Shown: positions 1-64,000 of the stretch, one piece after another
Layout of the letters: each line of letters starts with the position of its first letter
Numbering within the stretch: the stretch's first letter is position 1
IMG/VR virus record: IMGVR_UViG_3300045988_180913
Reading direction: 5' to 3' (one strand)
Origin: a virus
Length of the DNA stretch: 64,000 nucleotides
Position numbers and translations under genes: made by a program
The notes under the pieces: model-generated
Databases searched by the model: none
Told to the model about the DNA's origin: nothing
The model's input: only the letters and a program-made list of their open reading frames with translations

Positions 1-54
<54 letters not shown>

Positions 55-87
55 AAAACCAACAGACAACGAAAGGAATACTAAAAA

Positions 88-423
88 ATGAAATTTAAAA
101 ATCCATATTTTAATGAAGTTGAAAAAATAGAAATGATTCAAAGGTGGATCTTACTTCATAGTTATTTGTATTATGAACTTGATAATAGTATAACATCAGA
201 TGCAAATTATAATGCTAATGCACAACAACTTATTTACTTAAAAAATAAATACCCGAAAGAATTTAAAGAAACAAGATATTATAAATATTTTTATGATTTT
301 GAATCAAGTACAGGTTTTGATTTAATTTCAAGAATAAAAGATAAGAATGATAAGGTGCTAATAAATGCTTTAAAATTGGATGCAAACATTTTAATGAAAT
401 TAAAAGAGAAAGAAAATGAATAA
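88..423 (+). CDS. hypothetical protein with NAD-dependent DNA ligase domain-Ia-like motif
   Basis: 111-aa ORF. HSYLYYELDNSITSDANYNANAQQLIYLKNKYP follows the LigA N-terminal pattern (YLY..D.P.IsD.eYD.L...L..L...yP). No adenylation domain follows. Confidence 0.35.
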   Translation: MKFKNPYFNEVEKIEMIQRWILLHSYLYYELDNSITSDANYNANAQQLIYLKNKYPKEFKETRYYKYFYDFESSTGFDLISRIKDKNDKVLINALKLDANILMKLKEKENE

Positions 424-439
424 AATTTGATGTTGACTA

Positions 440-468
440 TTTACATTTTGGTTAAAATATGTTAGAAT
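440..468 (+). promoter_or_regulatory. sigma-A-type promoter (family copy P1)
   Basis: TTTACA (440-445), 17-nt spacer, TAGAAT (463-468). An AAATATAAATAAGGAA leader follows, as in the other copies. Downstream is ORF-less and carries structured RNA plus 2 tRNAs. Confidence 0.6.
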
Positions 469-547
469 AAAAATATAAATAAGGAATAAATTAAGAGAGG
501 AAAATAAATACACAAATTATTCAATGTGTATTTGACTTTATTTTTTG

Positions 548-660
548 GCTGGTTACATTTTGTCCTCCAATTACTGAAAACGAATCCGATTACTCCTTTA
601 TGATATATGATTGTGAATGTATGAACGACAACTTAACATCCTTTCAAAAATGTAGCCAGC
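548..660 (+). ncRNA. candidate structured RNA closed by a 14-bp long-range stem
   Basis: GCTGGTTACATTTT (548-561) pairs with AAAATGTAGCCAGC (647-660), with one G.U pair. The stem encloses about 85 nt without an ORF. The element ends 6 nt before tRNA-Gln. Confidence 0.4.
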
Positions 661-666
661 AAATTT

Positions 667-741
667 AGGGATATTGCCAAGTGGTAAGGCAATGGAATTT
701 GACTCCATGATCCACAGGTTCGAATCCTGTTATCCCTGCCA
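667..741 (+). tRNA. tRNA-Gln (anticodon UUG), CCA encoded
   Basis: Hand-folded cloverleaf. Acceptor AGGGATA/TATCCCT. D-arm GCCAAGTGGTAAGGCA is like bacterial tRNA-Gln. Anticodon stem ATGGA/TCCAT with loop ATTTGAC. T-arm ACAGG-TTCGAAT-CCTGT. Discriminator G followed by CCA. Confidence 0.85.
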
Positions 742-745
742 ATTT

Positions 746-842
746 AAAAGTATGAATTGATAATAAAATATGCTACATTCTAAAAATTATTAGTTTATTT
801 AATTGTGACAAAGTTCTTCTATTTTATCAATTCATACTTTTT
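746..842 (+). ncRNA. candidate structured RNA / processing hairpin between the tRNAs
   Basis: Perfect 18-bp stem: AAAAGTATGAATTGATAA (746-763) pairs with TTATCAATTCATACTTTT (824-841). It encloses about 60 nt with no ORF and fills the tRNA-tRNA spacer almost exactly. Confidence 0.4.
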
Positions 843-847
843 AATAA

Positions 848-923
848 GGGCCATTAGCTCAATGGTAAGAGCAGCCGGCTCATAACCGGTTGGTTATAGG
901 TTCAAATCCTATATGGCCCACCA
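848..923 (+). tRNA. tRNA with CAU anticodon (Met, or more likely lysidine-type Ile2), CCA encoded
   Basis: Acceptor GGGCCAT/ATGGCCC. D-arm GCTC-AATGGTAA-GAGC. Anticodon stem GCCGG/CCGGT (G27.U43) with loop CTCATAA. T-arm ATAGG-TTCAAAT-CCTAT. G1-C72 argues against an initiator. C4-G69, C5-G68 and G27.U43 resemble tRNA-Ile2. Confidence 0.85.
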
Positions 924-979
924 AATAAGAAAATGTTAAATATTTAAATTTTAAAAAGGAGAAAAAACTTTAAATAAAA

Positions 980-1483
980 ATGGGGAAAAGAAATGGAAAA
1001 TTTTATAGCAAAAATGAAAAAGAAGTAATGAAAAGTTATGGTTTAGATGCTACACCAATGTCAGGAGCTGGGTGGCTAATTAAAGAAGATGGGCAAAATG
1101 AACATATAATAGCTCAATTAAAATCAACTGATTCAAATAGTTATAGAATAAGTTTAAATGACATTGATAAACTTGAATATCATGCTTTGGTTGAAAACAA
1201 AATACCATTATTCATTATAGAATTTTTACAAAGAAATGAAAGATATTTTGTTATAAGACCTGAAGATTTAATGAAATTAAGTAAATATTTAAAAATAGGA
1301 GAGTTTAAAGAAACAAATATATTAAATGAGTTAAATAAAAATGAAGAAAATATTGAAAATGATAAAATTAAAAAAATAACAAGTTCTAAAAAAGCTACAA
1401 AAAAGTTTTATGAAGAGCTTGAAAATGAAAGGAAAAGAAAGAATGAAAAGTTTAATAGCAGAAGATATGCTAATAAGAAATGA
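980..1483 (+). CDS. Hjc/PD-(D/E)XK-fold nuclease-like protein with basic tail
   Basis: 167-aa ORF with an AGGAG RBS upstream. The layout SGAGWLIKEDG...IIAQLKST...IPLFIIEF resembles archaeal Hjc (SG..D...IEVK), but has Q where the catalytic E would be. Confidence 0.35.
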   Translation: MGKRNGKFYSKNEKEVMKSYGLDATPMSGAGWLIKEDGQNEHIIAQLKSTDSNSYRISLNDIDKLEYHALVENKIPLFIIEFLQRNERYFVIRPEDLMKLSKYLKIGEFKETNILNELNKNEENIENDKIKKITSSKKATKKFYEELENERKRKNEKFNSRRYANKK

Positions 1484-1742
1484 TTTAAAAAATTATATTG
1501 ATAAAAGTAAAGTAAATTTAAAAAGAAAATTAATAATAGGAAACAAATATGCAATAAAAACAAAAGAACCAAATAAGATGTCAATGTATACAAATGATAA
1601 TAAATTTTTAGGATTTATAGGAATAAATAATTGTATGCTTTTGTTTGAAACAAAAGTTGGATATAATATTACTTTATCAATAAAAGATATATGTTTAAAT
1701 GTATCATGTATAAAAAATGAAAATGGAGAAATAATAAAATGA
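1410..1742 (+). CDS. hypothetical protein (start uncertain; internal ATGs at 1443 and 1467)
   Basis: ORF track. It overlaps the upstream gene by 74 nt if it starts at 1410, so a later start is more likely. Confidence 0.5.
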   Translation: MKSLKMKGKERMKSLIAEDMLIRNDLKNYIDKSKVNLKRKLIIGNKYAIKTKEPNKMSMYTNDNKFLGFIGINNCMLLFETKVGYNITLSIKDICLNVSCIKNENGEIIK

Positions 1743-2098
1743 AAAAAGTAAAAGTATTATTAGAGGTTCAATATGATGGTCACTCAGTAAAAAGAAATAC
1801 ATCTATTGATTTAAAATTTAAAGCACCATATTCAGAGCTTGTGAATTGTTTAAATTTGCTACAACTTTTAAATTGTAATGTAAGATTGATAGCTAAAGTA
1901 AATAATAAAAACAAATATGAGATAGGTACTTTCTATTTGAATAATTTGTCAATAGATAGAGATGGTGAATCAAATATAAAGTTCAATTCAGAGGTTGATT
2001 ATGTTGAATTGAATAACATCAACCTGTTGACGGAAAAAGAAACAATAATAAAACTTTTATGTACAGGTGAAGTACAAGAAGAAGATGATGAAGAGTAA
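1739..2098 (+). CDS. hypothetical protein, acidic C-terminus
   Basis: 119-aa ORF. ATGA overlap coupling with the upstream ORF. Confidence 0.6.
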   Translation: MKKVKVLLEVQYDGHSVKRNTSIDLKFKAPYSELVNCLNLLQLLNCNVRLIAKVNNKNKYEIGTFYLNNLSIDRDGESNIKFNSEVDYVELNNINLLTEKETIIKLLCTGEVQEEDDEE

Positions 2099-2132
2099 AA
2101 AATAAATTAAATATTGAAAAGAGGTAAAATAA

Positions 2133-2351
2133 TTGAAAGAAGGAATATCTTATATAACTTTAAAAAATATTTCAAAAATAATAAAAAGCACAGAAGAAGA
2201 GGTAAAAGAAATTTTTGATAATTCTTCTTTAATTGAACCAATTAATTCTGACTTGGTTTTGTCAAAGAGAAATATGGCATATAATAAAATAAAAGCTGAA
2301 ATTAAAAATTTTAAAAAAGAAATAAAAAAGAAAAAAACAGAGGAGGAATGA
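2133..2351 (+). CDS. hypothetical protein
   Basis: 72-aa ORF with a TTG start preceded by AAGAGGT. Confidence 0.5.
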   Translation: MKEGISYITLKNISKIIKSTEEEVKEIFDNSSLIEPINSDLVLSKRNMAYNKIKAEIKNFKKEIKKKKTEEE

Positions 2352-2352
2352 A

Positions 2353-2580
2353 ATGGAAAACGGGTTTAAAATTATATCAACATGTAATATTACACAAAAT
2401 AAACAACTTGTAATATCAAAGAATAAAAATGATGAAATAGTGGTTGCAAAAAGATTTACAGTATTTGATGAAGGGTTTGAAAAATTTATTTATGAAAAAG
2501 GTGCTACAATTTTAAACATAGATGAATTTAAAAAGCTTATTGATAATGTAAAAGAATATTTTTTATATGAAGAAAAATAA
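2353..2580 (+). CDS. hypothetical protein
   Basis: 75-aa ORF. GGAGGA RBS sits 6 nt upstream. Confidence 0.6.
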   Translation: MENGFKIISTCNITQNKQLVISKNKNDEIVVAKRFTVFDEGFEKFIYEKGATILNIDEFKKLIDNVKEYFLYEEK

Positions 2581-2589
2581 AGAAAACTA

Positions 2590-2618
2590 TTTACAAAAGC
2601 ATTTATATGTGTTACTAT
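2590..2618 (+). promoter_or_regulatory. sigma-A-type promoter (family copy P2)
   Basis: CTATTTACA box. TTTACA (2590-2595), 17 nt, TGT-TACTAT (2610-2618). Confidence 0.6.
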
Positions 2619-2698
2619 TAATATAGAAAATAATAAAAATCTAAAAAACCTTTAAATAAAATAAAGGTTAGAAAATGAAAAAGAAAAGAGGTATAAAA

Positions 2699-3208
2699 AT
2701 GGCTAAGAATTGGACAGTAAGTGAAGTAGTAAATGAAATTATGAGTGGAAACAAGAATGAAGTTTTCACAGATGCAGGTAAAAGATTTCCTAATGCAGTT
2801 GCATTAATTAATGGAGTAATTTGTGGACTTTCTAATGAAGATGCAAAGGAAGCATTTAAGGAATTAATGGGTGCAATGCCAGATTGGGCTACCGCAAGAA
2901 AGATTGAAGGTGCTTTTAAGGCAAAGGCTTCTGAAGATGATTCTGATGAAGATGAAGAAGAGGAAAAGAAAACCACAAAGAAAGCAAGAAAGACACCTGC
3001 AAAGAAAACTAAGAAGGCTTCTGATGACGACGATGACGACGATGATGAAGAAGAGGAAGACGATTCTGACGAAGATGAGGATGATGAAGAAGAGGAAGTA
3101 AAGAAGCCTGCAAGAAAGTCTAAGAAAGCATCTGCAAAAAAGACTACAAAAAAGTCTAAGAAGGTTGAGGAAGACGACGAAGATGATGACGATGATTGGG
3201 ACATCTAA
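2699..3208 (+). CDS. block-polyampholyte protein: globular N-domain plus alternating poly-D/E and histone-H1-like K-rich tracts
   Basis: ORF 2675..3208. The likely start is ATG 2699, after AAAGAGGT. Sequence contains DDSDEDEEEE, KKTTKKARKTPAKKTKKAS, DDDDDDDDEEEEDDSDEDEDDEEEE, KKPARKSKKASAKKTTKKSKK, and ends EEDDEDDDDDWDI. The gene has its own promoter and terminator. Confidence 0.75.
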   Translation: MAKNWTVSEVVNEIMSGNKNEVFTDAGKRFPNAVALINGVICGLSNEDAKEAFKELMGAMPDWATARKIEGAFKAKASEDDSDEDEEEEKKTTKKARKTPAKKTKKASDDDDDDDDEEEEDDSDEDEDDEEEEVKKPARKSKKASAKKTTKKSKKVEEDDEDDDDDWDI

Positions 3209-3254
3209 TCAATAGAATATAAAATGTAACCTAAAATCTCTTAAATCCCTATTT

Positions 3255-3301
3255 AGCCTATTTGTTGAAAACTTAATAAGTGCAACAAATAGGCTTTTAT
3301 T
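3255..3301 (+). terminator. rho-independent terminator
   Basis: 13-bp perfect stem AGCCTATTTGTTG (3255-3267) / CAACAAATAGGCT (3283-3295), followed by TTTTATT. Confidence 0.8.
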
Positions 3302-3320
3302 GATATTAAAGGTTTTCAAA

Positions 3321-3665
3321 ATGAAAATAATAGAGGTACAATATTTTAGTGAAAATGAAATGAAAGAAATGTTGTTATATAACAACTCAGCTTTAATGAA
3401 GTCATTGTTATTATTGTATGAATGCCAAACTGAAGAAGAAAAGAAGATAGGTGAATCATTCAATAAAAACAATGCTGGGTTTAACAAATATGATTCAAGT
3501 ATTTTAACAAAATATTCAAAAGAATTAAAGGATAAAGGAGGTTTGTACAAATATCAAATAAAAGAGTTAAGAAAAAGAATATTAAAATATAATAAACAAA
3601 TTACAAAAATAATAAATAATAAAAAGGCAAAAGAAGAAGGTGTACAATTAAAATGGGAAATATAA
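3321..3665 (+). CDS. hypothetical protein
   Basis: ORF 3300..3665. The likely start is ATG 3321 (MKIIEVQ). Confidence 0.55.
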   Translation: MKIIEVQYFSENEMKEMLLYNNSALMKSLLLLYECQTEEEKKIGESFNKNNAGFNKYDSSILTKYSKELKDKGGLYKYQIKELRKRILKYNKQITKIINNKKAKEEGVQLKWEI

Positions 3666-4006
3666 TGAAAGATGTAAATATTGATGAAGTACCATTATTA
3701 GATTGTAGGTACAAAGAAAATAGTAAAATACTTATTAAATTATTCAATGATATGAAACCTGTAAAAAACAAAAATTTATCATATCAAAATGACTTTAAAA
3801 ATGATCTTGATAATATTGAAGAATTAATGAATATGATATGTAAGAAGAAGAAAAAAGAAATATCAGCAATATCATATTTTAAAAATAAACAATATTGTAT
3901 GGTGTATGATAAAAGTTTTAAATCAAAATTAATATTAGCAACAATATATTCTCATAAGTTAAATGAATTATTCTTAAAAGTATGTGTATATTGTTATTAT
4001 AAATAG
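3665..4006 (+). CDS. hypothetical protein
   Basis: ORF 3653..4006. TAATG coupling at 3665 is the likely start. Confidence 0.5.
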   Translation: MKDVNIDEVPLLDCRYKENSKILIKLFNDMKPVKNKNLSYQNDFKNDLDNIEELMNMICKKKKKEISAISYFKNKQYCMVYDKSFKSKLILATIYSHKLNELFLKVCVYCYYK

Positions 4007-4025
4007 AAAAAAGGTGTGTAAAGAA

Positions 4026-4493
4026 ATGAAAAAAGAAATAAAATTAGATATATATACAGACGGTGCATGTTCAGGAAATCCTGGAAAAGGTGGTTGGTCT
4101 TTTGTGGTTACAAATGGCACAGAAAAGTTAAAATCTTTTAGTGGTGGTGAACTATCAACGACCAATAATAGAATGGAACTTACTGCAATAGTTGAAGCAT
4201 TAAAATATATTGAAAAAATAAAAGAAAAAAATGAAAAACAAAAACTATATGTAAGAATATTTTCAGATTCTTCATATTGTGTAAATGCATTAAATCAAAG
4301 ATGGATAAAGAAATGGCTAAATAATAATTGGACAACAAGCAAAGGTACTCCTGTGTTAAATAAAGATTTGTGGCTTGAAATAAATAAATTTGATAAATTG
4401 ATAGATTTTCAATTGATAAAAGTAAAAGGGCATTCAGGCAACATATATAATGAAGAATGTGATAAACTTGCAAAGGAAGCCATACCAAATTAA
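4026..4493 (+). CDS. rnhA: ribonuclease HI
   Basis: IYTDGACSGNPGKGGW, TTNNRMELTA, FSDSSY and VKGHSGNIYNEECDKLA match RNase HI along its full length, including the DEDD catalytic residues. Start taken at the internal ATG 4026. Confidence 0.9.
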   Translation: MKKEIKLDIYTDGACSGNPGKGGWSFVVTNGTEKLKSFSGGELSTTNNRMELTAIVEALKYIEKIKEKNEKQKLYVRIFSDSSYCVNALNQRWIKKWLNNNWTTSKGTPVLNKDLWLEINKFDKLIDFQLIKVKGHSGNIYNEECDKLAKEAIPN

Positions 4494-4514
4494 TAAAAAG
4501 AAGGAGTGCCTAAT

Positions 4515-4877
4515 ATGTTTGCTCTTGTTAAATTTTATGAAAAAGATTTTGTAAATGAATATGGTGATTTAAAAAAAGCATATTTAAATTCATGTAAATG
4601 GGTATCATCAAAAGTAATGTCAAAAAATATTGATAAAGTTGTATGGAAAACAATTAAATCTTCAGAAACAACCATAACTTTACAATTATTTTTTACATTG
4701 GATGTAAATGATGAAAAAAGGGAGCATTGTAAAGCATGTAAAGAGTTTCATAAATCATTCTTTATAAATGAGGAATATAATTGCAATTCATGCAAATTAA
4801 ATGCTTTTTTCAATAGAATGAAAAGTAAAGAAAATGTAAGTAAAGGATACTTTAAAGAAAAAATAAAGAAAGAATAA
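4515..4877 (+). CDS. hypothetical Cys-cluster protein
   Basis: AAGGAG RBS (4501-4506) lies 8 nt before ATG 4515. Contains a CKACKEF...CNSCK zinc-ribbon-like cluster. Confidence 0.6.
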   Translation: MFALVKFYEKDFVNEYGDLKKAYLNSCKWVSSKVMSKNIDKVVWKTIKSSETTITLQLFFTLDVNDEKREHCKACKEFHKSFFINEEYNCNSCKLNAFFNRMKSKENVSKGYFKEKIKKE

Positions 4878-4891
4878 AGGGAGGGAAAGTT

Positions 4892-5569
4892 TTGCCACCT
4901 AAAATGAAAAAGGTGTCTCAATACACGGAGGAAGAGCTTTTAAATTTTTCAAGAGAAGAAATGATAGATGGAATGACAGATAGAGAAGTAGCCTTTAGTG
5001 AATATTATATAAATGATTTTAATATTAAAATGGCTGCAATAAAAGCCGGCTACAAAACAATGTCAAATAAAACAATATCAAAGCTTGTAAGAAATAAACA
5101 ATGTGTTATTGATTATATTGCTTGGTTAAAAGTAAGATTATATCATAAAGCAGCAATAAGTGCAGAAGATATATTAAACGGATATGCAAAAATGGCATTT
5201 TATGATATAACTGATTATATTGAAAAAAGAGGAAATAAAATAGTTTTAAAGGACTTTGATAAAATAGATGGTCAAATAATACAAGAGATAACACAAAATG
5301 CTTCAGGTGGTATAACAATTAAGTTCCCTGATAGATTAAAAGCTTATGATAAGTTAGAGAATTATATGGACAATAACCCATATGATTGGAAGAGAAGAAT
5401 GGAAGAACAAAAGCTCGAGATAATGAAGGAAAGAATTAATATTGAAAAATCAAAAGCAGGTTTAATAAATGAAATTGAGGATGATGGGTTCCTTGACGCA
5501 TTGGAAAAAGCTGCATCATTGATGAATGAAAATGATATAGAAGAGGGAAATGTTGAAAATGGAGCCTAA
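4892..5569 (+). CDS. terS: terminase small subunit (Terminase_2-like)
   Basis: REVAFSEYYINDFNIKMAAIKAGYKTMSNKTISKLVRNKQCVIDYI matches the F..EY....N...AA..AGYS HTH pattern. TTG start after GGGAGGGA, with an alternative ATG at 4904. Confidence 0.75.
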   Translation: MPPKMKKVSQYTEEELLNFSREEMIDGMTDREVAFSEYYINDFNIKMAAIKAGYKTMSNKTISKLVRNKQCVIDYIAWLKVRLYHKAAISAEDILNGYAKMAFYDITDYIEKRGNKIVLKDFDKIDGQIIQEITQNASGGITIKFPDRLKAYDKLENYMDNNPYDWKRRMEEQKLEIMKERINIEKSKAGLINEIEDDGFLDALEKAASLMNENDIEEGNVENGA

Positions 5570-5969
5570 TTGCACATTAATTTTTGTAATTGATAAAAAT
5601 GATAATATATTGCTTTTAAATAGAGAAAATGAACCAGCAAAAGGTACATGGTGTGGTATCGGTGGAAATATAGAAAAAGATGAAACAATATATGATTGTG
5701 CAAAAAGAGAGTTGCATGAAGAAACAGGAATAAAAACAAATAAACTTAAATTATTAGGAAAGTATGACAAAATAGAATCATATATTTTTGTGCTTATTGT
5801 AAATGATTTAAAAGAAATATACAAAAAAGACTTAATAAAAACAAAAGAAGGTATTTTGTCAATAAAGAAATTAAGATGGACATTAGAAAATAATGAAGGT
5901 ATAGTTGAAGAAACAAGAAATGCATTAAACTTTGTAATTAATAAGTTAGGAGGAAATAAAGATGAGTAA
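5559..5969 (+). CDS. Nudix hydrolase
   Basis: Nudix box GGNIEKDETIYDCAKRELHEETGI (G.5E.7REuXEEXGu). The likely start is ATG 5559, downstream of GAGGGA. Confidence 0.85.
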   Translation: MEPNCTLIFVIDKNDNILLLNRENEPAKGTWCGIGGNIEKDETIYDCAKRELHEETGIKTNKLKLLGKYDKIESYIFVLIVNDLKEIYKKDLIKTKEGILSIKKLRWTLENNEGIVEETRNALNFVINKLGGNKDE

Positions 5970-6228
5970 ATTAAATTTAAGTTTAATTGTTGAAAGTGAA
6001 AATGAAACAAAAGATATTTTAATGGATATGCTAATGAACTATGATAATTTGCATATTTATAAAGTAAAGAAGCAAGAAAATATTATAAACACAGAAACAA
6101 AAGAAATAAAAAAAGGAAGTTATAAAATAGATTTTATTTTTGAAAAAGAAAGTAAAAATGCAGAAATAACATTAGAAGGAAGGCCAAAAAACTTATTAAA
6201 AACAAATACTATAGAGAGTGAAAATTAA
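5962..6228 (+). CDS. hypothetical protein
   Basis: 88-aa ORF with a GGAGGAA RBS upstream. Confidence 0.6.
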   Translation: MSKLNLSLIVESENETKDILMDMLMNYDNLHIYKVKKQENIINTETKEIKKGSYKIDFIFEKESKNAEITLEGRPKNLLKTNTIESEN

Positions 6229-6249
6229 AAGATATTTAGTAAAAATCTA

Positions 6250-6278
6250 TTTACAAACACTATATAATGTGTTAAAAT
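6250..6278 (+). promoter_or_regulatory. sigma-A-type promoter (family copy P3) with conserved leader
   Basis: AATCTATTTACAAACAC. TTTACA (6250-6255), 17 nt, TGT-TAAAAT (6270-6278). The leader ATAAATATAAGGAA...TTAGTTAAAAATTTAGGAGG runs to ATG 6326. Confidence 0.7.
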
Positions 6279-6325
6279 ATAAATATAAGGAACAAAGGTT
6301 AGTTAAAAATTTAGGAGGCAAGTGA

Positions 6326-6748
6326 ATGACAAATTTTGAAAAGTATCATGAAGAAATGATTGAGAAAAAATATAGAGCCGTGAAAGACGGAAAACCTATA
6401 TCATGTAAAAGCGCTGGTTGTTCAGAGTGTGAACTTTACGATGAAGACTCAACATGTACTTATTCATTGCTAAAATGGCTGGCGAAAGAGTACAAAGAAC
6501 CAAAACTGAAGCTGACAGAAAAAGAGATGTATTTATGTAAATCGTTAAGTAGTGGGTATATAGTAAGAGATATGAACGGTGACTTATACTTTTATGCAAG
6601 TAAGCCTGGAAAAGGTGTTTATGCATGGTGGTGTGGTAATGGTGAAATTTGCAGGCTTCCCCTAATTCCATGGTTTTCATTCATCAAATGGGAAGACAAA
6701 GAACCGCATAGCATTGAGGAAATGCTTACATGGGATGTGGAGAAATAG
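6326..6748 (+). CDS. hypothetical Cys4-module protein (paralogue group with 7407 and 7657)
   Basis: Contains CKSAGCSECELYDEDSTCTYSLLKWLAKE. Visibly richer in G/C codons than its neighbours. Confidence 0.6.
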   Translation: MTNFEKYHEEMIEKKYRAVKDGKPISCKSAGCSECELYDEDSTCTYSLLKWLAKEYKEPKLKLTEKEMYLCKSLSSGYIVRDMNGDLYFYASKPGKGVYAWWCGNGEICRLPLIPWFSFIKWEDKEPHSIEEMLTWDVEK

Positions 6749-6915
6749 TTGCGGAATATATCGAAAAGTATGAAAAAAATAGGGTAGAAAAACAAAATAA
6801 GAAAAAATATAAATATAGAAAGGCAAAGAAAATGAAAAAATTTTTAGAAATAATTACAGGTGGTATTGTAGGTATATCAATTATGTTCTTATTGTATATA
6901 GCACCAACATTATGA
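6730..6915 (+). CDS. small membrane protein
   Basis: Basic N-terminus plus a C-terminal TM segment, ITGGIVGISIMFLLYIAPTL. Confidence 0.45.
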   Translation: MGCGEIVAEYIEKYEKNRVEKQNKKKYKYRKAKKMKKFLEIITGGIVGISIMFLLYIAPTL

Positions 6916-7100
6916 AGAGAATAAATAGTGGAAAATTATCAATAGTTTATATTGATGGTGAAAAAATAAAAAGACTATTAATTGATTCATATGAATTTAA
7001 AACAAGAAAAGAAATTGTAAAATATTTGGAACAAAAATGGGAAATAAAAATAAATAAAGAAAACTTAAAAATAAAACCATTTAGAATATTGGAGGACTAA
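6912..7100 (+). CDS. hypothetical protein
   Basis: 62-aa ORF with ATGA coupling. Confidence 0.5.
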   Translation: MKRINSGKLSIVYIDGEKIKRLLIDSYEFKTRKEIVKYLEQKWEIKINKENLKIKPFRILED

Positions 7101-7105
7101 AGAAA

Positions 7106-7426
7106 ATGAATGATAAAAGCAATTATGAAAAAAGTGTTGAAAAAATATTTGAAGTAATAAGTAAAACGATAAAAGAAAAGCATAGTGAATATGCAACAAA
7201 TGATGATTATCACAATTTTAGATCATCTTCTATTTTATTAAATGAAACAATACCAGAAGCAATAGTAGGAATGATGGTAAAGCATACAATTTCAATATAT
7301 GATATGGTATGTGAATATGCTGAAGGTGCAAATTTTGAATTTGAAAAATGGGAAGAAAAAATAAAAGATCATATTATATATTTAATTAATTTATATTGTT
7401 ATTTGGATGAAACAGAAAATGTTTAA
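7106..7426 (+). CDS. hypothetical all-helical protein (possibly DUF1599/Nmad1-like)
   Basis: RBS GGAGGA. The KHSEYATNDDY...MMVKHTISIYDM...IKDHIIYLINLY layout faintly recalls DUF1599. Weak. Confidence 0.3.
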   Translation: MNDKSNYEKSVEKIFEVISKTIKEKHSEYATNDDYHNFRSSSILLNETIPEAIVGMMVKHTISIYDMVCEYAEGANFEFEKWEEKIKDHIIYLINLYCYLDETENV

Positions 7427-7628
7427 TAATATTGAAAAATATAAGGATGAAATAAAGGAGATTTTAAATAAGAATAGAAATTTTGCTTTAATAAATGGTG
7501 AAATTAAAGATTGCATGCAAGTAGCATGTTTAAGATGTAGCTTTTTGTCAGATAGATGTGATTTGAAAAAATTAAATTGGTTATTAGAAGAAGATATAAA
7601 AGAAAGTGATGATATTAGTATCTATTAA
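7407..7628 (+). CDS. hypothetical Cys4-module protein
   Basis: Contains CMQVACLRCSFLSDRCDLKKLNWLLEE. Alternative start at ATG 7419. Confidence 0.55.
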   Translation: MKQKMFNNIEKYKDEIKEILNKNRNFALINGEIKDCMQVACLRCSFLSDRCDLKKLNWLLEEDIKESDDISIY

Positions 7629-7656
7629 ATTTTGTCAATAAAAGGAGAAAAATAAA

Positions 7657-8190
7657 ATGAATACAAATTTTAAAACAATAATGAGAGAAAAATCAAGAAT
7701 GTGCAAAATGTATGAAACATGCCAAGAATGTTTTTTAAATGAAAATATGGATAAATATAATTTTCAAGATTGTAATGAATATATGATATCTGATCCAGAA
7801 TTGTTTTTAAATGATATGAATAAATGGATGGATGAAAATCCAAGAAAAACAAATAGTGATTTGTTTAACTATAAATTTAAAAATATTCCATGGTCAATAA
7901 AAAATGAAGATGGATTTATTAGATGTGGATATAAAACAGATTGTAAAGAATTAATTCCATGTAATGACTGTCCTTGGTGGTTTGAACCAAAGGATGCTGA
8001 ATGGGATGAAAGAAAATATGAAAAGATAACGGATGAAAAAGATAATACAGAAGAAGCTGTAGAAGCATCTAATGAATTAAATGATATTGATAATATAGAA
8101 ACACAAAATGAAAGTAATGAGACAACAGAGGATGATACTGAAAATATTGTTGAAATAAAAGATGAAGATAATGAATCATGGAGTGAATAA
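7657..8190 (+). CDS. hypothetical Cys-rich protein with acidic tail
   Basis: RBS AAGGAG. CKMYETCQECF...C...KWMDE, a second cluster CKELIPCNDCPWW, and a D/E/N-rich C-terminus. Confidence 0.6.
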   Translation: MNTNFKTIMREKSRMCKMYETCQECFLNENMDKYNFQDCNEYMISDPELFLNDMNKWMDENPRKTNSDLFNYKFKNIPWSIKNEDGFIRCGYKTDCKELIPCNDCPWWFEPKDAEWDERKYEKITDEKDNTEEAVEASNELNDIDNIETQNESNETTEDDTENIVEIKDEDNESWSE

Positions 8191-8192
8191 AA

Positions 8193-8498
8193 ATGATTGA
8201 TTTAATATCTAAATATAATGATAGTTTAAACAAAATTATCAATAGTGAAGAAAAAGATATGATGAAAGTTTTTGTTGTTGAGGAATGTTCAGAGCTAATA
8301 AAAGCAATAACAAAAATGGAAAGATCAAAAGGGTATTCAGATTATGTTAAATTAAGAAGTAATATAATTGAAGAAATGTCTGACGTAATCATATCAATTT
8401 TACTTTACATAAAAGAAAACAAAATAGATGAAAAAGAGTTATATGAAGAAATAGAAATAAAAATGAAAAGGAAGATAAAGGAAATAACAATAGAATAA
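8193..8498 (+). CDS. MazG-like nucleotide pyrophosphohydrolase
   Basis: VVEECSELIKAITK...IIEEMSDVIISILLY carries the EE..E / E..D all-alpha NTP-PPase signature. Confidence 0.65.
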   Translation: MIDLISKYNDSLNKIINSEEKDMMKVFVVEECSELIKAITKMERSKGYSDYVKLRSNIIEEMSDVIISILLYIKENKIDEKELYEEIEIKMKRKIKEITIE

Positions 8499-8819
8499 TG
8501 TCTAATAGAATAAAGAAAAATAGAAAGAAAAAGAAATTAATAACAAACAAAGAAATTGAAAAAATAAAAGATGATGTAACAAATGAAGCAATAAGAAAAG
8601 CATTTATTTTAATGCTATGTATACCAACAATGGTAATACATGATAAGTATGCATATATTACAAAAAAAGATAGATGAAAAAGGTAGAAATAGAGAGGAAA
8701 GGTTTATTGATTTATGTCTTGATAATTATGAATGTATATTATCAGAGAATGTAGAATTAAGAGAATTAGTAAAAATATTAAAGGACGAAACAGGTGTAGA
8801 TATTTCAAAAATAACATAG
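8498..8819 (+). pseudogene. conserved phage gene split at an A7 run (or two overlapping 59-aa ORFs)
   Basis: ORF 8498..8677 (MSNRIKKNRKKKKL...AFILMLCIPTMVIHDKYAYITKKDR*) continues in the +1 frame as IDEKGRNREERFIDLCLDNYE...ETGVDISKIT* (to 8819) if one A is removed from A7 (8662-8668). Confidence 0.45.
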
Positions 8820-8865
8820 TTTTATATTTATAAAATTAGTAAAAAGTTAGAAGGGAGCAATAATA

Positions 8866-8952
8866 ATGAAATTGCTTGACAAAATATTTTATATTTGTAT
8901 AGGATTAGTGATAGGAATTACAATATCATTAATATTTATTTTAACATTATAA
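8866..8952 (+). CDS. 28-aa single-TM micropeptide
   Basis: GGGAGC RBS. Sequence MKLLDKIFYICIGLVIGITISLIFILTL. Below the ORF-track cutoff. Confidence 0.35.
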   Translation: MKLLDKIFYICIGLVIGITISLIFILTL

Positions 8953-9237
8953 TTAAAAAAATGAAGATAATAATAAAATATAATGATGATCATATTGTAG
9001 AGCAAATTAAAAAATTGCAAAAGTTGGAAAAGAGTATGAATTAATGATTTTTTTAGAATATTATAAATATAGGAAAAAGTAATATGAAAAACCAATATTT
9101 TTGGATAGGAATTGTAATGTTATTGCTTGAGTTTATTATAATTTGGTTTTAAAGTGTTGCAGGAAAGAAGAAAAGTAAAGAAAACATAAAGAAAGAGCAA
9201 TTAAAAAAAATATTTAAATAAAAATAATTTTATTTTA

Positions 9238-9477
9238 ATGGAAGAAATAAAAGGAATTAAGCAAATTTATGAATTAAAAAAAGAAGGTGAAGAAATGTAT
9301 TTAGATGTGTTAAAATCATGTCCATTTTGTGGTAGCAAACCAGAAATGTTTGAAACATATCATAAAAGTATTAAGTATTATATAATATGCAAAAAATGCA
9401 ATATAAAAACATATGAATATGATTATAGGTTAGATGCAATAAATACATGGAATAGAAGAATTAAAGAGAATGGGTAA
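9238..9477 (+). CDS. lar: Lar-family restriction alleviation protein
   Basis: CPFCGSKPEM...YYIICKKCNIKT...AINTWNRR matches the Lar pattern (CPFCG...C..C...A...WN.R). Alternative start ATG 9295 after AGAAGGTGA. Confidence 0.7.
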   Translation: MEEIKGIKQIYELKKEGEEMYLDVLKSCPFCGSKPEMFETYHKSIKYYIICKKCNIKTYEYDYRLDAINTWNRRIKENG

Positions 9478-9514
9478 ATAATAATATAAAAGATGTGAGA
9501 AAGTAAAATAAAAA

Positions 9515-10783
9515 ATGAAATTCGATATATTCTCAAAAAAACAATTAATAGTTCTGACATGGTGGAATGAAAAAAGTAAGTTCAAAGATAAAAAGGGAAT
9601 AATATGTGACGGATCTATCAGAAGTGGCAAATCGTTAAGTATGTCCCTATCTTTTATCTTTTGGGCAATGAAAAATTTCACAGGACAGCAGTTTGGTATG
9701 TCAGGTAAAACAGTAGGAGGCTTTGAAAGAAACGTAATATTTTGGTTATTACCTATATTAAAATCAAGAGGCTATAAGGTAGAATATAAAGATAATACTT
9801 TAATAGTTAAAATAAGAGATAATAGTACAAATGAAATAAAGTTAAATTACTTTTATGTATTTGGTGGTAGAGATGAAAGATCTTTTTCAATAATACAAGG
9901 TATGACAGCAGCAGGTTGGTACTTTGATGAAGTAGCTTTACAACCAAAGTCATTTGTAAATCAAGCAATAGGTAGGTGCTCAGTGAAAGGAAATAAGTTA
10001 TGGTTTAACTGTAACCCTGATATGCCAAATCATTGGTTCAAAACTGACTTCATTGATAATAAGGATAAATTAAATATGTTACATCTCCATTTTACTATGG
10101 ACGATAATCCTTCATTAGATGAAGAGATAATAAATGACTATAAAAGTAGATTTACTGGTGTATTTTATTTAAGATATATTTTAGGTCTTTGGGCATTAGC
10201 AGAAGGTATCATTTATGATATGTATAATGAAGAAATAAATACATATGAGAAAATAGATGAAAATATTAAATTAAATAGTACAAGATATTTTGCAATAGAT
10301 TATGGAACAACAAATCCATTTGTGGTATTAGATATATTTGATACCTGGGAAATTGCATATCAAGAAAATGAAATATATTATGATAGTAAAAAAACAAAAA
10401 AGAGTTTACCTGATATTGAATATTTAAGTATGATAAAAGAATTAGAAAAAAAAGAAAATATACCAGTATCAAAAATAATCATAGATCCATCAGCAGAGAG
10501 TTTAAAGGTACTACTTAGAGATAATGGTTATATAGTAAAGGATGCAAATAATTCAGTATTGGAAGGAATTAAATGTACAGGGTCTGCTTTGTGGCAAGAG
10601 AGGTATAAAATAAATAAAAGAAACTGCAAAAATACTATAAAAGAAATTGGCGGATACGTATGGGATGAGAAAGCTATAAAAAGAGGGGAAGAAAAACCTA
10701 TTAAAATAGATGATCATGCAATGGATGCAATGAGATATTTTATCAATACTATAATGAGAAGTAGAATATTAGGTAGAATGTAG
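9515..10783 (+). CDS. terL: terminase large subunit (PBSX XtmB / Terminase_3-like)
   Basis: Walker A GSIRSGKS and Walker B GWYFDEVA. C-terminal nuclease region has IIDPSA and DDHAMDAMRY. Confidence 0.9.
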   Translation: MKFDIFSKKQLIVLTWWNEKSKFKDKKGIICDGSIRSGKSLSMSLSFIFWAMKNFTGQQFGMSGKTVGGFERNVIFWLLPILKSRGYKVEYKDNTLIVKIRDNSTNEIKLNYFYVFGGRDERSFSIIQGMTAAGWYFDEVALQPKSFVNQAIGRCSVKGNKLWFNCNPDMPNHWFKTDFIDNKDKLNMLHLHFTMDDNPSLDEEIINDYKSRFTGVFYLRYILGLWALAEGIIYDMYNEEINTYEKIDENIKLNSTRYFAIDYGTTNPFVVLDIFDTWEIAYQENEIYYDSKKTKKSLPDIEYLSMIKELEKKENIPVSKIIIDPSAESLKVLLRDNGYIVKDANNSVLEGIKCTGSALWQERYKINKRNCKNTIKEIGGYVWDEKAIKRGEEKPIKIDDHAMDAMRYFINTIMRSRILGRM

Positions 10784-10801
10784 AAAAAAGTAAAAAAACT
10801 A

Positions 10802-10830
10802 TTTACAAACTTATAAAGCTATAGTATAAT
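10802..10830 (+). promoter_or_regulatory. sigma-A-type promoter (family copy P4) with conserved leader
   Basis: CTATTTACAAAC. TTTACA (10802-10807), 17 nt, TATAAT (10825-10830). Leader ATAAATATAGGGAA...TTAGTTAAAAAATAGGAGGA. Confidence 0.7.
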
Positions 10831-10878
10831 ATAAATATAGGGAAAAGGAATTAGTTAAAAAATAGGAGGAAAAGTTAG

Positions 10879-11055
10879 ATGAAAATTTATGAGATTGCTC
10901 ACGAAAATATTGTATGTCCAAATGAATTTAGAAAAATTGAAATTATGAAAGAAAATGTGATATGGTATATTAGAAATTCAGTGAATTATGATGATATGAT
11001 TGAAAATATGCCAGACATGAGTGATGTTGAACCAGAGGAAAAGAGGAATATGTGA
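10879..11055 (+). CDS. hypothetical small protein (58 aa)
   Basis: First ORF after the P4 leader. RBS AGGAGGA. Below the track cutoff. Confidence 0.45.
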   Translation: MKIYEIAHENIVCPNEFRKIEIMKENVIWYIRNSVNYDDMIENMPDMSDVEPEEKRNM

Positions 11056-11156
11056 ATCATTTTGTAAATAGCTGGTTAGATAATCAAGTAAAAGAATTTT
11101 ATGGAACCGGGTTTTATGATCTTGGAGATTATGACTTGGTAATTGAGGATGAGTAA
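11052..11156 (+). CDS. hypothetical small acidic protein (34 aa), GTG start coupled to the upstream stop
   Basis: AAGAGGAA RBS lies 5 nt before GTG 11052, overlapping TGA 11053-55. Sequence NHFVNSWLDNQVKEFYGTGFYDLGDYDLVIEDE. Confidence 0.3.
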   Translation: MNHFVNSWLDNQVKEFYGTGFYDLGDYDLVIEDE

Positions 11157-11169
11157 AATAAAAAAATAT

Positions 11170-11196
11170 TCCCTACATTTAGTAGGGATTTTGTTA
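11170..11196 (+). terminator. rho-independent terminator
   Basis: TCCCTAC-attta-GTAGGGA followed by TTTTGTT. Confidence 0.65.
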
Positions 11197-11209
11197 TATA
11201 AAAAATAAA

Positions 11210-11686
11210 ATGGCTAAACATAAAAAAGATTACAATAGTATATTAAGATCTAAAAGAGAAGAAGAAAAACAAAGATCTTATTTAAAAAGAAATGTAAAAA
11301 TAACAATAGAAGATGTAAAGAAATTAGAAGAACTAATACAAAAAGAAAAAGAAAATGGTGTGGAAAAAAGTATATTTAAATCAAAAGGAAATTTTATGTA
11401 TATGATAAATAAACTTTTATATAATCCACATTTAATACCAAGAGAAAGACTATGTTTTAACTATGAATTTACAAATGAATCATGTAGGGGAAGATTAAGA
11501 GATGGTCGTGTAATAAGTGTTAAAATGAAAGTAGTAAATAATAAGAAAGTTTACTATATTAAAATAAATGGTAAATTGAGAGATAAAGCTATAGGTCAAA
11601 CTAAAGCTTGTGAAAAGATAAGAGATATAATAGGTTTACCGGAAGGATGGGATGATGAGCAAGGAAGTGCAAGAATCTTTACTTAA
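11210..11686 (+). CDS. hypothetical basic protein
   Basis: 158-aa ORF between terminase and portal. Overlaps the portal start by 35 nt. Confidence 0.55.
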   Translation: MAKHKKDYNSILRSKREEEKQRSYLKRNVKITIEDVKKLEELIQKEKENGVEKSIFKSKGNFMYMINKLLYNPHLIPRERLCFNYEFTNESCRGRLRDGRVISVKMKVVNNKKVYYIKINGKLRDKAIGQTKACEKIRDIIGLPEGWDDEQGSARIFT

Positions 11687-13280
11687 AGAAATTGAAGATA
11701 TGCAGCCTATAAAGTCTACTGATTCCAAAGAAGTAATAAAAGAAAAATTAAAGAGCCAAACTGAAGTATTAAATAAATTATATACAATGGATGCTTTTCA
11801 AAATCAAATGGCAAGATTAGGGTTTGGACAACCTAATTTAAATGAAGGAGCAGATTATCCTTTAACAAGGATGAGTCAAAATTATAATTTATTTACTTCA
11901 TTATATAGAAGTTCTTGGATTGTTAGAAAAATAGTTGATGTCTTCCCATCTGACATGGTAAAGAACTGGATAAAATTTAATTCTTCTTTGGATCCTGAAA
12001 AAATAAGTAAAATTAATTCAGTAATAAGAAAGACAAAAACAAAAGAAAAAATAAAAGAAGGGTTAAGATGGGCAAGACTTTATGGTGGTGCAGCTGGTTT
12101 AATATTAATTGATGGTGACGAAGATTTAAGTGAACCTTTAGATTATGATGCTATAATGTTGGACGATTATAAAGGTTTGTTAATATTTGATAGATGGAAT
12201 GGGATTTATCCTGACATAGAGTTAGAGGATGATATATCTGATGAAGAATATGGTTATCCTAAATATTATTCAATATCATTATCCGAAGCAAATAACAATT
12301 TAATGTTATCATACAATAAACAAGACTTAGTAAAAGTACATCATTCAAGAATAGTTAGATTTAACGGCAGAGATTTACCTTTATGGGAAAGACAAGCTGA
12401 AATGTTTTGGGGTGAGTCTGAAATTGAAATAGTTTTTGAAGAATTAAAGAAAAGAGATAATACATCAGCAAATATAGCTTCTTTAATATTCCTTGCAAAT
12501 ATAAGAGTATTAAAGATGAATGATTTAGGACAATTGTTAGGAGCAAGTACACAAAAGGCTCAAGAAAACCTGTATAAAGTATTACAAGCACAGAACCAAT
12601 TAATGTCTAACATGGGTATATATGTTATGGACAAGGATGATGATTTTGGATCAGAACAATATAGCTTTGGTGGATTAAATGATATATATGAATCATTCAT
12701 GTTAGATATTGCAGGTGCTTGTGAAATGCCAGTAACAAAGTTATTTGGTAGAGAGCCTACTGGATTTAATTCTACAGGTGAGAGTGATTTAACACAATAC
12801 TATGATACATTAGAAGAAAAGCAAGAAACTTATTTGCAGCCAATAATTGATAAATTATTACCAATTATATTTATGTCTACATTAGGTGCAATACCTGAAG
12901 ACTTGGATTGGGAATTTAATCCATGTATGAATGTAAATAGTAAAGATCTTGCTGATTTAGCACAATCAATGGCATCTCCTATATTTGAAGCATTTAATGC
13001 AGGGTTAATAACTAAAGAGATTGCATTAAAAGAATTAAAACAACAAAATGAAAAAACTGGAATGTGGTCAAATATAACTGATGAAGATATAAAAAATGCA
13101 AAAAATGAAGATAACTCAGGAGAATATACTAATGAAGAACAAGAATCTTTAATGAGTGAGTTAAATCCTGAACAAAATGATATGGAAGAAATATATAATG
13201 AAAATATAAATACACAAAAAGTTAGTGATTCAGGTTGGAGAGAAAGAGTGAAAGCTATACTTAGAAAAAAGGTGTATTAA
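11652..13280 (+). CDS. portal protein (DUF1073-type)
   Basis: 542 aa, positioned after the terminase. MARLGFGQPNL...YRSSWIVRKIVD...ARLYGGA is typical of DUF1073 portals. Acidic C-terminus. Confidence 0.8.
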   Translation: MMSKEVQESLLKEIEDMQPIKSTDSKEVIKEKLKSQTEVLNKLYTMDAFQNQMARLGFGQPNLNEGADYPLTRMSQNYNLFTSLYRSSWIVRKIVDVFPSDMVKNWIKFNSSLDPEKISKINSVIRKTKTKEKIKEGLRWARLYGGAAGLILIDGDEDLSEPLDYDAIMLDDYKGLLIFDRWNGIYPDIELEDDISDEEYGYPKYYSISLSEANNNLMLSYNKQDLVKVHHSRIVRFNGRDLPLWERQAEMFWGESEIEIVFEELKKRDNTSANIASLIFLANIRVLKMNDLGQLLGASTQKAQENLYKVLQAQNQLMSNMGIYVMDKDDDFGSEQYSFGGLNDIYESFMLDIAGACEMPVTKLFGREPTGFNSTGESDLTQYYDTLEEKQETYLQPIIDKLLPIIFMSTLGAIPEDLDWEFNPCMNVNSKDLADLAQSMASPIFEAFNAGLITKEIALKELKQQNEKTGMWSNITDEDIKNAKNEDNSGEYTNEEQESLMSELNPEQNDMEEIYNENINTQKVSDSGWRERVKAILRKKVY

Positions 13281-13281
13281 A

Positions 13282-13485
13282 ATGTATAATAATATTTATG
13301 GTATTAAAGATTGTATCAATGAAATAAATAAGGATTTATTGAGTGTAAGTAATGATATGTGTAATTTAAAGAATATGTTTAATAAAAGAATAATGACATT
13401 TGATTCTAATTTTGAAGAGAGGCAAAAGAATGCTAAAGTTTCAAATAACTTCTCAAAATTTAAAGTTGGTAGAAAAACCAAGTAG
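13282..13485 (+). CDS. hypothetical small protein
   Basis: 67-aa ORF starting 2 nt after the portal stop. Overlaps the next gene by 56 nt. Confidence 0.4.
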   Translation: MYNNIYGIKDCINEINKDLLSVSNDMCNLKNMFNKRIMTFDSNFEERQKNAKVSNNFSKFKVGRKTK

Positions 13486-14014
13486 AGATATAGTTGATAA
13501 TCAAATAAACTTTTTGTCAGCAAATTTTGTATTTAGTGAAGAATGGACAGATATTAAAAAGTTAGTTCAATTTACTCAAGAAAGAGCAAAAGACAATTGG
13601 TTAGTAAACATAGACTTGGGAACATCTAATGATGTAACTATCAAAATGCCAAGTGATATAAGAGCAGGAATATTAAATATAGCTTGTTATGGCGAGATTA
13701 CAGAGGAAGATGAAGATGGTGTAAAAGATTTCATAAAGAAAGTAGGAACAACAAAATATAGCATTCCAATTGTTGAATCTGGTATAAATGATGAAGGCTT
13801 AGAAATTGGCATTGTTGGTGATAAGAATTATGTACATGAGCAATTACAAGCATCTAATGAATGGAGTGTAAATCATAAATTAAAAAAATATCCAAGTGTG
13901 TCAATTATAGATAGTGCAGGTACAAATGTAATAGGAGAGGTTACATATTTGGATGAAAATAGTTTGAGAATAAATTTCTCAAGTATAATGAGTGGTAAGG
14001 CATTTTTAAATTAA
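13430..14014 (+). CDS. putative virion/fibre-associated structural protein
   Basis: ORF 13400..14014. Likely start ATG 13430 after GAGAGG. Predicted beta-rich. First gene of the fibre island. Confidence 0.45.
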   Translation: MLKFQITSQNLKLVEKPSRDIVDNQINFLSANFVFSEEWTDIKKLVQFTQERAKDNWLVNIDLGTSNDVTIKMPSDIRAGILNIACYGEITEEDEDGVKDFIKKVGTTKYSIPIVESGINDEGLEIGIVGDKNYVHEQLQASNEWSVNHKLKKYPSVSIIDSAGTNVIGEVTYLDENSLRINFSSIMSGKAFLN

Positions 14015-14028
14015 GAATTGGGGGTAAA

Positions 14029-15108
14029 ATGATATACTTAGTTAATTTAAATTTATCAGGGAACGAATTGCAAAATGCTGTAATACAACCTGTTGGTGTG
14101 TTACCTGGAAGTGCAAAAGAAGGCCAAATTGTTTATAATTCTTCTGAAAAGAATTTATATATTTATAATGGATCAGCATGGAAAGTTGTTGGAAAAGAAT
14201 ATACTTTACCTGTTGCATCTTCAAGTACTTTAGGTGGCATTAAGGTAGGTGCAGGGCTTGCAATAAATGATGGTGTTCTTAGTGCAACAGGTGGCGGAGT
14301 TGCTGATGCTGTAGATTGGTCAAATGTACAAAACAAACCGGAAGGTCTTGTTATAGATGAATCATATGTGCATACGGACAATAATTATACTAATGTAGAA
14401 AAGACAAAATTAAGTGGTATTCAAAATGGTGCAGAAGTAAATGTGCAAGCTGATTGGAATGAATCTTCAAGTTCATCTGATGCATACATAAAAAATAAAC
14501 CAACAATCCCTTCAACAGCTTCAGAGGTAGGAGCAATACCTACAAGTGAAAAAGGGTCAAATAATGGAGTTGCTACATTAGATGGTTCAGGCAAAGTTCC
14601 TGCTGCACAATTACCTTCTTATGTAGATGATGTTGTTGAATATGATAATAAATCAGCATTTCCACAAACAGGTGAAGATGGCAAAATATATATAGCTAAG
14701 GATACCAATTTAACATACAGATGGTCAGGAACAGAATACATAGAAATTTCACCAAGTTTAGCATTAGGTGAAACAAGTTCAACTGCATATCCTGGTGATA
14801 AAGGTAAAATTGCTTATGATCATAGCCAAGTAAAAACAGGAAATCCTCATAACACAAAGTTTAGTGACTTACCTGATAAACCAAAGCTTGTTAAAACACA
14901 GGAGGATACATTACCTACAACAGTAAGTACAAAAACAATTACAATTGCGGGAGGAAAAATATTTTCCACAATGGTGTATGATTCTGTAACTTTTGAAGAA
15001 GTAATTGTCGATAAAAAATATGATGCAACAAGAGCAAATGTTACAATCACTACAGCAGCAAATCCTACAAATGCATTGGCCATTGTTGTCTCATATATAG
15101 AAATATAA
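14029..15108 (+). CDS. tail fibre-like protein
   Basis: N-terminus NLSGNELQNAVIQPVGVLPGSAKEGQIVYNSSEKNLYIYNGSAWKVVG and STLGGIKVGAGLAINDGVLSA are typical phage fibre N-domains. Confidence 0.65.
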   Translation: MIYLVNLNLSGNELQNAVIQPVGVLPGSAKEGQIVYNSSEKNLYIYNGSAWKVVGKEYTLPVASSSTLGGIKVGAGLAINDGVLSATGGGVADAVDWSNVQNKPEGLVIDESYVHTDNNYTNVEKTKLSGIQNGAEVNVQADWNESSSSSDAYIKNKPTIPSTASEVGAIPTSEKGSNNGVATLDGSGKVPAAQLPSYVDDVVEYDNKSAFPQTGEDGKIYIAKDTNLTYRWSGTEYIEISPSLALGETSSTAYPGDKGKIAYDHSQVKTGNPHNTKFSDLPDKPKLVKTQEDTLPTTVSTKTITIAGGKIFSTMVYDSVTFEEVIVDKKYDATRANVTITTAANPTNALAIVVSYIEI

Positions 15109-15120
15109 TATTAATATATG

Positions 15121-15228
15121 TCAGAGGCTTCAGATTTAATTACAATAAATTATTTATATCTTATTACATTTTTCCATTAATAAAAACAAAAAGTTCATTA
15201 TGGATTAATTTGAAGTCTTATTTTTTTA
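15121..15228 (+). terminator. extended hairpin plus U-tract element (homologous to 60556..60654)
   Basis: TCAGAGGCTTCAGATTTAAT (15121-15140) pairs imperfectly with ATTAATTTGAAGTCTT (15204-15219). TATTTTTTTAT follows. Shares CAGAGGCTT / AAAGTTCATT / CTTATTTTTTT strings with the copy after dnaE. Confidence 0.5.
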
Positions 15229-15242
15229 TATGGTGATTGAAA

Positions 15243-15407
15243 ATGAAAAATTTAAGCAAAATAGATGAACAAAAAGATGTTATTGATAAGGAATATGTAG
15301 ATAATAGTGTTGCAGTAAAAGCTCCAGCTTATACTTATAGCACGACAGACCTTATTGCTGGAACAAGCCAATTAGAAACAGGAAAGCTTTATTTTGTGTA
15401 TGAATAG
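15243..15407 (+). CDS. small fibre-associated protein (54 aa; paralogue of 17060)
   Basis: MKNLSKIDEQKDVIDKEYVDNS...GKLYFVYE compared with MKILSKIENANDIPSKEFVDQK...GVLYCIYEEE. Confidence 0.45.
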   Translation: MKNLSKIDEQKDVIDKEYVDNSVAVKAPAYTYSTTDLIAGTSQLETGKLYFVYE

Positions 15408-15419
15408 GGTGAAAAATAA

Positions 15420-17036
15420 ATGGCTAAAAATGCATATGTTGGTGTAGACAATAAGGCGCGTAAGGTAAAAAATATTTATGTTGGTGTGGATACCCAGGTT
15501 CCCATTTATGAAGAAAAACAAATTACTTTTAGTCGTGAAAACATAAATGAGTTTTTTACGGTGCAGAATAATTCAGCGTATCCGTTTGAGATAAACCCCA
15601 GCACGACCAATCAGGTTGGGTTTGTACCGGGAAACATTGGTGTAAATAGTTCTACGTCACAGATCATACTTACAGCAAACCAGGTAATTGTACTCAAAAA
15701 GATTTATGCTCAATATTATACGGAACAGAATTTTGACAAACTCAACATAACCGTTAAGGGAGAAGTTATACTTAGCAATGCTTCAGGTATAGACATATAT
15801 GACCAAACTGTAAATAAGACGTTAAATGTGGGCGATAATATAGTCATGAGTTACGTAAAAGACAGTACCACCCATCATAACCAAGAAACAATGACTAATA
15901 TTATTCTTACATGTAATCCTATTACAATTAAAACTATTACGGGTTATGAAACAAAACCAGTAGCTCGAAAGATAAAAAAGGCTTATGTTGGTGTGAATGG
16001 AAAAGCAAGATTATGTTATTCAGTGGACGAAGGATATAGCAAACTAAAAAAGATAGCTCAGTACAAGTTCAACGATCAACCTAATGATATAACGTATGTT
16101 CCAGGTGAAGACGGTTGCTATATTGGTACAAATGGTGGTCGTGTGTATAAGTTTAATAATAATGCACAAATAGTATGGCAAAAAAGTGTATTTGACGAAA
16201 TTGGCTATATAAAATCAATTAGACCATTTGATGCAGTTGATGGCCAAATTATGGTTGGAGGAGTAAAAGCTGTTACTGCAATTGAACATGATGGGTTTTA
16301 TAATGAATTTGTAAAAACTATTAATGATCAAGCGAAAGGAGTTTATATATCTAATCAAAGAGGTGAGGAACATAATCGCAATTTTATTTTATATGCTACA
16401 TCAGTAGCAGGTTATTATTCATACGTATATAGTGAAGATCAATCTTTGACTAATTATCTTGTTGAAAGAGGTTCATTGCTAAACGTAAAAGAAATAAAAT
16501 GTTGTGGCTCATTTTATGTTGATCGTGGTTTTAGTGCTAATGATAGCATTAGGCATCTTATAAGTTATTATGCACATACTGGTACAAGAGAGTTTAAATT
16601 ATTTAACTCAAGTGGTTCTTCCATTGGTAATGAGTTTGAATTGTCAGCACAGACAACTACACCAATTACAGCAATAGGCTCATTTGGGAAGAGTGGGATT
16701 AAGTTGTTAGTCGGATATGGAAATGGATTGTTAGAATGCCTCGATGTATCCACTATACCTTATTCCGTTGTTTGGAGAAATAGAATATCAGATCAAGGAG
16801 CAATAACATCAATTTCCGTAGGGGAAAGAATTACGATAGTATCATATAATTACGGAAAAATTAGGATATACGATACTAATACCATGAATGAGATTGAAAA
16901 TGATGGAGACTATGTGAAAAGAATTACAGCCATTTCTCAAGGTGATACTAATGATCATATTGTTTATGTAATAAATGGAACTGGAGGGAGTGGAGAAACA
17001 AGTAATTCATTATGTGTATTTGAATATCAAAATTAG
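15420..17036 (+). CDS. receptor-binding-type protein: AYVGV-repeat N-domain plus beta-propeller-like C-domain
   Basis: KNAYVGVDNKARKVKNIYVGVD and ARKIKKAYVGVNGKARL repeats. The C-terminal half has repeated beta-strand blades (YGKIRIYDTNT...). The first ~700 nt are visibly CpG- and GC-enriched. Confidence 0.55.
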   Translation: MAKNAYVGVDNKARKVKNIYVGVDTQVPIYEEKQITFSRENINEFFTVQNNSAYPFEINPSTTNQVGFVPGNIGVNSSTSQIILTANQVIVLKKIYAQYYTEQNFDKLNITVKGEVILSNASGIDIYDQTVNKTLNVGDNIVMSYVKDSTTHHNQETMTNIILTCNPITIKTITGYETKPVARKIKKAYVGVNGKARLCYSVDEGYSKLKKIAQYKFNDQPNDITYVPGEDGCYIGTNGGRVYKFNNNAQIVWQKSVFDEIGYIKSIRPFDAVDGQIMVGGVKAVTAIEHDGFYNEFVKTINDQAKGVYISNQRGEEHNRNFILYATSVAGYYSYVYSEDQSLTNYLVERGSLLNVKEIKCCGSFYVDRGFSANDSIRHLISYYAHTGTREFKLFNSSGSSIGNEFELSAQTTTPITAIGSFGKSGIKLLVGYGNGLLECLDVSTIPYSVVWRNRISDQGAITSISVGERITIVSYNYGKIRIYDTNTMNEIENDGDYVKRITAISQGDTNDHIVYVINGTGGSGETSNSLCVFEYQN

Positions 17037-17059
17037 TGAAAACTGACGAGGTGTGCAAA

Positions 17060-17206
17060 ATGAAAATTCTTAGTAAAATAGAAAATGCTAATGATATTCC
17101 AAGTAAAGAATTTGTTGATCAAAAGATAGTTGGTCTTACTGAGCAGGAATATGAACAACTTGAAAAAAAAAAAGGAGTACTCTATTGTATATATGAAGAG
17201 GAATAA
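17060..17206 (+). CDS. small fibre-associated protein (48 aa), contains an A11 run
   Basis: Paralogue of 15243. An A11 homopolymer lies at about 17164-17174, inside the ORF. Confidence 0.4.
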   Translation: MKILSKIENANDIPSKEFVDQKIVGLTEQEYEQLEKKKGVLYCIYEEE

Positions 17207-17209
17207 TAA

Positions 17210-17368
17210 ATGTTGTATTTAAATTTTAATAAAATAAAAGATTTAACATTAAATTCAAAAATGATTAAAAAAGCTTATTTAAATAATAAATTGGTATATA
17301 AGAAAATATACTATTTTAGTTTTGATAAAGATGAAGCAGGTTGGGATCAAGGTATTTGGTTTGTTTAG
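17210..17368 (+). CDS. small ORF (52 aa) resembling the AYVGV-repeat N-terminus
   Basis: MIKKAYLNNKLVYKK echoes KIKKAYVGVNGKARL in the 15420 protein. Possibly a gene remnant. Confidence 0.3.
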   Translation: MLYLNFNKIKDLTLNSKMIKKAYLNNKLVYKKIYYFSFDKDEAGWDQGIWFV

Positions 17369-17504
17369 TGTATAAATAGAATGTATGCAATAAGATATCT
17401 GGTAACACTTGAGATAAATAAAAGATATATTGAAATTAAAAACCTTAATAAAAATAATAAAATGATTAGAAAGTAAATCTAAGTCTTGTATGAGGTATGT
17501 AAAT

Positions 17505-18533
17505 ATGAGTAAAATTGATGACTTATTATATAAAAGATGTGGAGATCCCAAAAACACATATTATTCAGAGCAAGTAATAACTCAAAATGAATATTGTGGT
17601 GTTAAAAGATGGAATGATGCTGGTTATTTAGGTGAAGGTGTTGTTGTATGGACAACAGAAAATCATAAAGGCAATTCATCAGAACATGGATGCAAAACTC
17701 ATGATAGAATATTTGATGCTGCTCCAGGTGCAACTATTATAAATGCAAGTATATCTGCAATTTATAGTAATGAAGAAATTGAAAAGTTTGAAATAATTTA
17801 CCAACCATCTCATGATTCTAATGAAAGAATAAAGTATGAGCCTGAAGAATTTATAAAAAAATTTAAAATAAAGATTATTACAAGATCTATTGGTGGAGGA
17901 ATGTTTAGTGATCCAAAATCAAGTAAAATGGGAAGATTTTGGAAAGAAATGCAAGATAAGTATAATTTAATATTTTTTAACTCTTTTGGTAATAAAGGGA
18001 ATGAGAATAAAGATGAAACCGGTGATTTAGCTATTTATGTTCAAGCTTGTCATCTGGATAATAAAGGAAAACCTGTAAGAGATTATTATTCATCAACAGG
18101 AATTTCGGATCATAATTTTATTGATTTTAGAGGATGGGATTCGGGTACTTCTTTCTCTGCTCCTTATTTAGCAGGAAAAACTGCTTTATTAATTGAAAGA
18201 TATGGTGATTTAACACAAGAAGATGTCATTCAATATTGGAAAGATCATGTAGAAGATTTGGATGATGAAGGTTATGATAAATATACAGGTTTTGGGTTAC
18301 CAATTTTAGGTGATGTAAATGAAGAATATGACTTTCCAAGCAAAGAAGGAAATAAAGGTGAAGATGAAATGAAAAAGTTTAAAGATGTACCAGAAAATGC
18401 ATGGTATAAAGAAGCTATAGATTATGTTGTTGAAAAAGGATATATGAAAGGTGTTAGTGAGGATGAATTTAAACCTGATTCACCTTTAACAAGGGCACAA
18501 TTAGCACAAGTTTTATATAATTTAGAAAAATAA
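17505..18533 (+). CDS. subtilisin-like (S8) peptidase with C-terminal SLH domain
   Basis: His motif EHGCKTH, oxyanion SFGNKG, Ser motif GTSFSAPYLAGKTALL. The C-terminus FKDVPENAWYKEAIDYVVEKGYMKGVSEDEFKPDSPLTRAQLAQVLYNL is an SLH repeat. The canonical DTG Asp position reads WTTE. Confidence 0.75.
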   Translation: MSKIDDLLYKRCGDPKNTYYSEQVITQNEYCGVKRWNDAGYLGEGVVVWTTENHKGNSSEHGCKTHDRIFDAAPGATIINASISAIYSNEEIEKFEIIYQPSHDSNERIKYEPEEFIKKFKIKIITRSIGGGMFSDPKSSKMGRFWKEMQDKYNLIFFNSFGNKGNENKDETGDLAIYVQACHLDNKGKPVRDYYSSTGISDHNFIDFRGWDSGTSFSAPYLAGKTALLIERYGDLTQEDVIQYWKDHVEDLDDEGYDKYTGFGLPILGDVNEEYDFPSKEGNKGEDEMKKFKDVPENAWYKEAIDYVVEKGYMKGVSEDEFKPDSPLTRAQLAQVLYNLEK

Positions 18534-18542
18534 GGAGAAGAA

Positions 18543-19384
18543 ATGGCTGGCATTAATGAATTTTTAATTTTTGATGAGAACAACCAAAATACATTAAGTA
18601 ATGAATCATATTCGATTGATACACAAAGGCTTAATGGAGTAGGGGGGGCATAGCAAGATCTAATTTGTATAATAAAGCTATGAGGCAGGCTACAATGTTA
18701 AGTTTTACTTTAGGACAAATCATATCTGAAAATGACGGAAATGCTACAGAGAATGCACAAGAATTAAAAGAAAGCATTAAAAATAAAGTATTAAATTCAC
18801 AATATATAGGTGTGTCTAATGAAGTAAATAGTAAATTAAGTGTTAATAATGTAGATAAAGCATTAATTAAATTAAGTCAAAATAATGAAGAGGTAGCGGA
18901 CAATAGTTTACATATTATAACTATACAAGAGTGGAAGAGCTGGAGCATTACTGTAAATGAGTTAAAACAAAAATGGGAAAATGATGCTTATGATTTATCT
19001 AAAATCCCAACTGATAGAGGAAAAATATTTAATTTGATTTTTGATACAGAGGTAAGTTGTGATTTTAGATGTGGTGACGCTGGCTTTTTTCGTTTTTATG
19101 GATACGGAGAAAGTTCTAATACAAAAGAAAGTTTATACAGTGAATACAAATACCCAGATGATGGTGAAAATGGTGTAATAAATTTTAGCACAACAACAAT
19201 ATGGAATAATGCTGGAACAGCATTTGTGTTTTATAGTGAAACTTCTAATAATAGTAATATAATTGTTGATTATATTAGAAATAAAAATACAATAAAGAAA
19301 ATAACTTTTAATAGCAACAGTGCAGGTCGTACAACCAAACCAACAAAAATTAGAACAAGAGTAAGAGCTGTAGTTGTTGAGTGA
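18543..19384 (+). CDS. tail fibre paralogue 1, frame-interrupted at a G7 tract
   Basis: MAGINEFLIFDENNQNTLSNESYSIDTQRLNGVGGA* stops at 18651. With G8 it reads ...NGVGGGIARSNLYNKAMRQAT and joins ORF 18665..19384, matching paralogues 19404 and 20945. Confidence 0.7.
18642..18648 (+). repeat. G7 homopolymer inside fibre gene
   Basis: AGGGGGGGCA. One extra G restores the frame. Confidence 0.95.
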
Positions 19385-19403
19385 ATAAAGGGAGGTGATA
19401 ATT

Positions 19404-19937
19404 TTGCCAGGTATTAATGAGTTTCTTGTTTTTAATGAAAATAAAAATAATACTTTAGAAAATGAAACTTATTCAACAGATAAGCAAAGAATTGACGGAT
19501 TACAAGCAGGTGTAGCAAGATCAAATTTGCAAAATAAGTTTCAAAGAAATGTTTCAGTGATGACAGCAACTTTTGGTAAAATAATTGCAGATAGAGGTAT
19601 GAATGCAATAGAAGAAGTTGATGAATTAGAGGAAGCATTAAAATCTACTTTTGGAAATGCAGGTGGATGGAATGTAACTTTAATTAATTTTAATGTTAGT
19701 GATTGGATTGTAGATGATACATTAAAAAAGTATGTTTGTACAAAAACAATAAATGGTATTACTTCTGATGAAGAAGAGCAATTAATTATAACAATTCCAA
19801 AGATTGAGACTATGGATTTATTTATGAAGTTTGGAATAACAAGCTATAGTCAATCAGTAAATACATTAAAATTTAAATGCAAAAGAAAACCAAATAAATT
19901 AGTAAAATGCTATATAGCATATTGTTATTTAAAGTGA
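19404..19937 (+). CDS. tail fibre paralogue 2 (short)
   Basis: GGGAGGTGA RBS, then TTG 19404. PGINEFLVFNENKNNTLENETYSTDKQRIDGLQAGVARSNLQNKF is the shared N-domain. Confidence 0.65.
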   Translation: MPGINEFLVFNENKNNTLENETYSTDKQRIDGLQAGVARSNLQNKFQRNVSVMTATFGKIIADRGMNAIEEVDELEEALKSTFGNAGGWNVTLINFNVSDWIVDDTLKKYVCTKTINGITSDEEEQLIITIPKIETMDLFMKFGITSYSQSVNTLKFKCKRKPNKLVKCYIAYCYLK

Positions 19938-19947
19938 GGTAAATAAG

Positions 19948-20531
19948 ATGTTATTAAATCCATTAGGTATGTACTCCTCAGGTGGTACAATTGAGGGGGG
20001 GCTCTGGAGGAGCTAAAGAACTTTAAAGAAATAAATACCAAATTAGATATTGATAGTTTTACAGAGCCTTCAAATATAAAAAATGTAAAAATGACAGATG
20101 TATTAGATATACAAGGCTCTGGAACATTATTTGCTTGCTTCTCTAATGGTCAAACAAGCACTGAATATCATGACCATGTTATAATTAAAATTACAATTGA
20201 TAATGAAGTTGTGTTATATTCTTGTACTTTGTTCTACAATGGTTTTGCTTATAATCAAGGGGTAGGAGTAACCTTTGCAAATAGCAATAATTTTTTAAAG
20301 ATATATAGTGTTGATAATGTAGGGTCAAGTGCTGGAAATAGAATAGAATGGGATCCAATTGATGAATGGGATAAAAGTTGTACAAAAGATGTGCAAGAAT
20401 ATAGCATATATGTAACTGATATTCCTATAGCATTTAATGATTCAATAAAAATACAAACTTATTCATTTTGCCAAAGTGAACCAAAAAATAAAAAATATAA
20501 TGTTTATGTAAGATATAAATTGGATGAATAA
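19948..20531 (+). CDS. fibre-module protein, frame-interrupted at a G7 tract
   Basis: GTGAGGT RBS plus ATG 19948 gives MLLNPLGMYSSGGTIEGGLWRS*. With G8 it reads ...IEGGGALEELKNFKEINTKLD... and runs into ORF 20091..20531, whose own ATG has no RBS. Confidence 0.6.
19995..20001 (+). repeat. G7 homopolymer inside fibre-module gene
   Basis: GAGGGGGGGCT. One extra G restores the frame. Confidence 0.95.
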
Positions 20532-20547
20532 ATTGGGAGGAAGCAAA

Positions 20548-20742
20548 ATGAATATAGTGAATCAATATGAAAAAGATGGGTATATTTTTATTGAGTATGA
20601 TAATGGTACAATTGTAAAAGAGATAAAGCAAATAAAAAATAATGATAAGGTTATATTACCTTTGTCAGAATCTGAAGTTGCAATACTTGATACCTCTGTA
20701 AATGTAGAGTATCTTGTTTGCCTTTCAGATTTGAATATATAA
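20548..20742 (+). CDS. hypothetical small protein (fibre module)
   Basis: GGGAGG RBS before ATG 20548. Confidence 0.5.
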   Translation: MNIVNQYEKDGYIFIEYDNGTIVKEIKQIKNNDKVILPLSESEVAILDTSVNVEYLVCLSDLNI

Positions 20743-20771
20743 AACTATCTATTTTTAAGGAGGTATTTATT

Positions 20772-20921
20772 ATGACGTATGAAAGATGTAAGAAATTAAT
20801 TCAGACTGGTAATTATGAGCAGGAAGATATGTTAAAGAAACTTGATGTATTTCTTTTAGCTGACAGAATTACAACTGAGCAATACAATGAGCTTACAGGC
20901 ATGATGCAAAAGAAAGAATAA
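20772..20921 (+). CDS. XkdX-like small protein
   Basis: AAGGAGG RBS. MTYERCKKLIQTGNY...LLADRITTEQYNELTG resembles the XkdX family found after PBSX-type fibres. Confidence 0.45.
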   Translation: MTYERCKKLIQTGNYEQEDMLKKLDVFLLADRITTEQYNELTGMMQKKE

Positions 20922-20944
20922 ATTCTCTTATATGGGAGGGAAAC

Positions 20945-22741
20945 ATGGCTGGGATAAATGAGTTTATGATATTTGATGAAAATAATCAAAATTCAATGAC
21001 AAATGAAACTTATAGTACAGATGAACAAAGATTAAATGGTGTAGCTTCAGGTATAGCAAGAAGCTCTCTTTATAATAAAGCATTAAGACAAGCAACAAAA
21101 ATGTCAAAAGAACTTGGATTATTTTTGTCACAAAAAGGTAATGATGTAACAGAAGATAGTGATATTGCAGGAATGCTTCAGGAGGCAATATCAAAAGACG
21201 GACTTGGTCTTAGTGAGTATTTGTATATGACAGATGCAGGAATAAGATCAAAAGATGACTGGAATTATGTGAGTGAGTGCAACCCAGGATATGCTTTTTT
21301 TGATTCATCTAATTATTTTATTTTTAATGGCTCAACTAATTCAGAAATTTCAAAAAAAGCTACCACAGTTATTTCAAATAAATCAAATATTATTTGTGCT
21401 AAGATTTTTAGTAAGCTTACAGAAAAATATATGATTATTTCAAGTAGTGATGGTGGTAAGACTTGGGTTAAAAGAATTGAAAGTGATGATCCTATGATGC
21501 TTTTGTATGATGAAAGAAAAGATTATTTTTATGCAATAACATCAGAATCAACACATAGAAAATCAACAAATGGAACAAATTGGAAAACTGCTGCATCTTC
21601 ACCAAGTTATTCAAAAGATCCATCAAGAGCAAAATATATACAATATTGTTATGCAGCAAATAATGTTGTTATATACACATGTAGTATTGCTTCTAATGGA
21701 ATAAATGAAACATATATTTCTTTAGATGGCGGAAATAGCTTTGAAAGTGGTACAATAGGAAGTGATTTTATTGGTGGTTTTAGATTAAGAGATGGCTATT
21801 TTTATAGCAATACAAATAATAAATGGTATAAATATCACAGTTTGTCAAATGATAATAATTTAATTAGTGGTGAAACTACAACTATATATGTTTCAGGTGC
21901 AGGTCAAAATCCAAAAAATGCATCTTGGACAAGTATAAATATTGACACAGAAGTGAAACAGCCTATTGCATTCTTTTTTGATATAAAAAAGCATAATTCT
22001 TCAGAAAATGTTGTTGGTTGCATTGGCCTCAATGGGTATGTGTACATAATTAGCTCCAATAATAGCTTTCAAAGAAAAACATTCTCTTATGTAAATACTC
22101 ATGGTGAAGGCATTGCTGGTACGAAAATGATTCTTTATAGAGATAGTGGTATGACAACACGTGAAGTTCCTTATGTAATAAGAGATGGAAATAATGAGTA
22201 TATTTCATTTGGAAATAATTTATATTATTTTTCTTCGAATACAATATATCAAGTAGGTAATAGTGGGTCAGGTGAAGAGTTTGACCAAATACCATATGAG
22301 TCAATAAATCCATATTATGCAGTAGCATTCTATTTTAATTATAAAGTATTATTAGAAAATAAAATGAGATGTATGTTTTATGGTTCAATTTTTGAAAAAG
22401 GCACGTATCAAAAGTATGCAATGAGAACTACAAGTAATGATAAAAAGTTATCACTTGGTAAAATGTTTATATTTGAGGAATTTTATGTATCATTAAGTAG
22501 TTATGATGCAACAATTGCTTGTAATGGAGCACCAATAATTGGTTTGGTGTCATCAATAAATGATACTTATGGCAAACCACGTTTGTATACTAAAGGTAAC
22601 TTAAGGAAAGTTGAAACAGGTAGTAACATTCAACCAAGTAATCATTATATGTTTTCAGAGAACAAAATAATGAGAATTGTAAATGCTAACATGTATGAAG
22701 AAGAAAATGCAACTTTTTCTTTAATAGAAATCATGTCATAA
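20945..22741 (+). CDS. tail fibre paralogue 3 (long; beta-propeller/sialidase-like repeats)
   Basis: The shared N-domain is MAGINEFMIFDENNQNSMTNETYSTDEQRLNGVASGIARSSLYNKALRQAT. The body carries S.DGG.TW-type motifs (SSDGGKTWVK, SLDGGNSFES), like BNR/Asp-box repeats. Confidence 0.65.
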   Translation: MAGINEFMIFDENNQNSMTNETYSTDEQRLNGVASGIARSSLYNKALRQATKMSKELGLFLSQKGNDVTEDSDIAGMLQEAISKDGLGLSEYLYMTDAGIRSKDDWNYVSECNPGYAFFDSSNYFIFNGSTNSEISKKATTVISNKSNIICAKIFSKLTEKYMIISSSDGGKTWVKRIESDDPMMLLYDERKDYFYAITSESTHRKSTNGTNWKTAASSPSYSKDPSRAKYIQYCYAANNVVIYTCSIASNGINETYISLDGGNSFESGTIGSDFIGGFRLRDGYFYSNTNNKWYKYHSLSNDNNLISGETTTIYVSGAGQNPKNASWTSINIDTEVKQPIAFFFDIKKHNSSENVVGCIGLNGYVYIISSNNSFQRKTFSYVNTHGEGIAGTKMILYRDSGMTTREVPYVIRDGNNEYISFGNNLYYFSSNTIYQVGNSGSGEEFDQIPYESINPYYAVAFYFNYKVLLENKMRCMFYGSIFEKGTYQKYAMRTTSNDKKLSLGKMFIFEEFYVSLSSYDATIACNGAPIIGLVSSINDTYGKPRLYTKGNLRKVETGSNIQPSNHYMFSENKIMRIVNANMYEEENATFSLIEIMS

Positions 22742-22768
22742 ACAAATAAGAAAATAGGATGTGTAAAT

Positions 22769-23131
22769 ATGTATATAATAAATAAAATTAATATGTCACT
22801 TCAAACCTGGAGTTATGATTATGTTCCGGAAAATTATATGATTTTTCCAAATAAGTTTTTGGAAGTATACTTCATGAGTGGAAAGAAATTTTCTGGCATT
22901 GTAAAACTTACATATAATGAAGATGAAACAGAGATAATAGATGTAAAATGGGATGAAGAAAGATATCAAAAGTTGCTTGAAAGTTATGTTGAGGAAGAGG
23001 ATGATTTAAAAACTTTTGATGATATAGTAAAAGAAAATGCATTGTTAAAAGCTCAAGTGGAAGCATTAAGCCAAAATCAGGAGTTTCTTGAAGATTGCTT
23101 AATTGAAGTTGGTCAAGTTATTTATGCTTAA
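22769..23131 (+). CDS. fibre-associated coiled-coil protein (XkdW-like position)
   Basis: 120-aa ORF. The C-terminus LKAQVEALSQNQEFLEDCLIEVGQVIYA is typical of small post-fibre proteins. Confidence 0.45.
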   Translation: MYIINKINMSLQTWSYDYVPENYMIFPNKFLEVYFMSGKKFSGIVKLTYNEDETEIIDVKWDEERYQKLLESYVEEEDDLKTFDDIVKENALLKAQVEALSQNQEFLEDCLIEVGQVIYA

Positions 23132-23158
23132 TATGATAAAAGAAAAGAGGTAATTAAA

Positions 23159-23290
23159 ATGATGGCAATGTTATTTGCAACAAAAGTTATTCTTGGTAAA
23201 ATTAGTTATAGTGAAGTGCCAAATAAGTTAAGAGATCAAGTTGATGCTATTTTAATTGAGAATGGTGTATCTGATTTAATAGAGAGGTGA
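23159..23290 (+). CDS. XkdX-like small protein (43 aa)
   Basis: AAGAGGT RBS. Sequence MMAMLFATKVILGKISYSEVPNKLRDQVDAILIENGVSDLIER. Confidence 0.4.
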   Translation: MMAMLFATKVILGKISYSEVPNKLRDQVDAILIENGVSDLIER

Positions 23291-23297
23291 TTAAATT

Positions 23298-23516
23298 ATG
23301 ATGAAAGAAATTGCTAATAGAAATATTTTTGTTAAGAATGCAGAAGAAATTAGAGACATTTGTGCCAAGCAATATGTAGATATTGGTGTAGCTCTTGATA
23401 TGTATATTGCAAATAACAAGATAGAAAGAAATGAAGAAATAATGAAACAATATCAAGAATTTAGAGAGTTATGTAGAAAGCATGCTTTAAATGATATTGT
23501 TGAAATGTTAAGATAA
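23298..23516 (+). CDS. hypothetical protein
   Basis: 72-aa ORF with a GAGAGGTGA RBS. Confidence 0.55.
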   Translation: MMKEIANRNIFVKNAEEIRDICAKQYVDIGVALDMYIANNKIERNEEIMKQYQEFRELCRKHALNDIVEMLR

Positions 23517-23530
23517 AAATAAGTTAAATA

Positions 23531-23566
23531 AAAGTACCCTGTAACAAATTATTGGGTACTTTTTTA
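23531..23566 (+). terminator. rho-independent terminator
   Basis: AAAGTACCC (23531-39) / GGGTACTTT (23554-62), followed by a T-tract. Confidence 0.75.
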
Positions 23567-23613
23567 ATATTTTATATTATCATAGTTGCAAAGAATAAAA
23601 GAGGTGTGAAATT

Positions 23614-23859
23614 ATGGATAATTTAAAAGTGTCAAAGGAAACATTAGTAAGAACAATAGTCTTAATAATTGCTTTAATTAATTCAATTTTGACAATGTGT
23701 AATATTAATCCGCTACCATTTAGTGATGAACAAATATATCAAGGTGTTTCCGCAATTGTAGCAGTTATTGCAACATTATGGGCATGGTGGAAAAATAATA
23801 GTTTTACAAAAGAAGCTATTGAAGCTGATGAATATAAGAAAAAAATAAAAGAAAAATAA
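23614..23859 (+). CDS. holin (SPP1/phi-LC3-type)
   Basis: AAGAGGTG RBS. Two TM segments (TIVLIIALINSILTM and VSAIVAVIATLWAWWKNNSFTKEA) and a charged C-terminus. Confidence 0.8.
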   Translation: MDNLKVSKETLVRTIVLIIALINSILTMCNINPLPFSDEQIYQGVSAIVAVIATLWAWWKNNSFTKEAIEADEYKKKIKEK

Positions 23860-23868
23860 AAAAATCTA

Positions 23869-23897
23869 TTTACAAACACTCTACATTGTGTTAGAAT
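23869..23897 (+). promoter_or_regulatory. sigma-A-type promoter (family copy P5)
   Basis: TTTACA (23869-74), 17 nt, TGT-TAGAAT (23889-97). The 47 nt at 23861-23907 are identical to 26601-26647. Confidence 0.75.
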
Positions 23898-23961
23898 ATA
23901 AATATAAAGGAAAAGGAAAAATTAGGAAATAAACTTAGGTAAATAAAAAAATAGGAGGTTT

Positions 23962-24252
23962 ATGATGTATATTAATTTTGAAGATAGAAATTACATAGCT
24001 TATGAGGAAAATGGAGCATTAATTATTTGTTTTGGTGATTTAAGAATATGTAAAAGATATTTAAAGTTTTTAACTGAAAAGAAGGAAACATTTTCTAATA
24101 TAGTAAGAATAGATGGTAGAGCTACTTTTGCTACAAATTGTAAAATTATGAGACACGTTAAGAAAAATAATATCTCAAAGTGCATTATATTAGTTGGTGG
24201 AAAGAGAAGATATATAGCAGAAGGAACAAGAAATTTAGTTTGCTGGAATTAG
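23962..24252 (+). CDS. hypothetical protein
   Basis: AGGAGGT RBS. First ORF after P5. Confidence 0.55.
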   Translation: MMYINFEDRNYIAYEENGALIICFGDLRICKRYLKFLTEKKETFSNIVRIDGRATFATNCKIMRHVKKNNISKCIILVGGKRRYIAEGTRNLVCWN

Positions 24253-24328
24253 TGAAGCAATTGATGAATGTAAAAATATTTGATATATTATTTAAATAGC
24301 TATAAAAAATGAATGGGAGAAGAAATAA

Positions 24329-24886
24329 ATGCCATATAAAAGTGAAGCACAAAGACGATTTTTTAATTCTGAGAAAGGAAAAGAAGTCGTAGGTAAAAAG
24401 AATGTAGAAAAGTTTAACAAAGAAAGTAAAGGTTTAAAGCTTCCTGAAAAAGTAAAAGAGAAAGATGAAACATTAGGTGAATATATAAAATCAAGTTTTG
24501 ATGAATGTAAAGATAAAGATGAAATGTTAAAAAGGAGAATTGCAACTATGGGAAAAGCTAATGATACTAATATGAAAATTTTAAAAGCACTTGATAGTAT
24601 TGAGAAGGTTGAGAGAACATTTGATTCAAAGTATGATGTAAATCATGCAGCAAATTATTTATGGACATTTGGAGAAGGAAGACCAACATTTTTAAATAAT
24701 ATTATTTCTGAAGCAGAAAGTTATGCAAAATCTAAAGGTGCTAAAACAAAAGATGAAGCAAGAAAGTATGTTATTGAATATGCAAGTAAAGAATTTGAAA
24801 GTGCTTATAAAGATCTTAAAAGAGAAGTTGTTAAAATTCTTAAAAGCGGATATGCTACATGTTTAAATGCTATTAAAAGATGGTAA
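24329..24886 (+). CDS. hypothetical virion-associated protein
   Basis: GGGAGAAG RBS. The N-terminal YKSEAQRRFF motif is common in phage head-module proteins. Confidence 0.5.
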   Translation: MPYKSEAQRRFFNSEKGKEVVGKKNVEKFNKESKGLKLPEKVKEKDETLGEYIKSSFDECKDKDEMLKRRIATMGKANDTNMKILKALDSIEKVERTFDSKYDVNHAANYLWTFGEGRPTFLNNIISEAESYAKSKGAKTKDEARKYVIEYASKEFESAYKDLKREVVKILKSGYATCLNAIKRW

Positions 24887-24899
24887 GAATTAAATAAAA

Positions 24900-25754
24900 A
24901 TGAAAAAGAAAAAATTTGATGCTTCAAATAGAATAGAGCAAAAATATACAACATTATTAAATAGATTATTAAAGCCAATAAAAAAAGAAGCTCTTAAATA
25001 TGTAAATGATAAAAGTAAATTTAAAAAAGTTTTAGAAAATGCTGCAAAGTCAAGAACTTATAAGAAAAAAGCAAAAGAAATTGTAAAGACTATTTCAACT
25101 ATGATTTATGAAAGCAATTCAAAAAGTTGGAGAGAAGCAGCAAGAAAAAGTAGTAGAGGAAAAGAAATAAAGCAAAGCATAGAAAAAGAAATTGAGGGTA
25201 ATGTTAAAAAAAGAATGGATGAATTATTTAAATATAATGTATCATTAATTGAAACATTACCTTCAAAAATATCAGAAAATGTTATAAATCATATAAATAC
25301 AGAATCTTTTAAAGGAAAAAGAGCAGAGGATATATCAAAAGAAATAAAAAGATTTTTTCCTGAAAATACAAAAGCAAATGCTAAATTAATAGCAAGAACT
25401 GAAACAAGTAAATTTAGTTCAGCATTGACACAAGTGAGATCAGAAGACCTTGGAATTTATTGGTATGTTTGGAGGACCTCAGAAGATGTATCAGTGAGAA
25501 GCTCTCATAAGGTAATGGAAAATGTATTAATAAATTATAAGTATCCAGCATCACCAGAGAGTCTTGATAAAAGACATAAATATAAAAAGATACCATTACC
25601 ATATCATGCAGGAAATATATACAATTGCAGATGCTATCAAGAACCCCTGGTTGATTTAAATGATGTAAGATGGCCACATAAAGTATATAACTGGAAAACA
25701 AAAAACATAGAAATGATGACATTGGATAAATTTAAGAAAGAATTTTTGCAATAA
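24900..25754 (+). CDS. head morphogenesis protein, SPP1 gp7 / Mu F family
   Basis: ARTETSKFSSALTQVRSEDLGIYWYVWRTSEDVSVRSSH...YHAGNIYNCRCY is the MuF signature. Confidence 0.85.
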   Translation: MKKKKFDASNRIEQKYTTLLNRLLKPIKKEALKYVNDKSKFKKVLENAAKSRTYKKKAKEIVKTISTMIYESNSKSWREAARKSSRGKEIKQSIEKEIEGNVKKRMDELFKYNVSLIETLPSKISENVINHINTESFKGKRAEDISKEIKRFFPENTKANAKLIARTETSKFSSALTQVRSEDLGIYWYVWRTSEDVSVRSSHKVMENVLINYKYPASPESLDKRHKYKKIPLPYHAGNIYNCRCYQEPLVDLNDVRWPHKVYNWKTKNIEMMTLDKFKKEFLQ

Positions 25755-25775
25755 ATGCTTGCGGAGAAATAAAAG

Positions 25776-26543
25776 ATGCTTGATTATTATAAAATAATTA
25801 AAATATTTGATGAAGATTTTGATGAAGAAAAACATCCAAGAGATAAATCGGGGAAATTTGTTAAAAAATCAAAAGAAAGCCAAAAAGGTCATAATGTCAT
25901 AAAAAATAAAAAATATTCAAGTGAAATGGTTGATCCATATTATATTAAACCTATAAATGATATAACTAATAAAAATAAATATAATGCTTTATTATATGAA
26001 TTTAAAAATAATGGTTATAATGGTAGACCAATATTAGCTATTGAAACATCTAAAGGAGAATATGAAGCTTTAACTGGAAGTCATAGAATATTAGCTGCTA
26101 AAAAAGCTGGCATAGAAATACCTGTTAAAGTTGTGGAATATAAAAAAGGAATGCAAGAATTGCTGGATGCAAATGATGATGATGAAAGAGAAAAGATATT
26201 AAAAGATTTGTATAAAAAAAGAAAAATAGATAAAGAATCATTAGATTTATTTATTGAAGAGCAAAATAGAAATTATGATGATATTGAAAGTAAAAAACTT
26301 GAAAAAGAATATGTAAAAAAGTCTAATAAATTAAAAGAGCAAGAAAAAGAAGAAAAAGAGGCAATAAAAAATAAAAATAATAAAGAAAATGATAAAAAGT
26401 ATGAAAAAGAAATGAAAGAATATAAAAATTTTTATAAAGATATGGTGGAAAAATATGGAGAAGAAAAAATGTATAGTGAAATGACAGATCCAGAGATTGA
26501 TAAGTTATTCTTATTAGAATCAAAGGCATATGGGAAATGCTAA
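25776..26543 (+). CDS. putative packaged cargo: leader + HPR..G.F linker + ParB-like nuclease domain + K/E-rich tail
   Basis: MLDYYKIIKIFDEDFDEEKHPRDKSGKFVKK, followed by NGYNGRPILAIETSKGEYEALTGSHRILAAKKAGIEIPVKVV (ParB N-domain). Confidence 0.7.
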   Translation: MLDYYKIIKIFDEDFDEEKHPRDKSGKFVKKSKESQKGHNVIKNKKYSSEMVDPYYIKPINDITNKNKYNALLYEFKNNGYNGRPILAIETSKGEYEALTGSHRILAAKKAGIEIPVKVVEYKKGMQELLDANDDDEREKILKDLYKKRKIDKESLDLFIEEQNRNYDDIESKKLEKEYVKKSNKLKEQEKEEKEAIKNKNNKENDKKYEKEMKEYKNFYKDMVEKYGEEKMYSEMTDPEIDKLFLLESKAYGKC

Positions 26544-26608
26544 TTTTTTAAAGAATTTAATGGGTATAAATAATTTTAGAAAAAAATCTTAAAATTTAAT
26601 AAAATCTA

Positions 26609-26637
26609 TTTACAAACACTCTACATTGTGTTAGAAT
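26609..26637 (+). promoter_or_regulatory. sigma-A-type promoter (family copy P6) with conserved leader
   Basis: Identical core to P5. TTTACA (26609-14), 17 nt, TGT-TAGAAT (26629-37). The leader ends TAGTTAAAAATTTAGGAGGA. Confidence 0.75.
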
Positions 26638-26691
26638 ATAAATATAAGGAAGGAAATAAAAAAATAGTTAAAAATTTAGGAGGAAATAAAA

Positions 26692-26979
26692 ATGAAAAAG
26701 TATTTAGCAATTGGTCATTTTAAAGAATCAAAAAATTTAACTTCTATTGCAATGAAAGCTACAACAAAAGAAAATTTTGTAAAGAATATGTTAGGCAATG
26801 AATTTGTTGCTTATGTAATAATTACAGAAAAAATGATGAATAAAATTGAAAGTATGTGTGGAATGGATTTGTTTAATCAGGTTAAGAAAATGACTACAAA
26901 TTATCGTAGATGGAATGATGTTATTGAGTACATTGAACAATGCTATGATATTATGGAAGATAGAATGTGTAATGCATAA
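26692..26979 (+). CDS. hypothetical protein
   Basis: 95-aa ORF after the P6 leader. Confidence 0.6.
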   Translation: MKKYLAIGHFKESKNLTSIAMKATTKENFVKNMLGNEFVAYVIITEKMMNKIESMCGMDLFNQVKKMTTNYRRWNDVIEYIEQCYDIMEDRMCNA

Positions 26980-27015
26980 TAAATAAATTTAGATAAAATA
27001 TTTGGAGGTAAAATT

Positions 27016-27159
27016 ATGTATAGGCTGGAAGTAAAGTTAGGAAGAAAGTGGAAATTAGGTTTGGTGGTTTATAAAACATTAGAGGATGCAAATGAAAGAG
27101 CTGAATATATGAAGCTTGTTGGACATAAAGTAAGAATAATTGAAGATTGGGTAAAATAA
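27016..27159 (+). CDS. hypothetical small protein (47 aa)
   Basis: GGAGGT RBS. Sequence MYRLEVKLGRKWKLGLVVYKTLEDANERAEYMKLVGHKVRIIEDWVK. Confidence 0.45.
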   Translation: MYRLEVKLGRKWKLGLVVYKTLEDANERAEYMKLVGHKVRIIEDWVK

Positions 27160-27188
27160 AAGAAAAAAAAGAGGAGTGAAAGAAAAAA

Positions 27189-27452
27189 ATGATTAATATT
27201 AACTCTGCAACAAATGTATTTAAAACAATGGATGCTGAAATAGGAAAGAAAAGAAAATATATTGCAGGTTTTGTTCCTGATAAAAATGCTGATAAAAGTT
27301 CAGTGTTTACAAAATATAAATTTTTTGAGTTTGAAAGTGAGTCATCAGCTGGGACAAATAAAAATTATGAAGATGCTATTAAAAAGGCAAGAGCATTATA
27401 TGGTTCAAAAGTTGCAAATGAAATTAAAATTGATGTTATAAGATTAGCTTAA
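27189..27452 (+). CDS. hypothetical protein
   Basis: 87-aa ORF with a GAGGAGTGA RBS. Confidence 0.55.
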   Translation: MININSATNVFKTMDAEIGKKRKYIAGFVPDKNADKSSVFTKYKFFEFESESSAGTNKNYEDAIKKARALYGSKVANEIKIDVIRLA

Positions 27453-27475
27453 AATAAAAAATAAGAAGTTAAGAA

Positions 27476-27823
27476 ATGCTTGAATATGATAAAATAATAA
27501 ATGTTTTTGTAAGAGATGCTAAATTTGAATATGAAAATGGAAAAAATCATTTTATAAAAAGGAAAAAGAGAAATGATATTCCAAAAGATATGGGTTTAAG
27601 TAAATATTTTAAAGAATCAGAAAGTAGATCTTTAAAAGATATTGATGGGAGAAAAGTAAGAGCATATACTTCAAATAATAGAACAGTTAAAAATGATGGA
27701 GAGTGGACAACTGTTTATGTTGGTGGTAAAAGAGGTAAACTTATTTCTTCATACCCACAAACAAAAGAAAGATTTGAAAATGTTATGAAAAGGGATAAAG
27801 GCATAGAGATATATAAAGAATAG
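27476..27823 (+). CDS. putative packaged cargo protein of unknown function (shares N-terminal leader)
   Basis: MLEYDKIINVFVRD is a leader paralogous to those of 25776 and 28838. Small and basic; a toxin or nuclease fold is possible but not recognisable by eye. Confidence 0.5.
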   Translation: MLEYDKIINVFVRDAKFEYENGKNHFIKRKKRNDIPKDMGLSKYFKESESRSLKDIDGRKVRAYTSNNRTVKNDGEWTTVYVGGKRGKLISSYPQTKERFENVMKRDKGIEIYKE

Positions 27824-27840
27824 AAAAGAGGTAGAGAAAA

Positions 27841-28005
27841 ATGAAATTAAGATTTATTATGAATAAAATTTTATTTTTAATTTGTATTGTACCAAATTAT
27901 ATTGAGTATAGAATGTTGTTAAAAGAAGGTTGTGTTCAAAAAGGTTTTTTTAAAGGTTTTTTTGAAGATTATAATGGTGTAGGATTTGAAGATGAGGTTT
28001 GTTAA
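27841..28005 (+). CDS. small hydrophobic protein (54 aa)
   Basis: AGAGGTAGAG RBS. TAAATG coupling to the next gene. Below the track cutoff. Confidence 0.35.
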   Translation: MKLRFIMNKILFLICIVPNYIEYRMLLKEGCVQKGFFKGFFEDYNGVGFEDEVC

Positions 28006-28833
28006 ATGATATTATTAAATACAATAGCTGGTGATATTATTGGCTCAAAATATGAATTTAGCAATATTCATAGCAAAGAATTTGAATTATTTCAAGATGA
28101 TATGCATTATACTGATGATACAGTGTTAACTATTGCAACAATTGATGCATTGCTGGAAATAAATAAAAGATATACAGAAGAAAGTTATGAGTTTGAAAAA
28201 GATATAGATGAAAAGCTTATATCTATTTTTAAAGAAAAATATTATGAATATGGAAATAAATATAATAATATTAATTTAGCATATGGTGCAAACTTTTTAA
28301 AGTGGTTATCATTTCAATATAAAAAAGCATATCCATATAATAGTTTTGGAAATGGTTCAGCGATGAGAGTTTCACCAATTGCATGGTATTCAAAAACTTT
28401 AAAAGAAGCAAGGTTGTTAGCAAAATGTTCTGCTTTTGTAACACATAATCATACACTTGGTATAAAAGGTGCAGTTGATATTACTGAATCAATATTTAAA
28501 TTATTAAATTATAATGCAGATAAAGATGACATAATAAAGGAATGCAAATATATTGTTCCAAGTAATATTTCAAAAGTATTATTTGATGAAACTTGTGAAG
28601 GAACAATACCATATGCTTATAAATGTTTTGTTGACTCCGAATCAACTGAAGATGCTATAAGAAATGCTATAAGTTGTGGAGGGGATTCTGATACTTTAGG
28701 TATAATTACTGCTTCATTAGCTGAAGCATATTATCCAGAGGATGAAGAAATATCAAAAAATGTATTAAGATATTTGGAAAAAGAATTTATTTTAAAAATA
28801 AATGAGTTTAATAATGTTGTAGCGAAAAGGTGA
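28006..28833 (+). CDS. ADP-ribosylglycohydrolase (ARH/DraG family)
   Basis: AGDIIGSKYEF, HYTDDTVLTIA, FGNGSAMRVSPIAW and CGGDSDTLGIITASLAEAYY are the ARH family motifs. Confidence 0.85.
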   Translation: MILLNTIAGDIIGSKYEFSNIHSKEFELFQDDMHYTDDTVLTIATIDALLEINKRYTEESYEFEKDIDEKLISIFKEKYYEYGNKYNNINLAYGANFLKWLSFQYKKAYPYNSFGNGSAMRVSPIAWYSKTLKEARLLAKCSAFVTHNHTLGIKGAVDITESIFKLLNYNADKDDIIKECKYIVPSNISKVLFDETCEGTIPYAYKCFVDSESTEDAIRNAISCGGDSDTLGIITASLAEAYYPEDEEISKNVLRYLEKEFILKINEFNNVVAKR

Positions 28834-28837
28834 TGGT

Positions 28838-29560
28838 ATGCTAAATGATATTGTAAAAGTATTTGATGGTGGAGAAGGATCAGGCCATTTTAATCATGTA
28901 GGAATACCAAAGCATAAAGGTGGCTCTGCAAGAAGTGGAAAATTTAAAAGTGAGCAAAATAAACAATTTAAAGAAGGTCATATAGAAACAAAAGGTAAAA
29001 GTAGAAAAGCAAAGATAAGAAAAAGAATAAAAGGTGCAACAAGTGATGAAGTTGAAAGGTATTCAAAGTCATTAGAAGCATACACAGGTATATTTTATGA
29101 TGATATAAAGAAAGCTTATAGAAACAAGTATTCAGGTAAAAAAGTTGATAAAGGTTTTGAAAAATATTCAAATGATTTGGATGATTTTATTTATAGGTCA
29201 GAAAAATATGAAGGCACAATATATAGAGGATTAAGTCTTACAGAAAAGGATGCTTCAGAAATTATACAAAATTTAAAAAAAGGTAAGACAATGGATATGC
29301 AAGGCATATCAAGTTGGAGTTCAAATAGAAATATTTCTATTAGCTTTGCAGATACAAATGATAAAGAAAAAGAAATATGTTTATTATTTAATGTCGAGAA
29401 TAAATCAGGAACTTCAATAAGAGAATTATCTGAATTTCCAATAGAAGATGAAGTTCTGCATCCAACAACATCAAGGTATATTTTAAAGGATAAAAATTTT
29501 AAAGTAAAAACTTTATCGAGCGGAAAAAGATTAATAGAAGTAAATTTAAAAGAGGTATAA
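28838..29560 (+). CDS. ADP-ribosyltransferase (R-S-E, C3/VIP2 exoenzyme type) with cargo leader and linker
   Basis: MLNDIVKVFDGGEGSGHFNHVGIPKHKGGSA leader and linker. R in TIYRGL, STS-like ISSWSS, and E.E in FPIEDEVL. Confidence 0.8.
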   Translation: MLNDIVKVFDGGEGSGHFNHVGIPKHKGGSARSGKFKSEQNKQFKEGHIETKGKSRKAKIRKRIKGATSDEVERYSKSLEAYTGIFYDDIKKAYRNKYSGKKVDKGFEKYSNDLDDFIYRSEKYEGTIYRGLSLTEKDASEIIQNLKKGKTMDMQGISSWSSNRNISISFADTNDKEKEICLLFNVENKSGTSIRELSEFPIEDEVLHPTTSRYILKDKNFKVKTLSSGKRLIEVNLKEV

Positions 29561-29562
29561 AA

Positions 29563-30048
29563 ATGGCAAAAGGTTTAAGTTTATATGAAAAGTGGAAGAA
29601 AGATAGTGAGTATGAAAATCCTGTAGGTTTTTCTGAACAAAAAATGAATAAAACAAGTGATGAAAAAATATTAGGAATGATTGACAAATTGGATGAACTT
29701 GAAGATAAAATAAATAATAATAAAGTTTCAAAAAAAGAAATAAAGAAAATAAAAAAAAATGTAGATGAAATGATTGAAGAATTAAATGTTTTGAATGAAA
29801 ATGAAATAGAAAATAAATTAGATGAAGGTCTACCATCTGAGTCAGGTAAATATAATGGTATGAATTATGAGGAAATTTTGTCAAGAGCTTTACAAATGGA
29901 AAATGATGCTGTTGAAATTAATTTGATGTTATTGGAAATTGCACCTGATGAAGATAGAAAAAAGTTTGTAGAAATAGCAAATGATGAAAATGATCATAGT
30001 TTAATATATCAAGGAATTATTAATAGATTGCAGGGCACAAGTAAATAA
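29563..30048 (+). CDS. hypothetical protein, C-terminal ferritin/rubrerythrin-like helix pair (weak)
   Basis: ALQMENDAVEINLMLLEIAPDEDRKKFVEIANDENDHSLIY. Confidence 0.35.
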   Translation: MAKGLSLYEKWKKDSEYENPVGFSEQKMNKTSDEKILGMIDKLDELEDKINNNKVSKKEIKKIKKNVDEMIEELNVLNENEIENKLDEGLPSESGKYNGMNYEEILSRALQMENDAVEINLMLLEIAPDEDRKKFVEIANDENDHSLIYQGIINRLQGTSK

Positions 30049-30060
30049 AGGTGAGAAACT

Positions 30061-30420
30061 ATGGACAATAAAGAAAAAATAGTAAAATTATTAAATATAA
30101 AATATGATGCATATAAAGAAATATTAGAGAGAAATTATGAATTAAAGTTTAAAAATTATTTTGAAAAATATGAAAATAGCTTAGATGTAATTAAAGCAAG
30201 AGAAAGACTTAACAAGTCAAAATTAAAAAATAGAGAATTATTTGAAGAATTTTTAGAAGCTATAAGGTATGTAGACTATAATAGTATAGATAAAAAAGAA
30301 AGAAATGAATTAATAAGACAATATGAAGATAAGTTTAGAGAAAATATAAAAGAAATAAATAAAAATCAATATATAATTTTTAATGAATTTTTAATAAAAC
30401 ATGAAAAAAGTAAAAAGTGA
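30061..30420 (+). CDS. hypothetical coiled-coil protein
   Basis: 119-aa K/E-rich ORF. Confidence 0.55.
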   Translation: MDNKEKIVKLLNIKYDAYKEILERNYELKFKNYFEKYENSLDVIKARERLNKSKLKNRELFEEFLEAIRYVDYNSIDKKERNELIRQYEDKFRENIKEINKNQYIIFNEFLIKHEKSKK

Positions 30421-30481
30421 TAAAAATTGTAAATAGGTAAGGTGATATTCATGGTAAGCATAAGAAGCCCAAACTTTACTA

Positions 30482-30510
30482 TTTACAATTTTTATTAATT
30501 GTATTAAAAT
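30482..30510 (+). promoter_or_regulatory. sigma-A-type promoter (family copy P7)
   Basis: ACTATTTACAAT. TTTACA (30482-87), 17 nt, TAAAAT (30505-10). Lies upstream of the capsid module. Confidence 0.6.
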
Positions 30511-30536
30511 ATAATTAAAGTGAGGGTGATAATGAA

Positions 30537-31835
30537 TTGGCTAAAGCACATTTTGGTTCAAAGATAAGTCCTAATATGAAACGTACTCCTGAAGATTTTT
30601 TAATTTGTTATAATGTGCCAATAGCAAGAACAGGGGTACAAAAATATTTAGGAAAAGAGTTAGGGTTGAATGATAGAGCCGACGAAATAATAAAAGTGTA
30701 TAGAACAGAGGAAGAAGTTTTTAATCCAAAGACAATAGCTTCATTTGAAGGAAAAGTATTTGTTGATGAGCATCCAAATGACTGGGTAACACCTTTGAAT
30801 TTTCAAACATATGGGAAGGGCACAATAACTAATGTTAGAAGAGGTGTCGGAAGAGATAGTGATTTATTGCTGGCAGACATTATAGTTTATAATTTAGCAC
30901 AAATAGAGGAAATAGAGAGCAAACAAAAAAGAGAAGTATCTTGTGGGTATGAATGTGAATATGTGCCTTATAAAGATGGGTATGCTCAAAAAAATATTAT
31001 AGGTAATCATGTGGCTCTTGTAAATGCAGGAAGAGCAGGAAGTAGAGTTGCTATAAAAGATAATAAGATAAATGAATTAAAGGGAGGTAACAAAAAAATG
31101 GGTGAAAATAAAACCTATAGAATACCAAGAAGACAAAAGACTTCTGAGTTTCTTCAGGCTGTTGGTTTAAAGCATGTTGCAATGGATGCTGATCCTGAAG
31201 ATATTATGGATGCTATGTATGATCTTGTTGAAGAGAAAAAGGTTGAGGATGAAGAAAAAGAAGTTCAACCTGCACCTCAGATAAAGAGTGAAGAAGAAAA
31301 GATGAATAATGATGAAGATGTGAAGGAAGTAAAGGAAGCTTTATCAAGTGTAAAGGATGCTCTTTATTCTATTTTAGCTTCAAATTATACAAAGGATGAG
31401 GAAGCTGAAGAAAATGAGGAAGGCATGGAATCACTTGATGAATTAGAAGAAGAATTAGAAGAAGAAGTAGAGGATGCTGAAATTGATGAAATTGAGTCAA
31501 TTGAAGAACCGGCTGAAGAAATGAATAAGGATGAAGATTATGAATTGGATGAAGTAGAAAAGACAAAGGATTCTGCAATAGAATTAATGAGAGCTTTAAA
31601 ACCTATTATTGCTTATATTCCAAATAAAAAGGAAAGAAAGAGAGTGTCTGATAACTTAGCAAAAGTTCTTAAAAATCAGGTAAAAGATGCTAAAGCAAAG
31701 AAGAAAAATTCTTCTGTATATTCAAAGATTGTAAGTGGAAGAGCAAGTGATAGTGCATATAAAAATACTAATGAAGATATAGGTGCAAAGATTGCTGAAA
31801 TGTACAATCCACATTATAAGAAGGAGGTAAAATAA
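30537..31835 (+). CDS. prohead protease/scaffold protein (XkdF / DUF2213-like) with acidic coiled-coil C-half
   Basis: TTG start after GAGGGTGA. MAKAHFGSKISPNMKRTPEDFLICYNVPIARTGVQKY...VFVDEHP. Long E/D-rich scaffold-like segment. Confidence 0.7.
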   Translation: MAKAHFGSKISPNMKRTPEDFLICYNVPIARTGVQKYLGKELGLNDRADEIIKVYRTEEEVFNPKTIASFEGKVFVDEHPNDWVTPLNFQTYGKGTITNVRRGVGRDSDLLLADIIVYNLAQIEEIESKQKREVSCGYECEYVPYKDGYAQKNIIGNHVALVNAGRAGSRVAIKDNKINELKGGNKKMGENKTYRIPRRQKTSEFLQAVGLKHVAMDADPEDIMDAMYDLVEEKKVEDEEKEVQPAPQIKSEEEKMNNDEDVKEVKEALSSVKDALYSILASNYTKDEEAEENEEGMESLDELEEELEEEVEDAEIDEIESIEEPAEEMNKDEDYELDEVEKTKDSAIELMRALKPIIAYIPNKKERKRVSDNLAKVLKNQVKDAKAKKKNSSVYSKIVSGRASDSAYKNTNEDIGAKIAEMYNPHYKKEVK

Positions 31836-31836
31836 T

Positions 31837-32346
31837 ATGCCAGGTGCAGTTATTGGAAAAGCTTTAAATTTAGGATATATTGGCAAGATATCAAGAGATG
31901 GGGATGCAATTGTAACCAATAGAATTGTTTCCGGTGAAAGTGAAGCAATTGATTTTGGTGCAGCTGTATTTTTAAATGATGATAATACTGTAAGAAATGT
32001 TACAGTTACAGGTGATGTAGGTGAGGAAACATCTACTGATACAGTTGATAAGTTTGTAGGTATTGCTGTAGCTGAAGTTGTTCAAGCTACAGAATATACA
32101 CAGCAGGCTTCTGCATATTTAAAGAATAAGGGTTGTGATATTCTTGTAAGAGGTTCTATAATTGTTGAGATGGGTACAGGTACACCTAAAGCAGGCGGAA
32201 AAGTATTCTTTAATTTTGCAACAGGTAAGTTTGATGCTACAGAACCATCTACAAAAGGTTTTGCTATTCCAGCAAGATTTACGACAGGTTATGTTGATGG
32301 TAAAGGTGGAGTAGAAATTACAATTCTTGAAAGAAATCTTATTTAA
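31837..32346 (+). CDS. head decoration/cement-like protein (DUF2190-like)
   Basis: Lies between scaffold and capsid. FVGIAVAEV...GCDILVRGSIIVEM pattern. Confidence 0.5.
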   Translation: MPGAVIGKALNLGYIGKISRDGDAIVTNRIVSGESEAIDFGAAVFLNDDNTVRNVTVTGDVGEETSTDTVDKFVGIAVAEVVQATEYTQQASAYLKNKGCDILVRGSIIVEMGTGTPKAGGKVFFNFATGKFDATEPSTKGFAIPARFTTGYVDGKGGVEITILERNLI

Positions 32347-32371
32347 ATAATAAAAGTATGGAGGTAATTAA

Positions 32372-33376
32372 ATGTTTCACGGAAACAATCAAATAAAAAG
32401 AGTATTTGATAATGCTCCTGTAGTAAGAATGTCTGATAGTGCAATTGCTTCAGGATTAGCATTTTTAAATGGAGAACTTGAAAAGAGAGATCCAAAGCTT
32501 TATGAACCACTCACTTCTGTAACATGGATGAGAGATATTGTTGCTGATACAGGTGGTGGTTGGAGTGAATATACTTCGAATTATTTTGTTGATTATGCAA
32601 CTACAGGAAGTGGAACTTCTGGAATAGTTGGTGGTCAAACAAATGATATTCCAATGATGCAAGCAAATATCACAAAAGATAATTACAAGGTATTCTCGTG
32701 GGCTAATATTCTTAGAGTACCATTTGTTGACAATGAGCTCTTGAAGACCGTTGGAAGAAGTCTTGATGATATTCTTGATAAGGGTATTAAATTAAATTGG
32801 AATAAAGACCTTGACACAATGACATATGAAGGATATGATTCATTAGATATTCATGGTCTTGTAAATCATCCGCTTGTAGAAAACGAAATGGCACAAGCAG
32901 GTGCAGGAGGTGCTACTGAATGGAAGAAGAAGACTCCTGATGAAATTCTTGAAGATATTAATAGTGTTGTTGTTGAAACGTGGGAAGACTCTGAATATGA
33001 TTTAACTGGCATGGCAAATCATATTCTCATTGACCCATCTAATTATGCTTACATTGTAACAAGAAAAGTTTCTGAAGCTGGTAATATTTCAATACTCCAA
33101 TATATACTTGAAAATAATATTGCAAAGAATCAGGGAAGAGATCTTATGATTTATCCTTGCAGATGGTGTGCAGGTGCAGGTGCAAGTGACAAGAATAGAA
33201 TGGTTGCTTATGTAAATGAAAAGGAAAAGGTCAGAATAGACATTCCTGTAATGCTTGGAAGAGTAATGACTCAGCCTGATGTACAGCAAATGGCATATCT
33301 TACAGCATATGCAGGCCAAATTGGCCAGGTTAAGATTATGTACTATGAAACAATTAGATATAAGGATGGCATTTAA
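32372..33376 (+). CDS. major capsid protein (DUF2184 / HK97-fold type)
   Basis: 334 aa, GGAGGT RBS, positioned after the scaffold. LAFLNGELEKRDPKLYEPLTSVTWMRDI is typical of this capsid family. A terminator follows. Confidence 0.8.
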   Translation: MFHGNNQIKRVFDNAPVVRMSDSAIASGLAFLNGELEKRDPKLYEPLTSVTWMRDIVADTGGGWSEYTSNYFVDYATTGSGTSGIVGGQTNDIPMMQANITKDNYKVFSWANILRVPFVDNELLKTVGRSLDDILDKGIKLNWNKDLDTMTYEGYDSLDIHGLVNHPLVENEMAQAGAGGATEWKKKTPDEILEDINSVVVETWEDSEYDLTGMANHILIDPSNYAYIVTRKVSEAGNISILQYILENNIAKNQGRDLMIYPCRWCAGAGASDKNRMVAYVNEKEKVRIDIPVMLGRVMTQPDVQQMAYLTAYAGQIGQVKIMYYETIRYKDGI

Positions 33377-33399
33377 TAAACTTTAAATTTAGAAATACT

Positions 33400-33430
33400 G
33401 AGGTGGTTTGAAATATAATCACCTCTTTAT
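33400..33430 (+). terminator. probable terminator after the capsid gene
   Basis: GAGGTG (33400-05) / CACCTC (33420-25) followed by TTTAT. Short stem and weak U-tract. Confidence 0.4.
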
Positions 33431-33457
33431 CAAATTATGTAAAAGGAGAAAAGATTA

Positions 33458-33880
33458 ATGAAAACAGGGCAGGTACAAATTTTTAGCAATCAAACAACAG
33501 TGTTTAATCATCCAAAAGATTATAATACAAAATTTAAGGTAAGAGCATTTGAATTTAGTTATGCACCTGATTGGGTGTTAGATTCAGATATGTATAAGGC
33601 GTTAGAAAAGTCTAAGAAGATTAAGCTTATTGGCAGTAGAGCTGATGTTGCTGAAATTGAAATGAATGGAAAAGTTAAATCAAATGAGATAGATAAAGCA
33701 TTAGATAGTAATGAAGAAGTTGTGAAGAAGAATGCGGAAGAAATTAATGTAGATGATAATGAGCTTCAAACATATCATGAAAAATCAAGTAAGGAACTTT
33801 ATAATCTTTGTTTAGAAAAAGGTATACAAGTTGAAAGTAAAAAGCCAAAGGAATATTATATTAATAAGTTAATTGGTTAA
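33458..33880 (+). CDS. hypothetical head-associated protein with Rho-N/HeH-like C-terminus
   Basis: SSKELYNLCLEKGIQVESKKPKEYYINKLI. Confidence 0.45.
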   Translation: MKTGQVQIFSNQTTVFNHPKDYNTKFKVRAFEFSYAPDWVLDSDMYKALEKSKKIKLIGSRADVAEIEMNGKVKSNEIDKALDSNEEVVKKNAEEINVDDNELQTYHEKSSKELYNLCLEKGIQVESKKPKEYYINKLIG

Positions 33881-33905
33881 GATATAAATGTGGGGGATTT
33901 TTTAG

Positions 33906-34391
33906 ATGAGTTATGACAAATATGTATTTAATGATATTGGTTTAATAAGCACAGCCACTAATATAAAGAAAAGTGAAAATCCCCCATTTAAGATAGAAGA
34001 TTTTTTTGCTATTTATCCACAATTTCAAGGACTTGAAGAATTACCAGATAGAATAGTCAAAATGTACATTGATTTTGCTAATGAAGTGGTAAATGTAGAG
34101 AGATGGGGAAAGCAATGGGTATTAGGTATGTGTCTATTTGTGGCACATTTTTGTACAGTATACTTGATGGCTTATTTGGACTCAAATGCTGAAGCTGCTG
34201 CTGTAATTTCCTCAGGCCAATCAAAAGGTTTGGTAAGTTCTAAGTCAGTAGGCGATGTTTCTGTCTCATATGATTTTTCATTAGCAATGCAAAATGTTGA
34301 AGGATGGGGTCAATTCAATTTAACAACATTTGGGAATCAATTTGTGTCAATATCAAAATTAATGTCTAAAGGTGGAATGTGGGTGTTATGA
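33906..34391 (+). CDS. head-tail connector protein (DUF4054-like)
   Basis: FFAIYPQF...VERWGKQWVLGMCLFVAHF pattern. Confidence 0.55.
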   Translation: MSYDKYVFNDIGLISTATNIKKSENPPFKIEDFFAIYPQFQGLEELPDRIVKMYIDFANEVVNVERWGKQWVLGMCLFVAHFCTVYLMAYLDSNAEAAAVISSGQSKGLVSSKSVGDVSVSYDFSLAMQNVEGWGQFNLTTFGNQFVSISKLMSKGGMWVL

Positions 34392-34392
34392 T

Positions 34393-35094
34393 ATGTCTAT
34401 TGAAAGCGAAATAAAAAATAGTGCATCAAATATGATAAATTCAATAGGCTTAGAAGTAGATAAGAAAGTGAAAAACTTTACTGAAGGCAATGCTTTAAGA
34501 TCTCTTGCTTTTGGTGAAATTAATGTAAAAGAATATATTGATTTAAGAAAGAAAGTAGATGAAATAGAAGGGTATGATTTGCTTATTGGAATACCTGATG
34601 AAAATTCAGGAAGAAGTAAGAATGGAATAAGCAATGCAGAGCTGGCATATGTACATACTCATGGTGTTGATAAAAAAATAGTAAGACAAAATATACAAAA
34701 GCAAATAAATGATGGAATGAATTTTAGTGATGCAAGAGAAAGAGCTCACCAAATGTATTTAATGACAAATGGTTCACCAGCATATCATATACCACCAAGA
34801 CCTATTATAGAACCTGCAATAGAAGCAGAAAGTGACAAGATAAATGAAAAGTTGTCAAAAAGTTTAAAAGCATTTTTTGATTTTGGAATAGAAAAAGGTG
34901 TTGAAGAACTAAAGAAAACAGGGATGTTTGTACAAAACAAAGTTAGATCATGGTTTACAGACTCAAGAAACGGATGGCCACCAAATGCACCTTCAACAAT
35001 AAAAGCAAAGAAAGGTAAGTCAAATCCATTAATTGATACAGGTGAACTTAGAAAATCAATAACCTATGTAGTCTCAAATAAAAATAAAGGGTAA
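34393..35094 (+). CDS. neck/head-completion protein
   Basis: ORF 34372..35094. ATG 34393 immediately follows the upstream stop. Call is positional. Confidence 0.45.
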   Translation: MSIESEIKNSASNMINSIGLEVDKKVKNFTEGNALRSLAFGEINVKEYIDLRKKVDEIEGYDLLIGIPDENSGRSKNGISNAELAYVHTHGVDKKIVRQNIQKQINDGMNFSDARERAHQMYLMTNGSPAYHIPPRPIIEPAIEAESDKINEKLSKSLKAFFDFGIEKGVEELKKTGMFVQNKVRSWFTDSRNGWPPNAPSTIKAKKGKSNPLIDTGELRKSITYVVSNKNKG

Positions 35095-35100
35095 ATACAA

Positions 35101-35484
35101 ATGTCAAAAGTTTGGTTAAATCTTGCAGATATTGTAGCAAGTCCAGAATTTACTCAACAAATAACAATTAAAAGACATTATGATGGAAAGTATGTAAATG
35201 GAAGATTTACACAAAAAGAAAAAGTGTTTAAAATAAATGCAGTTGTTTCAGTATCTGATGAAAAGACATTAAGTATGATTCCTGAAGGTGATAGAAATGA
35301 AACAACTAAAACAATACATAGTTTAGAAAGAATATATATGACAAGTTCTGAAAAGTCAAAAGGTGAAAATAGAACCTCCGATATTATTGTATATAATGGT
35401 GATGAATATAAGGTTGTCGCAATTATGGATGCTGATGATTATGGCTTTACAAAAGCTGTAGTTTCAAAGATTGGAGCTTCATAA
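35101..35484 (+). CDS. head-tail joining protein
   Basis: 127-aa ORF. Call is positional. Confidence 0.4.
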   Translation: MSKVWLNLADIVASPEFTQQITIKRHYDGKYVNGRFTQKEKVFKINAVVSVSDEKTLSMIPEGDRNETTKTIHSLERIYMTSSEKSKGENRTSDIIVYNGDEYKVVAIMDADDYGFTKAVVSKIGAS

Positions 35485-36068
35485 TGGCTGAAATTATAAA
35501 ATATAAAGAGTTACAGGATATATTTGTAAATTTAACTGCAAAATTAAGAAATATAGACTTGAATAATGATGAAGAATCAGAACTTATTAGGTTAGCGTAT
35601 CAAATAAATTCAGCACCATTTCAAGAAATAAAACAAGGTGTATCTTACTTATGGATTAATTATGCTGATAATGAAACAAATAAGCAAATCAATGAAGAGG
35701 TAAGAGAAGTTACAAATGAAAGTATAAAATATAAAAGATCACAATTGAGACAAATAGATGTACATTGGGTTTTTTATGGTGATGAAGATGTGCAAGATAT
35801 AGCATATGAATTTAGGAATAAGCTATTTAGCTACACAGCAAAAAGTTTTCTTGATAAGTATGATATAAAATTAATTTTGGATGTTCCTGAAGCAGTACTA
35901 TTGTATGAGGAAGTAAATAATCAATGGTGGGCAAGAGTTGAAATAATAGTAAGTTATTATCTTGAGTCAGCAATTGTTGAAGAAATACCATTTGTTGAAG
36001 TGGTGAATGTAGAATTGAAAGCTGAAAAAGAAAGTCTTGATAGAAAAGTAAAAATAAATGATGAGTAA
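35484..36068 (+). CDS. tail completion/neck protein
   Basis: 194-aa ORF with ATAATG coupling. Call is positional. Confidence 0.4.
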   Translation: MAEIIKYKELQDIFVNLTAKLRNIDLNNDEESELIRLAYQINSAPFQEIKQGVSYLWINYADNETNKQINEEVREVTNESIKYKRSQLRQIDVHWVFYGDEDVQDIAYEFRNKLFSYTAKSFLDKYDIKLILDVPEAVLLYEEVNNQWWARVEIIVSYYLESAIVEEIPFVEVVNVELKAEKESLDRKVKINDE

Positions 36069-36083
36069 GGAGGATGAAAAAAG

Positions 36084-37208
36084 TTGGCAAATAATATAAC
36101 TTTAAATGATATTATTGACATAAGTGTAACTTTAAGCCCAGTAGTATCATATAGAAAAACATTAAATTCTGCACTTTTTATTACTAATTCAGAAAAAGTA
36201 ACAAAAGAAGAGAGAATAAAGGAAATAGACAATCTTGATACATTAATTACACTTGGTTTTGAAACAACATCACCAGAGTATTTGGCTTTACAATTGTATT
36301 TTGCACAATCTCCTTCACCATCAAAAGCATATTTGGGCAAGAAAGATACATCAGAGCAATTTGTTGATGCAATAACAGAATGTAGACAAATTAATTATGA
36401 ATGGTATGCTTTAATAATTTTGGACTCATTAGTTAACACAATGGAAAAAAGTGATATAAAAGCAGTTTGTTCGTATGTCGAGTCTACATCACCTGAAACA
36501 ATATTTTGTTTAAATCTTGATAAAAATGTAACTGAATATGATGATATTATTGAAGAACTTGCATCAGGAAATTATCAAAAGACAATTGTACAAAGAGATA
36601 TAAGTGATTCAAATGCTGGTAAAACAGCAATTTCAGGCATAATAGGTTATAGCCTTGGATACAATAAAAAAGTGAATAAAGCATTTACCTTGGCTTACAA
36701 AGCAATAAAAGGTATTGATGCTAATGAAATGTCTTATGTAGATTTAAAGAAAATACTTAATAATAATGTAAATGTGTATGTAAAGCAAGGTTATTATTAT
36801 AGCCTGTTTAGACAAGGTACAATGCTAAATGGTGATAGATTTGATGAAGTGTATTATATTGATATGTTGGTAAACGATTTAAGAAATGAATTAATGAATA
36901 CACTCGTAAATAATCCAAAAGTACCACAAACTGATTTAGGAATTAATATCTTAACATCATCAATATCACAAGTTCTTGATAATTATGTTGATATAGAATT
37001 TATACAACCAGGTACTTGGCTTGGAAACTCAATTCTTTCACTTGAGTATGGTGATACACTTTCACAAGGATACTTAATATTATTTGATGATATTAATACT
37101 CAAAGTGGCAGTGATAGAGTTGATAGAATTGCACCTAATTGCTACATTTGCATAAAGCTTGCTGGTGCAATTGAATATATTACACTTGGTATAAATATTA
37201 GCAGATAA
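36084..37208 (+). CDS. tail sheath protein (DUF3383-type)
   Basis: TTG start after AAGGAGGA. 374 aa, directly upstream of a DUF3277-like tube gene. Confidence 0.65.
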   Translation: MANNITLNDIIDISVTLSPVVSYRKTLNSALFITNSEKVTKEERIKEIDNLDTLITLGFETTSPEYLALQLYFAQSPSPSKAYLGKKDTSEQFVDAITECRQINYEWYALIILDSLVNTMEKSDIKAVCSYVESTSPETIFCLNLDKNVTEYDDIIEELASGNYQKTIVQRDISDSNAGKTAISGIIGYSLGYNKKVNKAFTLAYKAIKGIDANEMSYVDLKKILNNNVNVYVKQGYYYSLFRQGTMLNGDRFDEVYYIDMLVNDLRNELMNTLVNNPKVPQTDLGINILTSSISQVLDNYVDIEFIQPGTWLGNSILSLEYGDTLSQGYLILFDDINTQSGSDRVDRIAPNCYICIKLAGAIEYITLGINISR

Positions 37209-37225
37209 AGGAGGATGTGATAAAA

Positions 37226-37663
37226 ATGTCTGTGAAAACTTATTCATTTTCTGATGTAAACTTAACCTTGTCTCATCCTTCATTAGGTCAAATATCAACA
37301 AATGGTATGGGTCTTGGAACGATACAAGTTAGCATGAGAACCGATAGATCATCTATTGAAGTTGCTTCAGATGGAACACCGGTTGTTTCAAAGATAAAAG
37401 ATAGAACAGGTACTCTTGCAGTAACAGCTCAACAAACATCTGATTTAAATAATAATTTAAGAAAATGGTATAATTATTTAGAAAGTGCAGCTACATCAGA
37501 ATGGTCTTTGATAAAAGCTGTAATAACAAGTAAGCAAACTGGTGATCAAGACATTATGAATGGTGGAAGTATAGTAAAATTGCCGGATAAGTCATTTGAA
37601 CAAACAGCTAGTAATATTACATGGAACTTTTTGTTTGCTGATGTAACACAAAATACAATTTAG
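37226..37663 (+). CDS. tail tube protein (DUF3277-type)
   Basis: AGGAGGA RBS. MSVKTYSFSDVNLTLSHPSLGQISTNGMGLGTIQVSMRTDRSSIEVASDGTPV...LAVTAQQTSDLNNNL. Confidence 0.65.
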   Translation: MSVKTYSFSDVNLTLSHPSLGQISTNGMGLGTIQVSMRTDRSSIEVASDGTPVVSKIKDRTGTLAVTAQQTSDLNNNLRKWYNYLESAATSEWSLIKAVITSKQTGDQDIMNGGSIVKLPDKSFEQTASNITWNFLFADVTQNTI

Positions 37664-37691
37664 AAAATGAAAATAGCAAAAAGGTGAAAAA

Positions 37692-38198
37692 ATGGAAAGA
37701 AAAATAAAAGAAATTGTAACTTATGAAGATAGAACATTTGTGATTAAAAAGATGTCTCCATTTGAGGGCATTGCTGTGTTGAAAGAAATTTTAACAAAAG
37801 CTTTACCAATTGATTTGCTTTCTTTTTTGAATGATTCAGGTGCAGGTATTGATAAGATATTGTCTATGACAAATAGCGTTTCCAAAAAAGAAATGTCAAT
37901 AGATGAGTTTGTTGTATTTCAAAAAAGATTAATGAAAAATGTGTATGAAAAGTTAAAAAGTGGAGATGTTCCGGTAATACAAGAAAATGGTGATTTTGGT
38001 GTGCTGGACATGGAAGAGAATATGTTTCTTGTAGGGTTTTTATTACTTAAAGTAATAGAGGTAAATTACAAAGATTTTTTCTTAGAAATCCTCCAAAAGT
38101 TAGGTCTTCTGGAGGATGCACAAAAGATGATGAACGAAATGAAAGAAAAGAAGCAAGAGGGAATGGCTCAGGAAACTCAAGCAATGAATTATTGTTAG
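37692..38198 (+). CDS. tail assembly chaperone (G-like)
   Basis: Lies immediately upstream of the tape measure gene. Contains the slippery site at 38075-38081. Confidence 0.6.
   Translation: MERKIKEIVTYEDRTFVIKKMSPFEGIAVLKEILTKALPIDLLSFLNDSGAGIDKILSMTNSVSKKEMSIDEFVVFQKRLMKNVYEKLKSGDVPVIQENGDFGVLDMEENMFLVGFLLLKVIEVNYKDFFLEILQKLGLLEDAQKMMNEMKEKKQEGMAQETQAMNYC
38075..38081 (+). promoter_or_regulatory. -1 programmed frameshift slippery heptamer T TTT TTC
   Basis: In the ORF frame this reads ..GAT TTT TTC TTA.. (KDFFL). The -1 frame is open from 38051 through 38434. Confidence 0.55.
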
Positions 38199-38434
38199 AT
38201 CATTATACTTCAGAAAATATAGATATGATTCTTTATATGCCTGTGTTAGCAAAGCTTTGGAAGCAATGTGAATTATGGGATGGCACTTATATTATTACAG
38301 ATTTACTTGATATTCATGAAGCCATGACAATTAAAAATATGAATGAAAAATTGTTTTTTGAAAATCAAATGAAAGAAATTGAAGCAAGTAATGAAATGAA
38401 TAGTTTGAAAAATTCTATGAACAATTTTAGATAA
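38192..38434 (+). CDS. tail assembly chaperone extension (GT-like), probably made as a 37692..38434 frameshift fusion
   Basis: Its frame is open 141 nt upstream of the nominal TTG. No convincing RBS of its own. Confidence 0.5.
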   Translation: MLDHYTSENIDMILYMPVLAKLWKQCELWDGTYIITDLLDIHEAMTIKNMNEKLFFENQMKEIEASNEMNSLKNSMNNFR

Positions 38435-38447
38435 GAGGTAATATTGT

Positions 38448-39830
38448 ATGGCTTTAAGAAATGTCATGAAGGAGTATTTGGTATCACTTGGTTTTAATGT
38501 TGACAGGAATAAATTATCAGATGCTCTTGATGTAGTTAAGCTTGGAGAAGGTAAAATTTCTTCATTAGTTTCAAAGATGTCGACAAGCCTCGGAAAAGGC
38601 ACAGCAGGTATTGTGACAATGATTGCTTCAGCAGTGGTAGCTGTAGGTAAGTTTACTACTTCTGTTGCTGAAGCTGATATGGCTACTCAAAATGCTGCAA
38701 ATTCAATGTGGATGAATGTTGATGCATATAGAGTAACACAAAATGCTGTTGAAAGTTTAGGATACTCTATGAATGAGCTTTCAACAATAGCAAGGAATCC
38801 GGAGTTAACAAATAGATTTAGTGAACTTGTTGAGTTAGGTAAGCAAACAGCTGCTCCAAAAGAATTAGATAGTATGTTAAAAAAAGTTAGAGATGTTACT
38901 TTTGAATTTGATAAAATGCAAGTGATAGCTAAAAATGGAATAAGACAAATAGTATATTACTTTCTTAAATATTTAGGTGTTGATTTAGATAATATGCAAA
39001 ATAAGCTTGCAAGTGTAAATAAGTTTTTGCAAGAAAATCTACCAAAAATTGCAGCAGCTATAGCTAAGGTTTTATATTATATTTATAGAGTTGGAAAAGC
39101 AATTGGTTATGTTATAAGTTTAGGTGCAAAGCTAATAGGTGGAATATACAATTTTATGAAAAAGTTTCCATCTACTTTTAAAGTTTTTATAGGAATAATA
39201 AGTGCAATACTTTTAGCAATTAATCCTGTTTTAACAATAATTTTAGCTGGCTTGTCTGCAATCATACTCTTGATTGATGATTATATGACATGGCAAAGAG
39301 GTGGAAAATCTTATTTTGGTGATAGTTGGAAGAAAGTAGAAGATTTTATAGAAAAAGCAAAAGATAAGTTTGAATGGTTGTTTGAAAAAATAGAATGGGC
39401 GGTTGATTATATTATAGATAGTTTAGGCCCATTTTTTGAATGGTTGTTTGATGCTTTTGATAGTGCATTTGGATGGCTAAAGGATGTTTTTAAAGGTGTA
39501 AATGAATTTGGGTATAAAGTAGGTAGCATTCCTGATTGGATTTTGAAAAAAGATCAGGAAGTAGATGAAGCAAATGAAAAAGCTAACAATTGGATAAAAG
39601 AAAAAATAAAAGGTTTTTTTGGTTCATCTGATGAAAGTGAAAGTAAAAAATCAGAAGTAAAATATCAATATGAAAGTAGTAAGAATACTAACACATCTTA
39701 TTCGCCAAATATGAAGTATGAGCAAAACATAAATGTAAAAGGAAGTGTTGATGAAAATACATTAAGGAAAATAAATCAACAAACTAAGAGAATGTTAGAA
39801 GTGTTAGATATTTCTTCTGTTGTAAGATAG
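38448..39830 (+). CDS. tape measure protein
   Basis: 460 aa, helical, with hydrophobic segments (GIISAILLAINPVLTIILAGLSAIILLI) and W/F-rich repeats (FEWLFEKIEWAVDYI, FFEWLFDAFDSAFGWL). Lies after the chaperone pair. Confidence 0.7.
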   Translation: MALRNVMKEYLVSLGFNVDRNKLSDALDVVKLGEGKISSLVSKMSTSLGKGTAGIVTMIASAVVAVGKFTTSVAEADMATQNAANSMWMNVDAYRVTQNAVESLGYSMNELSTIARNPELTNRFSELVELGKQTAAPKELDSMLKKVRDVTFEFDKMQVIAKNGIRQIVYYFLKYLGVDLDNMQNKLASVNKFLQENLPKIAAAIAKVLYYIYRVGKAIGYVISLGAKLIGGIYNFMKKFPSTFKVFIGIISAILLAINPVLTIILAGLSAIILLIDDYMTWQRGGKSYFGDSWKKVEDFIEKAKDKFEWLFEKIEWAVDYIIDSLGPFFEWLFDAFDSAFGWLKDVFKGVNEFGYKVGSIPDWILKKDQEVDEANEKANNWIKEKIKGFFGSSDESESKKSEVKYQYESSKNTNTSYSPNMKYEQNINVKGSVDENTLRKINQQTKRMLEVLDISSVVR

Positions 39831-39840
39831 GAGGTAAAGA

Positions 39841-40422
39841 ATGGCTAATGGATTGCCAATTAATTTACCTTGGCAAAACATAACAGATTCAGAATTGCTA
39901 CTTGTAAAAACAAATATAGCAGGTTACTTTTTTGATGGTTTTTTGGATGTTTCACACTCTGTGAATACAGTGGTAACATCACATCAGGTTCAGAAAGGTG
40001 CATCTATTGCTGATCATGCATATATAGAACCTGTTGAAGTTACTATGACAGTGAAAATGTCTGATGCAATGTCAGGAATGAAGGAAGCTCAATTTCAAGG
40101 TATAAGTTATACAAGATCAACAGCTGCCTATAGAATATTGAGAGAAATACAAAAGCAAAGACTTGCTTTTCAAGTACATACAAGGCTTGAGACATATCAA
40201 AATATGATGATAACAGGTCTCTCTGTGCAAGATGATTTGCAAAATTTAAATGGATTAAAATGCACAGTAACAATGCAAGAATTACTTGTTGCTTCAGAGA
40301 AGACTGTTAAAATAAGTAAGAGAGAACAGACGACTACTACAAATAATTCAGGAACAATTCAAGCAGAAGATTTAACTGATGAAAGTTTGTTATATATGAT
40401 AATGGGTAAATCAAGAGGTTAG
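39841..40422 (+). CDS. tail/baseplate hub-associated protein
   Basis: 193-aa ORF with a GGAGGT RBS. Call is positional. Confidence 0.4.
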   Translation: MANGLPINLPWQNITDSELLLVKTNIAGYFFDGFLDVSHSVNTVVTSHQVQKGASIADHAYIEPVEVTMTVKMSDAMSGMKEAQFQGISYTRSTAAYRILREIQKQRLAFQVHTRLETYQNMMITGLSVQDDLQNLNGLKCTVTMQELLVASEKTVKISKREQTTTTNNSGTIQAEDLTDESLLYMIMGKSRG

Positions 40423-40808
40423 TGAAAATGATAAGCAATATTCCAGTAAAATCACTTCCAAATCAGACAGTAAGAGTAGAGGTTAAGTTTGATGAGCAAA
40501 AACATTTTTATTTTTTAAAATTTAATTATAGTGAAGTTTGTGGATATTGGAATATGACAATATTAGATACTTTTCAAAATGTTTTAATATCAAATATTCC
40601 TCTTGTTACAGGTGGGAGCATATTGACATCTGGTAATTTATTAAAGCAATTTAGATATAAAAAGTTAGGAAGTATGATGATAGTGAAGGCTATAAATGTA
40701 AGTGAAGATATACCAAATGAAAAGCAACTTGGTGAAGAGTTTAAATTAATATGGGCAGATACTGATGTTAAATACTTTAGTGAAGGTGAAGTTGAGAAAT
40801 GGCAGTAG
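40422..40808 (+). CDS. baseplate-associated protein
   Basis: GTG 40422 or ATG 40428. Call is positional. Confidence 0.4.
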   Translation: MKMISNIPVKSLPNQTVRVEVKFDEQKHFYFLKFNYSEVCGYWNMTILDTFQNVLISNIPLVTGGSILTSGNLLKQFRYKKLGSMMIVKAINVSEDIPNEKQLGEEFKLIWADTDVKYFSEGEVEKWQ

Positions 40809-42736
40809 TTTTAAGATGTGTTCCTGTTGAATCTTATTCAGTATCTTCAAAATTTGGAAAAAGAGGAAGTAGCTTTCATTATGGTCTTGATATGCCTGGA
40901 AGAATGGGAAGTAATATTTATGCAGCACAAGGCGGTGTTGTTAAGTACACAGGATATGACGCAGATGGGTATGGGAATTATGTAATCATTGAACACCAAA
41001 GGTATAAGTTTTGTACACTATATGCTCATCTAAGTGCTTTTGGGGTTTCTGTAGGAAACTTTGTGAACCCAGGTGATGTGATAGGAAAAATGGGAAGCAC
41101 AGGAAGATCAACAGGTTCCCATTTACATTTTGAGATAAGAAATGTACCATACAGCAGTTTTTGGTCAGTGAGAGGTAACTTGACATATATACTTGATCCA
41201 CAACCTTATGTTGAGAATACAGGTTTGATGCATGGAGGCTATGGTGGAGGAATGTCATTTTCTGACACATATGAATATACATATGAAAAAATAACTGTTG
41301 ATGAAAGTAGTAAAGCTGAAACAGGGAACTATTTGTATGGAAGAAAATATCGCATAATGGTGTTTAGAGAAGATGGCACAGGGTTTGATGTGTCAGATTT
41401 GCATGTTACATTTGAAGTTTCTAAGTCTCTAACAAGGGAAGCAAATACTGGAACTGTTACAATTTATAACTTAAATACAGAAACTGAAAATGATTTGATG
41501 GTAAATTGTAATAGAGTCACAATAGAAGCAGGTTATGAAGGCTTATTCGGATTAATATATGATGGTGATGTAATTCAAGGTATAAGAGGTGTTGAAAATG
41601 GTGTTGACTATTACTTAACTCTTGTAACAATGGATTGTGAAAGATTTTTAAATAGTGGATTCATAAGTTATACTATGACAAGAGGAATGTCAAAGAGAGA
41701 TGTTGCAAAAAATATTTGTAATGTATCAACAAATCCTGTTGAATTGAATTCAATTTCATCATCATTTAATAAAGCAAAATATATTAGAGGAAAAGTTGTT
41801 TTTGGTAAGTCAAGAGATTTTCTTGATCAATTAGCTGCAACTTCTAATGCAAATTTTTATACTGATTCAGGCAAAGTGAATTTGGTAAGTGCAAATGACA
41901 TACCAGAAAATCAATTAATATACTTAGATAGTTCTTCAGGTTTAATAGGTAGCCCACAACAAAATGCAGAAGGTATTACATTTCAATGCCTAATAAATCC
42001 AAGAATAACTTTATATAGTCTCGTAAACATTCCAAATTATCAAATAGTTGAACAAGAATACTCAGATGGAAATTCATTAGTGTACACATTAGACCAAGAT
42101 CAATTATATAGGATTATAAAAGTTGATTTTTCTGGTGATACAAGGGGGCAGAATTGGTATGTAGATTGTACAGCTACAAATCAAGCAGGTGCAATACCTC
42201 AAATAATAGCTGGTCTTGTAGGAGAATCAGGTTTTACTGACTCTACCGGAAATGGTGATACTTATAATATAGAATCATATGGTAGTTCTGGAGCAGGAGG
42301 AGCAACTTCTTTTAAATCATTTGAGTACTGGACAAGTTTATCATCAAAGTCATCAATGCAATATAAATATCAACATGATGGTCGTACTTATACAGATTCA
42401 AAGGGTTTTAGAAGAAGGATTGCTGATAGCTATTCTAATGCACCTTACTATATGGTTGCAATGGGTACATATTATGGGTACACAGGTACAAAGTTACAAA
42501 TAACTTTAACTGGTGGAAAAACATTTTATGCTTTTATAGGTGATTCAAAAGCTGATAGAGATACTGATGCTTTACACAAGTATTGTGTTCATGATGGCTC
42601 TCAAATAGAATTTATAGTTGATAAGAATCAATTAAAAAAAGGTAGCCCTAAAGTTGCAAAAACAGGTGATTGTTCATATGCAGGCTTTGCAGGAATGATA
42701 AAAAGTGTAAGAACATTAAGTAAGGTGACGAGGTAG
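40799..42736 (+). CDS. tail-associated lysin: M23 peptidase N-domain fused to baseplate hub-like body
   Basis: FHYGLDM (HxxxD), GYGNYVIIEH, TLYAHLS and GSTGRSTGSHLHFEI (HxH). 645 aa. Confidence 0.8.
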   Translation: MAVVLRCVPVESYSVSSKFGKRGSSFHYGLDMPGRMGSNIYAAQGGVVKYTGYDADGYGNYVIIEHQRYKFCTLYAHLSAFGVSVGNFVNPGDVIGKMGSTGRSTGSHLHFEIRNVPYSSFWSVRGNLTYILDPQPYVENTGLMHGGYGGGMSFSDTYEYTYEKITVDESSKAETGNYLYGRKYRIMVFREDGTGFDVSDLHVTFEVSKSLTREANTGTVTIYNLNTETENDLMVNCNRVTIEAGYEGLFGLIYDGDVIQGIRGVENGVDYYLTLVTMDCERFLNSGFISYTMTRGMSKRDVAKNICNVSTNPVELNSISSSFNKAKYIRGKVVFGKSRDFLDQLAATSNANFYTDSGKVNLVSANDIPENQLIYLDSSSGLIGSPQQNAEGITFQCLINPRITLYSLVNIPNYQIVEQEYSDGNSLVYTLDQDQLYRIIKVDFSGDTRGQNWYVDCTATNQAGAIPQIIAGLVGESGFTDSTGNGDTYNIESYGSSGAGGATSFKSFEYWTSLSSKSSMQYKYQHDGRTYTDSKGFRRRIADSYSNAPYYMVAMGTYYGYTGTKLQITLTGGKTFYAFIGDSKADRDTDALHKYCVHDGSQIEFIVDKNQLKKGSPKVAKTGDCSYAGFAGMIKSVRTLSKVTR

Positions 42737-42739
42737 AAA

Positions 42740-43360
42740 ATGGCTGAGAAGAGTACAACTTTTGGTGATTATACAGACAAATCTTTATTTGGTGTAAGTG
42801 AGCTTGCAGGTGGTGATTTACAAATTTTGCAAGAATTGAGGAAACAAATAATGTTTTCTTTAAGATGCTGCTGTCCAGCTATTATAAAGAGTATAAATTA
42901 TGATGAAATGACAGTTGTTGTGCAGCCTGTAATAAAAGAAAACATTAAGTTTGGTACTCAAGAAGTGAAAGAATTTAAATTGCCTGAAATATTTGATGTT
43001 CCATTGGTATATCTTAGTAGTAAGGATGCAAGTATAACATTTCCAATTAGTGTGAATGATGAATGCCTATTATTTTTCGCAGACACATGCATAGATTCAT
43101 GGTGGCAGTCAGGCGGAATTCAATCACAATTTGAAGAGAGAAGGCATGACTTGTCTGATTGTTTTTGTTTACCATGCCAAATGTCACAGCCAAAAAAAAT
43201 AACTCAAATAAGTGAAGAATCTTTAAAATTAAGATATGGTGAAAATGAGTTTGAAGTAAAAAGTGATGGCATTTACTACAATAAAAAAAATATAATCAAT
43301 CATAAGCATCAAGTAATTATTGGTGATCAAGTGTATACAACAACTGATATGATTTTGTAA
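42740..43360 (+). CDS. baseplate spike/assembly protein V-like
   Basis: The OB-like segment CCPAIIKSINYDEMTVVVQPVIKE and its position support the call. Confidence 0.5.
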   Translation: MAEKSTTFGDYTDKSLFGVSELAGGDLQILQELRKQIMFSLRCCCPAIIKSINYDEMTVVVQPVIKENIKFGTQEVKEFKLPEIFDVPLVYLSSKDASITFPISVNDECLLFFADTCIDSWWQSGGIQSQFEERRHDLSDCFCLPCQMSQPKKITQISEESLKLRYGENEFEVKSDGIYYNKKNIINHKHQVIIGDQVYTTTDMIL

Positions 43361-43370
43361 GGTGATGAAA

Positions 43371-43736
43371 ATGAAGTATAGAAGAATGGATGAAAATGGT
43401 GATTATATTTTTGGATTAAATGAGCAAGGTTTTTTAAAAGATAATGAAGCTGTTGCACAGGCAATTCTTACAAAAATAAAGTTACTAAAAGGTGAGTGGT
43501 GGGAGGATGTAAATGAAGGCACACCATTATTTGAGTCAATTTTAGGGATAGGAGCAGTGCAAGGGTCAAAAAATGCTATAGACCTGATAATAAGAGATAG
43601 AATATTATCAGTTGAGAATGTTGAAACGATATCATATTTCAAGAGTGAAATAGATAATGCTTCACGTACATATATGTTATATTGTGATGTTGAAACTAAA
43701 TTTGGAAAAATAGAAAATTTAAATATTAATTTTTAG
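43371..43736 (+). CDS. baseplate wedge protein (GpW/gp25-like)
   Basis: ORF 43362..43736. Start ATG 43371 after AAGGTGA. ~120 aa, upstream of the Baseplate_J gene. Confidence 0.5.
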   Translation: MKYRRMDENGDYIFGLNEQGFLKDNEAVAQAILTKIKLLKGEWWEDVNEGTPLFESILGIGAVQGSKNAIDLIIRDRILSVENVETISYFKSEIDNASRTYMLYCDVETKFGKIENLNINF

Positions 43737-43747
43737 AGGTGAAATGA

Positions 43748-44914
43748 ATGGCATATTTTCCACCAACAATAGATGCTTCAGGTATAAAGATACCATCATA
43801 TCAAGACGTGCTGGATTATTTTGTTGAAAAGACAAAATCAATTTATGGTGATGATATTTATTTGTCTGAAGATTCACAAGACTATCAACTTTTGTCAACA
43901 TTTAGTTTGTTATTTTATGATGTATGCCAATGCTTGATACTTGATTATAATTCTCATAGTCCTGATACAGCAATAGGTACAGCTTTAGATAAGATTGCTG
44001 CTTATATGGGGATAAAGAGAAAGGTTGGCACTTCAAGCACAGTTTTGTTGACATGTACAGGTGATCCTGGTACAATAGTTAGTTATGGGTCAGCAATTGA
44101 TGTAAATGGATATATATGGCAACTTGAAAAAGAATTTGAAATACCTGATGAAGGCAATATAAAAGTAAATGCAAGTTGTGTTGAAAGTGGTGCAATACAA
44201 GCTCCTATAGGTACAATTAACAAGATCAATACACCAACAGCAGGATGGAAGAGTGTGACAAATGAGTATCCTGCTACAGTAGGTTCAGATATCGAAACTG
44301 ATAGTGAGTTAAGAGAAAGGCTTGAGTTGGCAGCATCTGGTCCAGCTCTAACAAATTTTGAAAGTATTATAACAAAAGTACAAGAACTTGATAATGTCAT
44401 AAGAATAAAGGGGTATGAGAATTTTACTTCAGCTTATGATGATCTTGGGTTACCACCCCATTCAATTTCTTTGGTTGTTGAGGGTGGTGATGAAAATGAA
44501 ATAGCTAATGCAATTTTCAAAAGAAAAACACCTGGCACTGATACATATGGGACAACAAAAGTTGATGTAGTGACGGAATCAAACCAAACACTTACAATTT
44601 CATTTTTTAGACCAGAATATAAAAATGTAAATATTGCTATAACAATAACAAAGTTGGAAAACTATACAGATGCAGTTGAAAACGAAATAAAAGAAAATAT
44701 ACTAAATGAATTTGCAGATATTGATATAGGTCAAACATTATATGCATCAAATTTATATTATCCAATTTTGTCTGCTTCAGGTGATATTTCATCACCTTCT
44801 TTTTTTATAAATTCTGTATCAATTAATGGAGGAATGAAAGTAGCACCAACAATGCTTCAATTATTGACAACAGATGTTTCATTGATAACAATAACAAAGA
44901 ATGAGAGTGATTAA
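43748..44914 (+). CDS. baseplate J-like protein
   Basis: 388 aa. YQDVLDYFVEKTKSIYGDDIY...DTAIGTALDKIAAYMGIKRK fits the typical GpJ layout. Confidence 0.7.
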   Translation: MAYFPPTIDASGIKIPSYQDVLDYFVEKTKSIYGDDIYLSEDSQDYQLLSTFSLLFYDVCQCLILDYNSHSPDTAIGTALDKIAAYMGIKRKVGTSSTVLLTCTGDPGTIVSYGSAIDVNGYIWQLEKEFEIPDEGNIKVNASCVESGAIQAPIGTINKINTPTAGWKSVTNEYPATVGSDIETDSELRERLELAASGPALTNFESIITKVQELDNVIRIKGYENFTSAYDDLGLPPHSISLVVEGGDENEIANAIFKRKTPGTDTYGTTKVDVVTESNQTLTISFFRPEYKNVNIAITITKLENYTDAVENEIKENILNEFADIDIGQTLYASNLYYPILSASGDISSPSFFINSVSINGGMKVAPTMLQLLTTDVSLITITKNESD

Positions 44915-45496
44915 ATGATATCTGATGTTTTGGAAGAAGAAAAATACTTAAATATAATTACGTCAGAACATAGAATGAAAGAAAAATATGTTAGTTTTGT
45001 ATCATCAATATTAAAGCCACTTTTTGACACAGCAGAATGTATATCAAATAATGAGTATTTTTTTGATTTAGAATTTGCAATAGGAGATCAACTTGATATT
45101 ATAGGTGAAATAATAGGCATAGAAAGAAGAGTTGATTTTGTATTGGATGATGGTACACAAGTTTTAAATGATGATGATTATAGATTTTTAATAAAAGCAA
45201 CAATAGCAAGGAATCATTGGGATGGTTCAAGGGAAAATATATATGAAATTTGGAATAATCTTTTTCCAAATATAAGATTAAATTTAATAGATAATCTTGA
45301 CATGTCATGCTTAATTATTGTGATGTCAGAAGGAATGACAAAAAATCAAATTAGCATGTTGTTTGCAGGTTTGATTGTTCCGAGACCTGCAGGTGTACAA
45401 TATATTTACATGTTTGGAGAAAATGCAATATTTGCATTTGATATGGATAATGAGTTCTTTAAAGGATGGGATCAAGGTCATTGGGTTGCATATTGA
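44915..45496 (+). CDS. baseplate/tail protein (DUF2612, GpI/XkdU-like)
   Basis: Follows GpJ with TAAATG coupling. DLEFAIGDQLDIIGEIIGIER pattern. Confidence 0.55.
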   Translation: MISDVLEEEKYLNIITSEHRMKEKYVSFVSSILKPLFDTAECISNNEYFFDLEFAIGDQLDIIGEIIGIERRVDFVLDDGTQVLNDDDYRFLIKATIARNHWDGSRENIYEIWNNLFPNIRLNLIDNLDMSCLIIVMSEGMTKNQISMLFAGLIVPRPAGVQYIYMFGENAIFAFDMDNEFFKGWDQGHWVAY

Positions 45497-45521
45497 TGAT
45501 TATGAAAATTTAAAAAATATA

Positions 45522-45550
45522 TTTACAAAGAATTATAAATGTGTTATAAT
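45522..45550 (+). promoter_or_regulatory. sigma-A-type promoter (family copy P8)
   Basis: TTTACA (45522-27), 17 nt, TGT-TATAAT (45542-50). Confidence 0.7.
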
Positions 45551-45556
45551 AAAAAT

Positions 45557-45676
45557 AGATGAAATAGAAAATTCAAAGAAGTTAGAAAAATATGTAAAAT
45601 GTTAAAGTTATGGTAAGGTAAATTATAATTGTTGGCAAGATTGTTTAGTAGCTACTTTTGTGGCTACTAATTTTTG
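45557..45676 (+). ncRNA. ORF-less ~120-nt transcript (sRNA or terminator-gated leader of the endolysin gene)
   Basis: Bounded by P8 and terminator 45645-45676. Only an ATG-AAA-TAG micro-ORF is present. The endolysin RBS begins ~10 nt after the U-tract. Confidence 0.45.
45645..45676 (+). terminator. rho-independent terminator
   Basis: TTAGTAGC (45645-52) / GCTACTAA (45663-70), followed by TTTTTG. Confidence 0.65.
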
Positions 45677-45699
45677 CTAAAAATAAAAGAGGTGTTGAA

Positions 45700-46371
45700 A
45701 TGAGTGTTAAAACTTATAGCCTAAAAAAAGATGGTGAAAAAAATATAACAAAGAATTTTAAAGTTAAAGAATTTAAATGTAATGACGGAAGCGATAAAAT
45801 ATTGATATCAACAGAGACTGTGAATATGCTACAAAGTATAAGAGATTATTTTAAAGCACCAGTCGCAATAAATTCTGCTTATAGAACTGAAAGTTATAAT
45901 TCACTTGTTGGTGGTGCAAAATATTCACAACATGTAAAAGGCACAGCATGTGATATAAGTGTTAGCAATGTTCCACCAAAAGCTGTAGCTTCTTTAATAG
46001 AAGAGTTCTTTCCAAACACAGGGTGTGGTTTGTATACAACATTTGTGCATGTTGATACAAGAGGGTATAAAGTAAGATGGAAAAATTCAGGATCGAATGT
46101 TGTAAGCAATTTTGGTCTTGGAAAGCTATATGAAAAATATAAAGGTAAAGAGGAGGAAGATATTGTGACACAGCAGGAATTTAATAAAATGATGAATGAA
46201 TATCTTGAAGAGTTATCAAAGAAAGAACCAAATAGCTGGTCATTAGAATATAGAAAGTGGGCTGAGGAAAATGGTGTAATTACAGGTGATCCTGATGGGA
46301 ATAAGAGATATATGTCATATGTAACAAGAGAAGAAGCTGTAAAAATGATAAAGGAAGCGTTAGATGTTTGA
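45700..46371 (+). CDS. endolysin: peptidase M15A catalytic domain plus SLH-like C-terminal repeat
   Basis: AAGAGGTG RBS. FKVKEFKCNDGS...INSAYRTESYNSLVGGAKYSQHVKGTACDI (S.H..G.A.D). C-terminus WSLEYRKWAEENGVITGDPDGNKRYMSYVTREEAVKMI. Confidence 0.8.
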   Translation: MSVKTYSLKKDGEKNITKNFKVKEFKCNDGSDKILISTETVNMLQSIRDYFKAPVAINSAYRTESYNSLVGGAKYSQHVKGTACDISVSNVPPKAVASLIEEFFPNTGCGLYTTFVHVDTRGYKVRWKNSGSNVVSNFGLGKLYEKYKGKEEEDIVTQQEFNKMMNEYLEELSKKEPNSWSLEYRKWAEENGVITGDPDGNKRYMSYVTREEAVKMIKEALDV

Positions 46372-46396
46372 TCAATAAAAGTTTAAGGAGAATGTA

Positions 46397-46804
46397 ATGC
46401 AAGATCATGAAGACTTTATTTTATTTAGGCAAAAAATAAATTTGATGATGGAAAGTTTAGGAGAAAAGATAAAAGATCTTAGCAATAGAGTTGTAAAGCT
46501 TGAAAATAAAGTTGAAGGGTCAGATCATGTGTTACTTGAATTTCAAAATGATTTGAAGTTGATAGATATTGTTGTAAAAAATATAGATAGTTCGTTAAAG
46601 GAACTAAATAAAAGTATTGATGAAAGAGAAGAGAAAATAAAAATTATTAATGATGATGAAATAAGCTCTTTAAATAATAAAGTTCAAGAAGTTTTAGAAG
46701 AGCCTACAAAAAAATATAAAAGTAGAAAAGAAGTTGTGATAAACACAATAATAACAGTTATAATATCAGCATTAGTGACAGCAATTTTAGCCAACATTAT
46801 ATAG
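46397..46804 (+). CDS. XhlA-like lysis-associated protein (coiled coil plus C-terminal TM)
   Basis: Heptad-rich N-part and TM segment VVINTIITVIISALVTAILANII. Adjacent to the endolysin. Confidence 0.45.
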   Translation: MQDHEDFILFRQKINLMMESLGEKIKDLSNRVVKLENKVEGSDHVLLEFQNDLKLIDIVVKNIDSSLKELNKSIDEREEKIKIINDDEISSLNNKVQEVLEEPTKKYKSRKEVVINTIITVIISALVTAILANII

Positions 46805-46844
46805 TTTATTTTACATTTTTATAGATGTGAGGTAAATTGTAATA

Positions 46845-47135
46845 ATGGATAATAGTTTAAGTTTTGCTAAAAGATTAAAGAAGCTAAATAAAAATTCTAC
46901 AAAGATATTATTGAATGAGATTGGCCTTGACAAAGAGTCTAAGGAGATTTTATATAAAAGATATGTTGAAGAAATGTCATTAGTTGAGATTGCTAATGAG
47001 CTTGGATACACAAAAGAATCTACAAACAATTTATTGGCTAAATCAAGAAGAGTTCTTGAAGACATTATACTTGAACAATATGAATTGATGCCAATAAAAT
47101 TGCAAATGATAGCTGATTATTTATATGAGTTATAA
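46845..47135 (+). CDS. sigma-70 region-4-only HTH protein (putative late transcription regulator)
   Basis: SKEILYKRYVEEMSLVEIANELGYTKESTNNLLAKSRRVLEDI matches region 4.2 (L...Y....S..EIA..LG.s...v...l.rar..L). Only 96 aa. Confidence 0.6.
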   Translation: MDNSLSFAKRLKKLNKNSTKILLNEIGLDKESKEILYKRYVEEMSLVEIANELGYTKESTNNLLAKSRRVLEDIILEQYELMPIKLQMIADYLYEL

Positions 47136-47227
47136 AAAGATTTAAAATTTAATATTTAAAGGTTATTAAGTCCTCTTTTTGTTTTGTTAAAATTAAAATA
47201 TACAAAACGAAAGGAGGATTTTTTATT

Positions 47228-47770
47228 TTGGCAAATTATAATTATCCAAATTATTATATGGGAAATCCATATATGCAGAATCCTATGTTAAGTCAGCAAA
47301 ATAGATTGCAGTCAATGGAGAATCAATTCTTTGGAAATAATCAGCAACCTCAACAAAATAATTTAGTTTTAAAAGGAAGACCTGTAACAAGTTTTGATGA
47401 AGCTAAAGCAAGCATGATAGATCTTGATGGATCTGTTTTTATATTCCCAGATTATGCAAGTGGAAAAATATATACAAAGCAAATAAATATGGACGGCACA
47501 GCTTCAATTAGAACTTATGAACTTGTTAACCCAATGAATATGCAGCAGAGCAATCAAGCTAATCAAGGTGCTAATGAAATTGAGAATGAATTAAGAAATA
47601 AAATAAATGTTCTTGAGGGTAAGATAAATAAACTTGAAAGTGAGGTTGTAAGATATGTTCAATCCTTTGCAAATTCTTTCACAGCTGTCAAAAGCTCAGA
47701 ATCCACAAGTAATGATGTCACAAATGTTTCAGGGGAATCCTGCTATGGAAAGAGCAATGGAGATGACTAA
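47228..47770 (+). CDS. Q/N-rich (prion-like N-terminus) protein with conserved central domain and coiled coil
   Basis: TTG start after AAAGGAGGA. NYNYPNYYMGNPYMQNPMLSQQNRLQSMENQFFGNNQQPQQNN, then KGRPVTSFDEAKASMIDLDGSVFIFPDYASGKIYTKQ. The 3' end overlaps the next ORF by 116 nt. Confidence 0.55.
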   Translation: MANYNYPNYYMGNPYMQNPMLSQQNRLQSMENQFFGNNQQPQQNNLVLKGRPVTSFDEAKASMIDLDGSVFIFPDYASGKIYTKQINMDGTASIRTYELVNPMNMQQSNQANQGANEIENELRNKINVLEGKINKLESEVVRYVQSFANSFTAVKSSESTSNDVTNVSGESCYGKSNGDD

Positions 47771-47882
47771 TGGTAAAAGTGAAGAAGAAATAAAACAAAT
47801 AGTGATGAATTTAAGCAAGCAAGCAGGAGTAGATTTTGATGGGCTTTTAAATATGGCGAAAGGTATGGGCATAAAACTTTGA
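47655..47882 (+). CDS. hypothetical small protein
   Basis: GAGG RBS 8 nt upstream. Its frame opens only at 47652, so the start is independent. Sequence begins MFNPLQILSQLSKAQNPQVMMSQMFQGNPAMERAMEM. Confidence 0.5.
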   Translation: MFNPLQILSQLSKAQNPQVMMSQMFQGNPAMERAMEMTNGKSEEEIKQIVMNLSKQAGVDFDGLLNMAKGMGIKL

Positions 47883-47943
47883 TTAAATTGCAATTTAATA
47901 AATATAAATTATTTCTTTTTTCATCTTTTTTAGGAGGTAAAAA

Positions 47944-48648
47944 ATGGCAGGAGAAATGATGGGAGCTACACCTGTGTATGATGTTTGTGGCAATAATGGT
48001 AATTTTGGTGGTGGAACATGGACATGGGTATTTTTACTTTTCATTCTTTTAGCATGGGGCGGAAATGGCTTTGGTTTTGGAGGAAGAAATGATGCATATC
48101 AAGCAGGTCTTACAAGAGCAGAGCTTTGTGATGGATTTAATTTCAATCAAATTGAGAATGGTATAAGAGGGATACAGAATGGTCTTTGTGATGGATTTTA
48201 TGCACAAAATACCACAATGCTCCAGGGTTTTAATGGCATTCAGAGAGATATGTGCCAGGGATTTAGCACATTAAATTCAGGCATAACAAATCTTGGTTAC
48301 CAAATGCAGAATTGCTGCTGTGACACAAACAGAAATATTGATGCTGTAAGATATGAAGCAGCTAAGAATACTTGTGATATAACTACAGCAATTCATGCAG
48401 AAGGCGAAGCAACAAGAGCTTTAATTAATGCAAATACAATGCAGGATCTTAGAGATAGGCTTGAAGCAAGAGATAGAGAGCTTATGACTGCAAACTTCCA
48501 GCTTTCCCAGCAAGCACAGACAGCAAATTTAGTTGATGAGCTTAGACCGTGCAGTAGACCAGCTTATATTACATGTAGTCCATATGAATCTGCAAATAGT
48601 AGATTATTTGGATATGGTCGTGATTGCGGATGCGGTTACGGATGCTAA
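47944..48648 (+). CDS. Gly-rich N-terminal TM protein with Cys-rich ectodomain and CGCGYGC tail
   Basis: AGGAGGT RBS. GGGTWTWVFLLFILLAWGGNGFGFGG, then repeated C-D-G-F motifs (LCDGFNF, LCDGFYA, MCQGFST), CCCD, and the ending RDCGCGYGC. GC-richer codons than the genome background. Confidence 0.6.
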   Translation: MAGEMMGATPVYDVCGNNGNFGGGTWTWVFLLFILLAWGGNGFGFGGRNDAYQAGLTRAELCDGFNFNQIENGIRGIQNGLCDGFYAQNTTMLQGFNGIQRDMCQGFSTLNSGITNLGYQMQNCCCDTNRNIDAVRYEAAKNTCDITTAIHAEGEATRALINANTMQDLRDRLEARDRELMTANFQLSQQAQTANLVDELRPCSRPAYITCSPYESANSRLFGYGRDCGCGYGC

Positions 48649-48688
48649 AGTGAATATTTTTAATGTATAGTTACATCATTTAATTTTT

Positions 48689-48721
48689 AGGCGGGTGATG
48701 TAATGTCATCTGCCTTTTTTT
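48689..48721 (+). terminator. rho-independent terminator
   Basis: AGGCGGGTGAT (48689-99) pairs with GTCATCTGCCT (48705-15), with 3 G.U pairs. TTTTTTTG follows. Confidence 0.6.
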
Positions 48722-48739
48722 GTTATAGGAGGTACAAAA

Positions 48740-49186
48740 ATGACTTGTGATATAAGATATCAAAAGAGTGCTTTGAATGCTTTTACAAGAGCATCACAGA
48801 CAGTGAATGCACAAAGTGTTGTTGTGTTTAATAATAATTCACCATTTACAGGTTGTTCAATTTCCCATGCAGCTGGTGGAGGTACTGTGTCATTAAATAA
48901 GCCAGGAATATATCTTGTTGAGTTTAATGCAGATGCTTCATCAGTAGACACAGCTGGTGGTACACTTACAATGCAACTTACAAATAATGGAGTTCTGGTG
49001 CCATCAGCGGAAGCAACAGCTACAGTGACAGTAAATACAGCAATTGTAAATTTAAAGTTTGCAACAATTGTGCAGGTGTTAAATTCTTGCAATTGTGTAA
49101 AAAATGATGTTGATTTGACTGTCATAAATAATGGAGTTCAGGCAAATTTGACTAATGCAAATATTGTGGTTGTCAAATTAGCATGA
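48740..49186 (+). CDS. BclA C-terminal-domain-like (C1q/TNF jelly-roll) protein without collagen repeats
   Basis: GIYLVEFNADASS...LTMQLTNNGVLVPSAEATA...IVNLKFATIVQV...ANIVVVKLA parallels the BclA CTD pattern (G.Y.I...L.IQ.NG..VPG...I.....A.III.KVA). Confidence 0.5.
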   Translation: MTCDIRYQKSALNAFTRASQTVNAQSVVVFNNNSPFTGCSISHAAGGGTVSLNKPGIYLVEFNADASSVDTAGGTLTMQLTNNGVLVPSAEATATVTVNTAIVNLKFATIVQVLNSCNCVKNDVDLTVINNGVQANLTNANIVVVKLA

Positions 49187-49359
49187 TGAAGAATAGCTTA
49201 GAAGTATTTGATATGCTTGCTTTATTCTCTATTACCACAAGTCTTTTTAATATGAGCTTAAATGAAGGTCATATTGAAGAGCAGGAGAAAAATGAAGCAA
49301 GATTAAAAAGCATTGAACAAAAGATTGATAAAATATTAAGTAAGTATGAGGTGGATTAA
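49183..49359 (+). CDS. hypothetical small protein (58 aa)
   Basis: ATGATG overlaps the upstream stop. Ends 1 nt before the next ATG. Below the track cutoff. Confidence 0.4.
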   Translation: MMKNSLEVFDMLALFSITTSLFNMSLNEGHIEEQEKNEARLKSIEQKIDKILSKYEVD

Positions 49360-50064
49360 ATGGGAATGAGATACTATAATCTTACAAAGCAAAATGAGGT
49401 AAAAAATAATTCTCCTTTAAGACCAACTGTTGTAAAAGAGGATGATGAAAAGGAAAAGAAAGACCATTATGAACATCATAAAGAAGATGATGAAAATGAA
49501 TGGGAGGAAAAGATGGATGAAAGAAGAATAGGTGCAAATGAAAAGTTACCACATGAGCAATTAATGAGAGCAATTAATGTTTTTGCTATTGGATGTGATT
49601 TTCATGAGAATGCAAGTTTAGATTCACATAAGTTAGGTTTACAAGGGTTTAAAAGATTACATAGATATTTTTCAAGAAAAGATAATGAAGCAAAAATGAA
49701 GTTAGAGCATTATTGTATTGATATGTTTGGTGAAAAAGTTATGCCTGATTGGGATAAGCTTGAAAATCCAAAAATATCAAATACAGTGAAGGAAATGCTT
49801 GAGTCATATTTGGAGCATGAAACTGAAAAGTATGCTATAATTGCTGAAATAGCAAACATTCTTACAATGAATGAGTTTTTATATGAATCACATATGTTAA
49901 GAAAAGAATTGGAGCCTGTGACAAGAGAAATCATAAAATGTAAGAGGTATATTCAAGATTTTGAAAATAGTGACTGGAGCTGGCATCATATTAGATATAT
50001 AGATAATATGCTTCATACAAAATATAAAGAAAAAGAATGTGAAGAGTTTAGTTATAAAGATTAA
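49360..50064 (+). CDS. hypothetical helical protein (ferritin-like four-helix possibility, weak)
   Basis: 234 aa with an acidic N-part. GLQGFKRLHRYFSRKDNEAKMKLEHY and ESYLEHETEKY are E..H/E..E-type pairs. Confidence 0.4.
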   Translation: MGMRYYNLTKQNEVKNNSPLRPTVVKEDDEKEKKDHYEHHKEDDENEWEEKMDERRIGANEKLPHEQLMRAINVFAIGCDFHENASLDSHKLGLQGFKRLHRYFSRKDNEAKMKLEHYCIDMFGEKVMPDWDKLENPKISNTVKEMLESYLEHETEKYAIIAEIANILTMNEFLYESHMLRKELEPVTREIIKCKRYIQDFENSDWSWHHIRYIDNMLHTKYKEKECEEFSYKD

Positions 50065-50083
50065 TTTGAAAATGATTTATTTT

Positions 50084-50118
50084 AAAGCAGGGATTTAATT
50101 TCTCTGCTTTATTTTTTT
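50084..50118 (+). terminator. rho-independent terminator
   Basis: AAAGCAGGGA (50084-93) / TCTCTGCTTT (50101-10), followed by ATTTTTTT. Confidence 0.8.
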
Positions 50119-50127
50119 AAGTTTTTA

Positions 50128-50156
50128 TTTACAAACACATTATATTATGTTAGAAT
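50128..50156 (+). promoter_or_regulatory. sigma-A-type promoter (family copy P9) with conserved leader
   Basis: TTTACA (50128-33), 17 nt, TGT-TAGAAT (50148-56). Leader ATAAATATAAGGAA...TTAGTTGAAAAAATAGGAGA. Confidence 0.75.
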
Positions 50157-50215
50157 ATAAATATAAGGAATAGATGACAAGTATTAGTTGAAAAAATAGG
50201 AGAAAGAGGTTAGTA

Positions 50216-50665
50216 ATGAGATTATGGCATGTATATTTAATTAAAGTTTTGCCAATGAAACAGCTTGTTTCACAGTGGCGTGAGTGTTGTTGTATAGCTA
50301 AGAATATAGCAAACAAAGGTACACCAAATCATTTACTTGTAAATAAAGTATTAGAGTATCATTATAATAATTTTAATCACTATACAATGTTAGTGGTAAA
50401 TGAAATGAAAAATAGAGGGTATAAAGTAAGAGAAAATTCTATAAGTAATTTTATTGACAATCTTATTAGTGGAATTGATAAGTTTAATAATAGTAAGCCA
50501 ACAATGGTGTTATTTGAAGGTTGGCATAATGAAAGGTATTTAAAGCAGTGTTATTATAATTTGCAAGAAAAATATGATTGTGGAGGCATATCAAAAGAAG
50601 AGTGGATGAAGGTTTATAAATATGTGAATTTTGCTTTAGATTTAAGATTAGATGATGAAAAATAA
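50216..50665 (+). CDS. pyrimidine-dimer DNA glycosylase-like protein (DenV-related, TIGR02328-type)
   Basis: MRLWHVYLIKVLPMKQLVSQWRECCCIAKNI matches the MRLWH..Li..LP...L..QwRE signature. Confidence 0.65.
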   Translation: MRLWHVYLIKVLPMKQLVSQWRECCCIAKNIANKGTPNHLLVNKVLEYHYNNFNHYTMLVVNEMKNRGYKVRENSISNFIDNLISGIDKFNNSKPTMVLFEGWHNERYLKQCYYNLQEKYDCGGISKEEWMKVYKYVNFALDLRLDDEK

Positions 50666-50679
50666 TTTTTAAAAAGTAG

Positions 50680-50708
50680 TTTACAAATTTTAACTTATGT
50701 GTTATAAT
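50680..50708 (+). promoter_or_regulatory. sigma-A-type promoter (family copy P10)
   Basis: TTTACA (50680-85), 17 nt, TGT-TATAAT (50700-08). Confidence 0.7.
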
Positions 50709-50714
50709 TAATTT

Positions 50715-50830
50715 ATAATTTAAAGTTTTAGTTTTGAGCTTAGAAGGAAATAGTCAAAATATGTAATATAAGTATGTAATAACTATGTCCCATAGAAGCT
50801 CTAATAAAGCTTCTATGGGACTTTTTATTT
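50715..50830 (+). ncRNA. ORF-less ~115-nt transcript (sRNA or terminator-gated leader of the replication module)
   Basis: Bounded by P10 and the strong terminator at 50787-50830. Only ATG-TAA is present. Shares AAAATATGTAA with the 45557 unit. Confidence 0.5.
50787..50830 (+). terminator. rho-independent terminator
   Basis: Perfect 14-bp stem GTCCCATAGAAGCT (50787-800) / AGCTTCTATGGGAC (50808-21), followed by TTTTTATTT. Confidence 0.85.
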
Positions 50831-50907
50831 ACTTATATTAAAAACCAATGCAAAGAAATATCTAAGCAAAATAAGGAAGAATAGAGAGGAGAAGAATAAG
50901 AGTAAAA

Positions 50908-51237
50908 ATGAAAAAGCATAATGAATTTATTGAAAATCTTAAAGTAGGAGATCTTATTGCATTTAGAATGTATGAGAATGATGCTAAGATGTATTCCGGT
51001 AAAGTAACAAGAATTGGGGCAACCAGAATAGAAGTACAGACAAAAAATGGACAAAAGCATTTTGTTGATAAAGTATTAGTTCAATGGGTAAATAATAAAG
51101 GATTTTGGCCAAAGTTTGTAATGAGTGCATTTAAAGGAATTGATATTGTAGAGGATGAAGATAGAGTGAATGAAGGGAAAGTAGAGAGTGAAGAATTAGA
51201 TGAATGGGGAATTGACGAAAATGAAGGAGATAGATAA
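50908..51237 (+). CDS. hypothetical protein (SH3/Tudor-like N-part, acidic tail)
   Basis: 109-aa ORF with a GAGAGGAG RBS. Confidence 0.55.
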   Translation: MKKHNEFIENLKVGDLIAFRMYENDAKMYSGKVTRIGATRIEVQTKNGQKHFVDKVLVQWVNNKGFWPKFVMSAFKGIDIVEDEDRVNEGKVESEELDEWGIDENEGDR

Positions 51238-51721
51238 AAAGAGTGAATTAATATTAAATAAGAAAACAAAAAGGCTATTGGATTTACAAGATGAATTAAA
51301 TGCATGTGAAAATGAGCTAAAAGATGTAAAAGAAGAAATAATTGATTTTATGAATAAAAATGATATAAGTTCATATGATGCAATGTATGGAAATGATAAA
51401 AGATTTAAAATAAATAAAATTAGGTCAGGTAGAGTTGAATATAATGTTGAGAAAATAAAGAAAAAAATAACAAAAGATCAAAAAAGTGAAATATTGGAAA
51501 AAGAAGTAGAAATAGTTGATTTTGACAGATTTGTAAAAATAATGAAATTAAAAGGTATTAAATTAAAAGATATTATAGATTGTCTTGATATAAAAGAAAA
51601 AGTAAATACAAAAAAGTTACAAAATTTGTATGAAATAGGCGGAATAGATTTAACAAAAATTAATGATTGTTATAGCATAAAAGAAAATGAGTATTTAAAA
51701 GTGAAGCAAATGGAAGAATAG
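51221..51721 (+). CDS. hypothetical coiled-coil protein (Gp157/Gam-like position)
   Basis: ORF 51200..51721. ATG 51221 is the likely start. Confidence 0.45.
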   Translation: MKEIDKKSELILNKKTKRLLDLQDELNACENELKDVKEEIIDFMNKNDISSYDAMYGNDKRFKINKIRSGRVEYNVEKIKKKITKDQKSEILEKEVEIVDFDRFVKIMKLKGIKLKDIIDCLDIKEKVNTKKLQNLYEIGGIDLTKINDCYSIKENEYLKVKQMEE

Positions 51722-51722
51722 T

Positions 51723-52652
51723 ATGAGCAAACTTTTAAAAGTATTAGATTATTATGGCATTCAATATGATGAAAAAATAATTTGTCCTTTTCATGGTGAT
51801 GTAAATCCAAGTTTAAAAATTGATCTTGAAAAAGATTTTTGGTTTTGTTTTGGTTGCCAAGAAGGTGGAGATGCATTTAAATTTTATAAAAAAATGCAAA
51901 TGCTAAAAGGTGAAACAAATGAATTAAAAATGTTGATGTCATATAATAAGTTAGTAAGAGATGAGCTAAAAAAAGAAGAAAATGGTAAAATAATTAGGAA
52001 AGGAGTTCAAAAGAAAGATCTTGCTTATTATAGGCAATGTTTATTGGAAGCAAAAGACTATTATGGCGGACTAAAAAAAGTAGATTGGACAAATGAAGAT
52101 AATGAAGCACTTGATTATATGATATATAGAGGGTATAGGAAAAGTACTTTAAATTCATTTGGTGCAAAAAATACATATAAAGATGTGTATCAAATAATTT
52201 TTCCAATTTTAGACAATGGAAAGTTTAAAGGATGGGTGTGTAGAACTTTTGATCCTGTTGTAGCAAAGCAAAGAAAATATCTTTATAATAAAGGTTTTAG
52301 GAGAAGAACAACATTAGCTGGAAATTATAAGGATTCAGAAGTTGTAATGCTTGTTGAAGGATATTTTGATATGATGAAAGCTAAGCAATTAGGAATAAAA
52401 AAAGTTGCTGCAATACTTGGTTGGAAAATTACAGATAGACAAATTGTTAAGTTAAAATCTCAAGGTGTTAAAAAAATAATATCAGCACTTGATAATGATG
52501 AGTGTGGCATAAAAGGGACAAGGCATTTAAAAAGATACTTTGATGTTGTAAGATTCCCATATCCAAAGAATATAAAAGATATGGGTGATATGACAAGTAA
52601 AGAAATGTATAAAATAAAAAATAATTTTAATGAATTACAGGAGGTATTGTAA
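51723..52652 (+). CDS. DNA primase (CHC2 zinc finger plus Toprim)
   Basis: CPFHGDVNPSLKIDLEKDFWFCFGCQEGGDAFKF. Toprim motifs VMLVEGYFDMM and SALDNDECG. Confidence 0.85.
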   Translation: MSKLLKVLDYYGIQYDEKIICPFHGDVNPSLKIDLEKDFWFCFGCQEGGDAFKFYKKMQMLKGETNELKMLMSYNKLVRDELKKEENGKIIRKGVQKKDLAYYRQCLLEAKDYYGGLKKVDWTNEDNEALDYMIYRGYRKSTLNSFGAKNTYKDVYQIIFPILDNGKFKGWVCRTFDPVVAKQRKYLYNKGFRRRTTLAGNYKDSEVVMLVEGYFDMMKAKQLGIKKVAAILGWKITDRQIVKLKSQGVKKIISALDNDECGIKGTRHLKRYFDVVRFPYPKNIKDMGDMTSKEMYKIKNNFNELQEVL

Positions 52653-53515
52653 TGGGCATTATCGACTCTATTAAAACAAGCGTAGCTAAGTCTGGAAGCA
52701 ATAAAGAAAAGATACTTTATGTAAGAAATGATAGTAAGGTGAGAGTAAGATTTTTGCAAGAATTTAGTGAAGGCTATCAATTTACTTTTCATGATTCATT
52801 TGAAAAAGGTGTAAATACAATATGCCAAGAGGAGCTTGGAAAAACTTGTCCATTATGTGGAGAAGAAAGTTTAAGAACAAGAATATTATATGCTTGGTCA
52901 ATATATAATTTTGATACAAAGAGGGTTGAAATAATGCTATTTGCAGTAAACAATTGCACCCCTGTCTCAAATCTTTTATCAATGTATGAAAATTATGGAA
53001 CAATTATGGATAGAGATTATGTTTTGTCAAAGTCAGGTAAGCAACAAAATACAACTTATTCAGTAATACCTATGGACAAGGAGAAGTTTAGGAATACAAA
53101 AGCAAAGCCATATACAAAGTCTGCAGTTCTTAAGATTTTGGATAAAGCTTTTGCATTACCTGATGAATATGCTAAAGATCAAGATTTTGATGATATTGAT
53201 GAAGAAGACTTTGATGAAGAAGAAGTAAAGAAAAGTAGAAAGAAAAAATTTAAGGAACTTGATGAAGATATGCCAGGTGTTGATGATAAAAAGAAGAAAA
53301 GTAAGACAAAGAAAAATTATATGACAATAGAAGATATGGAAGAGTTTTTAGATGAAAATGATGTTGACGAAGATGACTTTTTTGAATATCATGAAGTAGA
53401 TAGTTTTGAAGATTTTGGTAAAATAACAAAGAAAAAATTTATGTCATATTATAATGAGTACATTGAAGAAATGGAAAATGAATATGAAGAAGACTATGAT
53501 GAGGATGATGAATAG
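52652..53515 (+). CDS. single-stranded DNA-binding protein-like (gp32-style Zn cluster, acidic tail)
   Basis: CQEELGKTCPLCGEE cluster, an OB-like N-half, and a very acidic C-terminus ending EEDYDEDDE. Lies between primase and nucleotide genes. Confidence 0.5.
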   Translation: MGIIDSIKTSVAKSGSNKEKILYVRNDSKVRVRFLQEFSEGYQFTFHDSFEKGVNTICQEELGKTCPLCGEESLRTRILYAWSIYNFDTKRVEIMLFAVNNCTPVSNLLSMYENYGTIMDRDYVLSKSGKQQNTTYSVIPMDKEKFRNTKAKPYTKSAVLKILDKAFALPDEYAKDQDFDDIDEEDFDEEEVKKSRKKKFKELDEDMPGVDDKKKKSKTKKNYMTIEDMEEFLDENDVDEDDFFEYHEVDSFEDFGKITKKKFMSYYNEYIEEMENEYEEDYDEDDE

Positions 53516-53859
53516 TGAAAAGCCTTTATAAAAAACAAATTGAATTTCAAAACAATTTATTAAGAAATGAAAAATATGATATTGAAAATGTAGTACTTCC
53601 AGAAGATAATATATATCTTTTTAAATATCATATGCTTCAATTATTGTCTGAACTTGGTGAAGTTCTTGAATCTGACAAGAGGTGGAAAAATTATAGAAAT
53701 AAAAAGTTTGACTTTAAAGAGAAGAGAAATGAAATTGCAGATTGCTTTATAGTTCTTATGAATGTAGCAATGAGTTCAGGCATGACATATGAAGAAATAT
53801 ATAAAAGCATAGAAGAAAAGATAGATGAAAATTTTGAAAGGGTAAAGAATGAGGGGTAA
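53515..53859 (+). CDS. dimeric dUTPase-like / all-alpha dNTP pyrophosphatase
   Basis: GTG start coupled to the upstream TAG. QIEFQNNL...HMLQLLSELGEVLESDKRWKNYR...EIADCFIVLMNVA is like the dUTPase_2/MazG superfamily. Confidence 0.6.
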   Translation: MKSLYKKQIEFQNNLLRNEKYDIENVVLPEDNIYLFKYHMLQLLSELGEVLESDKRWKNYRNKKFDFKEKRNEIADCFIVLMNVAMSSGMTYEEIYKSIEEKIDENFERVKNEG

Positions 53860-53861
53860 AT

Positions 53862-54293
53862 ATGTTTATTATTTTTGAAGGTGCTGATAAGACAGGTAAA
53901 AGTACTTTAATAAAAAAATTAAATGAAGTTACTGATTATAAGCACTGGGTTTTAGACAGAGGAATTATTTCATCAATTGTATATAATGATATATACAAAA
54001 GAAAAAATGAAAAGATGTATTTTAAATATCTTGAAAAAATAAAAGAAATGAATCCTTTGATTATTTTTACATATTCAAGCATAGAAAACATAGAAGGTAG
54101 ACTAAATAACTCAAAAGAAGAATTACCAAATGTTCAAAGAGAGTATGGTCTTGAAGGAATACAATTTAAATTTTTAGACTATATTCAAAAAAGCGGTTTA
54201 AGATATGTAATTGTATCAACAAATGAAACAATAGAAGAAAATTTAGATTACATTTTAAAGGTTATAGAAGAGGAAGAGTTAAATGAAGAATAA
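53862..54293 (+). CDS. dNMP (thymidylate-kinase-like) kinase
   Basis: P-loop IIFEGADKTGKSTL, as in Tmk (I.FEG.D.sGKsT). Short, at 143 aa. Confidence 0.6.
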   Translation: MFIIFEGADKTGKSTLIKKLNEVTDYKHWVLDRGIISSIVYNDIYKRKNEKMYFKYLEKIKEMNPLIIFTYSSIENIEGRLNNSKEELPNVQREYGLEGIQFKFLDYIQKSGLRYVIVSTNETIEENLDYILKVIEEEELNEE

Positions 54294-55440
54294 AAATGAA
54301 AATCTTACATTTGTATTTGATGTAGATGATACTATATGTCATACAAGTAATAGAGAGTATAAGAATTCGGTTCCAGATGTAGAAGTCATTGAGAAAATAA
54401 ATAAATTATATGATTTAGGAAATAAAATAGTATTATACACTTCAAGAGGTATGGTATCTTGTGATGGTGATATAGAAAAAGCTATTGAAAAAAATGAAAG
54501 CATATTAAAAGAATGGCTTAAAGAAAATGATGTTAAATATAGTGAATTAATTTTTGGAAAGCCTATAGCAGATTTTTACATTGATGATAGATGCATGAAT
54601 GTGAAAGGATTTAAAGAATCAAAGTTTGAAGAGTTTAATACAGGTAAAAGTGGTAAAAAAGTATATAGGTTTGGTGAATATGTTTTAAAGTTTGCAGACT
54701 TTTATAAAAGAACAAGGATGAAAAATTTTGAAAAGTATAAACCTAATGATATAAGATCACCAAAGATAATATCAAGCTTAAATAATAAAATATATATAGA
54801 GTATGTTGATGGTAAACCTCTAATTGATCTGGTAGCCAATGGTAATTATGATTTGTTTTCAAAGTTATTTTTTAAGGATATAAATAAGTTAAAAAATAAA
54901 GATAATTTTACAATTGGAGTTGACATTGTAGATCTATTTCATAAATTAGATTTGAATGTAAATAATGATAAAGAAGAATACTATGGATTAAATGATGTTA
55001 AGCTTGTTGACAAAGCAAAAAGATTAATAAGATCAGTTTCAGGTACATTATACGAAAATAAGTCAATGTCCCATGGTGATATGATAATGAGCAACATATT
55101 ATATTCAAAAGATGGACTTATATATCTTGACTCAGAATTTAATATGTTTTGTAGTACCTACATAATGGATTTAGCAAAAATGTATATGTCATTTTTAGGT
55201 TACGAAAATATTTTTGGCATATCAGAAAAGAAGATTAGTAAGTCTTATATAAAAAGATATTATAAAGATGTAAAAGTTAGATATGGTAAAAAAGTAGCTT
55301 TTGCAATGGTAGCTTTAACATATCATTATATTGTAAGACTTATAAGATATAATAAAGATCAATTGCAAAATGTAAATAAATTGATTGCAATTCTGGAGGA
55401 ATATAATGGAAAACAAATTAAAGAGCTCCTTGGAAAATAA
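54283..55440 (+). CDS. bifunctional HAD-family phosphatase / APH-ChoK-fold kinase
   Basis: HAD motifs FVFDVDDTICHT (DxDxT), LYTSRG and GKPIADFYIDDR. Kinase motifs SHGDMIMSNILY (HGDxxxxN) and IYLDSEF. Confidence 0.7.
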   Translation: MKNKNENLTFVFDVDDTICHTSNREYKNSVPDVEVIEKINKLYDLGNKIVLYTSRGMVSCDGDIEKAIEKNESILKEWLKENDVKYSELIFGKPIADFYIDDRCMNVKGFKESKFEEFNTGKSGKKVYRFGEYVLKFADFYKRTRMKNFEKYKPNDIRSPKIISSLNNKIYIEYVDGKPLIDLVANGNYDLFSKLFFKDINKLKNKDNFTIGVDIVDLFHKLDLNVNNDKEEYYGLNDVKLVDKAKRLIRSVSGTLYENKSMSHGDMIMSNILYSKDGLIYLDSEFNMFCSTYIMDLAKMYMSFLGYENIFGISEKKISKSYIKRYYKDVKVRYGKKVAFAMVALTYHYIVRLIRYNKDQLQNVNKLIAILEEYNGKQIKELLGK

Positions 55441-55849
55441 AAAAGTAGGATTTACATCAGTTGTAGGTGACTTACTACATGCAGGACATGTTGTAATGTT
55501 AGATGAATGTAAAATGTATTGTGACTACTTATATGTAGGAATAATTATAGATCCAACAAAAGATAGGTCATTTAAGAATAAACCAATTCAATCTTCTTTT
55601 GAAAGATATTGTCAAGTAGTATCACATAGGTCAGTCGATGAAGTAATACCTCTTGATGGAGAAGATGACTTATTGTTAGCTTTAAAAACATTACCAATAA
55701 ACATGAGATTTGTAGGGGAAGATTACAAAGGAAAAGATTTCACCGGCAAAAAAGAATGTATTGATCTTGGTATTGATATCATTTACAATAAGAGAAAACA
55801 TGGGCTTAGTTCAAATGAGCTTAGAGAAAGGATTGAAGCAAATGCATAA
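55406..55849 (+). CDS. HxGH nucleotidyltransferase (cytidylyltransferase-like; TagD / RfaE-domain-II type)
   Basis: GGAGGAA RBS. GFTSVVGDLLHAGHVVML (HxGH), VDEVIPL, VGEDYKGKDFTGKKE and KHGLSSNELRERI (the RxxGxST-like end). Confidence 0.75.
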   Translation: MENKLKSSLENKKVGFTSVVGDLLHAGHVVMLDECKMYCDYLYVGIIIDPTKDRSFKNKPIQSSFERYCQVVSHRSVDEVIPLDGEDDLLLALKTLPINMRFVGEDYKGKDFTGKKECIDLGIDIIYNKRKHGLSSNELRERIEANA

Positions 55850-56819
55850 AAAAGTATTTGTTGGAAAAGCAGGTCAAAAATTAATTTTTGATAGAGATAG
55901 TAAAGAGGCAAAAAGAAACAATATGAATGGTGGGTTAGATGCATATTTGTTTTTTGATTTGTTATTCAAAAATTTTAGTGATGTAGAGTTTTATATGTTA
56001 GGTGATTGTGATAGTGGAATTAAAAAATATAGTAATGTAACGTATGTTGACACAATAGAAGCATTAAATGGTAATGAGTTTGATTGTGGTTTGATATTTG
56101 CAGGTGTTTATAATAAAGATGATAGATTATGTAAATATTTAACTAAGAAGAATAAAACAAAATGGTATATGTTTAGTACAGATCCAAGATGTTTAATGCA
56201 AAATGTACAACTTAATAAATATCCTGAAAAAATATATGCTTTGTCAAATAGTTGTGTTGTATACTTACAATCTTCTGAAAATGCAAAATTATTTAGAACA
56301 CATTATCTTCCTTTAGAGAGATTAATGATAATGAGTAATATAAAACCACCAAAAATAGATAAAGATCTTTCAGTGGTCATATCTACATCCAGTAGTGATA
56401 TATATGATAGGGAAAAGTATATCATAAATTATGTAAAAATAGCAACAAGTTTTTTTGGTGAAAACAAAGTACAGGTATATGGCAGGTTAAAAGAGGAAAA
56501 TATTAAAAAATTAGGTAAACAATATAAAGGTGTTTTAGATTATGATGAATTTATAAAAGTTTTTAGAAGAGCAAAATATACTTTATGTATGCCATCAAAT
56601 GAAGGGTGGGTAACATCAAAATATATAGAAGCTTTAAATAATGATGTTGTACCATTTTTTCATAAAGATTATGGTATAGAATTAATTAAAAATGTAAAAA
56701 ATATTGAATATGAAGAAGACTTTGAAAAATGTTTAAAAAGTATAAAAAATCAACTAAATTATGATGAAAATTATAAAGGTGAAGAAATAATAAAAGAAAT
56801 AGAAAAAATATTAAAATAA
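55842..56819 (+). CDS. GT-B-like transferase resembling T4 DNA beta-glucosyltransferase
   Basis: The ORF 55761 frame with ATG 55842 overlaps the upstream stop. KWYMFSTDPR is compared with T4 BGT KIYYLFTDIR, and WVTSKYIEALNNDVV with FITLRVWETMASDAV. T4 sequences are recalled from memory. Confidence 0.45.
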   Translation: MHKKVFVGKAGQKLIFDRDSKEAKRNNMNGGLDAYLFFDLLFKNFSDVEFYMLGDCDSGIKKYSNVTYVDTIEALNGNEFDCGLIFAGVYNKDDRLCKYLTKKNKTKWYMFSTDPRCLMQNVQLNKYPEKIYALSNSCVVYLQSSENAKLFRTHYLPLERLMIMSNIKPPKIDKDLSVVISTSSSDIYDREKYIINYVKIATSFFGENKVQVYGRLKEENIKKLGKQYKGVLDYDEFIKVFRRAKYTLCMPSNEGWVTSKYIEALNNDVVPFFHKDYGIELIKNVKNIEYEEDFEKCLKSIKNQLNYDENYKGEEIIKEIEKILK

Positions 56820-56831
56820 GGAGGAAAAAAT

Positions 56832-57773
56832 ATGTATATTGAAGTAAATAGTGTTGCTGAAATATATAAGACTTTAGGTAGAGAGCTATTGATGAATGGT
56901 GAAAAAGTCTATCCAAAAGGTATTGAAACAAAAGAAATATTAGCTCCAAAAATTAGATTATTAAATCCTAAAAATAATCTTGCATATAATGAAAGTAGAA
57001 AATTTAATCTAATTTATGCTTTAGTAGAAAGCTTAATGTTATTTAATGAAACAAAAGAAGTAAAATATTTTAGTAAATTTAATAATAATATTATAAATTA
57101 TTCTGACAATGGAAAATCTTTATATGGAGCATATGGTAAAAGAATAGCTCCAATGATAAAAAAAATTATAAACAAACTTAAAAATGATAAAGATTCAAGA
57201 CAAGCTGTATTATCAATATATAATAATGATTTTTATATAGATACAAAAGATGTACCATGTACATTAAGCATTCAATTTATAGTAAGAAATGAAAAGTTGA
57301 ATGCAATAACAACAATGAGAAGTAATGATATAATCTGGGGATTACCATATGATATATTTATGTTTACAAATTTACAACAAGTTATAGCAAATACTTTAAA
57401 TCTTAAATTAGGATGGTATGAGCATAATCCCACAAGTATGCATGTATATTCAAATCATTACAATATGCTTAAAGAAATGTCAAACACTTGTGAGCCAATT
57501 GAAACAAATAATGATTTAGATTATTCATCATTTAAGTATCAAGCATGTAAATATTTGTTGCCAATTGTATTTGATGATTTGGATAATGATACAAGTGAAA
57601 ATGAATTAGAAAATATATGTAAGATGTTATATGATAAGCAAGAACTTGAGTATCTTATATTGATAATGAAAGAGATAATGTATAGAAGAAAAAAATATGA
57701 CTCTATAATTTGGAATATAAAAACACCTGAATGGTCTAAAAAATTTACAAAGAGGTGGAAAGAAAATGCTTGA
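56832..57773 (+). CDS. thymidylate-synthase-family pyrimidine hydroxymethylase-like enzyme (Asp at base-specificity position)
   Basis: DSRQAVLSIY, catalytic VPCT, MRSNDIIWGLPYD and SMHVYSNHY parallel ThyA and T4 gp42. The residue after G-L-P-Y is D (as in gp42 D179), not N (ThyA N177). Confidence 0.7.
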   Translation: MYIEVNSVAEIYKTLGRELLMNGEKVYPKGIETKEILAPKIRLLNPKNNLAYNESRKFNLIYALVESLMLFNETKEVKYFSKFNNNIINYSDNGKSLYGAYGKRIAPMIKKIINKLKNDKDSRQAVLSIYNNDFYIDTKDVPCTLSIQFIVRNEKLNAITTMRSNDIIWGLPYDIFMFTNLQQVIANTLNLKLGWYEHNPTSMHVYSNHYNMLKEMSNTCEPIETNNDLDYSSFKYQACKYLLPIVFDDLDNDTSENELENICKMLYDKQELEYLILIMKEIMYRRKKYDSIIWNIKTPEWSKKFTKRWKENA

Positions 57774-60540
57774 TTTGCATAGGCATACAGAATTTAGTAC
57801 ATTTGATGGATTTGGTAAAACAAGTGAAGTTGCTAAATATGCAAAAGAAATAGGATATGATGCTCTTGGCATATCAGACCATGGCAATATGTCAGGTTTA
57901 GTTACTCATTATTTTTCGTGTAAAGAAAATGGTATAAAGCCAATAATGGGTTGTGAAGTTTATTTTATGCCAAAGTTTAAACAAACAAGAACATCATATC
58001 ATTTATGTTTATATGTAAAAAATTTAAAAGGGTATAGAGTTCTTAATGAATTGGTAACAAAAGCAAATTTTGATAATTTTTATTATAAAGCAATAATTGA
58101 CTTTGATATGCTTGAAAAAAATCATGAAGGATTGATTTGCACATCAGCTTGTATAGGTGGAGCTATTTCAACTTTAATTTCAAAAGGAAAAGATGATGTA
58201 GCATATAATGTTGCAAAAAGATTTAAAGATGTTTTTGGTGATGACTATTATATAGAGATTCAACCTTATAAGTTGACAGAAAAAGGGCTACAGGAAGCTG
58301 TAAATATTAAATTAATGCAGTTGGCAAAAAAATTAAAAATAAAATGTATATTGACATCAGATTCACATTATATAAATAAAGATGATTTTGATACATATTT
58401 AAAAATGCATGATATTGCAGGTCATAAAGATTTTGGTGCTCAATATGAAGAAAGATATATGCCAACAAAAAAAGAATTAATAAAAAGATTTGTGAAAATG
58501 CATGGTGATGATAGTGAATTATTTGCAGATGAAATAGAGGCAAAAAAATTTGCAAAGACATGCATAAAAAATCTCGATGAAATATCTTCAAAAGTAGATG
58601 ATGAAATTCTTGAAAAATTACCATTAGCTTTACCTGTTTTTAATGAAAATATAAATAGTACAAAATTATTAAAATTAAATATAATTAAAGGTTTAAAGAA
58701 AAGAGGAAAGTATAATAAACAATATCTTGATAGATGTAAAGAAGAATTTGAAGTAATAAAGTATCATGGTTTTGAAGATTATTTTTTAATGGTTCAAGAT
58801 TATGTGCAATATGCAAGAGACTCTGGTATTGAGGTTGGACCAGGAAGAGGGTCAGTTTGTAATAGTTTAGTTGCTTATGCTCTTGGCATTACAGATGTGG
58901 ATAGTATAATTTTTGATTTAGATTTTAGAAGATTTTTGAGAAAAGATAAGAAAAAATTTCCAGATATTGATATGGACTTTGAAACAAGCAGAAGAGGAGA
59001 GGTCATTGAATATCTTGTAAATAAGTATGAAAGTAAAGCAGCAAGAATATGTTCATATGGATTATACAAAGTAGATAATTTATTAAATGATTTATTCAAA
59101 ATTTGTGGATTAAAACTTGCTGATAAAGATGATCCTGAAAAAAGTGAAAAAGATAAAACAATTATATCGATTCAAAAAGCAATAAAGAATAAAGTAAAAG
59201 AATATATAGATGAAGAAACATCTTCATTTAATTATGATGAAGCTCAATATGATGAAGAAATAAAATATTATAACAACAAATATGATGATATTATAAAACA
59301 TTTTAGTAAGCTATATAAAAAAGTAAGATTCTTTGGTACTCATGCAGCTGGTGTTGCAATCTCAGGATCAAACATATTAAATTATACCTCAATAGTAAGA
59401 AGAGCAAAAGATATGTACACAACTACATATGATCTTGTTGATATTGAAAATATTAATGTAATTAAATTTGATATGCTTGGTCTTAGAACAATGAGTATTA
59501 TGAAAGAGTTAAGAGATATAACTGATAGTGATCATTATTTTAATTATGATTTGCTAAATGATGAAAAAATATATGAAGAATTTGGAAAAGCAAATACAGA
59601 TGGTATTTTTCAATTTGAAGCAAAAGGTGCAAAAAATATACTAAAAGAAATTGAATGTGATTGCTATCAAGATGTAATTGCCGCAAGTGCATTAAATAGA
59701 CCTGGTCCATTATCATTAGGTATGGTGGAAGAATATGCAAATGAAAAGAAAAATGTAAGAAATGGTATAAAAGAAAAAAATCATAAAGATAATATATTTT
59801 TTCAATATGCAGATGATACTTATGGTACATTCGTTTATCAAGAGCAGATCATGAAAGTATGCACTGAACTTGGTGGAATGACATGGGCTGAGGCTGATAA
59901 GGTAATGAAATTTTTAAAATCAGGCTCAGGCATGACAGAAAAAGCACTTGAAATAAAAATGCAAGAAGAAGAAAAGCTTACAAATAAATTTGTTGAAGGT
60001 GCAAGCAAAAAAGGAATAAAAGAAAAAGAAGCAAGAGAAATTTTTAATAAACTTTTAGTATATTCATTTAATAAAGGTCATGCTGTTGGATATGCATTGA
60101 TTTCAATAGAACAAATGTTTTACAAAATTTATTATAATACACAATTTTGGTATGTTACATTAAAGTATGCAAATGAAAAAGATGTACCAAGATTGAGTTC
60201 AAAAGCTGTAAAAGATGGTTGTGTTATTTTACTTCCTCATGTAAATGGAGCAGCATATCATAAGATAACAAAAATAGATGGAGATGTTTGCATAAGAGAA
60301 GGAACTTCCACAATAAAAAATGTCGGTTTAAAAGCTGCTCAATATATAGAAGAAGAAAGAAACAAAAATGGTAAATTTAAAGACTATGATGATTTTTATG
60401 ATAGAATGGAACCATATAGAAGAGTTGTAAACAAAAGAGTTTTAGAAGCATTAAAAGAAAGTGGAGCATTAGAGTTTGATAAAAAAATATATTTTGGTAG
60501 ATGTCAAAAATATAATAGTGCTCTATATGGTAGGGGGTAG
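57766..60540 (+). CDS. dnaE: DNA polymerase III alpha-like replicase (DnaE type, PHP domain)
   Basis: PHP motifs LDLHRHTEFSTFDG, ISDHGNM, GCEVY and TSDSHY. Palm motifs FPDIDMDF, HAAGVAI and KFDMLGLRT. 924 aa. Confidence 0.9.
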   Translation: MLDLHRHTEFSTFDGFGKTSEVAKYAKEIGYDALGISDHGNMSGLVTHYFSCKENGIKPIMGCEVYFMPKFKQTRTSYHLCLYVKNLKGYRVLNELVTKANFDNFYYKAIIDFDMLEKNHEGLICTSACIGGAISTLISKGKDDVAYNVAKRFKDVFGDDYYIEIQPYKLTEKGLQEAVNIKLMQLAKKLKIKCILTSDSHYINKDDFDTYLKMHDIAGHKDFGAQYEERYMPTKKELIKRFVKMHGDDSELFADEIEAKKFAKTCIKNLDEISSKVDDEILEKLPLALPVFNENINSTKLLKLNIIKGLKKRGKYNKQYLDRCKEEFEVIKYHGFEDYFLMVQDYVQYARDSGIEVGPGRGSVCNSLVAYALGITDVDSIIFDLDFRRFLRKDKKKFPDIDMDFETSRRGEVIEYLVNKYESKAARICSYGLYKVDNLLNDLFKICGLKLADKDDPEKSEKDKTIISIQKAIKNKVKEYIDEETSSFNYDEAQYDEEIKYYNNKYDDIIKHFSKLYKKVRFFGTHAAGVAISGSNILNYTSIVRRAKDMYTTTYDLVDIENINVIKFDMLGLRTMSIMKELRDITDSDHYFNYDLLNDEKIYEEFGKANTDGIFQFEAKGAKNILKEIECDCYQDVIAASALNRPGPLSLGMVEEYANEKKNVRNGIKEKNHKDNIFFQYADDTYGTFVYQEQIMKVCTELGGMTWAEADKVMKFLKSGSGMTEKALEIKMQEEEKLTNKFVEGASKKGIKEKEAREIFNKLLVYSFNKGHAVGYALISIEQMFYKIYYNTQFWYVTLKYANEKDVPRLSSKAVKDGCVILLPHVNGAAYHKITKIDGDVCIREGTSTIKNVGLKAAQYIEEERNKNGKFKDYDDFYDRMEPYRRVVNKRVLEALKESGALEFDKKIYFGRCQKYNSALYGRG

Positions 60541-60555
60541 AGTTTAATAATATAA

Positions 60556-60654
60556 TCAGAAGCTTCTGAGTGAACCTATATTAGCTTTAAGTAGACATTG
60601 TCTATAAAAACCTAATAAAAAATAGAAAGTTCATTCAGAGGCTTATTTTTTTTA
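60556..60654 (+). terminator. extended hairpin plus U-tract element (homologous to 15121..15228)
   Basis: AAGCTTCTGAGTGAAC (60560-75) pairs with GTTCATTCAGAGGCTT (60629-44): 16 bp with 2 G.U pairs. ATTTTTTTT follows. Inner hairpin TAGAC-att-GTCTA. Confidence 0.6.
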
Positions 60655-60656
60655 TA

Positions 60657-60685
60657 TATACATTTTAATAAAAATGTGTTATAAT
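60657..60685 (+). promoter_or_regulatory. sigma-A-type promoter (family copy P11, weaker -35)
   Basis: TATACA (60657-62), 17 nt, TGT-TATAAT (60677-85). Confidence 0.55.
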
Positions 60686-60726
60686 TATATAGTAACAATT
60701 TAGTAATTTAGTGAAAGGATTAGTAA

Positions 60727-61638
60727 ATGGAAGATAAAAAAAGACTTGAAATAATGAAATTATGTAAAAAGATAGAAGATAAAAATGGTGAAGGATCAAT
60801 CTATAGTTTAGGGTCAAAAAAAGCAAATATGAATATACCAAGAATTAGCACAAATATAGAAGACTTAGATTATATACTTGGTGGTGGAATTCCAAAAGGA
60901 AGAATTATGGAAATTTACGGCCCAGAATCAAGTGGTAAAACAAGTTTAGGTTTACATCTTTGTAGTTTATGTGACATGGCTTTATATGTTGCAGCTGAAG
61001 GTACATTTGATGCAAGTAGAGCAAAAGTATTTGGTAATAAGCCAAAACAACTATTAGTTTATAGGCCAAGATATGGTGAAGATGCTCTTGACAGAGTAAT
61101 GGAATTTACAAAAGTAGGAATCCCATTAATAGTTGTAGACTCTGTGCCGGCTTTAATGCCAAAAGAAGATTATGATAAAGTAGATAAGAGTCTTGAAAAT
61201 GAACATAGAATTGGCGGAGTAGCAAGACTTTTAAATAAAGCATTACCTGTACTTGAGAGAGAGGTTGAAAAATCAAACACAACAATAGTGTTTATTAATC
61301 AAATAAGAGATAAAATGAATGCATTAATGTTTGGTGAAAAAACTGATACACCTGGTGGAAAGGCATTAAAATTTTATTGCAGTGTTAGAGTTCAAGTAGG
61401 TAGAAGAGCTTGGATAGAAGTCCCAAATAAAGATCCAAGAAATAGTTCAGACAATCAAAAAATAGGTATTATTACAAAATGTAAAGTGCAAAAATCAAAA
61501 ATTTGTAATCCATTTGGTGAATGTGAAATACCAATGATTTTTGATAGAGGATATGTAAGTTATGATGATGTATTAACAATAAGAAAAGAAATAATGGCAG
61601 AGAATAGAAGGAAACAAAAAGAAAAGAAAGAAGGATAA
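60727..61638 (+). CDS. recA: RecA recombinase
   Basis: GGGIPKGRIMEIYGPESSGKTSLGLH, VVDSVPAL, IFINQIRDKM and DTPGGKALKFYCSVR. Confidence 0.9.
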   Translation: MEDKKRLEIMKLCKKIEDKNGEGSIYSLGSKKANMNIPRISTNIEDLDYILGGGIPKGRIMEIYGPESSGKTSLGLHLCSLCDMALYVAAEGTFDASRAKVFGNKPKQLLVYRPRYGEDALDRVMEFTKVGIPLIVVDSVPALMPKEDYDKVDKSLENEHRIGGVARLLNKALPVLEREVEKSNTTIVFINQIRDKMNALMFGEKTDTPGGKALKFYCSVRVQVGRRAWIEVPNKDPRNSSDNQKIGIITKCKVQKSKICNPFGECEIPMIFDRGYVSYDDVLTIRKEIMAENRRKQKEKKEG

Positions 61639-61856
61639 TGTTGAATATTTTCAATAAACCTGAGAATTATAAAAATAAATCTCCATGTAAAAACTGCAAA
61701 GCAAGATATTTACATTGTCATATGGATTGTATAAAATATAATAAATATATTATAGATATACATAATGAAAAGAAAGAAATTAAATTAAAAAGAAATAATG
61801 ATAATGTAGTTTTATATGATTATATGTTTAAAAAATATAAAAAAGGTAAAAGGTGA
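61638..61856 (+). CDS. hypothetical Cys/His-cluster protein
   Basis: CKNCKARYLHCHMDC. ATAATG coupling. Confidence 0.5.
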   Translation: MLNIFNKPENYKNKSPCKNCKARYLHCHMDCIKYNKYIIDIHNEKKEIKLKRNNDNVVLYDYMFKKYKKGKR

Positions 61857-61862
61857 AAATAG

Positions 61863-62660
61863 ATGAGTTTTAATGACAATTTAAGAAAAGCAAAAAATGG
61901 AAGTTTAAATGATAAAAGTATTAATGATATGATAATAAAGCAAAAGTTTTCAAAATTATTTGTATTGATGAGAAATGCAAGACATCTTGATGAAAAAAGA
62001 CAAGGTTTACATGCATCAGCAATTATTGATTCAGATAATCATTTTTGTTTAAGAGAACAGGTTCTTTCTTTATTATTTGAAATGGATCAAGGGGAAGAGT
62101 TGCCTATAAAAGCTTTACAAATATTTGCAGCAGGAACATCAATACATGAAAAATGGCAAAATATGATTGAAAAATTATCAGGTGAAAAAGGCAATAGTAT
62201 TAAGTTAATAAAAAATGAAGCAAGAAGTTTTAATGAAAAATATGAAATTTATTATACACCCGATAGTATAGTGGAAATTGATGGTATAACATATATAATG
62301 GAGTATAAGTCAATGAATACTTATGCATATCAATCAGCAATAAAATCAATTAATCCACATCCGAGTGCAAGAAAACAAATACAACTTTACATGTTTTTAA
62401 CAGGTATTGAAAATGGTATCATATTAATAGAAGACAAGAATAGTCAAGAATTTATGACATATAGAGTAAAGTTTAATTATCATGAAGTTCTTCCATATAT
62501 TTCAAGATTGATTGATGTACAAGAAGCAAAAGAAGAATTTTTAGATTCAGGGGATTTACCTCAAAGAATTTGTAAAAATGCAAAAGCAAAAAGAGCTTGT
62601 GAATGTTCAATGAAAAGTGCATGTTTTAATTTGAAGAAATGTAAAAGGATAGATCAATGA
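61863..62660 (+). CDS. PD-(D/E)XK exonuclease, Cas4/RecB-like with Cys cluster
   Basis: GLHASAI, N-terminal Cys in HFCLREQ, YTPDSIV...IMEYKS (D...E.K), QIQLY, and C-terminal CKNAKAKRACECSMKSAC. Confidence 0.65.
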   Translation: MSFNDNLRKAKNGSLNDKSINDMIIKQKFSKLFVLMRNARHLDEKRQGLHASAIIDSDNHFCLREQVLSLLFEMDQGEELPIKALQIFAAGTSIHEKWQNMIEKLSGEKGNSIKLIKNEARSFNEKYEIYYTPDSIVEIDGITYIMEYKSMNTYAYQSAIKSINPHPSARKQIQLYMFLTGIENGIILIEDKNSQEFMTYRVKFNYHEVLPYISRLIDVQEAKEEFLDSGDLPQRICKNAKAKRACECSMKSACFNLKKCKRIDQ

Positions 62661-62908
62661 CAAGAGTGACTCCTAAATATGAAACAATTACAGTTAGAAG
62701 AGCAAATGATAAAATAGTAAGAGATAGTACTATATTTGATCAATGTGATTGTTGCAATAAACTTGCAAATATAGAGATAGAGTTTACAAAAAGAGTACCA
62801 AACAGCACAGAAAAAGGTTGTGGTAGACCAAAGAAACAAATAAAAAAATGGTATTTATGTAAAGAACATGCTAAAGAGGTTAGAAAAATTTTAGATTATT
62901 TTCAATAA
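62657..62908 (+). CDS. hypothetical zinc-ribbon protein
   Basis: CDCC...C..H cluster. ATGA coupling. Confidence 0.5.
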   Translation: MTRVTPKYETITVRRANDKIVRDSTIFDQCDCCNKLANIEIEFTKRVPNSTEKGCGRPKKQIKKWYLCKEHAKEVRKILDYFQ

Positions 62909-62928
62909 ATAAAAGGGGATGAAATAAG

Positions 62929-63513
62929 ATAAGTAAAATATGTATAGGTATAGATCAATCATACAAAAATACAGGTTGGTCAATTTGCAAAAATAATAAG
63001 ATAATAAAATACGGTAATATATCACCACAAGCCTCTGAGACAAACTCAGATAAAAGAAAATATATTATCAATAATATTAGACAATTAATAGAAGAAAGTT
63101 TATTAGAAGTAAAATCTGATCCTAATAAAATAATCATTATAGTTGAAAGAATAAGACTAAGAAGTCAAGGATTTTTAAACGTTGATTATATCAAATCAAC
63201 AGCAGGTCTAATTATCAATATTATTGATTTAGCACATGAATATAATATTAATGTTTATTCTGTGGACACAAGAAGTTGGAAAAGTAAAATAGTAGGTAGT
63301 TCAAAAGGAAAAAAGAAACAAGTACTTATAACAAAAGGAAAAAATAAAGGAAAATATAAGACAATTACTGACAATAAAATAGAAACTTTGGAATATGTTA
63401 AAAATAATTTAGGTATAGACACGAAAGGAGATGATGATATAGCTGACGCAATTTGCATAAGTAAATATGGTTTTTTACCAAAAAGCTTACGTAATTTAAA
63501 GTTAGAAAAATAG
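62929..63513 (+). CDS. RuvC-fold Holliday junction resolvase, no canonical start codon
   Basis: The frame is open from 62923. ISKICIGIDQSYKNTGWSI (first Asp), IIIVERIRL (Glu), and GDDDIADAICI (last Asp pair). GGGGA RBS lies 9 nt before ATA 62929. The first ATG/GTG/TTG is at 63262, deep inside the fold. Confidence 0.65.
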   Translation: MSKICIGIDQSYKNTGWSICKNNKIIKYGNISPQASETNSDKRKYIINNIRQLIEESLLEVKSDPNKIIIIVERIRLRSQGFLNVDYIKSTAGLIINIIDLAHEYNINVYSVDTRSWKSKIVGSSKGKKKQVLITKGKNKGKYKTITDNKIETLEYVKNNLGIDTKGDDDIADAICISKYGFLPKSLRNLKLEK

Positions 63514-63522
63514 GAGGAATAT

Positions 63523-64000
63523 ATGAGTAATTTAAGTAATTTTAAAAGTAGTTATAATGTAGAGATGAGAAAAATATTAAAAAAGAAAGACAAAAAGATA
63601 AAAAAGACAAAAAGATATATATATTTATTAATAATATTATTGATAATTTCAATGTTTTCAACAGGATTATTTTGTAATATATATGATAAAGAAATAAAAA
63701 AATTGGATAAAAAAATAGTAGAACAAGAAATAATGATAGAAAACTTAAATGATAAATTAAAAAGAAAAAATAATGAAATAAACAATAAAAACATAGAATT
63801 TTCTAAATATAAAAATGAAAAAGAAAATGAAGTAAATGAGTTAAATAAAAAAGTAAAATTATATGAAAAACAAACAGGTATTATTGATAATAAAGTGACA
63901 AGTAAAGTAAATTTAAATATATCAGATTTTAAAAGTTGGATGCCATACACAGCAATAACAGATAGGAGCTCACTGCAATATGAACTTACAAGAAAAGCAA
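63523..64000 (+). CDS. membrane-anchored coiled-coil protein (partial; runs off the window)
   Basis: AGGAGGA RBS plus ATG 63523. TM segment YIYLLIILLIISMFSTGLF and a K/E/N coiled coil. No stop before position 64000. Missing from the ORF track because it is open-ended. Confidence 0.6.
   Translation, partial: MSNLSNFKSSYNVEMRKILKKKDKKIKKTKRYIYLLIILLIISMFSTGLFCNIYDKEIKKLDKKIVEQEIMIENLNDKLKRKNNEINNKNIEFSKYKNEKENEVNELNKKVKLYEKQTGIIDNKVTSKVNLNISDFKSWMPYTAITDRSSLQYELTRKA

Follow-up and report, generated by a model that had tools for sequence, protein, structure and literature searches.

Poly-G length variation in two adjacent tail-fibre-module genes of an uncultured human-gut phage points to phase-variation switches

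Background

To our knowledge, and as far as the available account of these phages extends, phase variation of phage adsorption proteins has been established by experiment essentially only in the Campylobacter phages of Fletchervirus. These carry poly-G tracts in their receptor-binding protein genes (Sorensen et al., Cell Rep 2021, as summarised in bioRxiv 10.1101/2025.10.21.683753; also cited in PMC12823448). Contingency loci have also been described in the coliphages T2 and T4 (agt, rIIA) and in other coliphages (Gomez, Barrick & Waters, bioRxiv 10.1101/2025.10.21.683753), and in the same coliphage survey simple sequence repeats (SSRs) are under-represented in tail-fibre genes (0.77x; bioRxiv 10.1101/2025.10.21.683753). 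As a general concept, contingency loci in phages are only now being put forward.

Here we describe two G tracts in a gut virus genome that resemble both systems. As in Fletchervirus, at least in the form in which it is summarised in that preprint, homopolymeric G tracts lie inside tail-module genes, here candidates for a receptor-binding role, where their length shifts the reading frame and would create virion subpopulations; also shared are a low-GC myovirus genome, the rarity of G runs elsewhere in it and the presence of several tracts per genome. As at the loci of phages T2 and T4, homopolymers of at least 6 nt occur in phage ORFs and would produce reversible frameshifts by polymerase slippage, which the authors of that work read as bet-hedging. 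The loci of phages T2 and T4 differ from ours in consisting largely of A/T runs, which lie in defence-evasion and other genes.

Results

The source phage

The DNA analysed, hereafter the window, is one strand of the IMG/VR virus record IMGVR_UViG_3300045988_180913, 64,000 nt in length, within which the study piece spans positions 18,543-20,531. The source phage is a common, uncultured human-gut virus, best read as a ~64-kb gut myovirus of Clostridia, and its host is probably a Clostridia commensal. Upon searching positions 17400-22800 against INPHARED with megablast, we found no near-identical phage record; the closest isolates, Agathobaculum and Clostridium_AP phages, reach about 48-52% polymerase identity. 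One relative had been binned with an Anaerofustis MAG. The window phage carries its own DnaE-type polymerase gene and encodes a thymidylate-synthase-family enzyme, which could modify a base. Both tract-bearing genes sit near the lysis genes.

Two G7 tracts interrupt two fibre-module genes

The features of the region are as follows.

18543-18653, plus strand: gene 1 5' segment, a 36-aa stub (MAGINEF...NGVGGA, then stop), with AGGAG at 18533-18537, 5 nt upstream of the ATG
18642-18648, plus strand: tract T1 (G7), codons 34-36 of gene 1, an OFF length; in-frame lengths G8, G5 and G11
18650-19384, plus strand: gene 1 body, 243 codons long, put out of frame by the G7 of the window and opened by adding one G
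19395-19937, plus strand: 180-aa fibre paralogue that shares the N-terminal anchor module, lacks a G tract (DGLQAGVARS) and is constitutively in frame
19948-20016, plus strand: gene 2 5' segment, a 22-aa stub with its stop at 20014-20016 and GAGG 8 nt upstream of the ATG
19995-20001, plus strand: tract T2 (G7), codons 16-18 of gene 2, an OFF length; in-frame lengths G8, G5 and G11
20003-20531, plus strand: gene 2 body, the 175 codons that follow the tract
20945-22741, plus strand: 598-aa fibre paralogue, likewise sharing the anchor module and lacking a G tract (NGVASGIARS), matching phrog_11303 (E = 2.2e-8)

A preliminary description of this DNA had placed G7 runs at 18642-18648 and 19995-20001, with other G/C runs of at most 5 nt. 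We confirm all of this; besides T1 and T2, the G/C runs of at least 5 nt in the window are four G5 and one C5. The description had also held that G8 would restore a single long ORF at both sites and that only the tract separates the RBS-bearing start at 19948 from the gene 2 body. Both points are borne out: with G8, gene 1 (18543-19384) encodes a 280-aa tail-fibre-like protein, and gene 2 (19948-20531) becomes one ORF for a 194-aa protein whose N- and C-termini are invariant and whose centre is hypervariable. Across the in-frame lengths G5, G8 and G11 the products are 279-281 aa for gene 1 and 193-195 aa for gene 2, and all remaining lengths bring a stop 1-7 codons past the tract in both genes. 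With G7 or G10 the stop lies 1 codon past T1, which in the window is the TAG at 18651-18653, and 4 codons past T2; with G6 or G9 it lies 4 codons past T1 and 7 codons past T2.

From base composition alone, two G7 runs are unremarkable (dinucleotide-preserving shuffles; mean 0.46 runs, at least two in 10 of 100). The significance of the tracts comes instead from their 5'-proximal position, both being within the first 60 codons of fibre-module genes, from their GGG-GGG usage and from their comparative hypervariability. GGG is the rarest glycine codon in the window (8.6% of glycine codons), and intact ORFs contain 69 Gly-Gly dicodons without a single GGG-GGG, while both tracts use it. Furthermore, the positions homologous to the tract read AS, QA, TS or QQ in the paralogues and in Agathobaculum phage AB434P2, and the G tract is not needed for coding.

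Predicted products and fibre paralogues

The restored gene 1 sequence NGVGGGIARSNLYNKAMRQAT aligns with NGVASGIARSSLYNKALRQAT of the 598-aa gene (20945) and DGLQAGVARSNLQNKFQRNV of the 180-aa gene (19395), the two paralogues with which the preliminary description had aligned it. Residues 5-67 of gene 1 match phrog_11303, tail fiber, weakly (E = 1.2e-4); the 180-aa paralogue, called as 177 aa in all relatives, matches the same family (E = 3.6e-3). The gene 1 body contains the remainder of the conserved N-terminal stalk and a variable C-terminal beta-sandwich head, and the AF2 model shows a helical N-terminus and a beta head (pLDDT about 70-80). Fold searches returned generic jelly-roll, lectin, CBM and RBP-head matches only, with TM-scores of 0.2-0.3, which fit a binding head and are not diagnostic. 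Given the weak PHROG match, the position in the fibre module and these low-TM jelly-roll matches, we regard gene 1 as a candidate receptor-binding protein. Gene 2 had no usable match in profile searches of Pfam, PHROGs and PDB, the best being the CBM-family protein CPE0329 (E = 0.26), and its AF2 model is poor (pLDDT 41); its product is probably host-interacting.

A third fibre paralogue (P0030 type) carries a G tract at the same position as gene 1, and a 68-kb relative has three tracts. We also considered a third G tract, upstream of a 359-aa gene, as an ON/OFF switch; it is unlikely to be such a device, since it falls within the Shine-Dalgarno region, with a 3' edge at a constant distance from the ATG. 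The 598-aa paralogue is sporadically frameshifted in six relatives, and a dedicated tract in the split gene was ruled out because the breaks fall at A/T runs that differ between contigs.

Tract lengths vary among related genomes

The census comprised 65 distinct related loci from independent human-gut assemblies (ENA, Logan, JGI, IMG/VR), and tract polymorphism here means differences between assembled consensus sequences. We observed at T1 (63 loci) the alleles G7 (39), G6 (11), G8 (9), A+G7 (3) and G9 (1), and at T2 (59 loci) G7 (33), G8 (14), G6 (3), GGGGGTGG (3), A+G7 (2), A+G6 (2), G7A (1) and G9 (1), these frequencies being approximate because the census was partly ascertained via gene calls. 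The check on related genomes proposed in the preliminary description thus yielded G8, G6, G7 and G9, together with interrupted in-frame forms (A+G7, GGGGGTGG, G7A). G7 is the commonest allele at both tracts, both length distributions are unimodal around it, and in the sampled loci OFF lengths account for about 80% of T1 and about 65% of T2. The picture is not one of a G8 wild type that occasionally slips to G7.

Counted by contigs, exact T1 stub peptides correspond to G7 in 656, G6 in 174, G9 in 74 and G10 in 1, and 1218 indexed blocks of the assembly collection contain the exact window stub peptide of gene 1. Among the listed cluster members, 22 contigs carry 280-aa forms of gene 1 and 103 carry 229/234-aa forms. 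Full-length and truncated product classes are both present in databases for genes 1 and 2, and the protein database holds alternative gene 2 calls, MRGGALEEL (G9) and MRGALEEL (G6).

Tract lengths change faster than substitutions. Two contigs (L006 and L007) match over 2802 bp without a single substitution, yet carry G6 and G7, respectively, at T1, and within a clade of identical flanks (the window, L025, L028, L030, L031 and L033) T1 is G7 or G9 and T2 is G7 or G8. On a tree of 0.45 substitutions per site, the parsimony minimum is at least 12 length changes at T1 and at least 15 at T2. G9 is nested in a G7 clade and G6 in G7 clades, and both insertions and deletions are therefore present. ON/OFF changes number at least 5 at T1 and at least 10 at T2 on this tree, which is unrooted, with recombination possible and direction unpolarised. 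As controls, 20 coding A6, A7, T6 and T7 runs from the same 8.7 kb (15-30 contigs each) were nearly invariant, the exceptions being three length changes in single contigs, of which the error-prone assembly L027 has two and the divergent L011 one.

Upon combining the two sites, we find OFF/OFF in 29, OFF/ON in 17, ON/OFF in 9 and ON/ON in 2 (Fisher p = 0.30). T1 and T2 vary independently, and OFF/OFF, the commonest state, is also that of the window. Mutual exclusivity of the two switches was ruled out, as ON/ON genomes exist (L038, L039) and the 2x2 table gives p = 0.30; a pure G8+G8 genome occurred in 0 of 9, which is not significant. Contig breaks at a tract, taken as a proxy for heterogeneity within a sample, gave a single suggestive case, L023, which ends 9 nt past T2.

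The interrupted genes are conserved

We found the gene 1 body intact in 44 of the 44 loci covering it, and that of gene 2 in 40 of 40. In OFF genomes the gene 1 body has a dN/dS of 0.056 across its first 100 codons and of 0.74 in the head; for gene 2 it is 0.44 in the N-terminal part, 1.14 in the centre and 0.27 in the C-terminal part. Full-length homologues are 93-99% identical for the 280-aa gene 1 product (P0001-P0007) and 55-98% for the 194-aa gene 2 product. With intact bodies and low dN/dS in their conserved parts, both genes are kept by selection and are not decaying pseudogenes.

Discussion

T1 and T2 are likely to be phage-encoded contingency loci, that is, SSR phase-variation switches. 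The preliminary description had proposed slipped-strand phase variation of host range; the phase-variation part stands on the alleles, their independence and the identical flanks, and the host-range part we infer. Under this reading, strand slippage in a G:C homopolymer during replication would add or remove single G's far above the background indel rate, and such slippage, at such a rate, presumably operates at T1 and T2. With the tracts at codons 34-36 of the 280-aa fibre paralogue and codons 16-18 of the neighbouring 194-aa gene, length would dictate the reading frame: G8, or A+G7 in some lineages, would give full-length protein, and other lengths an early stop. The switches would flip independently, so that one lineage would keep yielding progeny of four genotypes. 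The N-terminal module of gene 1, a putative baseplate anchor, is shared with two constitutive paralogues, and the C-terminal head differs. Turning gene 1 ON would most likely add or swap a receptor-binding fibre on the virion, which could act as bet-hedging against variable host surfaces. The products of genes 1 and 2 would be expected in virions, with an effect on adsorption or host range.

A more ambitious model, somewhat less likely than not, is offered tentatively. The switch may be built into a conserved, exchangeable N-terminal anchor module, such that any receptor-binding head recombined onto it would inherit the poly-G switch. Genomes of this widespread gut-phage lineage would then hold two to three default-OFF cassettes beside constitutive fibres, and a minority of the virions from each burst would bear additional or different fibres, a combinatorial bet-hedging by a phage infecting Gram-positive commensals, evolved independently of the Campylobacter-phage case.

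We consider it improbable that the tracts are a non-adaptive mutational hotspot, in which chance tracts at a permissive site cause accessory fibre genes to be repeatedly lost and restored and switchability itself is unselected. A mutational equilibrium with weak selection would give the same predominance of OFF and the same unimodal lengths around G7, and composition does not make two G7 runs improbable. Additionally, the 598-aa paralogue, which has no tract, is broken by frameshifts at a variety of A/T runs in the six relatives, indicating that loss of single fibres is tolerated. However, the tract is kept in 63 of 63 T1 loci and a run of at least six G's in 56 of 59 T2 loci, although one synonymous change of GGG to GGA or GGT, toward preferred codons, would abolish it. 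The recurrence of the tract at the same position in a third paralogue, the intact and constrained gene bodies and the location of both tracts near the 5' end, as is typical for contingency loci, likewise argue for selected switches.

Programmed recoding, in which G7 is the functional form, full-length protein arises via -1 ribosomal frameshifting or RNA-polymerase slippage and DNA variation is incidental, seems very improbable. It would account for G7 being commonest at both sites, which need the same -1 shift, equal to one added nucleotide, and for purifying selection on the bodies in G7 genomes; T2 is moreover in the X_XXY_YYZ register (G_GGG_GGG), and a weak structure involving its tract is more stable than in shuffled sequences (z = -1.9 to -2.2). 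T1, in contrast, is out of register (A_GGG_GGG) and lacks downstream structure: upon folding 80 nt downstream in search of a frameshift-stimulating RNA structure, we obtained z = -0.12 for T1 and z = -1.86 for T2, with no compact hairpin adjoining the site. Heptamers made up of G alone slip poorly, and bacterial RNA polymerases usually need A/T runs of 9 or more in order to slip. Nor is the heptamer length conserved (G6-G10); G6 and G9, which account for 248 of the 905 contigs with OFF stubs (about 27%), need the opposite shift and yet have intact bodies, and in the frequent G8 and in-frame interrupted alleles a frameshift would abort the protein.

Finally, that a true, uniform G8 was under-called as G7 in sequencing or assembly, perhaps aggravated by modified bases, is scarcely credible: the extra T's at two T6 runs in L027 indicate that some contigs in the collection are error-prone and the thymidylate-synthase-family enzyme could modify a base, but four length states per site recur in hundreds of independent assemblies from different pipelines, lengths lie above as well as below G8, the control A/T homopolymers are invariant save for the three single-contig changes, and ENA and Logan assemblies of the same strain agree in tract state (L001-L003; L018 and L022). 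The same invariant controls, agreement and two-sided lengths speak against the systematic homopolymer under-calling that the preliminary description had raised as its alternative. Most assemblies in the census are, we take it, short-read, and in short-read assemblies consensus indel errors are rare at 7-nt runs.

If the contingency-locus reading is true, an abundant human-gut myovirus that is uncultured provides an independent example from nature, and one in which switch allele frequencies are readable straight from existing metagenomes, such that dynamics within and between persons could be measured from public reads without culturing. In practice, 'frameshifted' fibre genes of gut phages should be neither auto-corrected nor dismissed as pseudogenes, and host-range predictions from a single consensus genome can overlook switchable fibres.

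Comparison with known systems

The lambda G/GT-type -1 frameshift shares with the window a tail-module gene in which two overlapping frames are joined at a slippery run, T2 being in the X_XXY_YYZ register. Unlike that system, the run length here is polymorphic in DNA, in-frame alleles exist and a stimulatory structure is lacking; furthermore, the genes are fibre-like and near lysis genes, and are not chaperones upstream of the tape measure. The invertases of the Mu G-segment and P1 C-segment and the diversity-generating retroelement of BPP-1 reach the same outcome, alternative tail-fibre specificities in one lineage, whereas the window would do so with a homopolymer only, without invertase, inverted repeats or reverse transcriptase.

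With the bacterial SSR loci, such as the poly-G/C tracts in surface-structure genes of Campylobacter, Neisseria and Haemophilus, the window shares a 5'-proximal tract, frameshift ON/OFF, several independently switching loci and length polymorphism among near-identical genomes. The window tracts differ in being virus-encoded, replicated by a phage DnaE-type polymerase and shorter; Campylobacter tracts are typically G8-G13. Among phages, the coliphage survey found SSRs to be scarce in tail-fibre genes, whereas the sole long G runs of the window genome fall in the fibre module.

Relative to Fletchervirus, the host here is probably a Gram-positive gut member of the Clostridia and not Campylobacter, the tracts are shorter (mode G7), and they lie in a conserved N-terminal anchor module common to exchangeable fibre heads. 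The window case is known from metagenomic population data and not from experiments, and there is no sign here of the host itself using poly-G phase variation. With the gene 1 anchor module as query, a tblastn search of 50,697 phage records found Agathobaculum, Providencia and Bordetella phages only and no Campylobacter phage. By this comparison, the window switches appear analogous to those of Fletchervirus in mechanism and independent in origin, and the window phage adds a case to a known phenomenon, represented by the poly-G tracts of Fletchervirus and the contingency loci of phages T2 and T4.

Two G tracts interrupt adjacent fibre-module genes

We found that the preliminary description had correctly placed G7 tracts at 18642-18648 (T1) and 19995-20001 (T2), which are the only G runs longer than 5 nt in the window; C runs longer than 5 nt are absent from it. 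The tracts fall in two fibre-module genes, which begin as follows:

18543, + strand: ATG of gene 1, with AGGAG upstream
19948, + strand: ATG of gene 2, with a stop after 22 codons

As read in the window, gene 1 comprises 36 codons followed by a TAG stop at 18651-18653, and its remaining 243 codons, up to 19384, are open once one G is inserted; the same insertion opens the 175-codon body of gene 2, which ends at 20531. Reading the frames with the added G bears out the proposal that G8 restores one long ORF at both genes, and the earlier alignment of restored gene 1 with its paralogues was also correct. With G8, G5 or G11, the uninterrupted ORFs encode 279-281 aa (gene 1) and 193-195 aa (gene 2). 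Since in-frame internal ATGs follow each tract closely (18680 and 18695 in gene 1, 20091 in gene 2), with GAGG 10 nt upstream of ATG 18695, genomes with out-of-frame tracts (OFF) might still produce putative N-terminally truncated, anchor-less isoforms. Dinucleotide shuffles contained a mean of 0.46 G7 runs, with at least two in 10 of 100 shuffles; two G7 runs are not significant by composition alone, so the argument has to rest on other evidence.

Tract length varies rapidly among relatives

A protein search with restored gene 1 recovered 280-aa homologues (93-99% identical) and many 229-aa body-only proteins. The gene 2 search returned 194-aa proteins (55-98% identity) and body-only calls of 134-146 aa, some relatives also being called with the starts MRGGALEEL or MRGALEEL, which can only originate from G9 and G6 alleles, respectively. 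For 65 distinct loci, DNA was retrieved from ENA, Logan, JGI and IMG/VR, and T1 was scored in 63 and T2 in 59. Both G8 and interrupted tracts, raised in the preliminary description as alleles that relatives might carry, occur at T1 and at T2.

Tract alleles in the assembled consensus sequences of related loci
T1 (63 loci): G7 39, G6 11, G8 9, A+G7 3 (in frame, GTA AGG GGG GGC), G9 1
T2 (59 loci): G7 33, G8 14, G6 3, GGGGGTGG 3, A+G7 2, A+G6 2, G7A 1, G9 1

Both sites have G7 as their most frequent allele, and a gene-call-independent, flank-anchored DNA scan also gave mostly G7/G7. Exact look-up of T1 OFF-stub peptides, the short products ending just past the tract, identified G7 in 656 contigs, G6 in 174, G9 in 74 and G10 in 1; in the assembly collection the index lists the G7 stub for 1218 blocks, and among the listed cluster members 22 contigs carry full-length forms and 103 carry body-only forms, frequencies that are approximate as they derive partly from gene calls. 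The commonest T1/T2 state is OFF/OFF (29 loci), followed by OFF/ON (17), ON/OFF (9) and ON/ON (2), ON denoting an in-frame tract, and the two switches are independent of each other (Fisher p = 0.30).

Contigs L006 and L007, from different samples, show 0 substitutions in 2802 bp, yet carry G6 and G7 at T1, and the window and five further contigs, all identical in their flanks, have G7 or G9 at T1 and G7 or G8 at T2. On a neighbour-joining tree built from the flanks (0.45 substitutions per site in total), parsimony requires no fewer than 12 length changes at T1 and no fewer than 15 at T2. Tract length changes faster than substitution, and the DNA-level hypermutability of T1 and T2 is very well supported. 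As controls, 20 coding A6, A7, T6 and T7 runs (14694-23384) were constant in length apart from three single-contig changes, namely two extra T's in L027, a visibly error-prone assembly, and one change in the divergent L011; in the additional contigs L037 and L038/L039, the 598-aa gene shows further changes, A7 to A8 and T7 to T8. Among relatives, an intergenic A11 (17163-17173) varies between A10 and A11 and an intergenic T7 (15221-15227) between T5, T6 and T7, as expected for long intergenic homopolymers.

Selection and alternative explanations

Loci covering the gene 1 body keep it intact in 44 of 44 cases, and those covering the gene 2 body in 40 of 40. In OFF genomes the first 100 codons of the gene 1 body have a dN/dS of 0.056 and its head one of 0.74, with the same values in ON genomes; in gene 2 the N-terminal part has 0.44, the centre 1.14 and the C-terminal part 0.27. 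Both are functional genes with hypervariable regions of the host-interaction type. Pseudogene status was rejected, the bodies being intact and dN/dS constrained in conserved parts.

GGG is the rarest glycine codon (8.6%), and GGG-GGG is used in 0 of 69 Gly-Gly dicodons of intact ORFs. The T1-equivalent residues are AS, QA, TS or EG in paralogues and homologues and QQ (codons CAA CAA) in a cultured Agathobaculum phage; the tract is not needed for coding. Although coding does not demand it, at least six G's are kept in 63 of 63 T1 loci and 56 of 59 T2 loci. A G tract also occupies the same codon position in a third fibre paralogue (P0030 type), and the rearranged fibre module of one related contig (L057, NZ_JAHZIA010000011.1, 4600-6650) contains three tracts, each of them OFF: G7 in gene 2, GAG+G8 in a P0030-type fibre, and one in a gene-1-type fibre. 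That the tracts are mutational hotspots without adaptive switching would account for the dominance of OFF and the unimodal length distribution, and agrees with the scattered frameshifts seen in the 598-aa paralogue, which lacks a tract, but we consider it unlikely, as it leaves unexplained the persistence of a trivially removable rare-codon tract and its recurrence in paralogues.

Programmed frameshifting, yielding full-length protein from G7, is somewhat less probable still, and we keep it chiefly as one way in which leaky expression could arise. While G7 is modal at T1 and T2 alike and T2 lies in a G_GGG_GGG register, T1 is out of register, predicted stimulatory structure is absent at the tracts, tract length is polymorphic, in-frame alleles are common, and G6 and G9 would require the opposite shift. 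Sequencing or assembly artefact, including the systematic homopolymer under-calling offered earlier as the alternative, is very improbable, since coding A/T control runs are nearly constant in the same contigs, contigs of the same strain agree in tract states across pipelines (L001, L002 and L003; L018 and L022), and tract lengths fall both above and below G8.

Other variable sites in fibre genes

Another G tract lies at 14020-14025, in the Shine-Dalgarno region of a 359-aa fibre-like gene (ATG 14029), where the window reads GGGGGT. Relatives (L006, L007, L008, L020, L041, L043-L045) carry G5, G7, G8 (5 loci) or G9 (2 loci), then CT; the length varies, but the 3' edge keeps a constant position relative to the ATG. 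L009 has a canonical GAGGAGG at this site. The 598-aa fibre paralogue (20945-22741) is without a G tract and is broken by differing single-base A/T-run frameshifts in six relatives (L020, L027, L036, L037, L038/L039), including T7 to T8 at 21295 and A7 to A8 at 21352, which suggests that loss of individual fibres may be tolerated or at times favoured.

Phage genome and host

By PHROG and Pfam scans, the window is a predicted ~64-kb myovirus of 28% G+C with all genes on the + strand, which has 18.6% G and 9.2% C, G being about twice C.

Predicted features outside genes 1 and 2 (protein genes from PHROG/Pfam scans)
667-741, +: tRNA Gln-TTG, near the left end
848-923, +: tRNA Met-CAT, near the left end
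9515, +: terminase
11652, +: portal
13400-23131, +: fibre-like module
23614, +: SPP1-type holin, after the fibre-like module
32372, +: major head protein
36084, +: sheath
38448, +: tape measure
40799, +: baseplate hub
43748, +: baseplate wedge
45658, +: M15 endolysin
56832-57773, +: thymidylate-synthase-family protein (PF00303, diverged)
57766-60540, +: DnaE-type polymerase with PHP domain, adjoining the preceding gene

The window opens with a run of 52 A's (1-52), which probably arose as an artefact of the contig end or of the assembly and not from biology. An N-terminal module matching phrog_11303 'tail fiber' is common to gene 1, a 180-aa gene (19395) and the 598-aa gene (20945). The protein directly upstream of gene 1 (17490-18533) has a C-terminal SLH (S-layer homology) domain and a subtilase (Peptidase_S8) fragment; it may serve in the virion to anchor to the cell wall or to degrade surface material, and it points to a host whose cell-wall polymers bind SLH domains. 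No near match to the window was found among 50,697 phage records, the closest isolates being Agathobaculum and Clostridium_AP gut phages (48-52% polymerase identity). Related contigs, 63-68 kb long, originate from human-gut metagenomes, and the binning of L057 (68,268 bp) with an Anaerofustis sp. MAG is the sole, weak host hint.

Comparison with known systems

The T1/T2 feature is real. Of the slipped-strand phase variation of host range proposed in the preliminary description, the hypermutable tract length stands, as seen in relatives with identical flanks, whereas an adaptive host-range role is suggested by gene context and analogy. The searchable literature yielded no description of such switches in gut Firmicutes phages. 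The closest precedent comes from Campylobacter Fletchervirus phages, whose receptor-binding protein genes contain poly-G tracts, followed by recently proposed contingency loci in T2 and T4; both are described in a recent preprint (bioRxiv 10.1101/2025.10.21.683753). The BASEL survey reported there found homopolymers depleted in tail-fibre genes, the opposite of their placement in the fibre module here. The anchor module of the window phage is without homology to Campylobacter phages, so its poly-G tracts have an independent origin.

Follow-up and report, generated by a model that had tools for sequence, protein, structure and literature searches.

An ADP-ribosyltransferase with a putative head-cargo leader and an adjacent ADP-ribosylglycohydrolase in a phage head module

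Introduction

The direct phage precedent for a paired ADP-ribosyltransferase (ART) and ADP-ribosylglycohydrolase (ARH) is the Bxa/BAH/Bsi system of a Bacteroides stercoris prophage (Alexei et al., J Biol Chem 2024, PMC11699363). Expression of Bxa poisons E. coli, with arginine as the ADP-ribosylated residue, and BAH reverses the mark and rescues the cells; the BAH E15A mutant is inactive and gives no rescue (PMC11699363). Bxa/BAH has been reported as a gut-colonisation factor. The MuF-ART of Bacteroides phage Versailles is 869 aa long with E818-N-E820, in agreement with the numbering of Bxa. ART-ARG toxin-antitoxin pairs in Aeromonas phages have been described as predicted macromolecule modifiers (Iyer et al. 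2022, PMC9503650).

Here we analysed an ART/ARH gene pair in a phage sequence of 64,000 nucleotides (the whole stretch is called the window). The earlier note on this DNA cited Tre1/Tri1, and not Bxa/BAH, as its example. In both Bxa/BAH and the present locus, an R-S-E ART lies in the head-morphogenesis region next to a PF03747 hydrolase, and the two hydrolases agree in their catalytic Glu and metal motifs. The present ARH and the Versailles orthologue of BAH share 38% identity. The Bxa/BAH hydrolase has been shown to erase arginine-ADP-ribose and neutralise its toxin.

Results

Gene layout and transcription unit

The ARH and ART open reading frames occupy 28006-28833 (275 aa) and 28838-29560 (240 aa), both on the + strand, with a short MuF gene before them and the prohead protease and major capsid genes after them. 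The earlier note had described a full-length ARH/DraG-family hydrolase with all family motifs, ending 4 nt before a C3/VIP2-type ART with YRG, SSWS and EDE motifs, within the head module and with a leader on the ART only. Our analysis bore out each of these points. The features of the region are as follows.

24900..25754, + strand: short MuF (SPP1 gp7-like) minor head protein, 284 aa, no toxin fused (Pfam Phage_Mu_F 7e-10, 40.1 bits against a cut-off of 29.6; phrog_324 'head morphogenesis' 4.3e-50)
25776..26543, + strand: ParB-like putative cargo protein (phrog_4715 ParB-like 4.5e-06) with a related N-terminal leader, MLDYYKIIKIFD...HPRDKSGKF (N-terminal alignment)
26606..26644, + strand: promoter-like cassette, TTTACA-17-TAGAAT with extended TG, opening the ARH/ART unit (consensus match only)
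27476..27823, + strand: 115-aa leader-bearing small protein (MLEYDKIINVF...), kept after MuF in relatives (phmmer matches in L031, L060 and L061)
27841..28005, + strand: 54-aa hydrophobic ORF, preceding ARH in relatives (homologues upstream of ARH in L008, L017, L060 and L061)
28006..28833, + strand: ADP-ribosylglycohydrolase (ARH, BAH-like) without a leader (PF03747, phrog_6572, invariant motifs)
28838..28942, + strand: ART leader, residues 1-35, motif FDGGxGSGHFxHxGIPxHKGGSxRSG (pLDDT below 50; invariant columns F9...G34)
29033..29560, + strand: R-S-ExE ADP-ribosyltransferase domain, residues 66-240 (Foldseek, invariant catalytic residues)
29563..30048, + strand: 161-aa helical protein, candidate partner or head-assembly protein, accompanying ART in relatives
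30061..30420, + strand: 119-aa conserved protein, encoded past the cargo array and ahead of the protease gene (phmmer matches in L059 and L060; no family match)
30479..30517, + strand: third promoter-like cassette copy, opening the protease/capsid unit (repeat and sigma-70 match)
30537..31835, + strand: prohead protease/scaffold-type protein of the Pa193_gp24 family (phrog_16985 2.2e-106; phrog_530 'head maturation protease' 4.7e-48)

The cassette at 26606 is a 39-nt repeat with an identical copy at 23866 and a 74% identical copy at 30479. It agrees with the sigma-70 consensus at 10/12 positions and, on that consensus match only, is a putative promoter. ARH and ART fall in one predicted late transcription unit bounded by the copies at 26606 and 30479, and the packed genes of this unit are separated by gaps of 0-4 nt. 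The stop codon of the 54-aa ORF abuts the ARH start (TAA followed directly by ATG). A gap of 4 nt separates the ARH stop from the ART start, and at this junction (...AAA AGG TGA tggt ATG) the AGGTGA Shine-Dalgarno sequence of ART overlaps the ARH stop codon. We infer that translation of ART may be coupled to that of the upstream ARH.

The gene for the 161-aa protein begins 2 nt past the ART stop codon. Its product accompanied ART in every relative sampled (L008, L010, L011, L017, L031, L060 and L061, and L059, where it is split into two ORFs). The AlphaFold (AF2) model of the protein was all-helical with a pLDDT of 67, and no Pfam family was matched.

The ARH hydrolase

ARH was assigned to the ARH/DraG family over its full length by PF03747 (92.3 bits against a cut-off of 26.2) and phrog_6572 'ADP-ribosylglycohydrolase' (6.3e-41), and it matched 8za7_A (Lmo0067) at 1.1e-07. 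Alignment of 13 homologues recovered all family motifs, GNGSAMR and GGDSDT included, with G9-D10..G13-S14..E17, T36-D37-D38, G115-N116-G117-S118-x-M120-R121 and G225-x-D227-S228-D229-T230 invariant. The binuclear-metal and catalytic residues (GDxxGxxxE, TDD, GNGSAMR and GGDSDT) are thus complete. They are encoded at 28054-28056 (E17), 28111-28119 (TDD), 28348-28368 (GNGSAMR) and 28678-28695 (GGDSDT), and the catalytic Glu, E17, falls in the same alignment column as E15 of the Versailles BAH orthologue. By these residues ARH looks catalytically active.

The DraG equivalog model TIGR02662 (NCBIfam) gave 33.5 bits against a cut-off of 337. By its profile scores, ARH is a member of the ADP-ribosylglycohydrolase superfamily only and not DraG proper. 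Like all aligned homologues, it starts straight at the first catalytic motif and has no leader.

The ART transferase

ART fell just short of the curated Pfam cut-offs, with 20.6 bits for the ART family (cut-off 22.3) and 20.0 bits for ADPrib_exo_Tox (cut-off 23.4); several close homologues have precomputed PF03496/PF01129 matches. Among phage families, ART matched phrog_16619 (4.5e-19) and phrog_832 'RNA polymerase ADP-ribosylase' (6.9e-05). The AF2 model of ART (mean pLDDT 80.1, pTM 0.81) gave Foldseek probabilities of 1.00 to Certhrax, C3, HopU1, VIP2, Tre1 and 8za7_B, which places the modelled fold among C3/VIP2-type ARTs. E values were 2e-10 to 1e-7 against Certhrax, C3, HopU1, VIP2, ExoS and Tre1; the structural matches included 8za7_B, from a Listeria ART-ARH pair, and Tre1 (6drh/6dre). 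The closest structures in the viral library were Alt and the ART domains of fusions with portal, MuF or minor capsid proteins. In sequence, ART was 36% identical to the C-terminus of a Porphyromonas phage MuF-ART (E = 7e-9), a specific homologue.

The three ART motifs were found at Y129-R130-G131, S158-S159-W160-S161 and E203-D204-E205. Residues R130, G131, S158, S159, W160, E203 and E205 were invariant across 17 family members; the catalytic positions are encoded at 29225-29227 (R130), 29309-29317 (S158-S159-W160) and 29444-29452 (E203-x-E205). From motifs and model, ART looks catalytically active, and what it modifies may not be protein arginine. In L029, ART breaks off near residue 120 and runs on into an unrelated fibre-like gene; we took this for a probable chimera or rearrangement and rejected a toxin-domain swap.

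Leader motif and head cargo

Alignment and the AF2 model agreed that ART has a disordered leader with an invariant motif and ARH has none. In other phages the motif joins portal or MuF domains to cargo domains. It lies in the C-terminal part of portals (position 478/718 in L024, 503/661 in L040), stands just before the ART domain in fused proteins such as P0155 and P0237, and is repeated 7-9 times in giant polyvalent proteins. It also heads the Zeta-toxin cargo of L008; the cargo array of relatives holds this Zeta toxin (L008) or an N6-methylase (L059). A literature search for the letters of the motif found nothing.

By sequence comparison, the ART leader is common to other head cargo, and a prohead protease gene lies nearby. 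The leader appears to be a head-cargo tag that replaces fusion to MuF. Homologues of the protease at 30537..31835 carry PF09979, and this enzyme is a candidate processor of leader-bearing cargo.

Co-inheritance across relatives

The gene immediately before ART is ARH in the window clade, in L008/L009/L028/L036, in L017-L019, in L061 and in L059; the gene order in L060 is ARH, 161-aa gene, ART. L060 was considered as an ARH-less genome and rejected: its called 339-aa gene joins the 54-aa ORF, across a run of N, to a complete ARH. In the tree, the ART-linked ARHs of the phage clade formed one clade with 100/99 support in six sampled lineages, separate from the ARH clade of Bacteroidota phages. 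Across pairs, ARH identity (43-82%) ranked much like ART identity (53-65%). In unrelated Bacteroidota phages, namely Bacteroides phage Versailles and Porphyromonas phage005b, MuF-ART fusions likewise have an ARH homologue (36-38% identity) as a neighbour.

In one sub-clade (L010, L011/L012 and L031), no ARH was found within 6-7 kb of ART. The ART of this sub-clade keeps its catalytic residues and its leader, so the hydrolase is not obligatory; either the antidote is not strictly needed there or another protein substitutes for it. Three further contigs (L006/L023, L007 and L032) have a frameshifted ARH beside an intact ART, and these frameshifts could be assembly errors or real loss. The proposal that the pair acts as writer and eraser held in part: co-inheritance, the single ARH clade, the MuF-ART neighbours elsewhere, the leader on ART alone and the tested Bxa/BAH precedent favour it, and the pairing is not obligatory.

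In the sampled relatives of the window phage clade, ARH was never seen without ART. Genome-wide ART detection used PF03496 and our own ART profile; PF01129, which missed the Porphyromonas phage positive control, was dropped. With these profiles, three large phage genomes with a homologous ARH had no detectable ART, suggesting that the ARH family also works outside ART pairs.

Phage lifestyle and host

The phage is a common and abundant human-gut phage of Firmicute type and is probably virulent. It carries its own DNA polymerase, primase, UvsX-like recombinase, thymidylate synthase and RNase H. No integrase was found among the ORFs scanned, which were part of those in the window, itself slightly shorter than the 64.2-65.1 kb contigs. 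The only host-link match was a 68-kb contig in an 'Anaerofustis sp.' MAG, of the same size and source as phage contig L008. Because the matching contig resembles L008 itself, assignment to Anaerofustis is tentative. The host is uncultured.

Discussion

Proposed role of the pair

We interpret the locus as an unfused form of the phage head-cargo module of the Bxa/BAH kind, with a packaged ART effector as toxin and an ARH that stays in the cell as immunity and erases the marks; we put the probability of this reading at roughly 0.55. During late infection, one transcript from the 26606 cassette would give ARH and then, by translational coupling, ART. The latter would be an arginine-type (R-S-ExE) mono-ADP-ribosyltransferase. 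Its leader most likely loads it into the procapsid, and the prohead protease may cut the leader. At the next infection, ART would be released from the particle together with the DNA and would act on host proteins by modifying them, like T4 Alt. The leaderless ARH would stay in the producing cell and, in the late phase, strip ADP-ribose that unpackaged ART had set on host or phage proteins. Since ARH is proposed to be a late gene, a newly infected cell would have none of it when injected ART begins to act.

Observations that weigh against this interpretation are the sub-cut-off Pfam scores of ART, the ARH-less sub-clade, the frameshifted ARHs and the ARH genomes in which no ART was detected. 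As to immunity itself, the phage looks virulent, and the selective case for shielding a host that will soon die is weaker than the one for the Bxa prophage.

Alternative explanations

The pair could instead be a regulatory switch, in which injected ART modifies host machinery (RNA polymerase, translation factors) for early phage functions and late ARH resets the cell for late expression and assembly, any protection from toxicity being incidental. An apparently virulent phage with its own replication genes, an ARH in a late head-module unit, and the dispensability of ARH in one sub-clade, which suits a modulatory role, all agree with such a switch. Alt-type ARTs were among the structural matches, and T4 Alt is a packaged host-takeover enzyme (PMC5512222). 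However, such use of an ARH is not known from any phage, and in the sole tested phage pair the hydrolase is immunity against a lethal toxin. In addition, ARH directly upstream of ART in one unit is the usual antidote-then-toxin layout. The switch is indistinguishable from immunity by sequence alone, and we regard it as unlikely.

A wider proposal is held equally tentatively. The glycine-rich leader would be a portable capsid-loading or processing tag for cargo supplied in trans (ART and the ParB-like protein here, Zeta toxin or methylase in relatives) in a virulent phage, and the pair a time-gated writer and eraser with ART first and ARH late. If this were true, time-gated injection of an ART followed by a mark-wiping ARH would be a host-takeover logic undescribed for any phage.

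Less probable again is an independent counter-defence role, with ARH clearing ADP-ribose set by an ART-based host defence or degrading an ADPr-derived signal, and ART merely a neighbour. The three ARH genomes with no ART detected would fit this role, as would the nearest cellular ARH relatives, which sit in WYL-regulated loci of a type predicted as conflict systems. In the case of DarTG, reversal of host ADP-ribosylation by phage enzymes is known (PMC11825919). Against an independent role, however, no ARH was seen without ART in the window clade, and ARH is predicted to be translationally coupled to it. The hydrolase would also be made late, after a defence would have acted, and has no leader for packaging. 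Known anti-DarT enzymes are, to our knowledge, of Macro or NADAR type and not ARHs. The suggestion in the earlier note that ARH might act on DarT- or CmdT-type defence gained no support, as no link to such systems was found and PADLOC returned nothing relevant.

Least probable is that the 161-aa protein or the 54-aa ORF upstream is the main antidote, a binding inhibitor or chaperone like Bsi with ARH as back-up: the 161-aa gene directly follows ART and accompanies it even in the ARH-less sub-clade, and Bxa and Apk2 each have both enzymatic and binding immunity proteins (PMC11699363), but the Bsi-like proteins of Versailles and Porphyromonas had no match among the window ORFs (best E = 0.19), the model, a helical bundle or coiled coil of low confidence, would suit a scaffold or assembly protein as well, the gene is always just upstream of protease/scaffold genes, and no ART-less close relative was found in which linkage could be judged, the distant L040 having neither ART nor the 161-aa gene.

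Comparison with known systems

We return to the packaged ART with a retained ARH. Relative to Bxa and the MuF polymorphic toxins (Jamet et al. 2017, PMC5576092), the ART here is unfused, 240 aa long and leader-bearing, about 3 kb downstream of a short MuF gene. MuF toxins have been described as exclusive to temperate phages, whereas this phage appears virulent. The ART domain belongs to another subfamily than that of Bxa, and hhalign gave no significant match to the Bxa-type domain. The hydrolase gene lies upstream on the same strand and is predicted to be co-transcribed; that of Bxa/BAH is convergent and separately promoted.

With T4 Alt, the ART here shares an R-S-ExE active site; like Alt it is an unfused protein, predicted to be made late and with a putative targeting region at its N-terminus, and delivery with the DNA is, for this ART, a proposal only. 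The leader differs from that of Alt, being a glycine-rich motif common to portal and MuF fusions. We know of no ARH partner in T4.

Tre1/Tri1 of the Serratia T6SS (PDB 6drh/6dre) and the Listeria pair (8za7) likewise combine an ART toxin with an ARH-family immunity protein, although these toxins are secreted interbacterial effectors and the present pair lies in a phage head module. DraT/DraG and the Aeromonas-phage ART-ARG pairs also set an ART as writer beside a DraG-superfamily hydrolase as eraser; those pairs show neither the head-module location nor the cargo leader. In the Serratia system, Tri1 also blocks Tre1 through binding.

Phage ARTs with a hydrolase antidote are a recognised class, shown experimentally in 2024, and this locus would be a variant layout within it and no new category. 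It would extend the class to a probably virulent and abundant gut phage of Firmicute type. It suggests that the toxin need not be fused to MuF, as a short conserved leader appears to stand in, and that the hydrolase can be lost and the toxin kept. The compact two-gene pair is well suited to testing the leader's role and ARH as immunity or as a timing device.

Head module and transcription unit

The window is the nearly complete genome of an uncultured human-gut phage, with a G+C content of ~27% and every gene on one strand; related contigs span 64.2-65.1 kb. No integrase was found among the ORFs scanned, which include the phage's genes for DNA polymerase, primase, recombinase, thymidylate synthase and RNase H. 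A host assignment to Anaerofustis sp. is tentative, since the MAG label behind it depends on one phage-sized contig. The ADP-ribosylglycohydrolase (ARH) and ADP-ribosyltransferase (ART) genes lie within the head module.

Features of the head module
24900-25754, +, short MuF protein
25776-26543, +, ParB-like protein
26692-28005, +, several small ORFs
28006-28833, +, ARH
28838-29560, +, ART
29563-30048, +, conserved 161-aa ORF
30061-30420, +, conserved 119-aa ORF
30537-31835, +, prohead protease/scaffold-type protein
31837-32346, +, 169-aa virion structural protein (phrog_563; homologues with Phage_cement/minor-capsid Pfam families)
32372-33376, +, major capsid protein

A promoter-like cassette of 39 nt, with the form TTTACA-17-TAGAAT/TAAAAT, occurs three times (23866-23904, 26606-26644 and 30479-30517) and breaks the module up into units. 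All 39 nt are the same in its first two copies, and the third is 74% identical. ARH and ART therefore fall in one predicted unit, from 26606 to 30479. Genes are tightly packed here: the stop codon of a 54-aa ORF directly adjoins the ARH ATG, the ARH TGA (spanned by AGGTGA) is followed by tggt and the ART ATG, and 2 nt separate the ART TAA from the next ATG.

Both enzymes retain their family motifs

ARH is a clear member of PF03747 (92.3 bits against a cut-off of 26.2) and is not a DraG orthologue (TIGR02662, 33.5 bits against 337). Its metal-binding and catalytic motifs are all invariant among 13 homologues, and the invariant E17 aligns with E15 of the phage Versailles orthologue of BAH, the hydrolase antidote to the Bacteroides stercoris prophage toxin Bxa. 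In three independent contigs (L006/L023, L007 and L032) a frameshifted ARH accompanies an intact ART. At 28195 an A5 run has become A6, at 28303 a G has been added, and at 28304 5 bp are deleted, in this last case on a contig of 1.2x coverage; these changes reflect either errors of assembly or ARH-null variants in circulation.

ART scores slightly under the Pfam cut-offs. Its AlphaFold model is confident from residue 36 on (mean pLDDT 80.1, pTM 0.81) and matches C3, Certhrax, VIP2, HopU1, Tre1 and a Listeria ART-ARH pair in Foldseek, with probability 1.00. Across 17 family members there is no variation at R130, S158-S159-W160 or E203-x-E205. From what is established for this family, a Glu-x-Glu active site suggests that the acceptor is arginine. 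ARTs of at most 320 aa make up 82 of the 150 best representatives of the subfamily, so unfused ARTs are not rare in it.

A conserved leader motif recurs in head-cargo contexts

Residues 1-35 of ART are disordered, yet they are its most conserved stretch: F9, D10, G11, G12, G14, S15, G16, H17, H20, G22, G28, G29, S30, R32, S33 and G34 are invariant. The recurring motif is (D/K)GGxGSG(H/N)(F/Y)xHxG(R/I)PxxxGGS (window site 28838-28942), and a text search on the motif letters found no paper. In the window it forms the N-terminus of a free-standing ART gene. In L008, a relative, it likewise begins a cargo gene for a Zeta toxin (3918-4925); it is also present in the C-terminal part of portals directly before an extra domain (position 478/718 in L024, gene 1961-4117; 503/661 in L040, gene 4013-5998) and, in fusion proteins including P0155 and P0237, immediately ahead of the ART domain. 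An 817-aa protein of L034 (10-2463) carries it three times, and giant polyvalent proteins of 2217 and 2546 aa carry it seven to nine times. Its recurrence in head-cargo contexts therefore marks it as a junction element of head-anchored cargo, and it may serve for processing or docking. Proteins P0203 and P0267 are among its carriers. Two post-MuF genes (25776 and 27476) have the leader's first part, hydrophobic-K-hydrophobic-F-D.

The earlier note had stated that ART carries a cargo leader which ARH lacks, and this asymmetry is real: ARH, like all its aligned homologues, begins directly at the catalytic GDxxGxxxE strand.

Linkage and history of the pair

Assemblies and metagenomes yielded relatives that share this head module. 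ARH lies immediately upstream of ART in the window clade, L008/L009/L028/L036, L017-L019, L061 and L059. ART is present with no ARH within 6-7 kb in L010, L011/L012 and L031. A 339-aa gene called in the public scaffold of L060 (2144-3163) proved to be an artefact joining the 54-aa ORF, a 49-base N run and a complete ARH in one frame; its record has no Pfam hit, so the ARH was hidden.

ART-linked ARHs of the phage clade form one group (support 100/99), apart from Bacteroidota-phage ARHs and cellular homologues. Rooting the ART tree on the Porphyromonas domain places the ARH-less sequences in a single clade (100/100). The simplest history is that the pair was acquired once and ARH was lost at least once.

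ART diverges fastest, at 60-65% identity compared to 75-80% for the MuF and protease flanks and 65-82% for ARH. L060 and L061, from one sample, have MuF proteins 95% identical and ARTs only 62% identical. The cargo array between MuF and ARH is mosaic across the window (25776-28005), L008 (3084-5163), L059 (4342-5124) and L061 (1710-3483): the equivalent slot holds a ParB-like gene in the window and L061, the leader-bearing Zeta toxin in L008 and an N6-methylase in L059. In L029, a 12-kb metagenome contig, the ART frame (1035-1634) tracks the window for ~120 residues and then enters unrelated sequence; a fibre-like gene encoding 1096 aa (1613-4903) comes next. Chimeric assembly or rearrangement is the probable cause.

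Proposed roles of ART and ARH

Most likely, with a probability of about 0.55, the leader would load ART into the head as cargo, ART would be injected as an effector, and the leaderless ARH, predicted to be expressed late, would remain in the producing cell and erase the same modification there. As a late gene, ARH would be absent when the injected ART first acts. A deliberate switch from early writer to late eraser is not separable from immunity by sequence, and we regard it as rather unlikely. That ARH is an unrelated counter-defence hydrolase is somewhat less likely again, given its strict linkage to ART, its late position and its missing leader. Least probable is that the main ART inhibitor is the 161-aa helical protein (29563-30048). 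This protein is found alongside ART in all relatives sampled, ARH-less ones among them; in L060 it lies between ARH and ART (order ARH, 161-aa protein, ART), and in L059 (6793-7286) it is broken into two ORFs, of 69 and 84 aa.

Comparison with known systems

Outside the clade, two phages, Bacteroides phage Versailles and Porphyromonas phage005b, have a homologous ARH (36-38% identity) adjoining a MuF-ART fusion. In both, the ARH and toxin genes converge, and a gene for a small protein (~107 aa) comes after the ARH. The Versailles MuF-ART, of 869 aa with E818-N-E820, fits the Bxa numbering, and the window ART has a specific homologue in the Porphyromonas ART domain. A related ARH is also present in three large phage genomes, in which neither PF03496 nor the ART-family profile detected an ART; the profile did detect its positive control. 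The nearest cellular ARH relatives (43-47% identity) are paired with a vWA-like protein near WYL regulators, not with ARTs. In two Oscillospiraceae-type contigs (L013, 1872-5792; L016, 3228-5795) the conserved vWA-like protein precedes the ARH relative, which is about 44% identical to the phage ARH and adjoins WYL/WCX regulators or a Macro-domain gene. These loci resemble the ARG-centric host systems predicted to counter viral ADP-ribosylation (Iyer et al. 2022, PMC9503650). Iyer et al. also reported, from Aeromonas phages, toxin-antitoxin pairs of the ART-ARG type, as well as MuF-ART fusions, and treated T4 Alt as the exemplar of ARTs that are packaged.

MuF toxins were defined as exclusive to temperate phages, 14% of them being ARTs, and were proposed to be loaded into the head and delivered with DNA (Jamet et al. 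2017, PMC5576092). Alexei et al. 2024 (PMC11699363) found that Bxa, a prophage toxin of the MuF-ART type, is lethal to E. coli and modifies arginine with ADP-ribose. Two proteins counter it: the hydrolase BAH, encoded next to it, through its enzyme activity (an E15A mutant is inactive), and Bsi through binding. The window differs from this system in several respects: its ART is unfused to MuF and has a domain of another subfamily, it has no Bsi homologue, its ARH lies upstream of ART with predicted co-transcription, and the phage has its own replication genes and no integrase among the ORFs scanned.

Follow-up and report, generated by a model that had tools for sequence, protein, structure and literature searches.

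A six-gene cassette in the replication operon

Six open reading frames, all on the plus strand, are tightly packed at 53515-57773, directly upstream of dnaE, in the ORF listing of the window (the whole 64,000-nucleotide stretch of viral DNA that was analysed), in line with the original prediction of six consecutive genes before the polymerase (Table 1). The family assigned to each of the six was likewise recovered, by Pfam, PHROG, PDB, NCBIfam and structure matches. The proposal that the genes are translationally coupled fits the majority of the junctions, though not every one; the junctions comprise overlaps of 11 nt (g2/g3), 35 nt (g3/g4), 8 nt (g4/g5) and 8 nt (g6/dnaE) and gaps of 2 nt (g1/g2) and 12 nt (g5/g6).

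No terminator-like site was found between 50821 and 62000, and the cassette is embedded in a replication operon, between primase and DnaE/RecA. The polymerase gene comes after the thymidylate synthase (TS) homologue in all of the related loci that we term type A, and is context of the cassette, outside the modification chemistry. The phage is low-GC and very common in the human gut, and its host is probably a clostridial species, Gram-positive and devoid of LPS heptose.

Table 1 Features of the cassette and the adjoining polymerase gene
Feature	Position	Strand	Basis or remark
g1	53515-53859	+	GTG start overlaps preceding stop (TAGTG)
g2	53862-54293	+	ORF
g3	54283-55440	+	ORF; two domains
g3 N-terminal domain, HAD phosphatase (~aa 1-120)	54283-54642	+	PDB, TIGR01689 and RB69 gp51 match
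g3 C-terminal domain, APH/choline-kinase-fold kinase (~aa 121-385)	54643-55440	+	AF2, Foldseek, hhalign
g4	55406-55849	+	ATG 7 nt after GGAGG
g5	55842-56819	+	ORF
g6	56832-57773	+	ORF
dnaE, DnaE-type DNA polymerase	57766-60540	+	ORF; named 'DNA polymerase-3 subunit alpha' by annotation sources

Genes of the predicted nucleotide arm

The product of g1 is assigned to dUTPase_2 by Pfam (E 3.8e-6, exceeding the curated cut-off), matches a PHROG for NTP pyrophosphohydrolase, aligns by BLASTP with T4 gp56 at 31% identity over 88 aa (E 6e-8), and is found in all type A loci. It is an all-alpha MazG/dUTPase_2-type NTP pyrophosphatase, predicted to act as a dCTPase, and an analogue and remote homologue of gp56. 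The g2 product is a Tmk-like P-loop kinase of 143 aa, matched by Pfam Thymidylate_kin (E 3.9e-7, 30.4 bits against a cut-off of 27), by PHROG 761, thymidylate kinase (8e-13), and by TIGR00041 (3.7e-8, under that model's cut-off), and an equivalent ORF lies at the matching position in all type A loci. We predict that it is a 5hm-dCMP kinase, an unusually short one for which the substrate is a guess.

For g6, which matches Pfam Thymidylat_synt (E 1e-25), the best PDB match is the CMP hydroxymethylase MilA (3.4e-22). In E. coli ThyA numbering its active site keeps C146 and D169 and carries L143D and N177D, a signature that is common to all 8 type A loci, identical to that of T4 gp42, and different from that of RB69 gp48, a 5-hydroxy-dCMP (5hodCMP) synthase with D169N; the meaning of these positions is taken from PMC13326640. 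The hydroxymethylase-like features noted originally are thus present as dCMP-hydroxymethylase residues, distinct from the RB69 5-hydroxycytosine-synthase signature, and g6 is predicted to be a TS-family dCMP hydroxymethylase (5hm-dCMP synthase). Trp80, a folate contact, is kept in the other type A homologues and replaced by Ile in the focal lineage, which also carries a lineage-specific C-terminal extension of ~95 aa.

Genes of the predicted donor arm and the glycosyltransferase

The HAD domain of g3 is of the EcbF/BcbF 'capsule biosynthesis phosphatase' type (TIGR01689, 1.5e-18), matches PDB entries 9iqw (E 4.5e-18) and 1xpj (E 6.6e-16), and is 41% identical to RB69 gp51 (AfhF; E 3e-22); its motifs D13, D15, T53, K93, D101 and D102 are invariant across 29 g3 homologues. 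The AF2 model of the kinase domain (pLDDT 88.9) is matched in Foldseek by ethanolamine/choline kinases and APH enzymes (E 1e-8 to 1e-6), hhalign pairs the domain with the RB69 gp52 kinase (95.5%, E 1.6e-8), and the motifs GxS, K136, H264-x-D266-x4-N271 and D283 are invariant among homologues. Both domains are intact and share homology with the arabinose-activation enzymes of RB69 and HY126, which have been studied by experiment, and the kinase is predicted to phosphorylate the anomeric (C1) position of a sugar phosphate.

The HxGH nucleotidyltransferase g4 (Pfam CTP_transf_like, 1.7e-9) has as its best NCBIfam match rfaE_dom_II, a heptose-1-P adenylyltransferase model (2.8e-15), followed by TagD (4e-12), both under cut-off; in the PDB it matches TagD (1coz, 4.6e-9) and also ethanolamine-phosphate cytidylyltransferase. 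Of the cassette genes it shows the highest conservation, at 53-81% identity across all module contexts, and it is predicted to be a sugar-1-phosphate nucleotidylyltransferase nearest to HldE domain II. The window carries no gene for a sugar-phosphate isomerase (GmhA/KdsD-like SIS), so that the sugar-phosphate precursor must come from the host.

The sole glycosyltransferase (GT) in the window is g5 (325 aa), whose AF2 model (pLDDT 93.9, pTM 0.91) adopts a GT-B fold with T4 beta-GT (1bgu, E 2e-7) as its top PDB match in Foldseek. Its family profile aligns with T4 beta-GT over 289 columns (hhalign 86%, E 4.9e-6), and besides the catalytic Asp (D114 in g5, D100 in T4) donor-binding residues are aligned, the further pairs being R190/R195, K260/R269 and E263/E272. 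The likeness to T4 DNA beta-glucosyltransferase that had been suspected is therefore borne out in predicted fold, top match and catalytic residue, and g5 is a remote homologue of that enzyme, predicted to glycosylate 5hmC in DNA.

Conservation of the cassette across phages

The order of the cassette is kept in at least eight divergent phage lineages, the cultured Agathobaculum phages AB434P2/P3 among them, and the same gene order recurs at 25-50% amino-acid identity (65-76% for g4) in L001, L018, L019, L025, L028, L032 and L061. Since it is conserved across such divergent loci, the arrangement is not due to chance. Across 8 lineages the modification genes vary together with the TS homologue. 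L018 has, between its nucleotidyltransferase and its GT, an additional gene for an NAD-dependent sugar-nucleotide epimerase/dehydratase, which implies that the product of g4 would be an NDP-sugar.

AB434P2 and AB434P3 (OP172633/OP172634) are the closest cultured relatives of the focal phage (DnaE 52% identical, g4 75%, g3 37%, g5 32%), and their genes follow the same order: MazG, Tmk-like, HAD-kinase, nucleotidyltransferase, GT, TS, one extra gene, DnaE and RecA. They differ in a TS homologue of 220 aa without the C-terminal extension, and their cassette genes are annotated as hypothetical; no report on their DNA chemistry was found in the searchable literature. The gene combination, originally thought to be unknown in low-GC Gram-positive phages, is thus present, unannotated, in cultured ones.

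A proposed pathway to glycosylated 5-hydroxymethylcytosine

Established directly here are the order of the genes, the folds and catalytic residues of their products, and their homologies and conservation. With sequence, predicted structure and analogy as its basis in the focal phage and its type A relatives, we consider it likely that the six genes together make up a pathway of two arms, by which cytosine in the DNA is replaced with glycosylated 5-hydroxymethylcytosine; all substrates and products are those that we infer. In one arm, acting before replication as in T4, g1 would cleave dCTP to dCMP, which g6 would convert to 5hm-dCMP with methylene-tetrahydrofolate and water; g2 would add a phosphate to give the diphosphate, from which host NDP kinase would make 5hm-dCTP for the adjacent phage DnaE to build into DNA. 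In the other arm, which would supply the donor, the APH-fold kinase of g3 would add a phosphate at C1 of a host sugar phosphate, its HAD domain would strip off the distal phosphate so that a sugar-1-phosphate remains, and g4 would join this with an NTP, yielding an NDP-sugar; that the kinase acts before the phosphatase is drawn by analogy with HldE/GmhB and AfhE/AfhF. After replication, g5 would move the sugar to the hydroxymethyl group of 5hmC in duplex DNA. This would probably serve to shield the DNA from restriction and other DNA-targeting defences. The mechanism as first proposed, with T-even-like 5hmC synthesis, a phage-made activated donor and a beta-GT-like transferase, is supported and withstood every in-silico test applied. 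Counting against it are the scores of g4 below cut-off, the shortness of g2, the Ile in place of Trp80 and the C-terminal extension of g6, the lack of an isomerase gene in the window, and the difference in GT type between g5 and the heptosyl-transferring GT53 (see below).

As to the sugar, heptose is the most probable, by analogy with a module of the same architecture that makes heptosyl-5hmC in E. coli, but this choice is tentative; against it counts that the low-GC host is not known to supply heptose-7-phosphate. A pentose-5-phosphate (ribose-5-P, arabinose-5-P) or a hexose-6-phosphate, giving pentosyl- or hexosyl-5hmC from the same architecture, is possible with a lesser probability. AfhF/AfhE-type enzymes, the homologues of the g3 HAD and kinase, act on arabinofuranose phosphates, the name of TIGR01689 refers to ribose/ribitol-type capsule loci, the window has no GmhA, g5 is unlike the heptosyl-transferring GT53 (see below), and the probable host lacks LPS heptose. 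Against this, g4 and its orthologues match heptose-1-P adenylyltransferase best, their high identity across all contexts suggests a single substrate, arabinose-5-P isomerase is absent from the window, and the only tested module of such architecture took heptose in E. coli despite the presence of ribose-5-P and arabinose-5-P.

The original prediction left the decoration as a sugar or a phospho-alcohol, of which the sugar now appears much more likely. For g3 to be a choline, ethanolamine or glycerol kinase, with g4 forming a CDP-alcohol (Kennedy/TagD-like) that g5 transfers to 5hmC, would fit the top structural matches of the kinase, the PDB matches of g4 and the Pfam Choline_kinase match in some family members. 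We nevertheless find this improbable: a Kennedy-type route has no need of a strictly conserved, catalytically intact fused HAD, g5 resembles a sugar-transferring GT-B with no TagF-type enzyme among the 50 PDB matches listed, the L018 module holds the epimerase/dehydratase, and heptose is the precedent from the tested module. Slightly less credible is an RB69-type chemistry, in which g6 would be a flavin-dependent 5hodCMP synthase and the DNA would carry arabinosylated or otherwise glycosylated 5-hydroxycytosine. D169N, diagnostic of all tested 5hodCMP synthases, is absent, Asp169 being kept in g6 and all type A homologues, the window has no arabinose-5-P isomerase, and g4 differs in superfamily from the MurU-like nucleotidyltransferase of RB69, although the gene content (Tmk-like kinase, GT-B, TS homologue, 1xpj-like HAD, APH-like kinase) resembles that of RB69/DLP3 clusters and the HAD domains share the identity given above. 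The least probable reading is that DNA is not modified at all, g6 being an ordinary thymidylate synthase and g3-g5 serving to alter a teichoic acid or surface glycan of the host, as in superinfection exclusion. Phages do encode surface-glycan GTs, and the public annotations are thymidylate synthase, capsule biosynthesis phosphatase and glycerol-3-phosphate cytidylyltransferase; however, Asp in place of Asn at 177 and of Leu at 143 argues that g6 is not a dUMP methylase, the genes lie within the stretch from primase to DnaE/RecA and vary together with the TS homologue, and g5 is matched best in structure by a DNA glucosyltransferase whose catalytic Asp it retains.

Relation to known systems

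The building blocks of the glycosylated-5hmC pathway have each been described, and the earlier claim of novelty was overstated; what is new is their combination, in which a prevalent gut phage of low GC content pairs such a donor module with pre-replicative 5hmC synthesis in the style of T4. T4 (gp56 dCTPase, gp42 dCMP hydroxymethylase, gp1 dNMP kinase, beta-glucosyltransferase) shares the pre-replicative logic, with g1 resembling gp56, g6 bearing the gp42 active-site signature and g5 a remote homologue of the beta-GT, although identities to the T4 counterparts are only 13-31%. It differs in using host UDP-glucose as donor, without donor-synthesis genes, in its kinase (gp1 versus the Tmk-like g2) and in its family B polymerase, which is DnaE-type here.

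The donor module has its counterpart in the 'Contig 53' BGC of Pyle, Lund, O'Toole and Saleh, where experiments in E. coli showed that formation of 5-heptosyl- and 5-diheptosyl-hydroxymethylcytosine (5-HepmC, 449 u; 5-di-HepmC, 641 u) depends on the trio of HAD-APH fusion, cytidylyltransferase and GT-B (Pyle et al. 2023 preprint, 10.1101/2023.12.21.572611). The two are likened by three-gene architecture and family assignments only: a TIGR01689-type HAD fused to APH, CTP_transf_like/TIGR02199, and a GT-B resembling T4 beta-GT, the best models of g3 and g4 (TIGR01689, TIGR02199) being those with which that study found its genes. Contig 53 differs in making 5hmC on DNA after replication, by a C5-methyltransferase and a TET-like dioxygenase, whereas nucleotide-level synthesis by TS homologue, dCTPase and kinase is predicted here; its GT53 is a BshA-like (GT4, retaining), heptosyl-transferring enzyme of 429 aa, unlike the shorter, beta-GT-like g5.

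The 5-hydroxycytosine arabinosylation (Afh) clusters of RB69, DLP3 and HY126 (Lee et al. 2026; PMC13326640) have similar content, in that a dCTPase, a Tmk-like kinase, a GT-B, a TS homologue, a 1xpj-like HAD phosphatase and an APH-like sugar-phosphate kinase adjoin a DNA polymerase, and a donor route that runs from kinase to phosphatase to nucleotidyltransferase (PMC13326640). These phages had been cited as 'Ara-hmC' phages using different enzymes; both points need correction, since their HAD and kinase are homologous to g3 and the base they modify is 5-hydroxycytosine, not hmC (PMC13326640). They differ in a D169N TS homologue that hydroxylates dCMP using flavin (g6 keeps D169), in a MurU/RmlA-like nucleotidyltransferase fused to the kinase (here an HxGH enzyme, with the kinase fused to HAD), and in encoding arabinose-5-P isomerase.

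Novelty among low-GC Gram-positive phages is further weakened by the Enterococcus siphophages VPE25/VFW, in which glycosylated cytosine has been known since 2016 (PMC4999554), and their relatives (Denvervirus, e.g. Planchet). Adjoining DnaE, their cluster holds a nucleotide kinase, a TS/hydroxymethylase with the signature D143/D169/D177, a dUTPase-like protein, a small 1xpj-like HAD and GTs, one of them homologous to g5 (E 3.7e-16); it differs in having three GTs and a stand-alone HAD, without a HAD-APH fusion, and an HxGH nucleotidyltransferase was not detected in it. The bacterial ADP-heptose pathway (GmhA, HldE kinase, GmhB, HldE adenylyltransferase) follows the same chemical order as the proposed donor arm, from C1 kinase to distal phosphatase to nucleotidyltransferase; it differs in the ribokinase-type fold of HldE domain I, as against the APH fold here, where GmhA is lacking and the HAD is of the EcbF/BcbF type.

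Layout of the cassette and its place in a replication operon

The six open reading frames that the original prediction placed at 53515-57773, directly before dnaE, were all recovered at exactly those coordinates on the + strand. They encode a dUTPase_2/MazG-like protein (g1), a Tmk-like kinase (g2), a fusion of a HAD phosphatase with an APH-fold kinase (g3), an HxGH nucleotidyltransferase (g4, called NT in related loci), a GT-B glycosyltransferase (g5) and a thymidylate synthase (TS) homologue (g6). The G+C content of the cassette is 24.9%, against 27.8% for the window, where coding lies almost wholly on the + strand. Inspection of the sequence places the start of g1 at a GTG that overlaps the upstream stop (TAGTG), that of g4 at an ATG seven bases 3' of GGAGG, and that of g5 at an ATG 3' of AAAGGA. 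Going from g1 towards dnaE, g1 and g2 are 2 nt apart, the next three gene pairs overlap by 11, 35 and 8 nt, 12 nt separate g5 from g6, and g6 runs 8 nt into dnaE. Because these junctions are tight, and because no terminator-like site was found on the + strand between a strong terminator-like hairpin (see the table) and position 62000, the cassette can be placed inside a single long replication operon with the order primase, conserved acidic protein, the six cassette genes, DnaE and RecA. A promoter scan was uninformative, with 101 matches against 93 expected.

Directly 5' of g1 lies a protein that contains a CPLCGE motif and is very acidic throughout its C-terminal half; Pfam and NCBIfam gave no match for it, and it may be a single-strand-binding protein. 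Just 5' of the operon is a pyrimidine-dimer DNA glycosylase of the T4 endonuclease V family (PF03013, E 3e-18).

Coordinates of features in the window and in related loci
Sequence	Coordinates	Feature
Window	667-741	tRNA-Gln(TTG)
Window	848-923	tRNA-Met(CAT)
Window	17490-18533	Protein with S-layer-homology (SLH) domain
Window	28006-28833	ADP-ribosylglycohydrolase
Window	28838-29560	Protein with weak ADP-ribosyltransferase matches
Window	50216-50665	Pyrimidine-dimer DNA glycosylase
Window	50787-50821	Terminator-like hairpin
Window	52652-53515	Acidic protein, 287 aa
Window	55406-55849	g4, HxGH nucleotidyltransferase
Window	57476-57773	C-terminal extension of g6
L018	9536-10579	Sugar-nucleotide epimerase/dehydratase
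L006	9430-14319	Type B example: ParB-like, HAD-kinase, NT, PF20691 glycosyltransferase, radical-SAM
L010, L011, L017, L020-L027, L029-L031, L033-L038		Further type B loci (1)
L040-L060, L062-L064, L088, L089, L091-L093		Further type B loci (2)
L096	5586-9046	RB69-type cluster
L013	8001-9050	HAD-kinase gene with in-frame TAG codons
L002	4586-6558	Enterococcus phage Planchet PLANC_63/62, with stand-alone HAD homologue

The phage is not rare: exact copies of the proteins of the window belong to clusters (90% identity) that hold 92-414 sequences each, of which single members occur on up to ~250 contigs. The longest contigs carrying them measure 63-66 kb, about the size of the window, so that the window represents, in essence, the whole genome of a prevalent gut phage. 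GenBank holds only one near-identical record, an unannotated 10-kb contig from human faecal samples.

Conservation of the cassette in related phages

Searching IMG/VR for the HAD-kinase family gave 80 loci, which were classified by phmmer. Nine of them (L001, L008, L009, L018, L019, L025, L028, L032 and L061; type A) have the gene order of the window, namely primase ... MazG, Tmk-like, HAD-kinase, NT, GT, TS, DnaE, RecA. Those with a long enough flank also carry, directly 5' of the MazG-like gene, an ORF (266-287 aa) that is comparable in size to the acidic protein of the window. Identity to the window is 25-37% for g3, g5 and g6, 47-52% for DnaE and 65-76% for g4, so that g4 is much more conserved than its surroundings, including its pathway partners; from these sequence comparisons, this points either to an unusually strong constraint on g4 or to its having spread recently by itself. 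In the Agathobaculum phages AB434P2/P3 the cassette recurs with its gene order unchanged, annotated as hypothetical proteins and a 'deoxyuridylate hydroxymethyltransferase'. As these phages are cultured, the prediction can be tested directly in relatives.

Predicted nucleotide supply and choice of base

The TS homologue g6 matches PF00303 (E 9.7e-26; 90.9 bits, cut-off 24.3), and its nearest solved relative is the CMP hydroxymethylase MilA (PDB match, 3.4e-22). We aligned it with E. coli ThyA, whose numbering is used here, T4 gp42, RB69 gp48 and phage relatives, and found that it keeps Cys146 and the substrate-binding core E58, Y94, R126, R166, S167, H207 and Y209. Trp80, a folate-contact residue of ThyA, is Ile in this lineage only; ThyA, T4 gp42 and the other type A homologues all have Trp. 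According to Lee et al. (PMC13326640), enzymes with N177D take dCMP instead of dUMP, a non-methyl product is associated with an acidic residue at position 143 (a matter of water access), and D169N is diagnostic of the 5-hydroxy-dCMP synthases, flavin-dependent enzymes that RB69-type phages encode. At position 177, g6 has Asp (GLPYD), as do all type A homologues, T4 gp42 and RB69 gp48, against Asn in ThyA; it has D143 within KDVPC, and it retains D169 (RSND), the sole N169 in the alignment being that of RB69 gp48 (RSQN). The set C146/D143/D169/D177 is the pattern of T4 gp42, and is common to 7/7 other type A homologues and to the enzyme of Enterococcus phage Planchet. From this residue pattern, the predicted product is therefore 5hm-dCMP, not dTMP, 5-methyl-dCMP or 5-hydroxy-dCMP, and the gp42-type signature at positions 143, 169 and 177 bears out the hydroxymethylase-like character that g6 had been assigned in the original prediction. 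A C-terminal extension of ~95 residues (g6 residues 215-313) has no relative outside this lineage in any other locus.

The rest of the proposed arm consists of g1 and g2. The dUTPase_2 score of g1 is 27.7 bits (curated Pfam cut-off 22.9) and it matches the T4 gp56 dCTPase by BLASTP at E 6e-8; on these similarities g1 is a predicted dCTPase, although it may instead act as a dUTPase. The short g2 protein (143 aa) has the P-loop GADKTGKST and scores 30.4 bits with Thymidylate_kin, just over the Pfam cut-off of 27, with a TIGR00041 score far under the cut-off. Sequence searches of the PDB with g1 and with g2 gave nothing useful.

A glycosyltransferase resembling T4 beta-glucosyltransferase

At the level of sequence, g5 is almost without annotation: Pfam gave only Glyco_trans_1_2 at 0.017, a sequence search of the PDB gave no match, and the pairwise BLASTP comparison with T4 DNA beta-glucosyltransferase (beta-GT) was not significant (E 0.12). 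A structural model built from 45 homologues of an exhaustive search (pLDDT 93.9, pTM 0.91) has a GT-B fold with two Rossmann domains, and its best match among PDB structures is T4 beta-GT itself (1bgu, E 2e-7, TM 0.51), followed by BshA-type GT4 enzymes, T4 alpha-GT and the glycosyltransferase of phage HY126. The g5 family profile aligns with beta-GT over its full length (hhalign 86%, E 4.9e-6), and the family invariants D114, R190, K260 and E263 fall on beta-GT D100, R195, R269 and E272, of which we take D100 to be the catalytic base and the other three to bind UDP; Arg269 of beta-GT is thus Lys in g5. The homology of the two enzymes is visible at the profile and structure level only. As a beta-GT-like enzyme (CAZy GT63-like), g5 is a predicted 5hmC-DNA glycosyltransferase with duplex DNA as its acceptor.

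The proposed donor arm and its published counterparts

In g3, a single polypeptide joins an N-terminal HAD domain to a C-terminal APH-fold kinase, with both catalytic sets intact. Its first 120 residues match 9iqw ('capsule biosynthesis protein', ~1e-18) and 1xpj (~1e-16) in the PDB as well as TIGR01689, and are 41% identical to RB69 gp51 (E 3e-22). The C-terminal part was modelled with an APH/choline-kinase fold (pLDDT 88.9), for which Foldseek returned ethanolamine/choline kinases and many aminoglycoside phosphotransferases at E 1e-8 to 1e-6. The pairwise BLASTP comparison with the RB69 gp52 kinase was not significant, whereas the kinase family as a whole aligns with gp52 by hhalign (95.5%, E 1.6e-8), catalytic loop included. 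Since the HAD motifs (D13, D15, T53, K93, D101, D102) and the kinase motifs (GxS, K136, HxDxxxxN, D283) are invariant in an alignment of 29 homologues, both domains are predicted to be active. Directly 3' of g3 lie g4 and g5. Pfam assigns g4 to the CTP_transf_like HxGH enzymes, and the top curated model for it and its orthologues is TIGR02199 (HldE domain II, heptose-1-phosphate adenylyltransferase), which g4 matches with 56.4 bits, under the equivalog cut-off of 181.5; the second-best curated model, TagD, is also under its cut-off.

Two published systems offer close parallels. In RB69, DLP3 and HY126, arabinose-5-P first receives a phosphate at C1 from an APH-like kinase and then loses its 5-phosphate to a 1xpj-like HAD phosphatase, after which a nucleotidyltransferase completes the donor, UDP-arabinose (PMC13326640). 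With these arabinose (Afh) genes, g3 shares both the 1xpj-like HAD domain and the APH-like sugar-phosphate kinase, each of them homologous, but there a MurU/RmlA-type NTP_transferase domain is fused to the kinase, in place of which the window has the HxGH enzyme g4. The Afh systems also have an arabinose-5-phosphate isomerase (SIS). Neither this enzyme nor any other sugar-phosphate isomerase of the GmhA/KdsD type was found in the window: phmmer searches of all its ORFs, with RB69 gp55 and E. coli GmhA as queries, gave nothing below E 0.79, and there was no SIS domain match among the 36 window ORFs scanned with Pfam. The starting sugar phosphate would therefore have to come from the host.

The second parallel is contig 53, a metaviromic cluster whose bifunctional HAD-APH enzyme, cytidylyltransferase and T4 beta-GT-like GT-B enzyme were each required in E. 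coli to convert 5hmC to mono-heptosyl (449 u) and di-heptosyl (641 u) forms (Pyle et al., bioRxiv 10.1101/2023.12.21.572611). The window has an equal architecture of HAD-APH enzyme, CTP_transf_like NT and GT-B enzyme, and the best models of g3 and g4 (TIGR01689 and TIGR02199) are that study's own search terms. Judged by size, the glycosyltransferases are probably not orthologous (429 aa in contig 53, 325 aa in g5). The bulk survey in the same study found TS homologues to be frequent neighbours of GT-B genes, with APH phosphotransferases also present in these surroundings (10.1101/2023.12.21.572611). T4 is thus the precedent for the base arm and for the glycosyltransferase lineage, and contig 53 and the Afh pathway are the precedents for the donor arm. 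Cytosine glycosylation in Gram-positive hosts is known from the Enterococcus phages VPE25/VFW (PMC4999554).

Proposed pathway and alternative explanations

By analogy with T4, RB69/HY126 and contig 53, from which we infer the substrates, the products and the order of the steps, g1 would convert dCTP to dCMP and g6 would convert dCMP to 5hm-dCMP, which g2 and then the host NDK would phosphorylate for incorporation by the phage DnaE. In parallel, the kinase of g3 would phosphorylate a host sugar phosphate at C1, its HAD domain would remove the distal phosphate, and g4 would nucleotidylate the product, with which g5 would glycosylate 5hmC in DNA. Direct observation covers the folds, the catalytic residues, the homologies and the synteny behind this pathway, and we consider its two-armed, glycosyl-5hmC architecture quite likely.

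One could also speculate that the cassette serves a surface glycan and that g6 is an ordinary thymidylate synthase; an ordinary thymidylate synthase is rejected on N177D and L143D. The donor-arm homologies to RB69 would also suit RB69-type 5-hydroxycytosine DNA, but that chemistry is rejected since g6 retains D169, and no counterpart of RB69 gp53 was matched anywhere in the window.

If the glycosyl-5hmC architecture is accepted, what is attached can be debated. The TIGR02199 match and the product of contig 53 are in line with a heptose, to which we give somewhat less than an even chance. A rival is a different sugar on 5hmC. In L018, a type A locus, an NAD-dependent sugar-nucleotide epimerase/dehydratase (PF01370, E 4e-52) lies between NT and GT, and given this enzyme the sugar may differ from lineage to lineage. 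Another rival, a phospho-alcohol attached instead, can be set beside the ethanolamine/choline kinase and TagD matches; the position of the L018 enzyme, however, leaves an NDP-sugar as the sole sensible reading of the g4 product. A bolder form of the glycosyl-5hmC proposal, in which 5hmC carries a sugar new to DNA, from a non-UDP (ADP- or CDP-) donor made by the HxGH enzyme and transferred by a beta-GT-like enzyme in a host without an LPS heptose pathway, we regard as rather unlikely in its entirety. If true, a phage that ranks among the more frequently assembled ones of the human gut would carry a DNA hypermodification of a new kind, and would provide the first beta-GT-lineage DNA glycosyltransferase shown with a non-UDP donor.

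Each component and each step already has a described precedent, and specialists in phage DNA hypermodification would not find the prediction surprising, sound and directly testable though it is. In the literature searched we found no description of the six-gene conserved cassette, of the pairing of a pre-replicative TS route with a HAD-APH/HxGH donor module and a short beta-GT-like enzyme, or of the cassette in the Agathobaculum-phage lineage and this abundant gut phage. If the cytosines are fully replaced by a glycosylated 5hmC, virome library preparation, nanopore base-calling, restriction- and CRISPR-based manipulation and innate immune sensing of the phage DNA would all be affected.

The donor module in other gene contexts

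The commonest context of the HAD-kinase and NT pair is not that of the window. In ~50 loci (type B), the genes that come after the pair encode a TET-associated glycosyltransferase (PF20691) and, at ~430 aa, a radical-SAM protein; ParB-like genes are usual, a SAM synthetase is sometimes present, and the NT is 53-81% identical to g4. No TS homologue was detected in these loci by the phmmer classification. Some loci, including giant-virus MAGs, have NTP_transferase-HAD-kinase triple fusions. Cellular relatives of g3 were sought in bacterial genomes, where capsule or LPS neighbours might have disclosed the substrate; full-length ones were found only on phage-like contigs, binned with Clostridia-type MAGs. 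One such contig (L090) combines the donor pair with a TS homologue and a longer GT. The pair therefore acts like a mobile module joined to varied base-modifying front ends, and occurs in at least three base routes: TS, TAGT/radical-SAM and, as reported by Pyle et al., MT/TET.

Several further loci stand apart. On a 120-kb contig binned with a Candidatus Izemoplasma sp. MAG (L096, JASFZA010000007.1), an RB69-type cluster comprises a SIS isomerase, an NT/kinase fusion, a HAD protein and a TS homologue (E 3e-78 against RB69 gp48), which would carry 5-hydroxycytosine arabinosylation genes far beyond Straboviridae hosts. In two large phage contigs, L013 (IMGVR_UViG_3300031555_003801, 188 kb) and L014, the reading frame of the HAD-kinase gene is interrupted by five TAG codons but by no other stop, and the gene nevertheless aligns across g3 residues 8-367; TAG is apparently a sense codon for these phages. 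In Planchet (L002) and in L066-L081, the product annotated 'polynucleotide kinase' is homologous to the HAD domain of g3 and stands alone (E 5e-25). The Denvervirus HAD homologue always adjoins a large 'glycosyltransferase' of ~540 aa, and these glycosylated-cytosine phages may also process a sugar phosphate themselves.

Host and other genes of the window

The SLH-domain protein has this domain at its C-terminus (E 2e-12) and also matches subtilase (Peptidase_S8) in part; it suggests that the host bears an S-layer and has secondary cell-wall polymers. Together with the clostridial hosts of the relatives, it points to a Gram-positive-type clostridial host. Adjoining the structural genes, the ADP-ribosylglycohydrolase (PF03747, E 6e-26) is directly followed by a protein with weak ART/exoenzyme matches, and the two resemble a writer/eraser pair.
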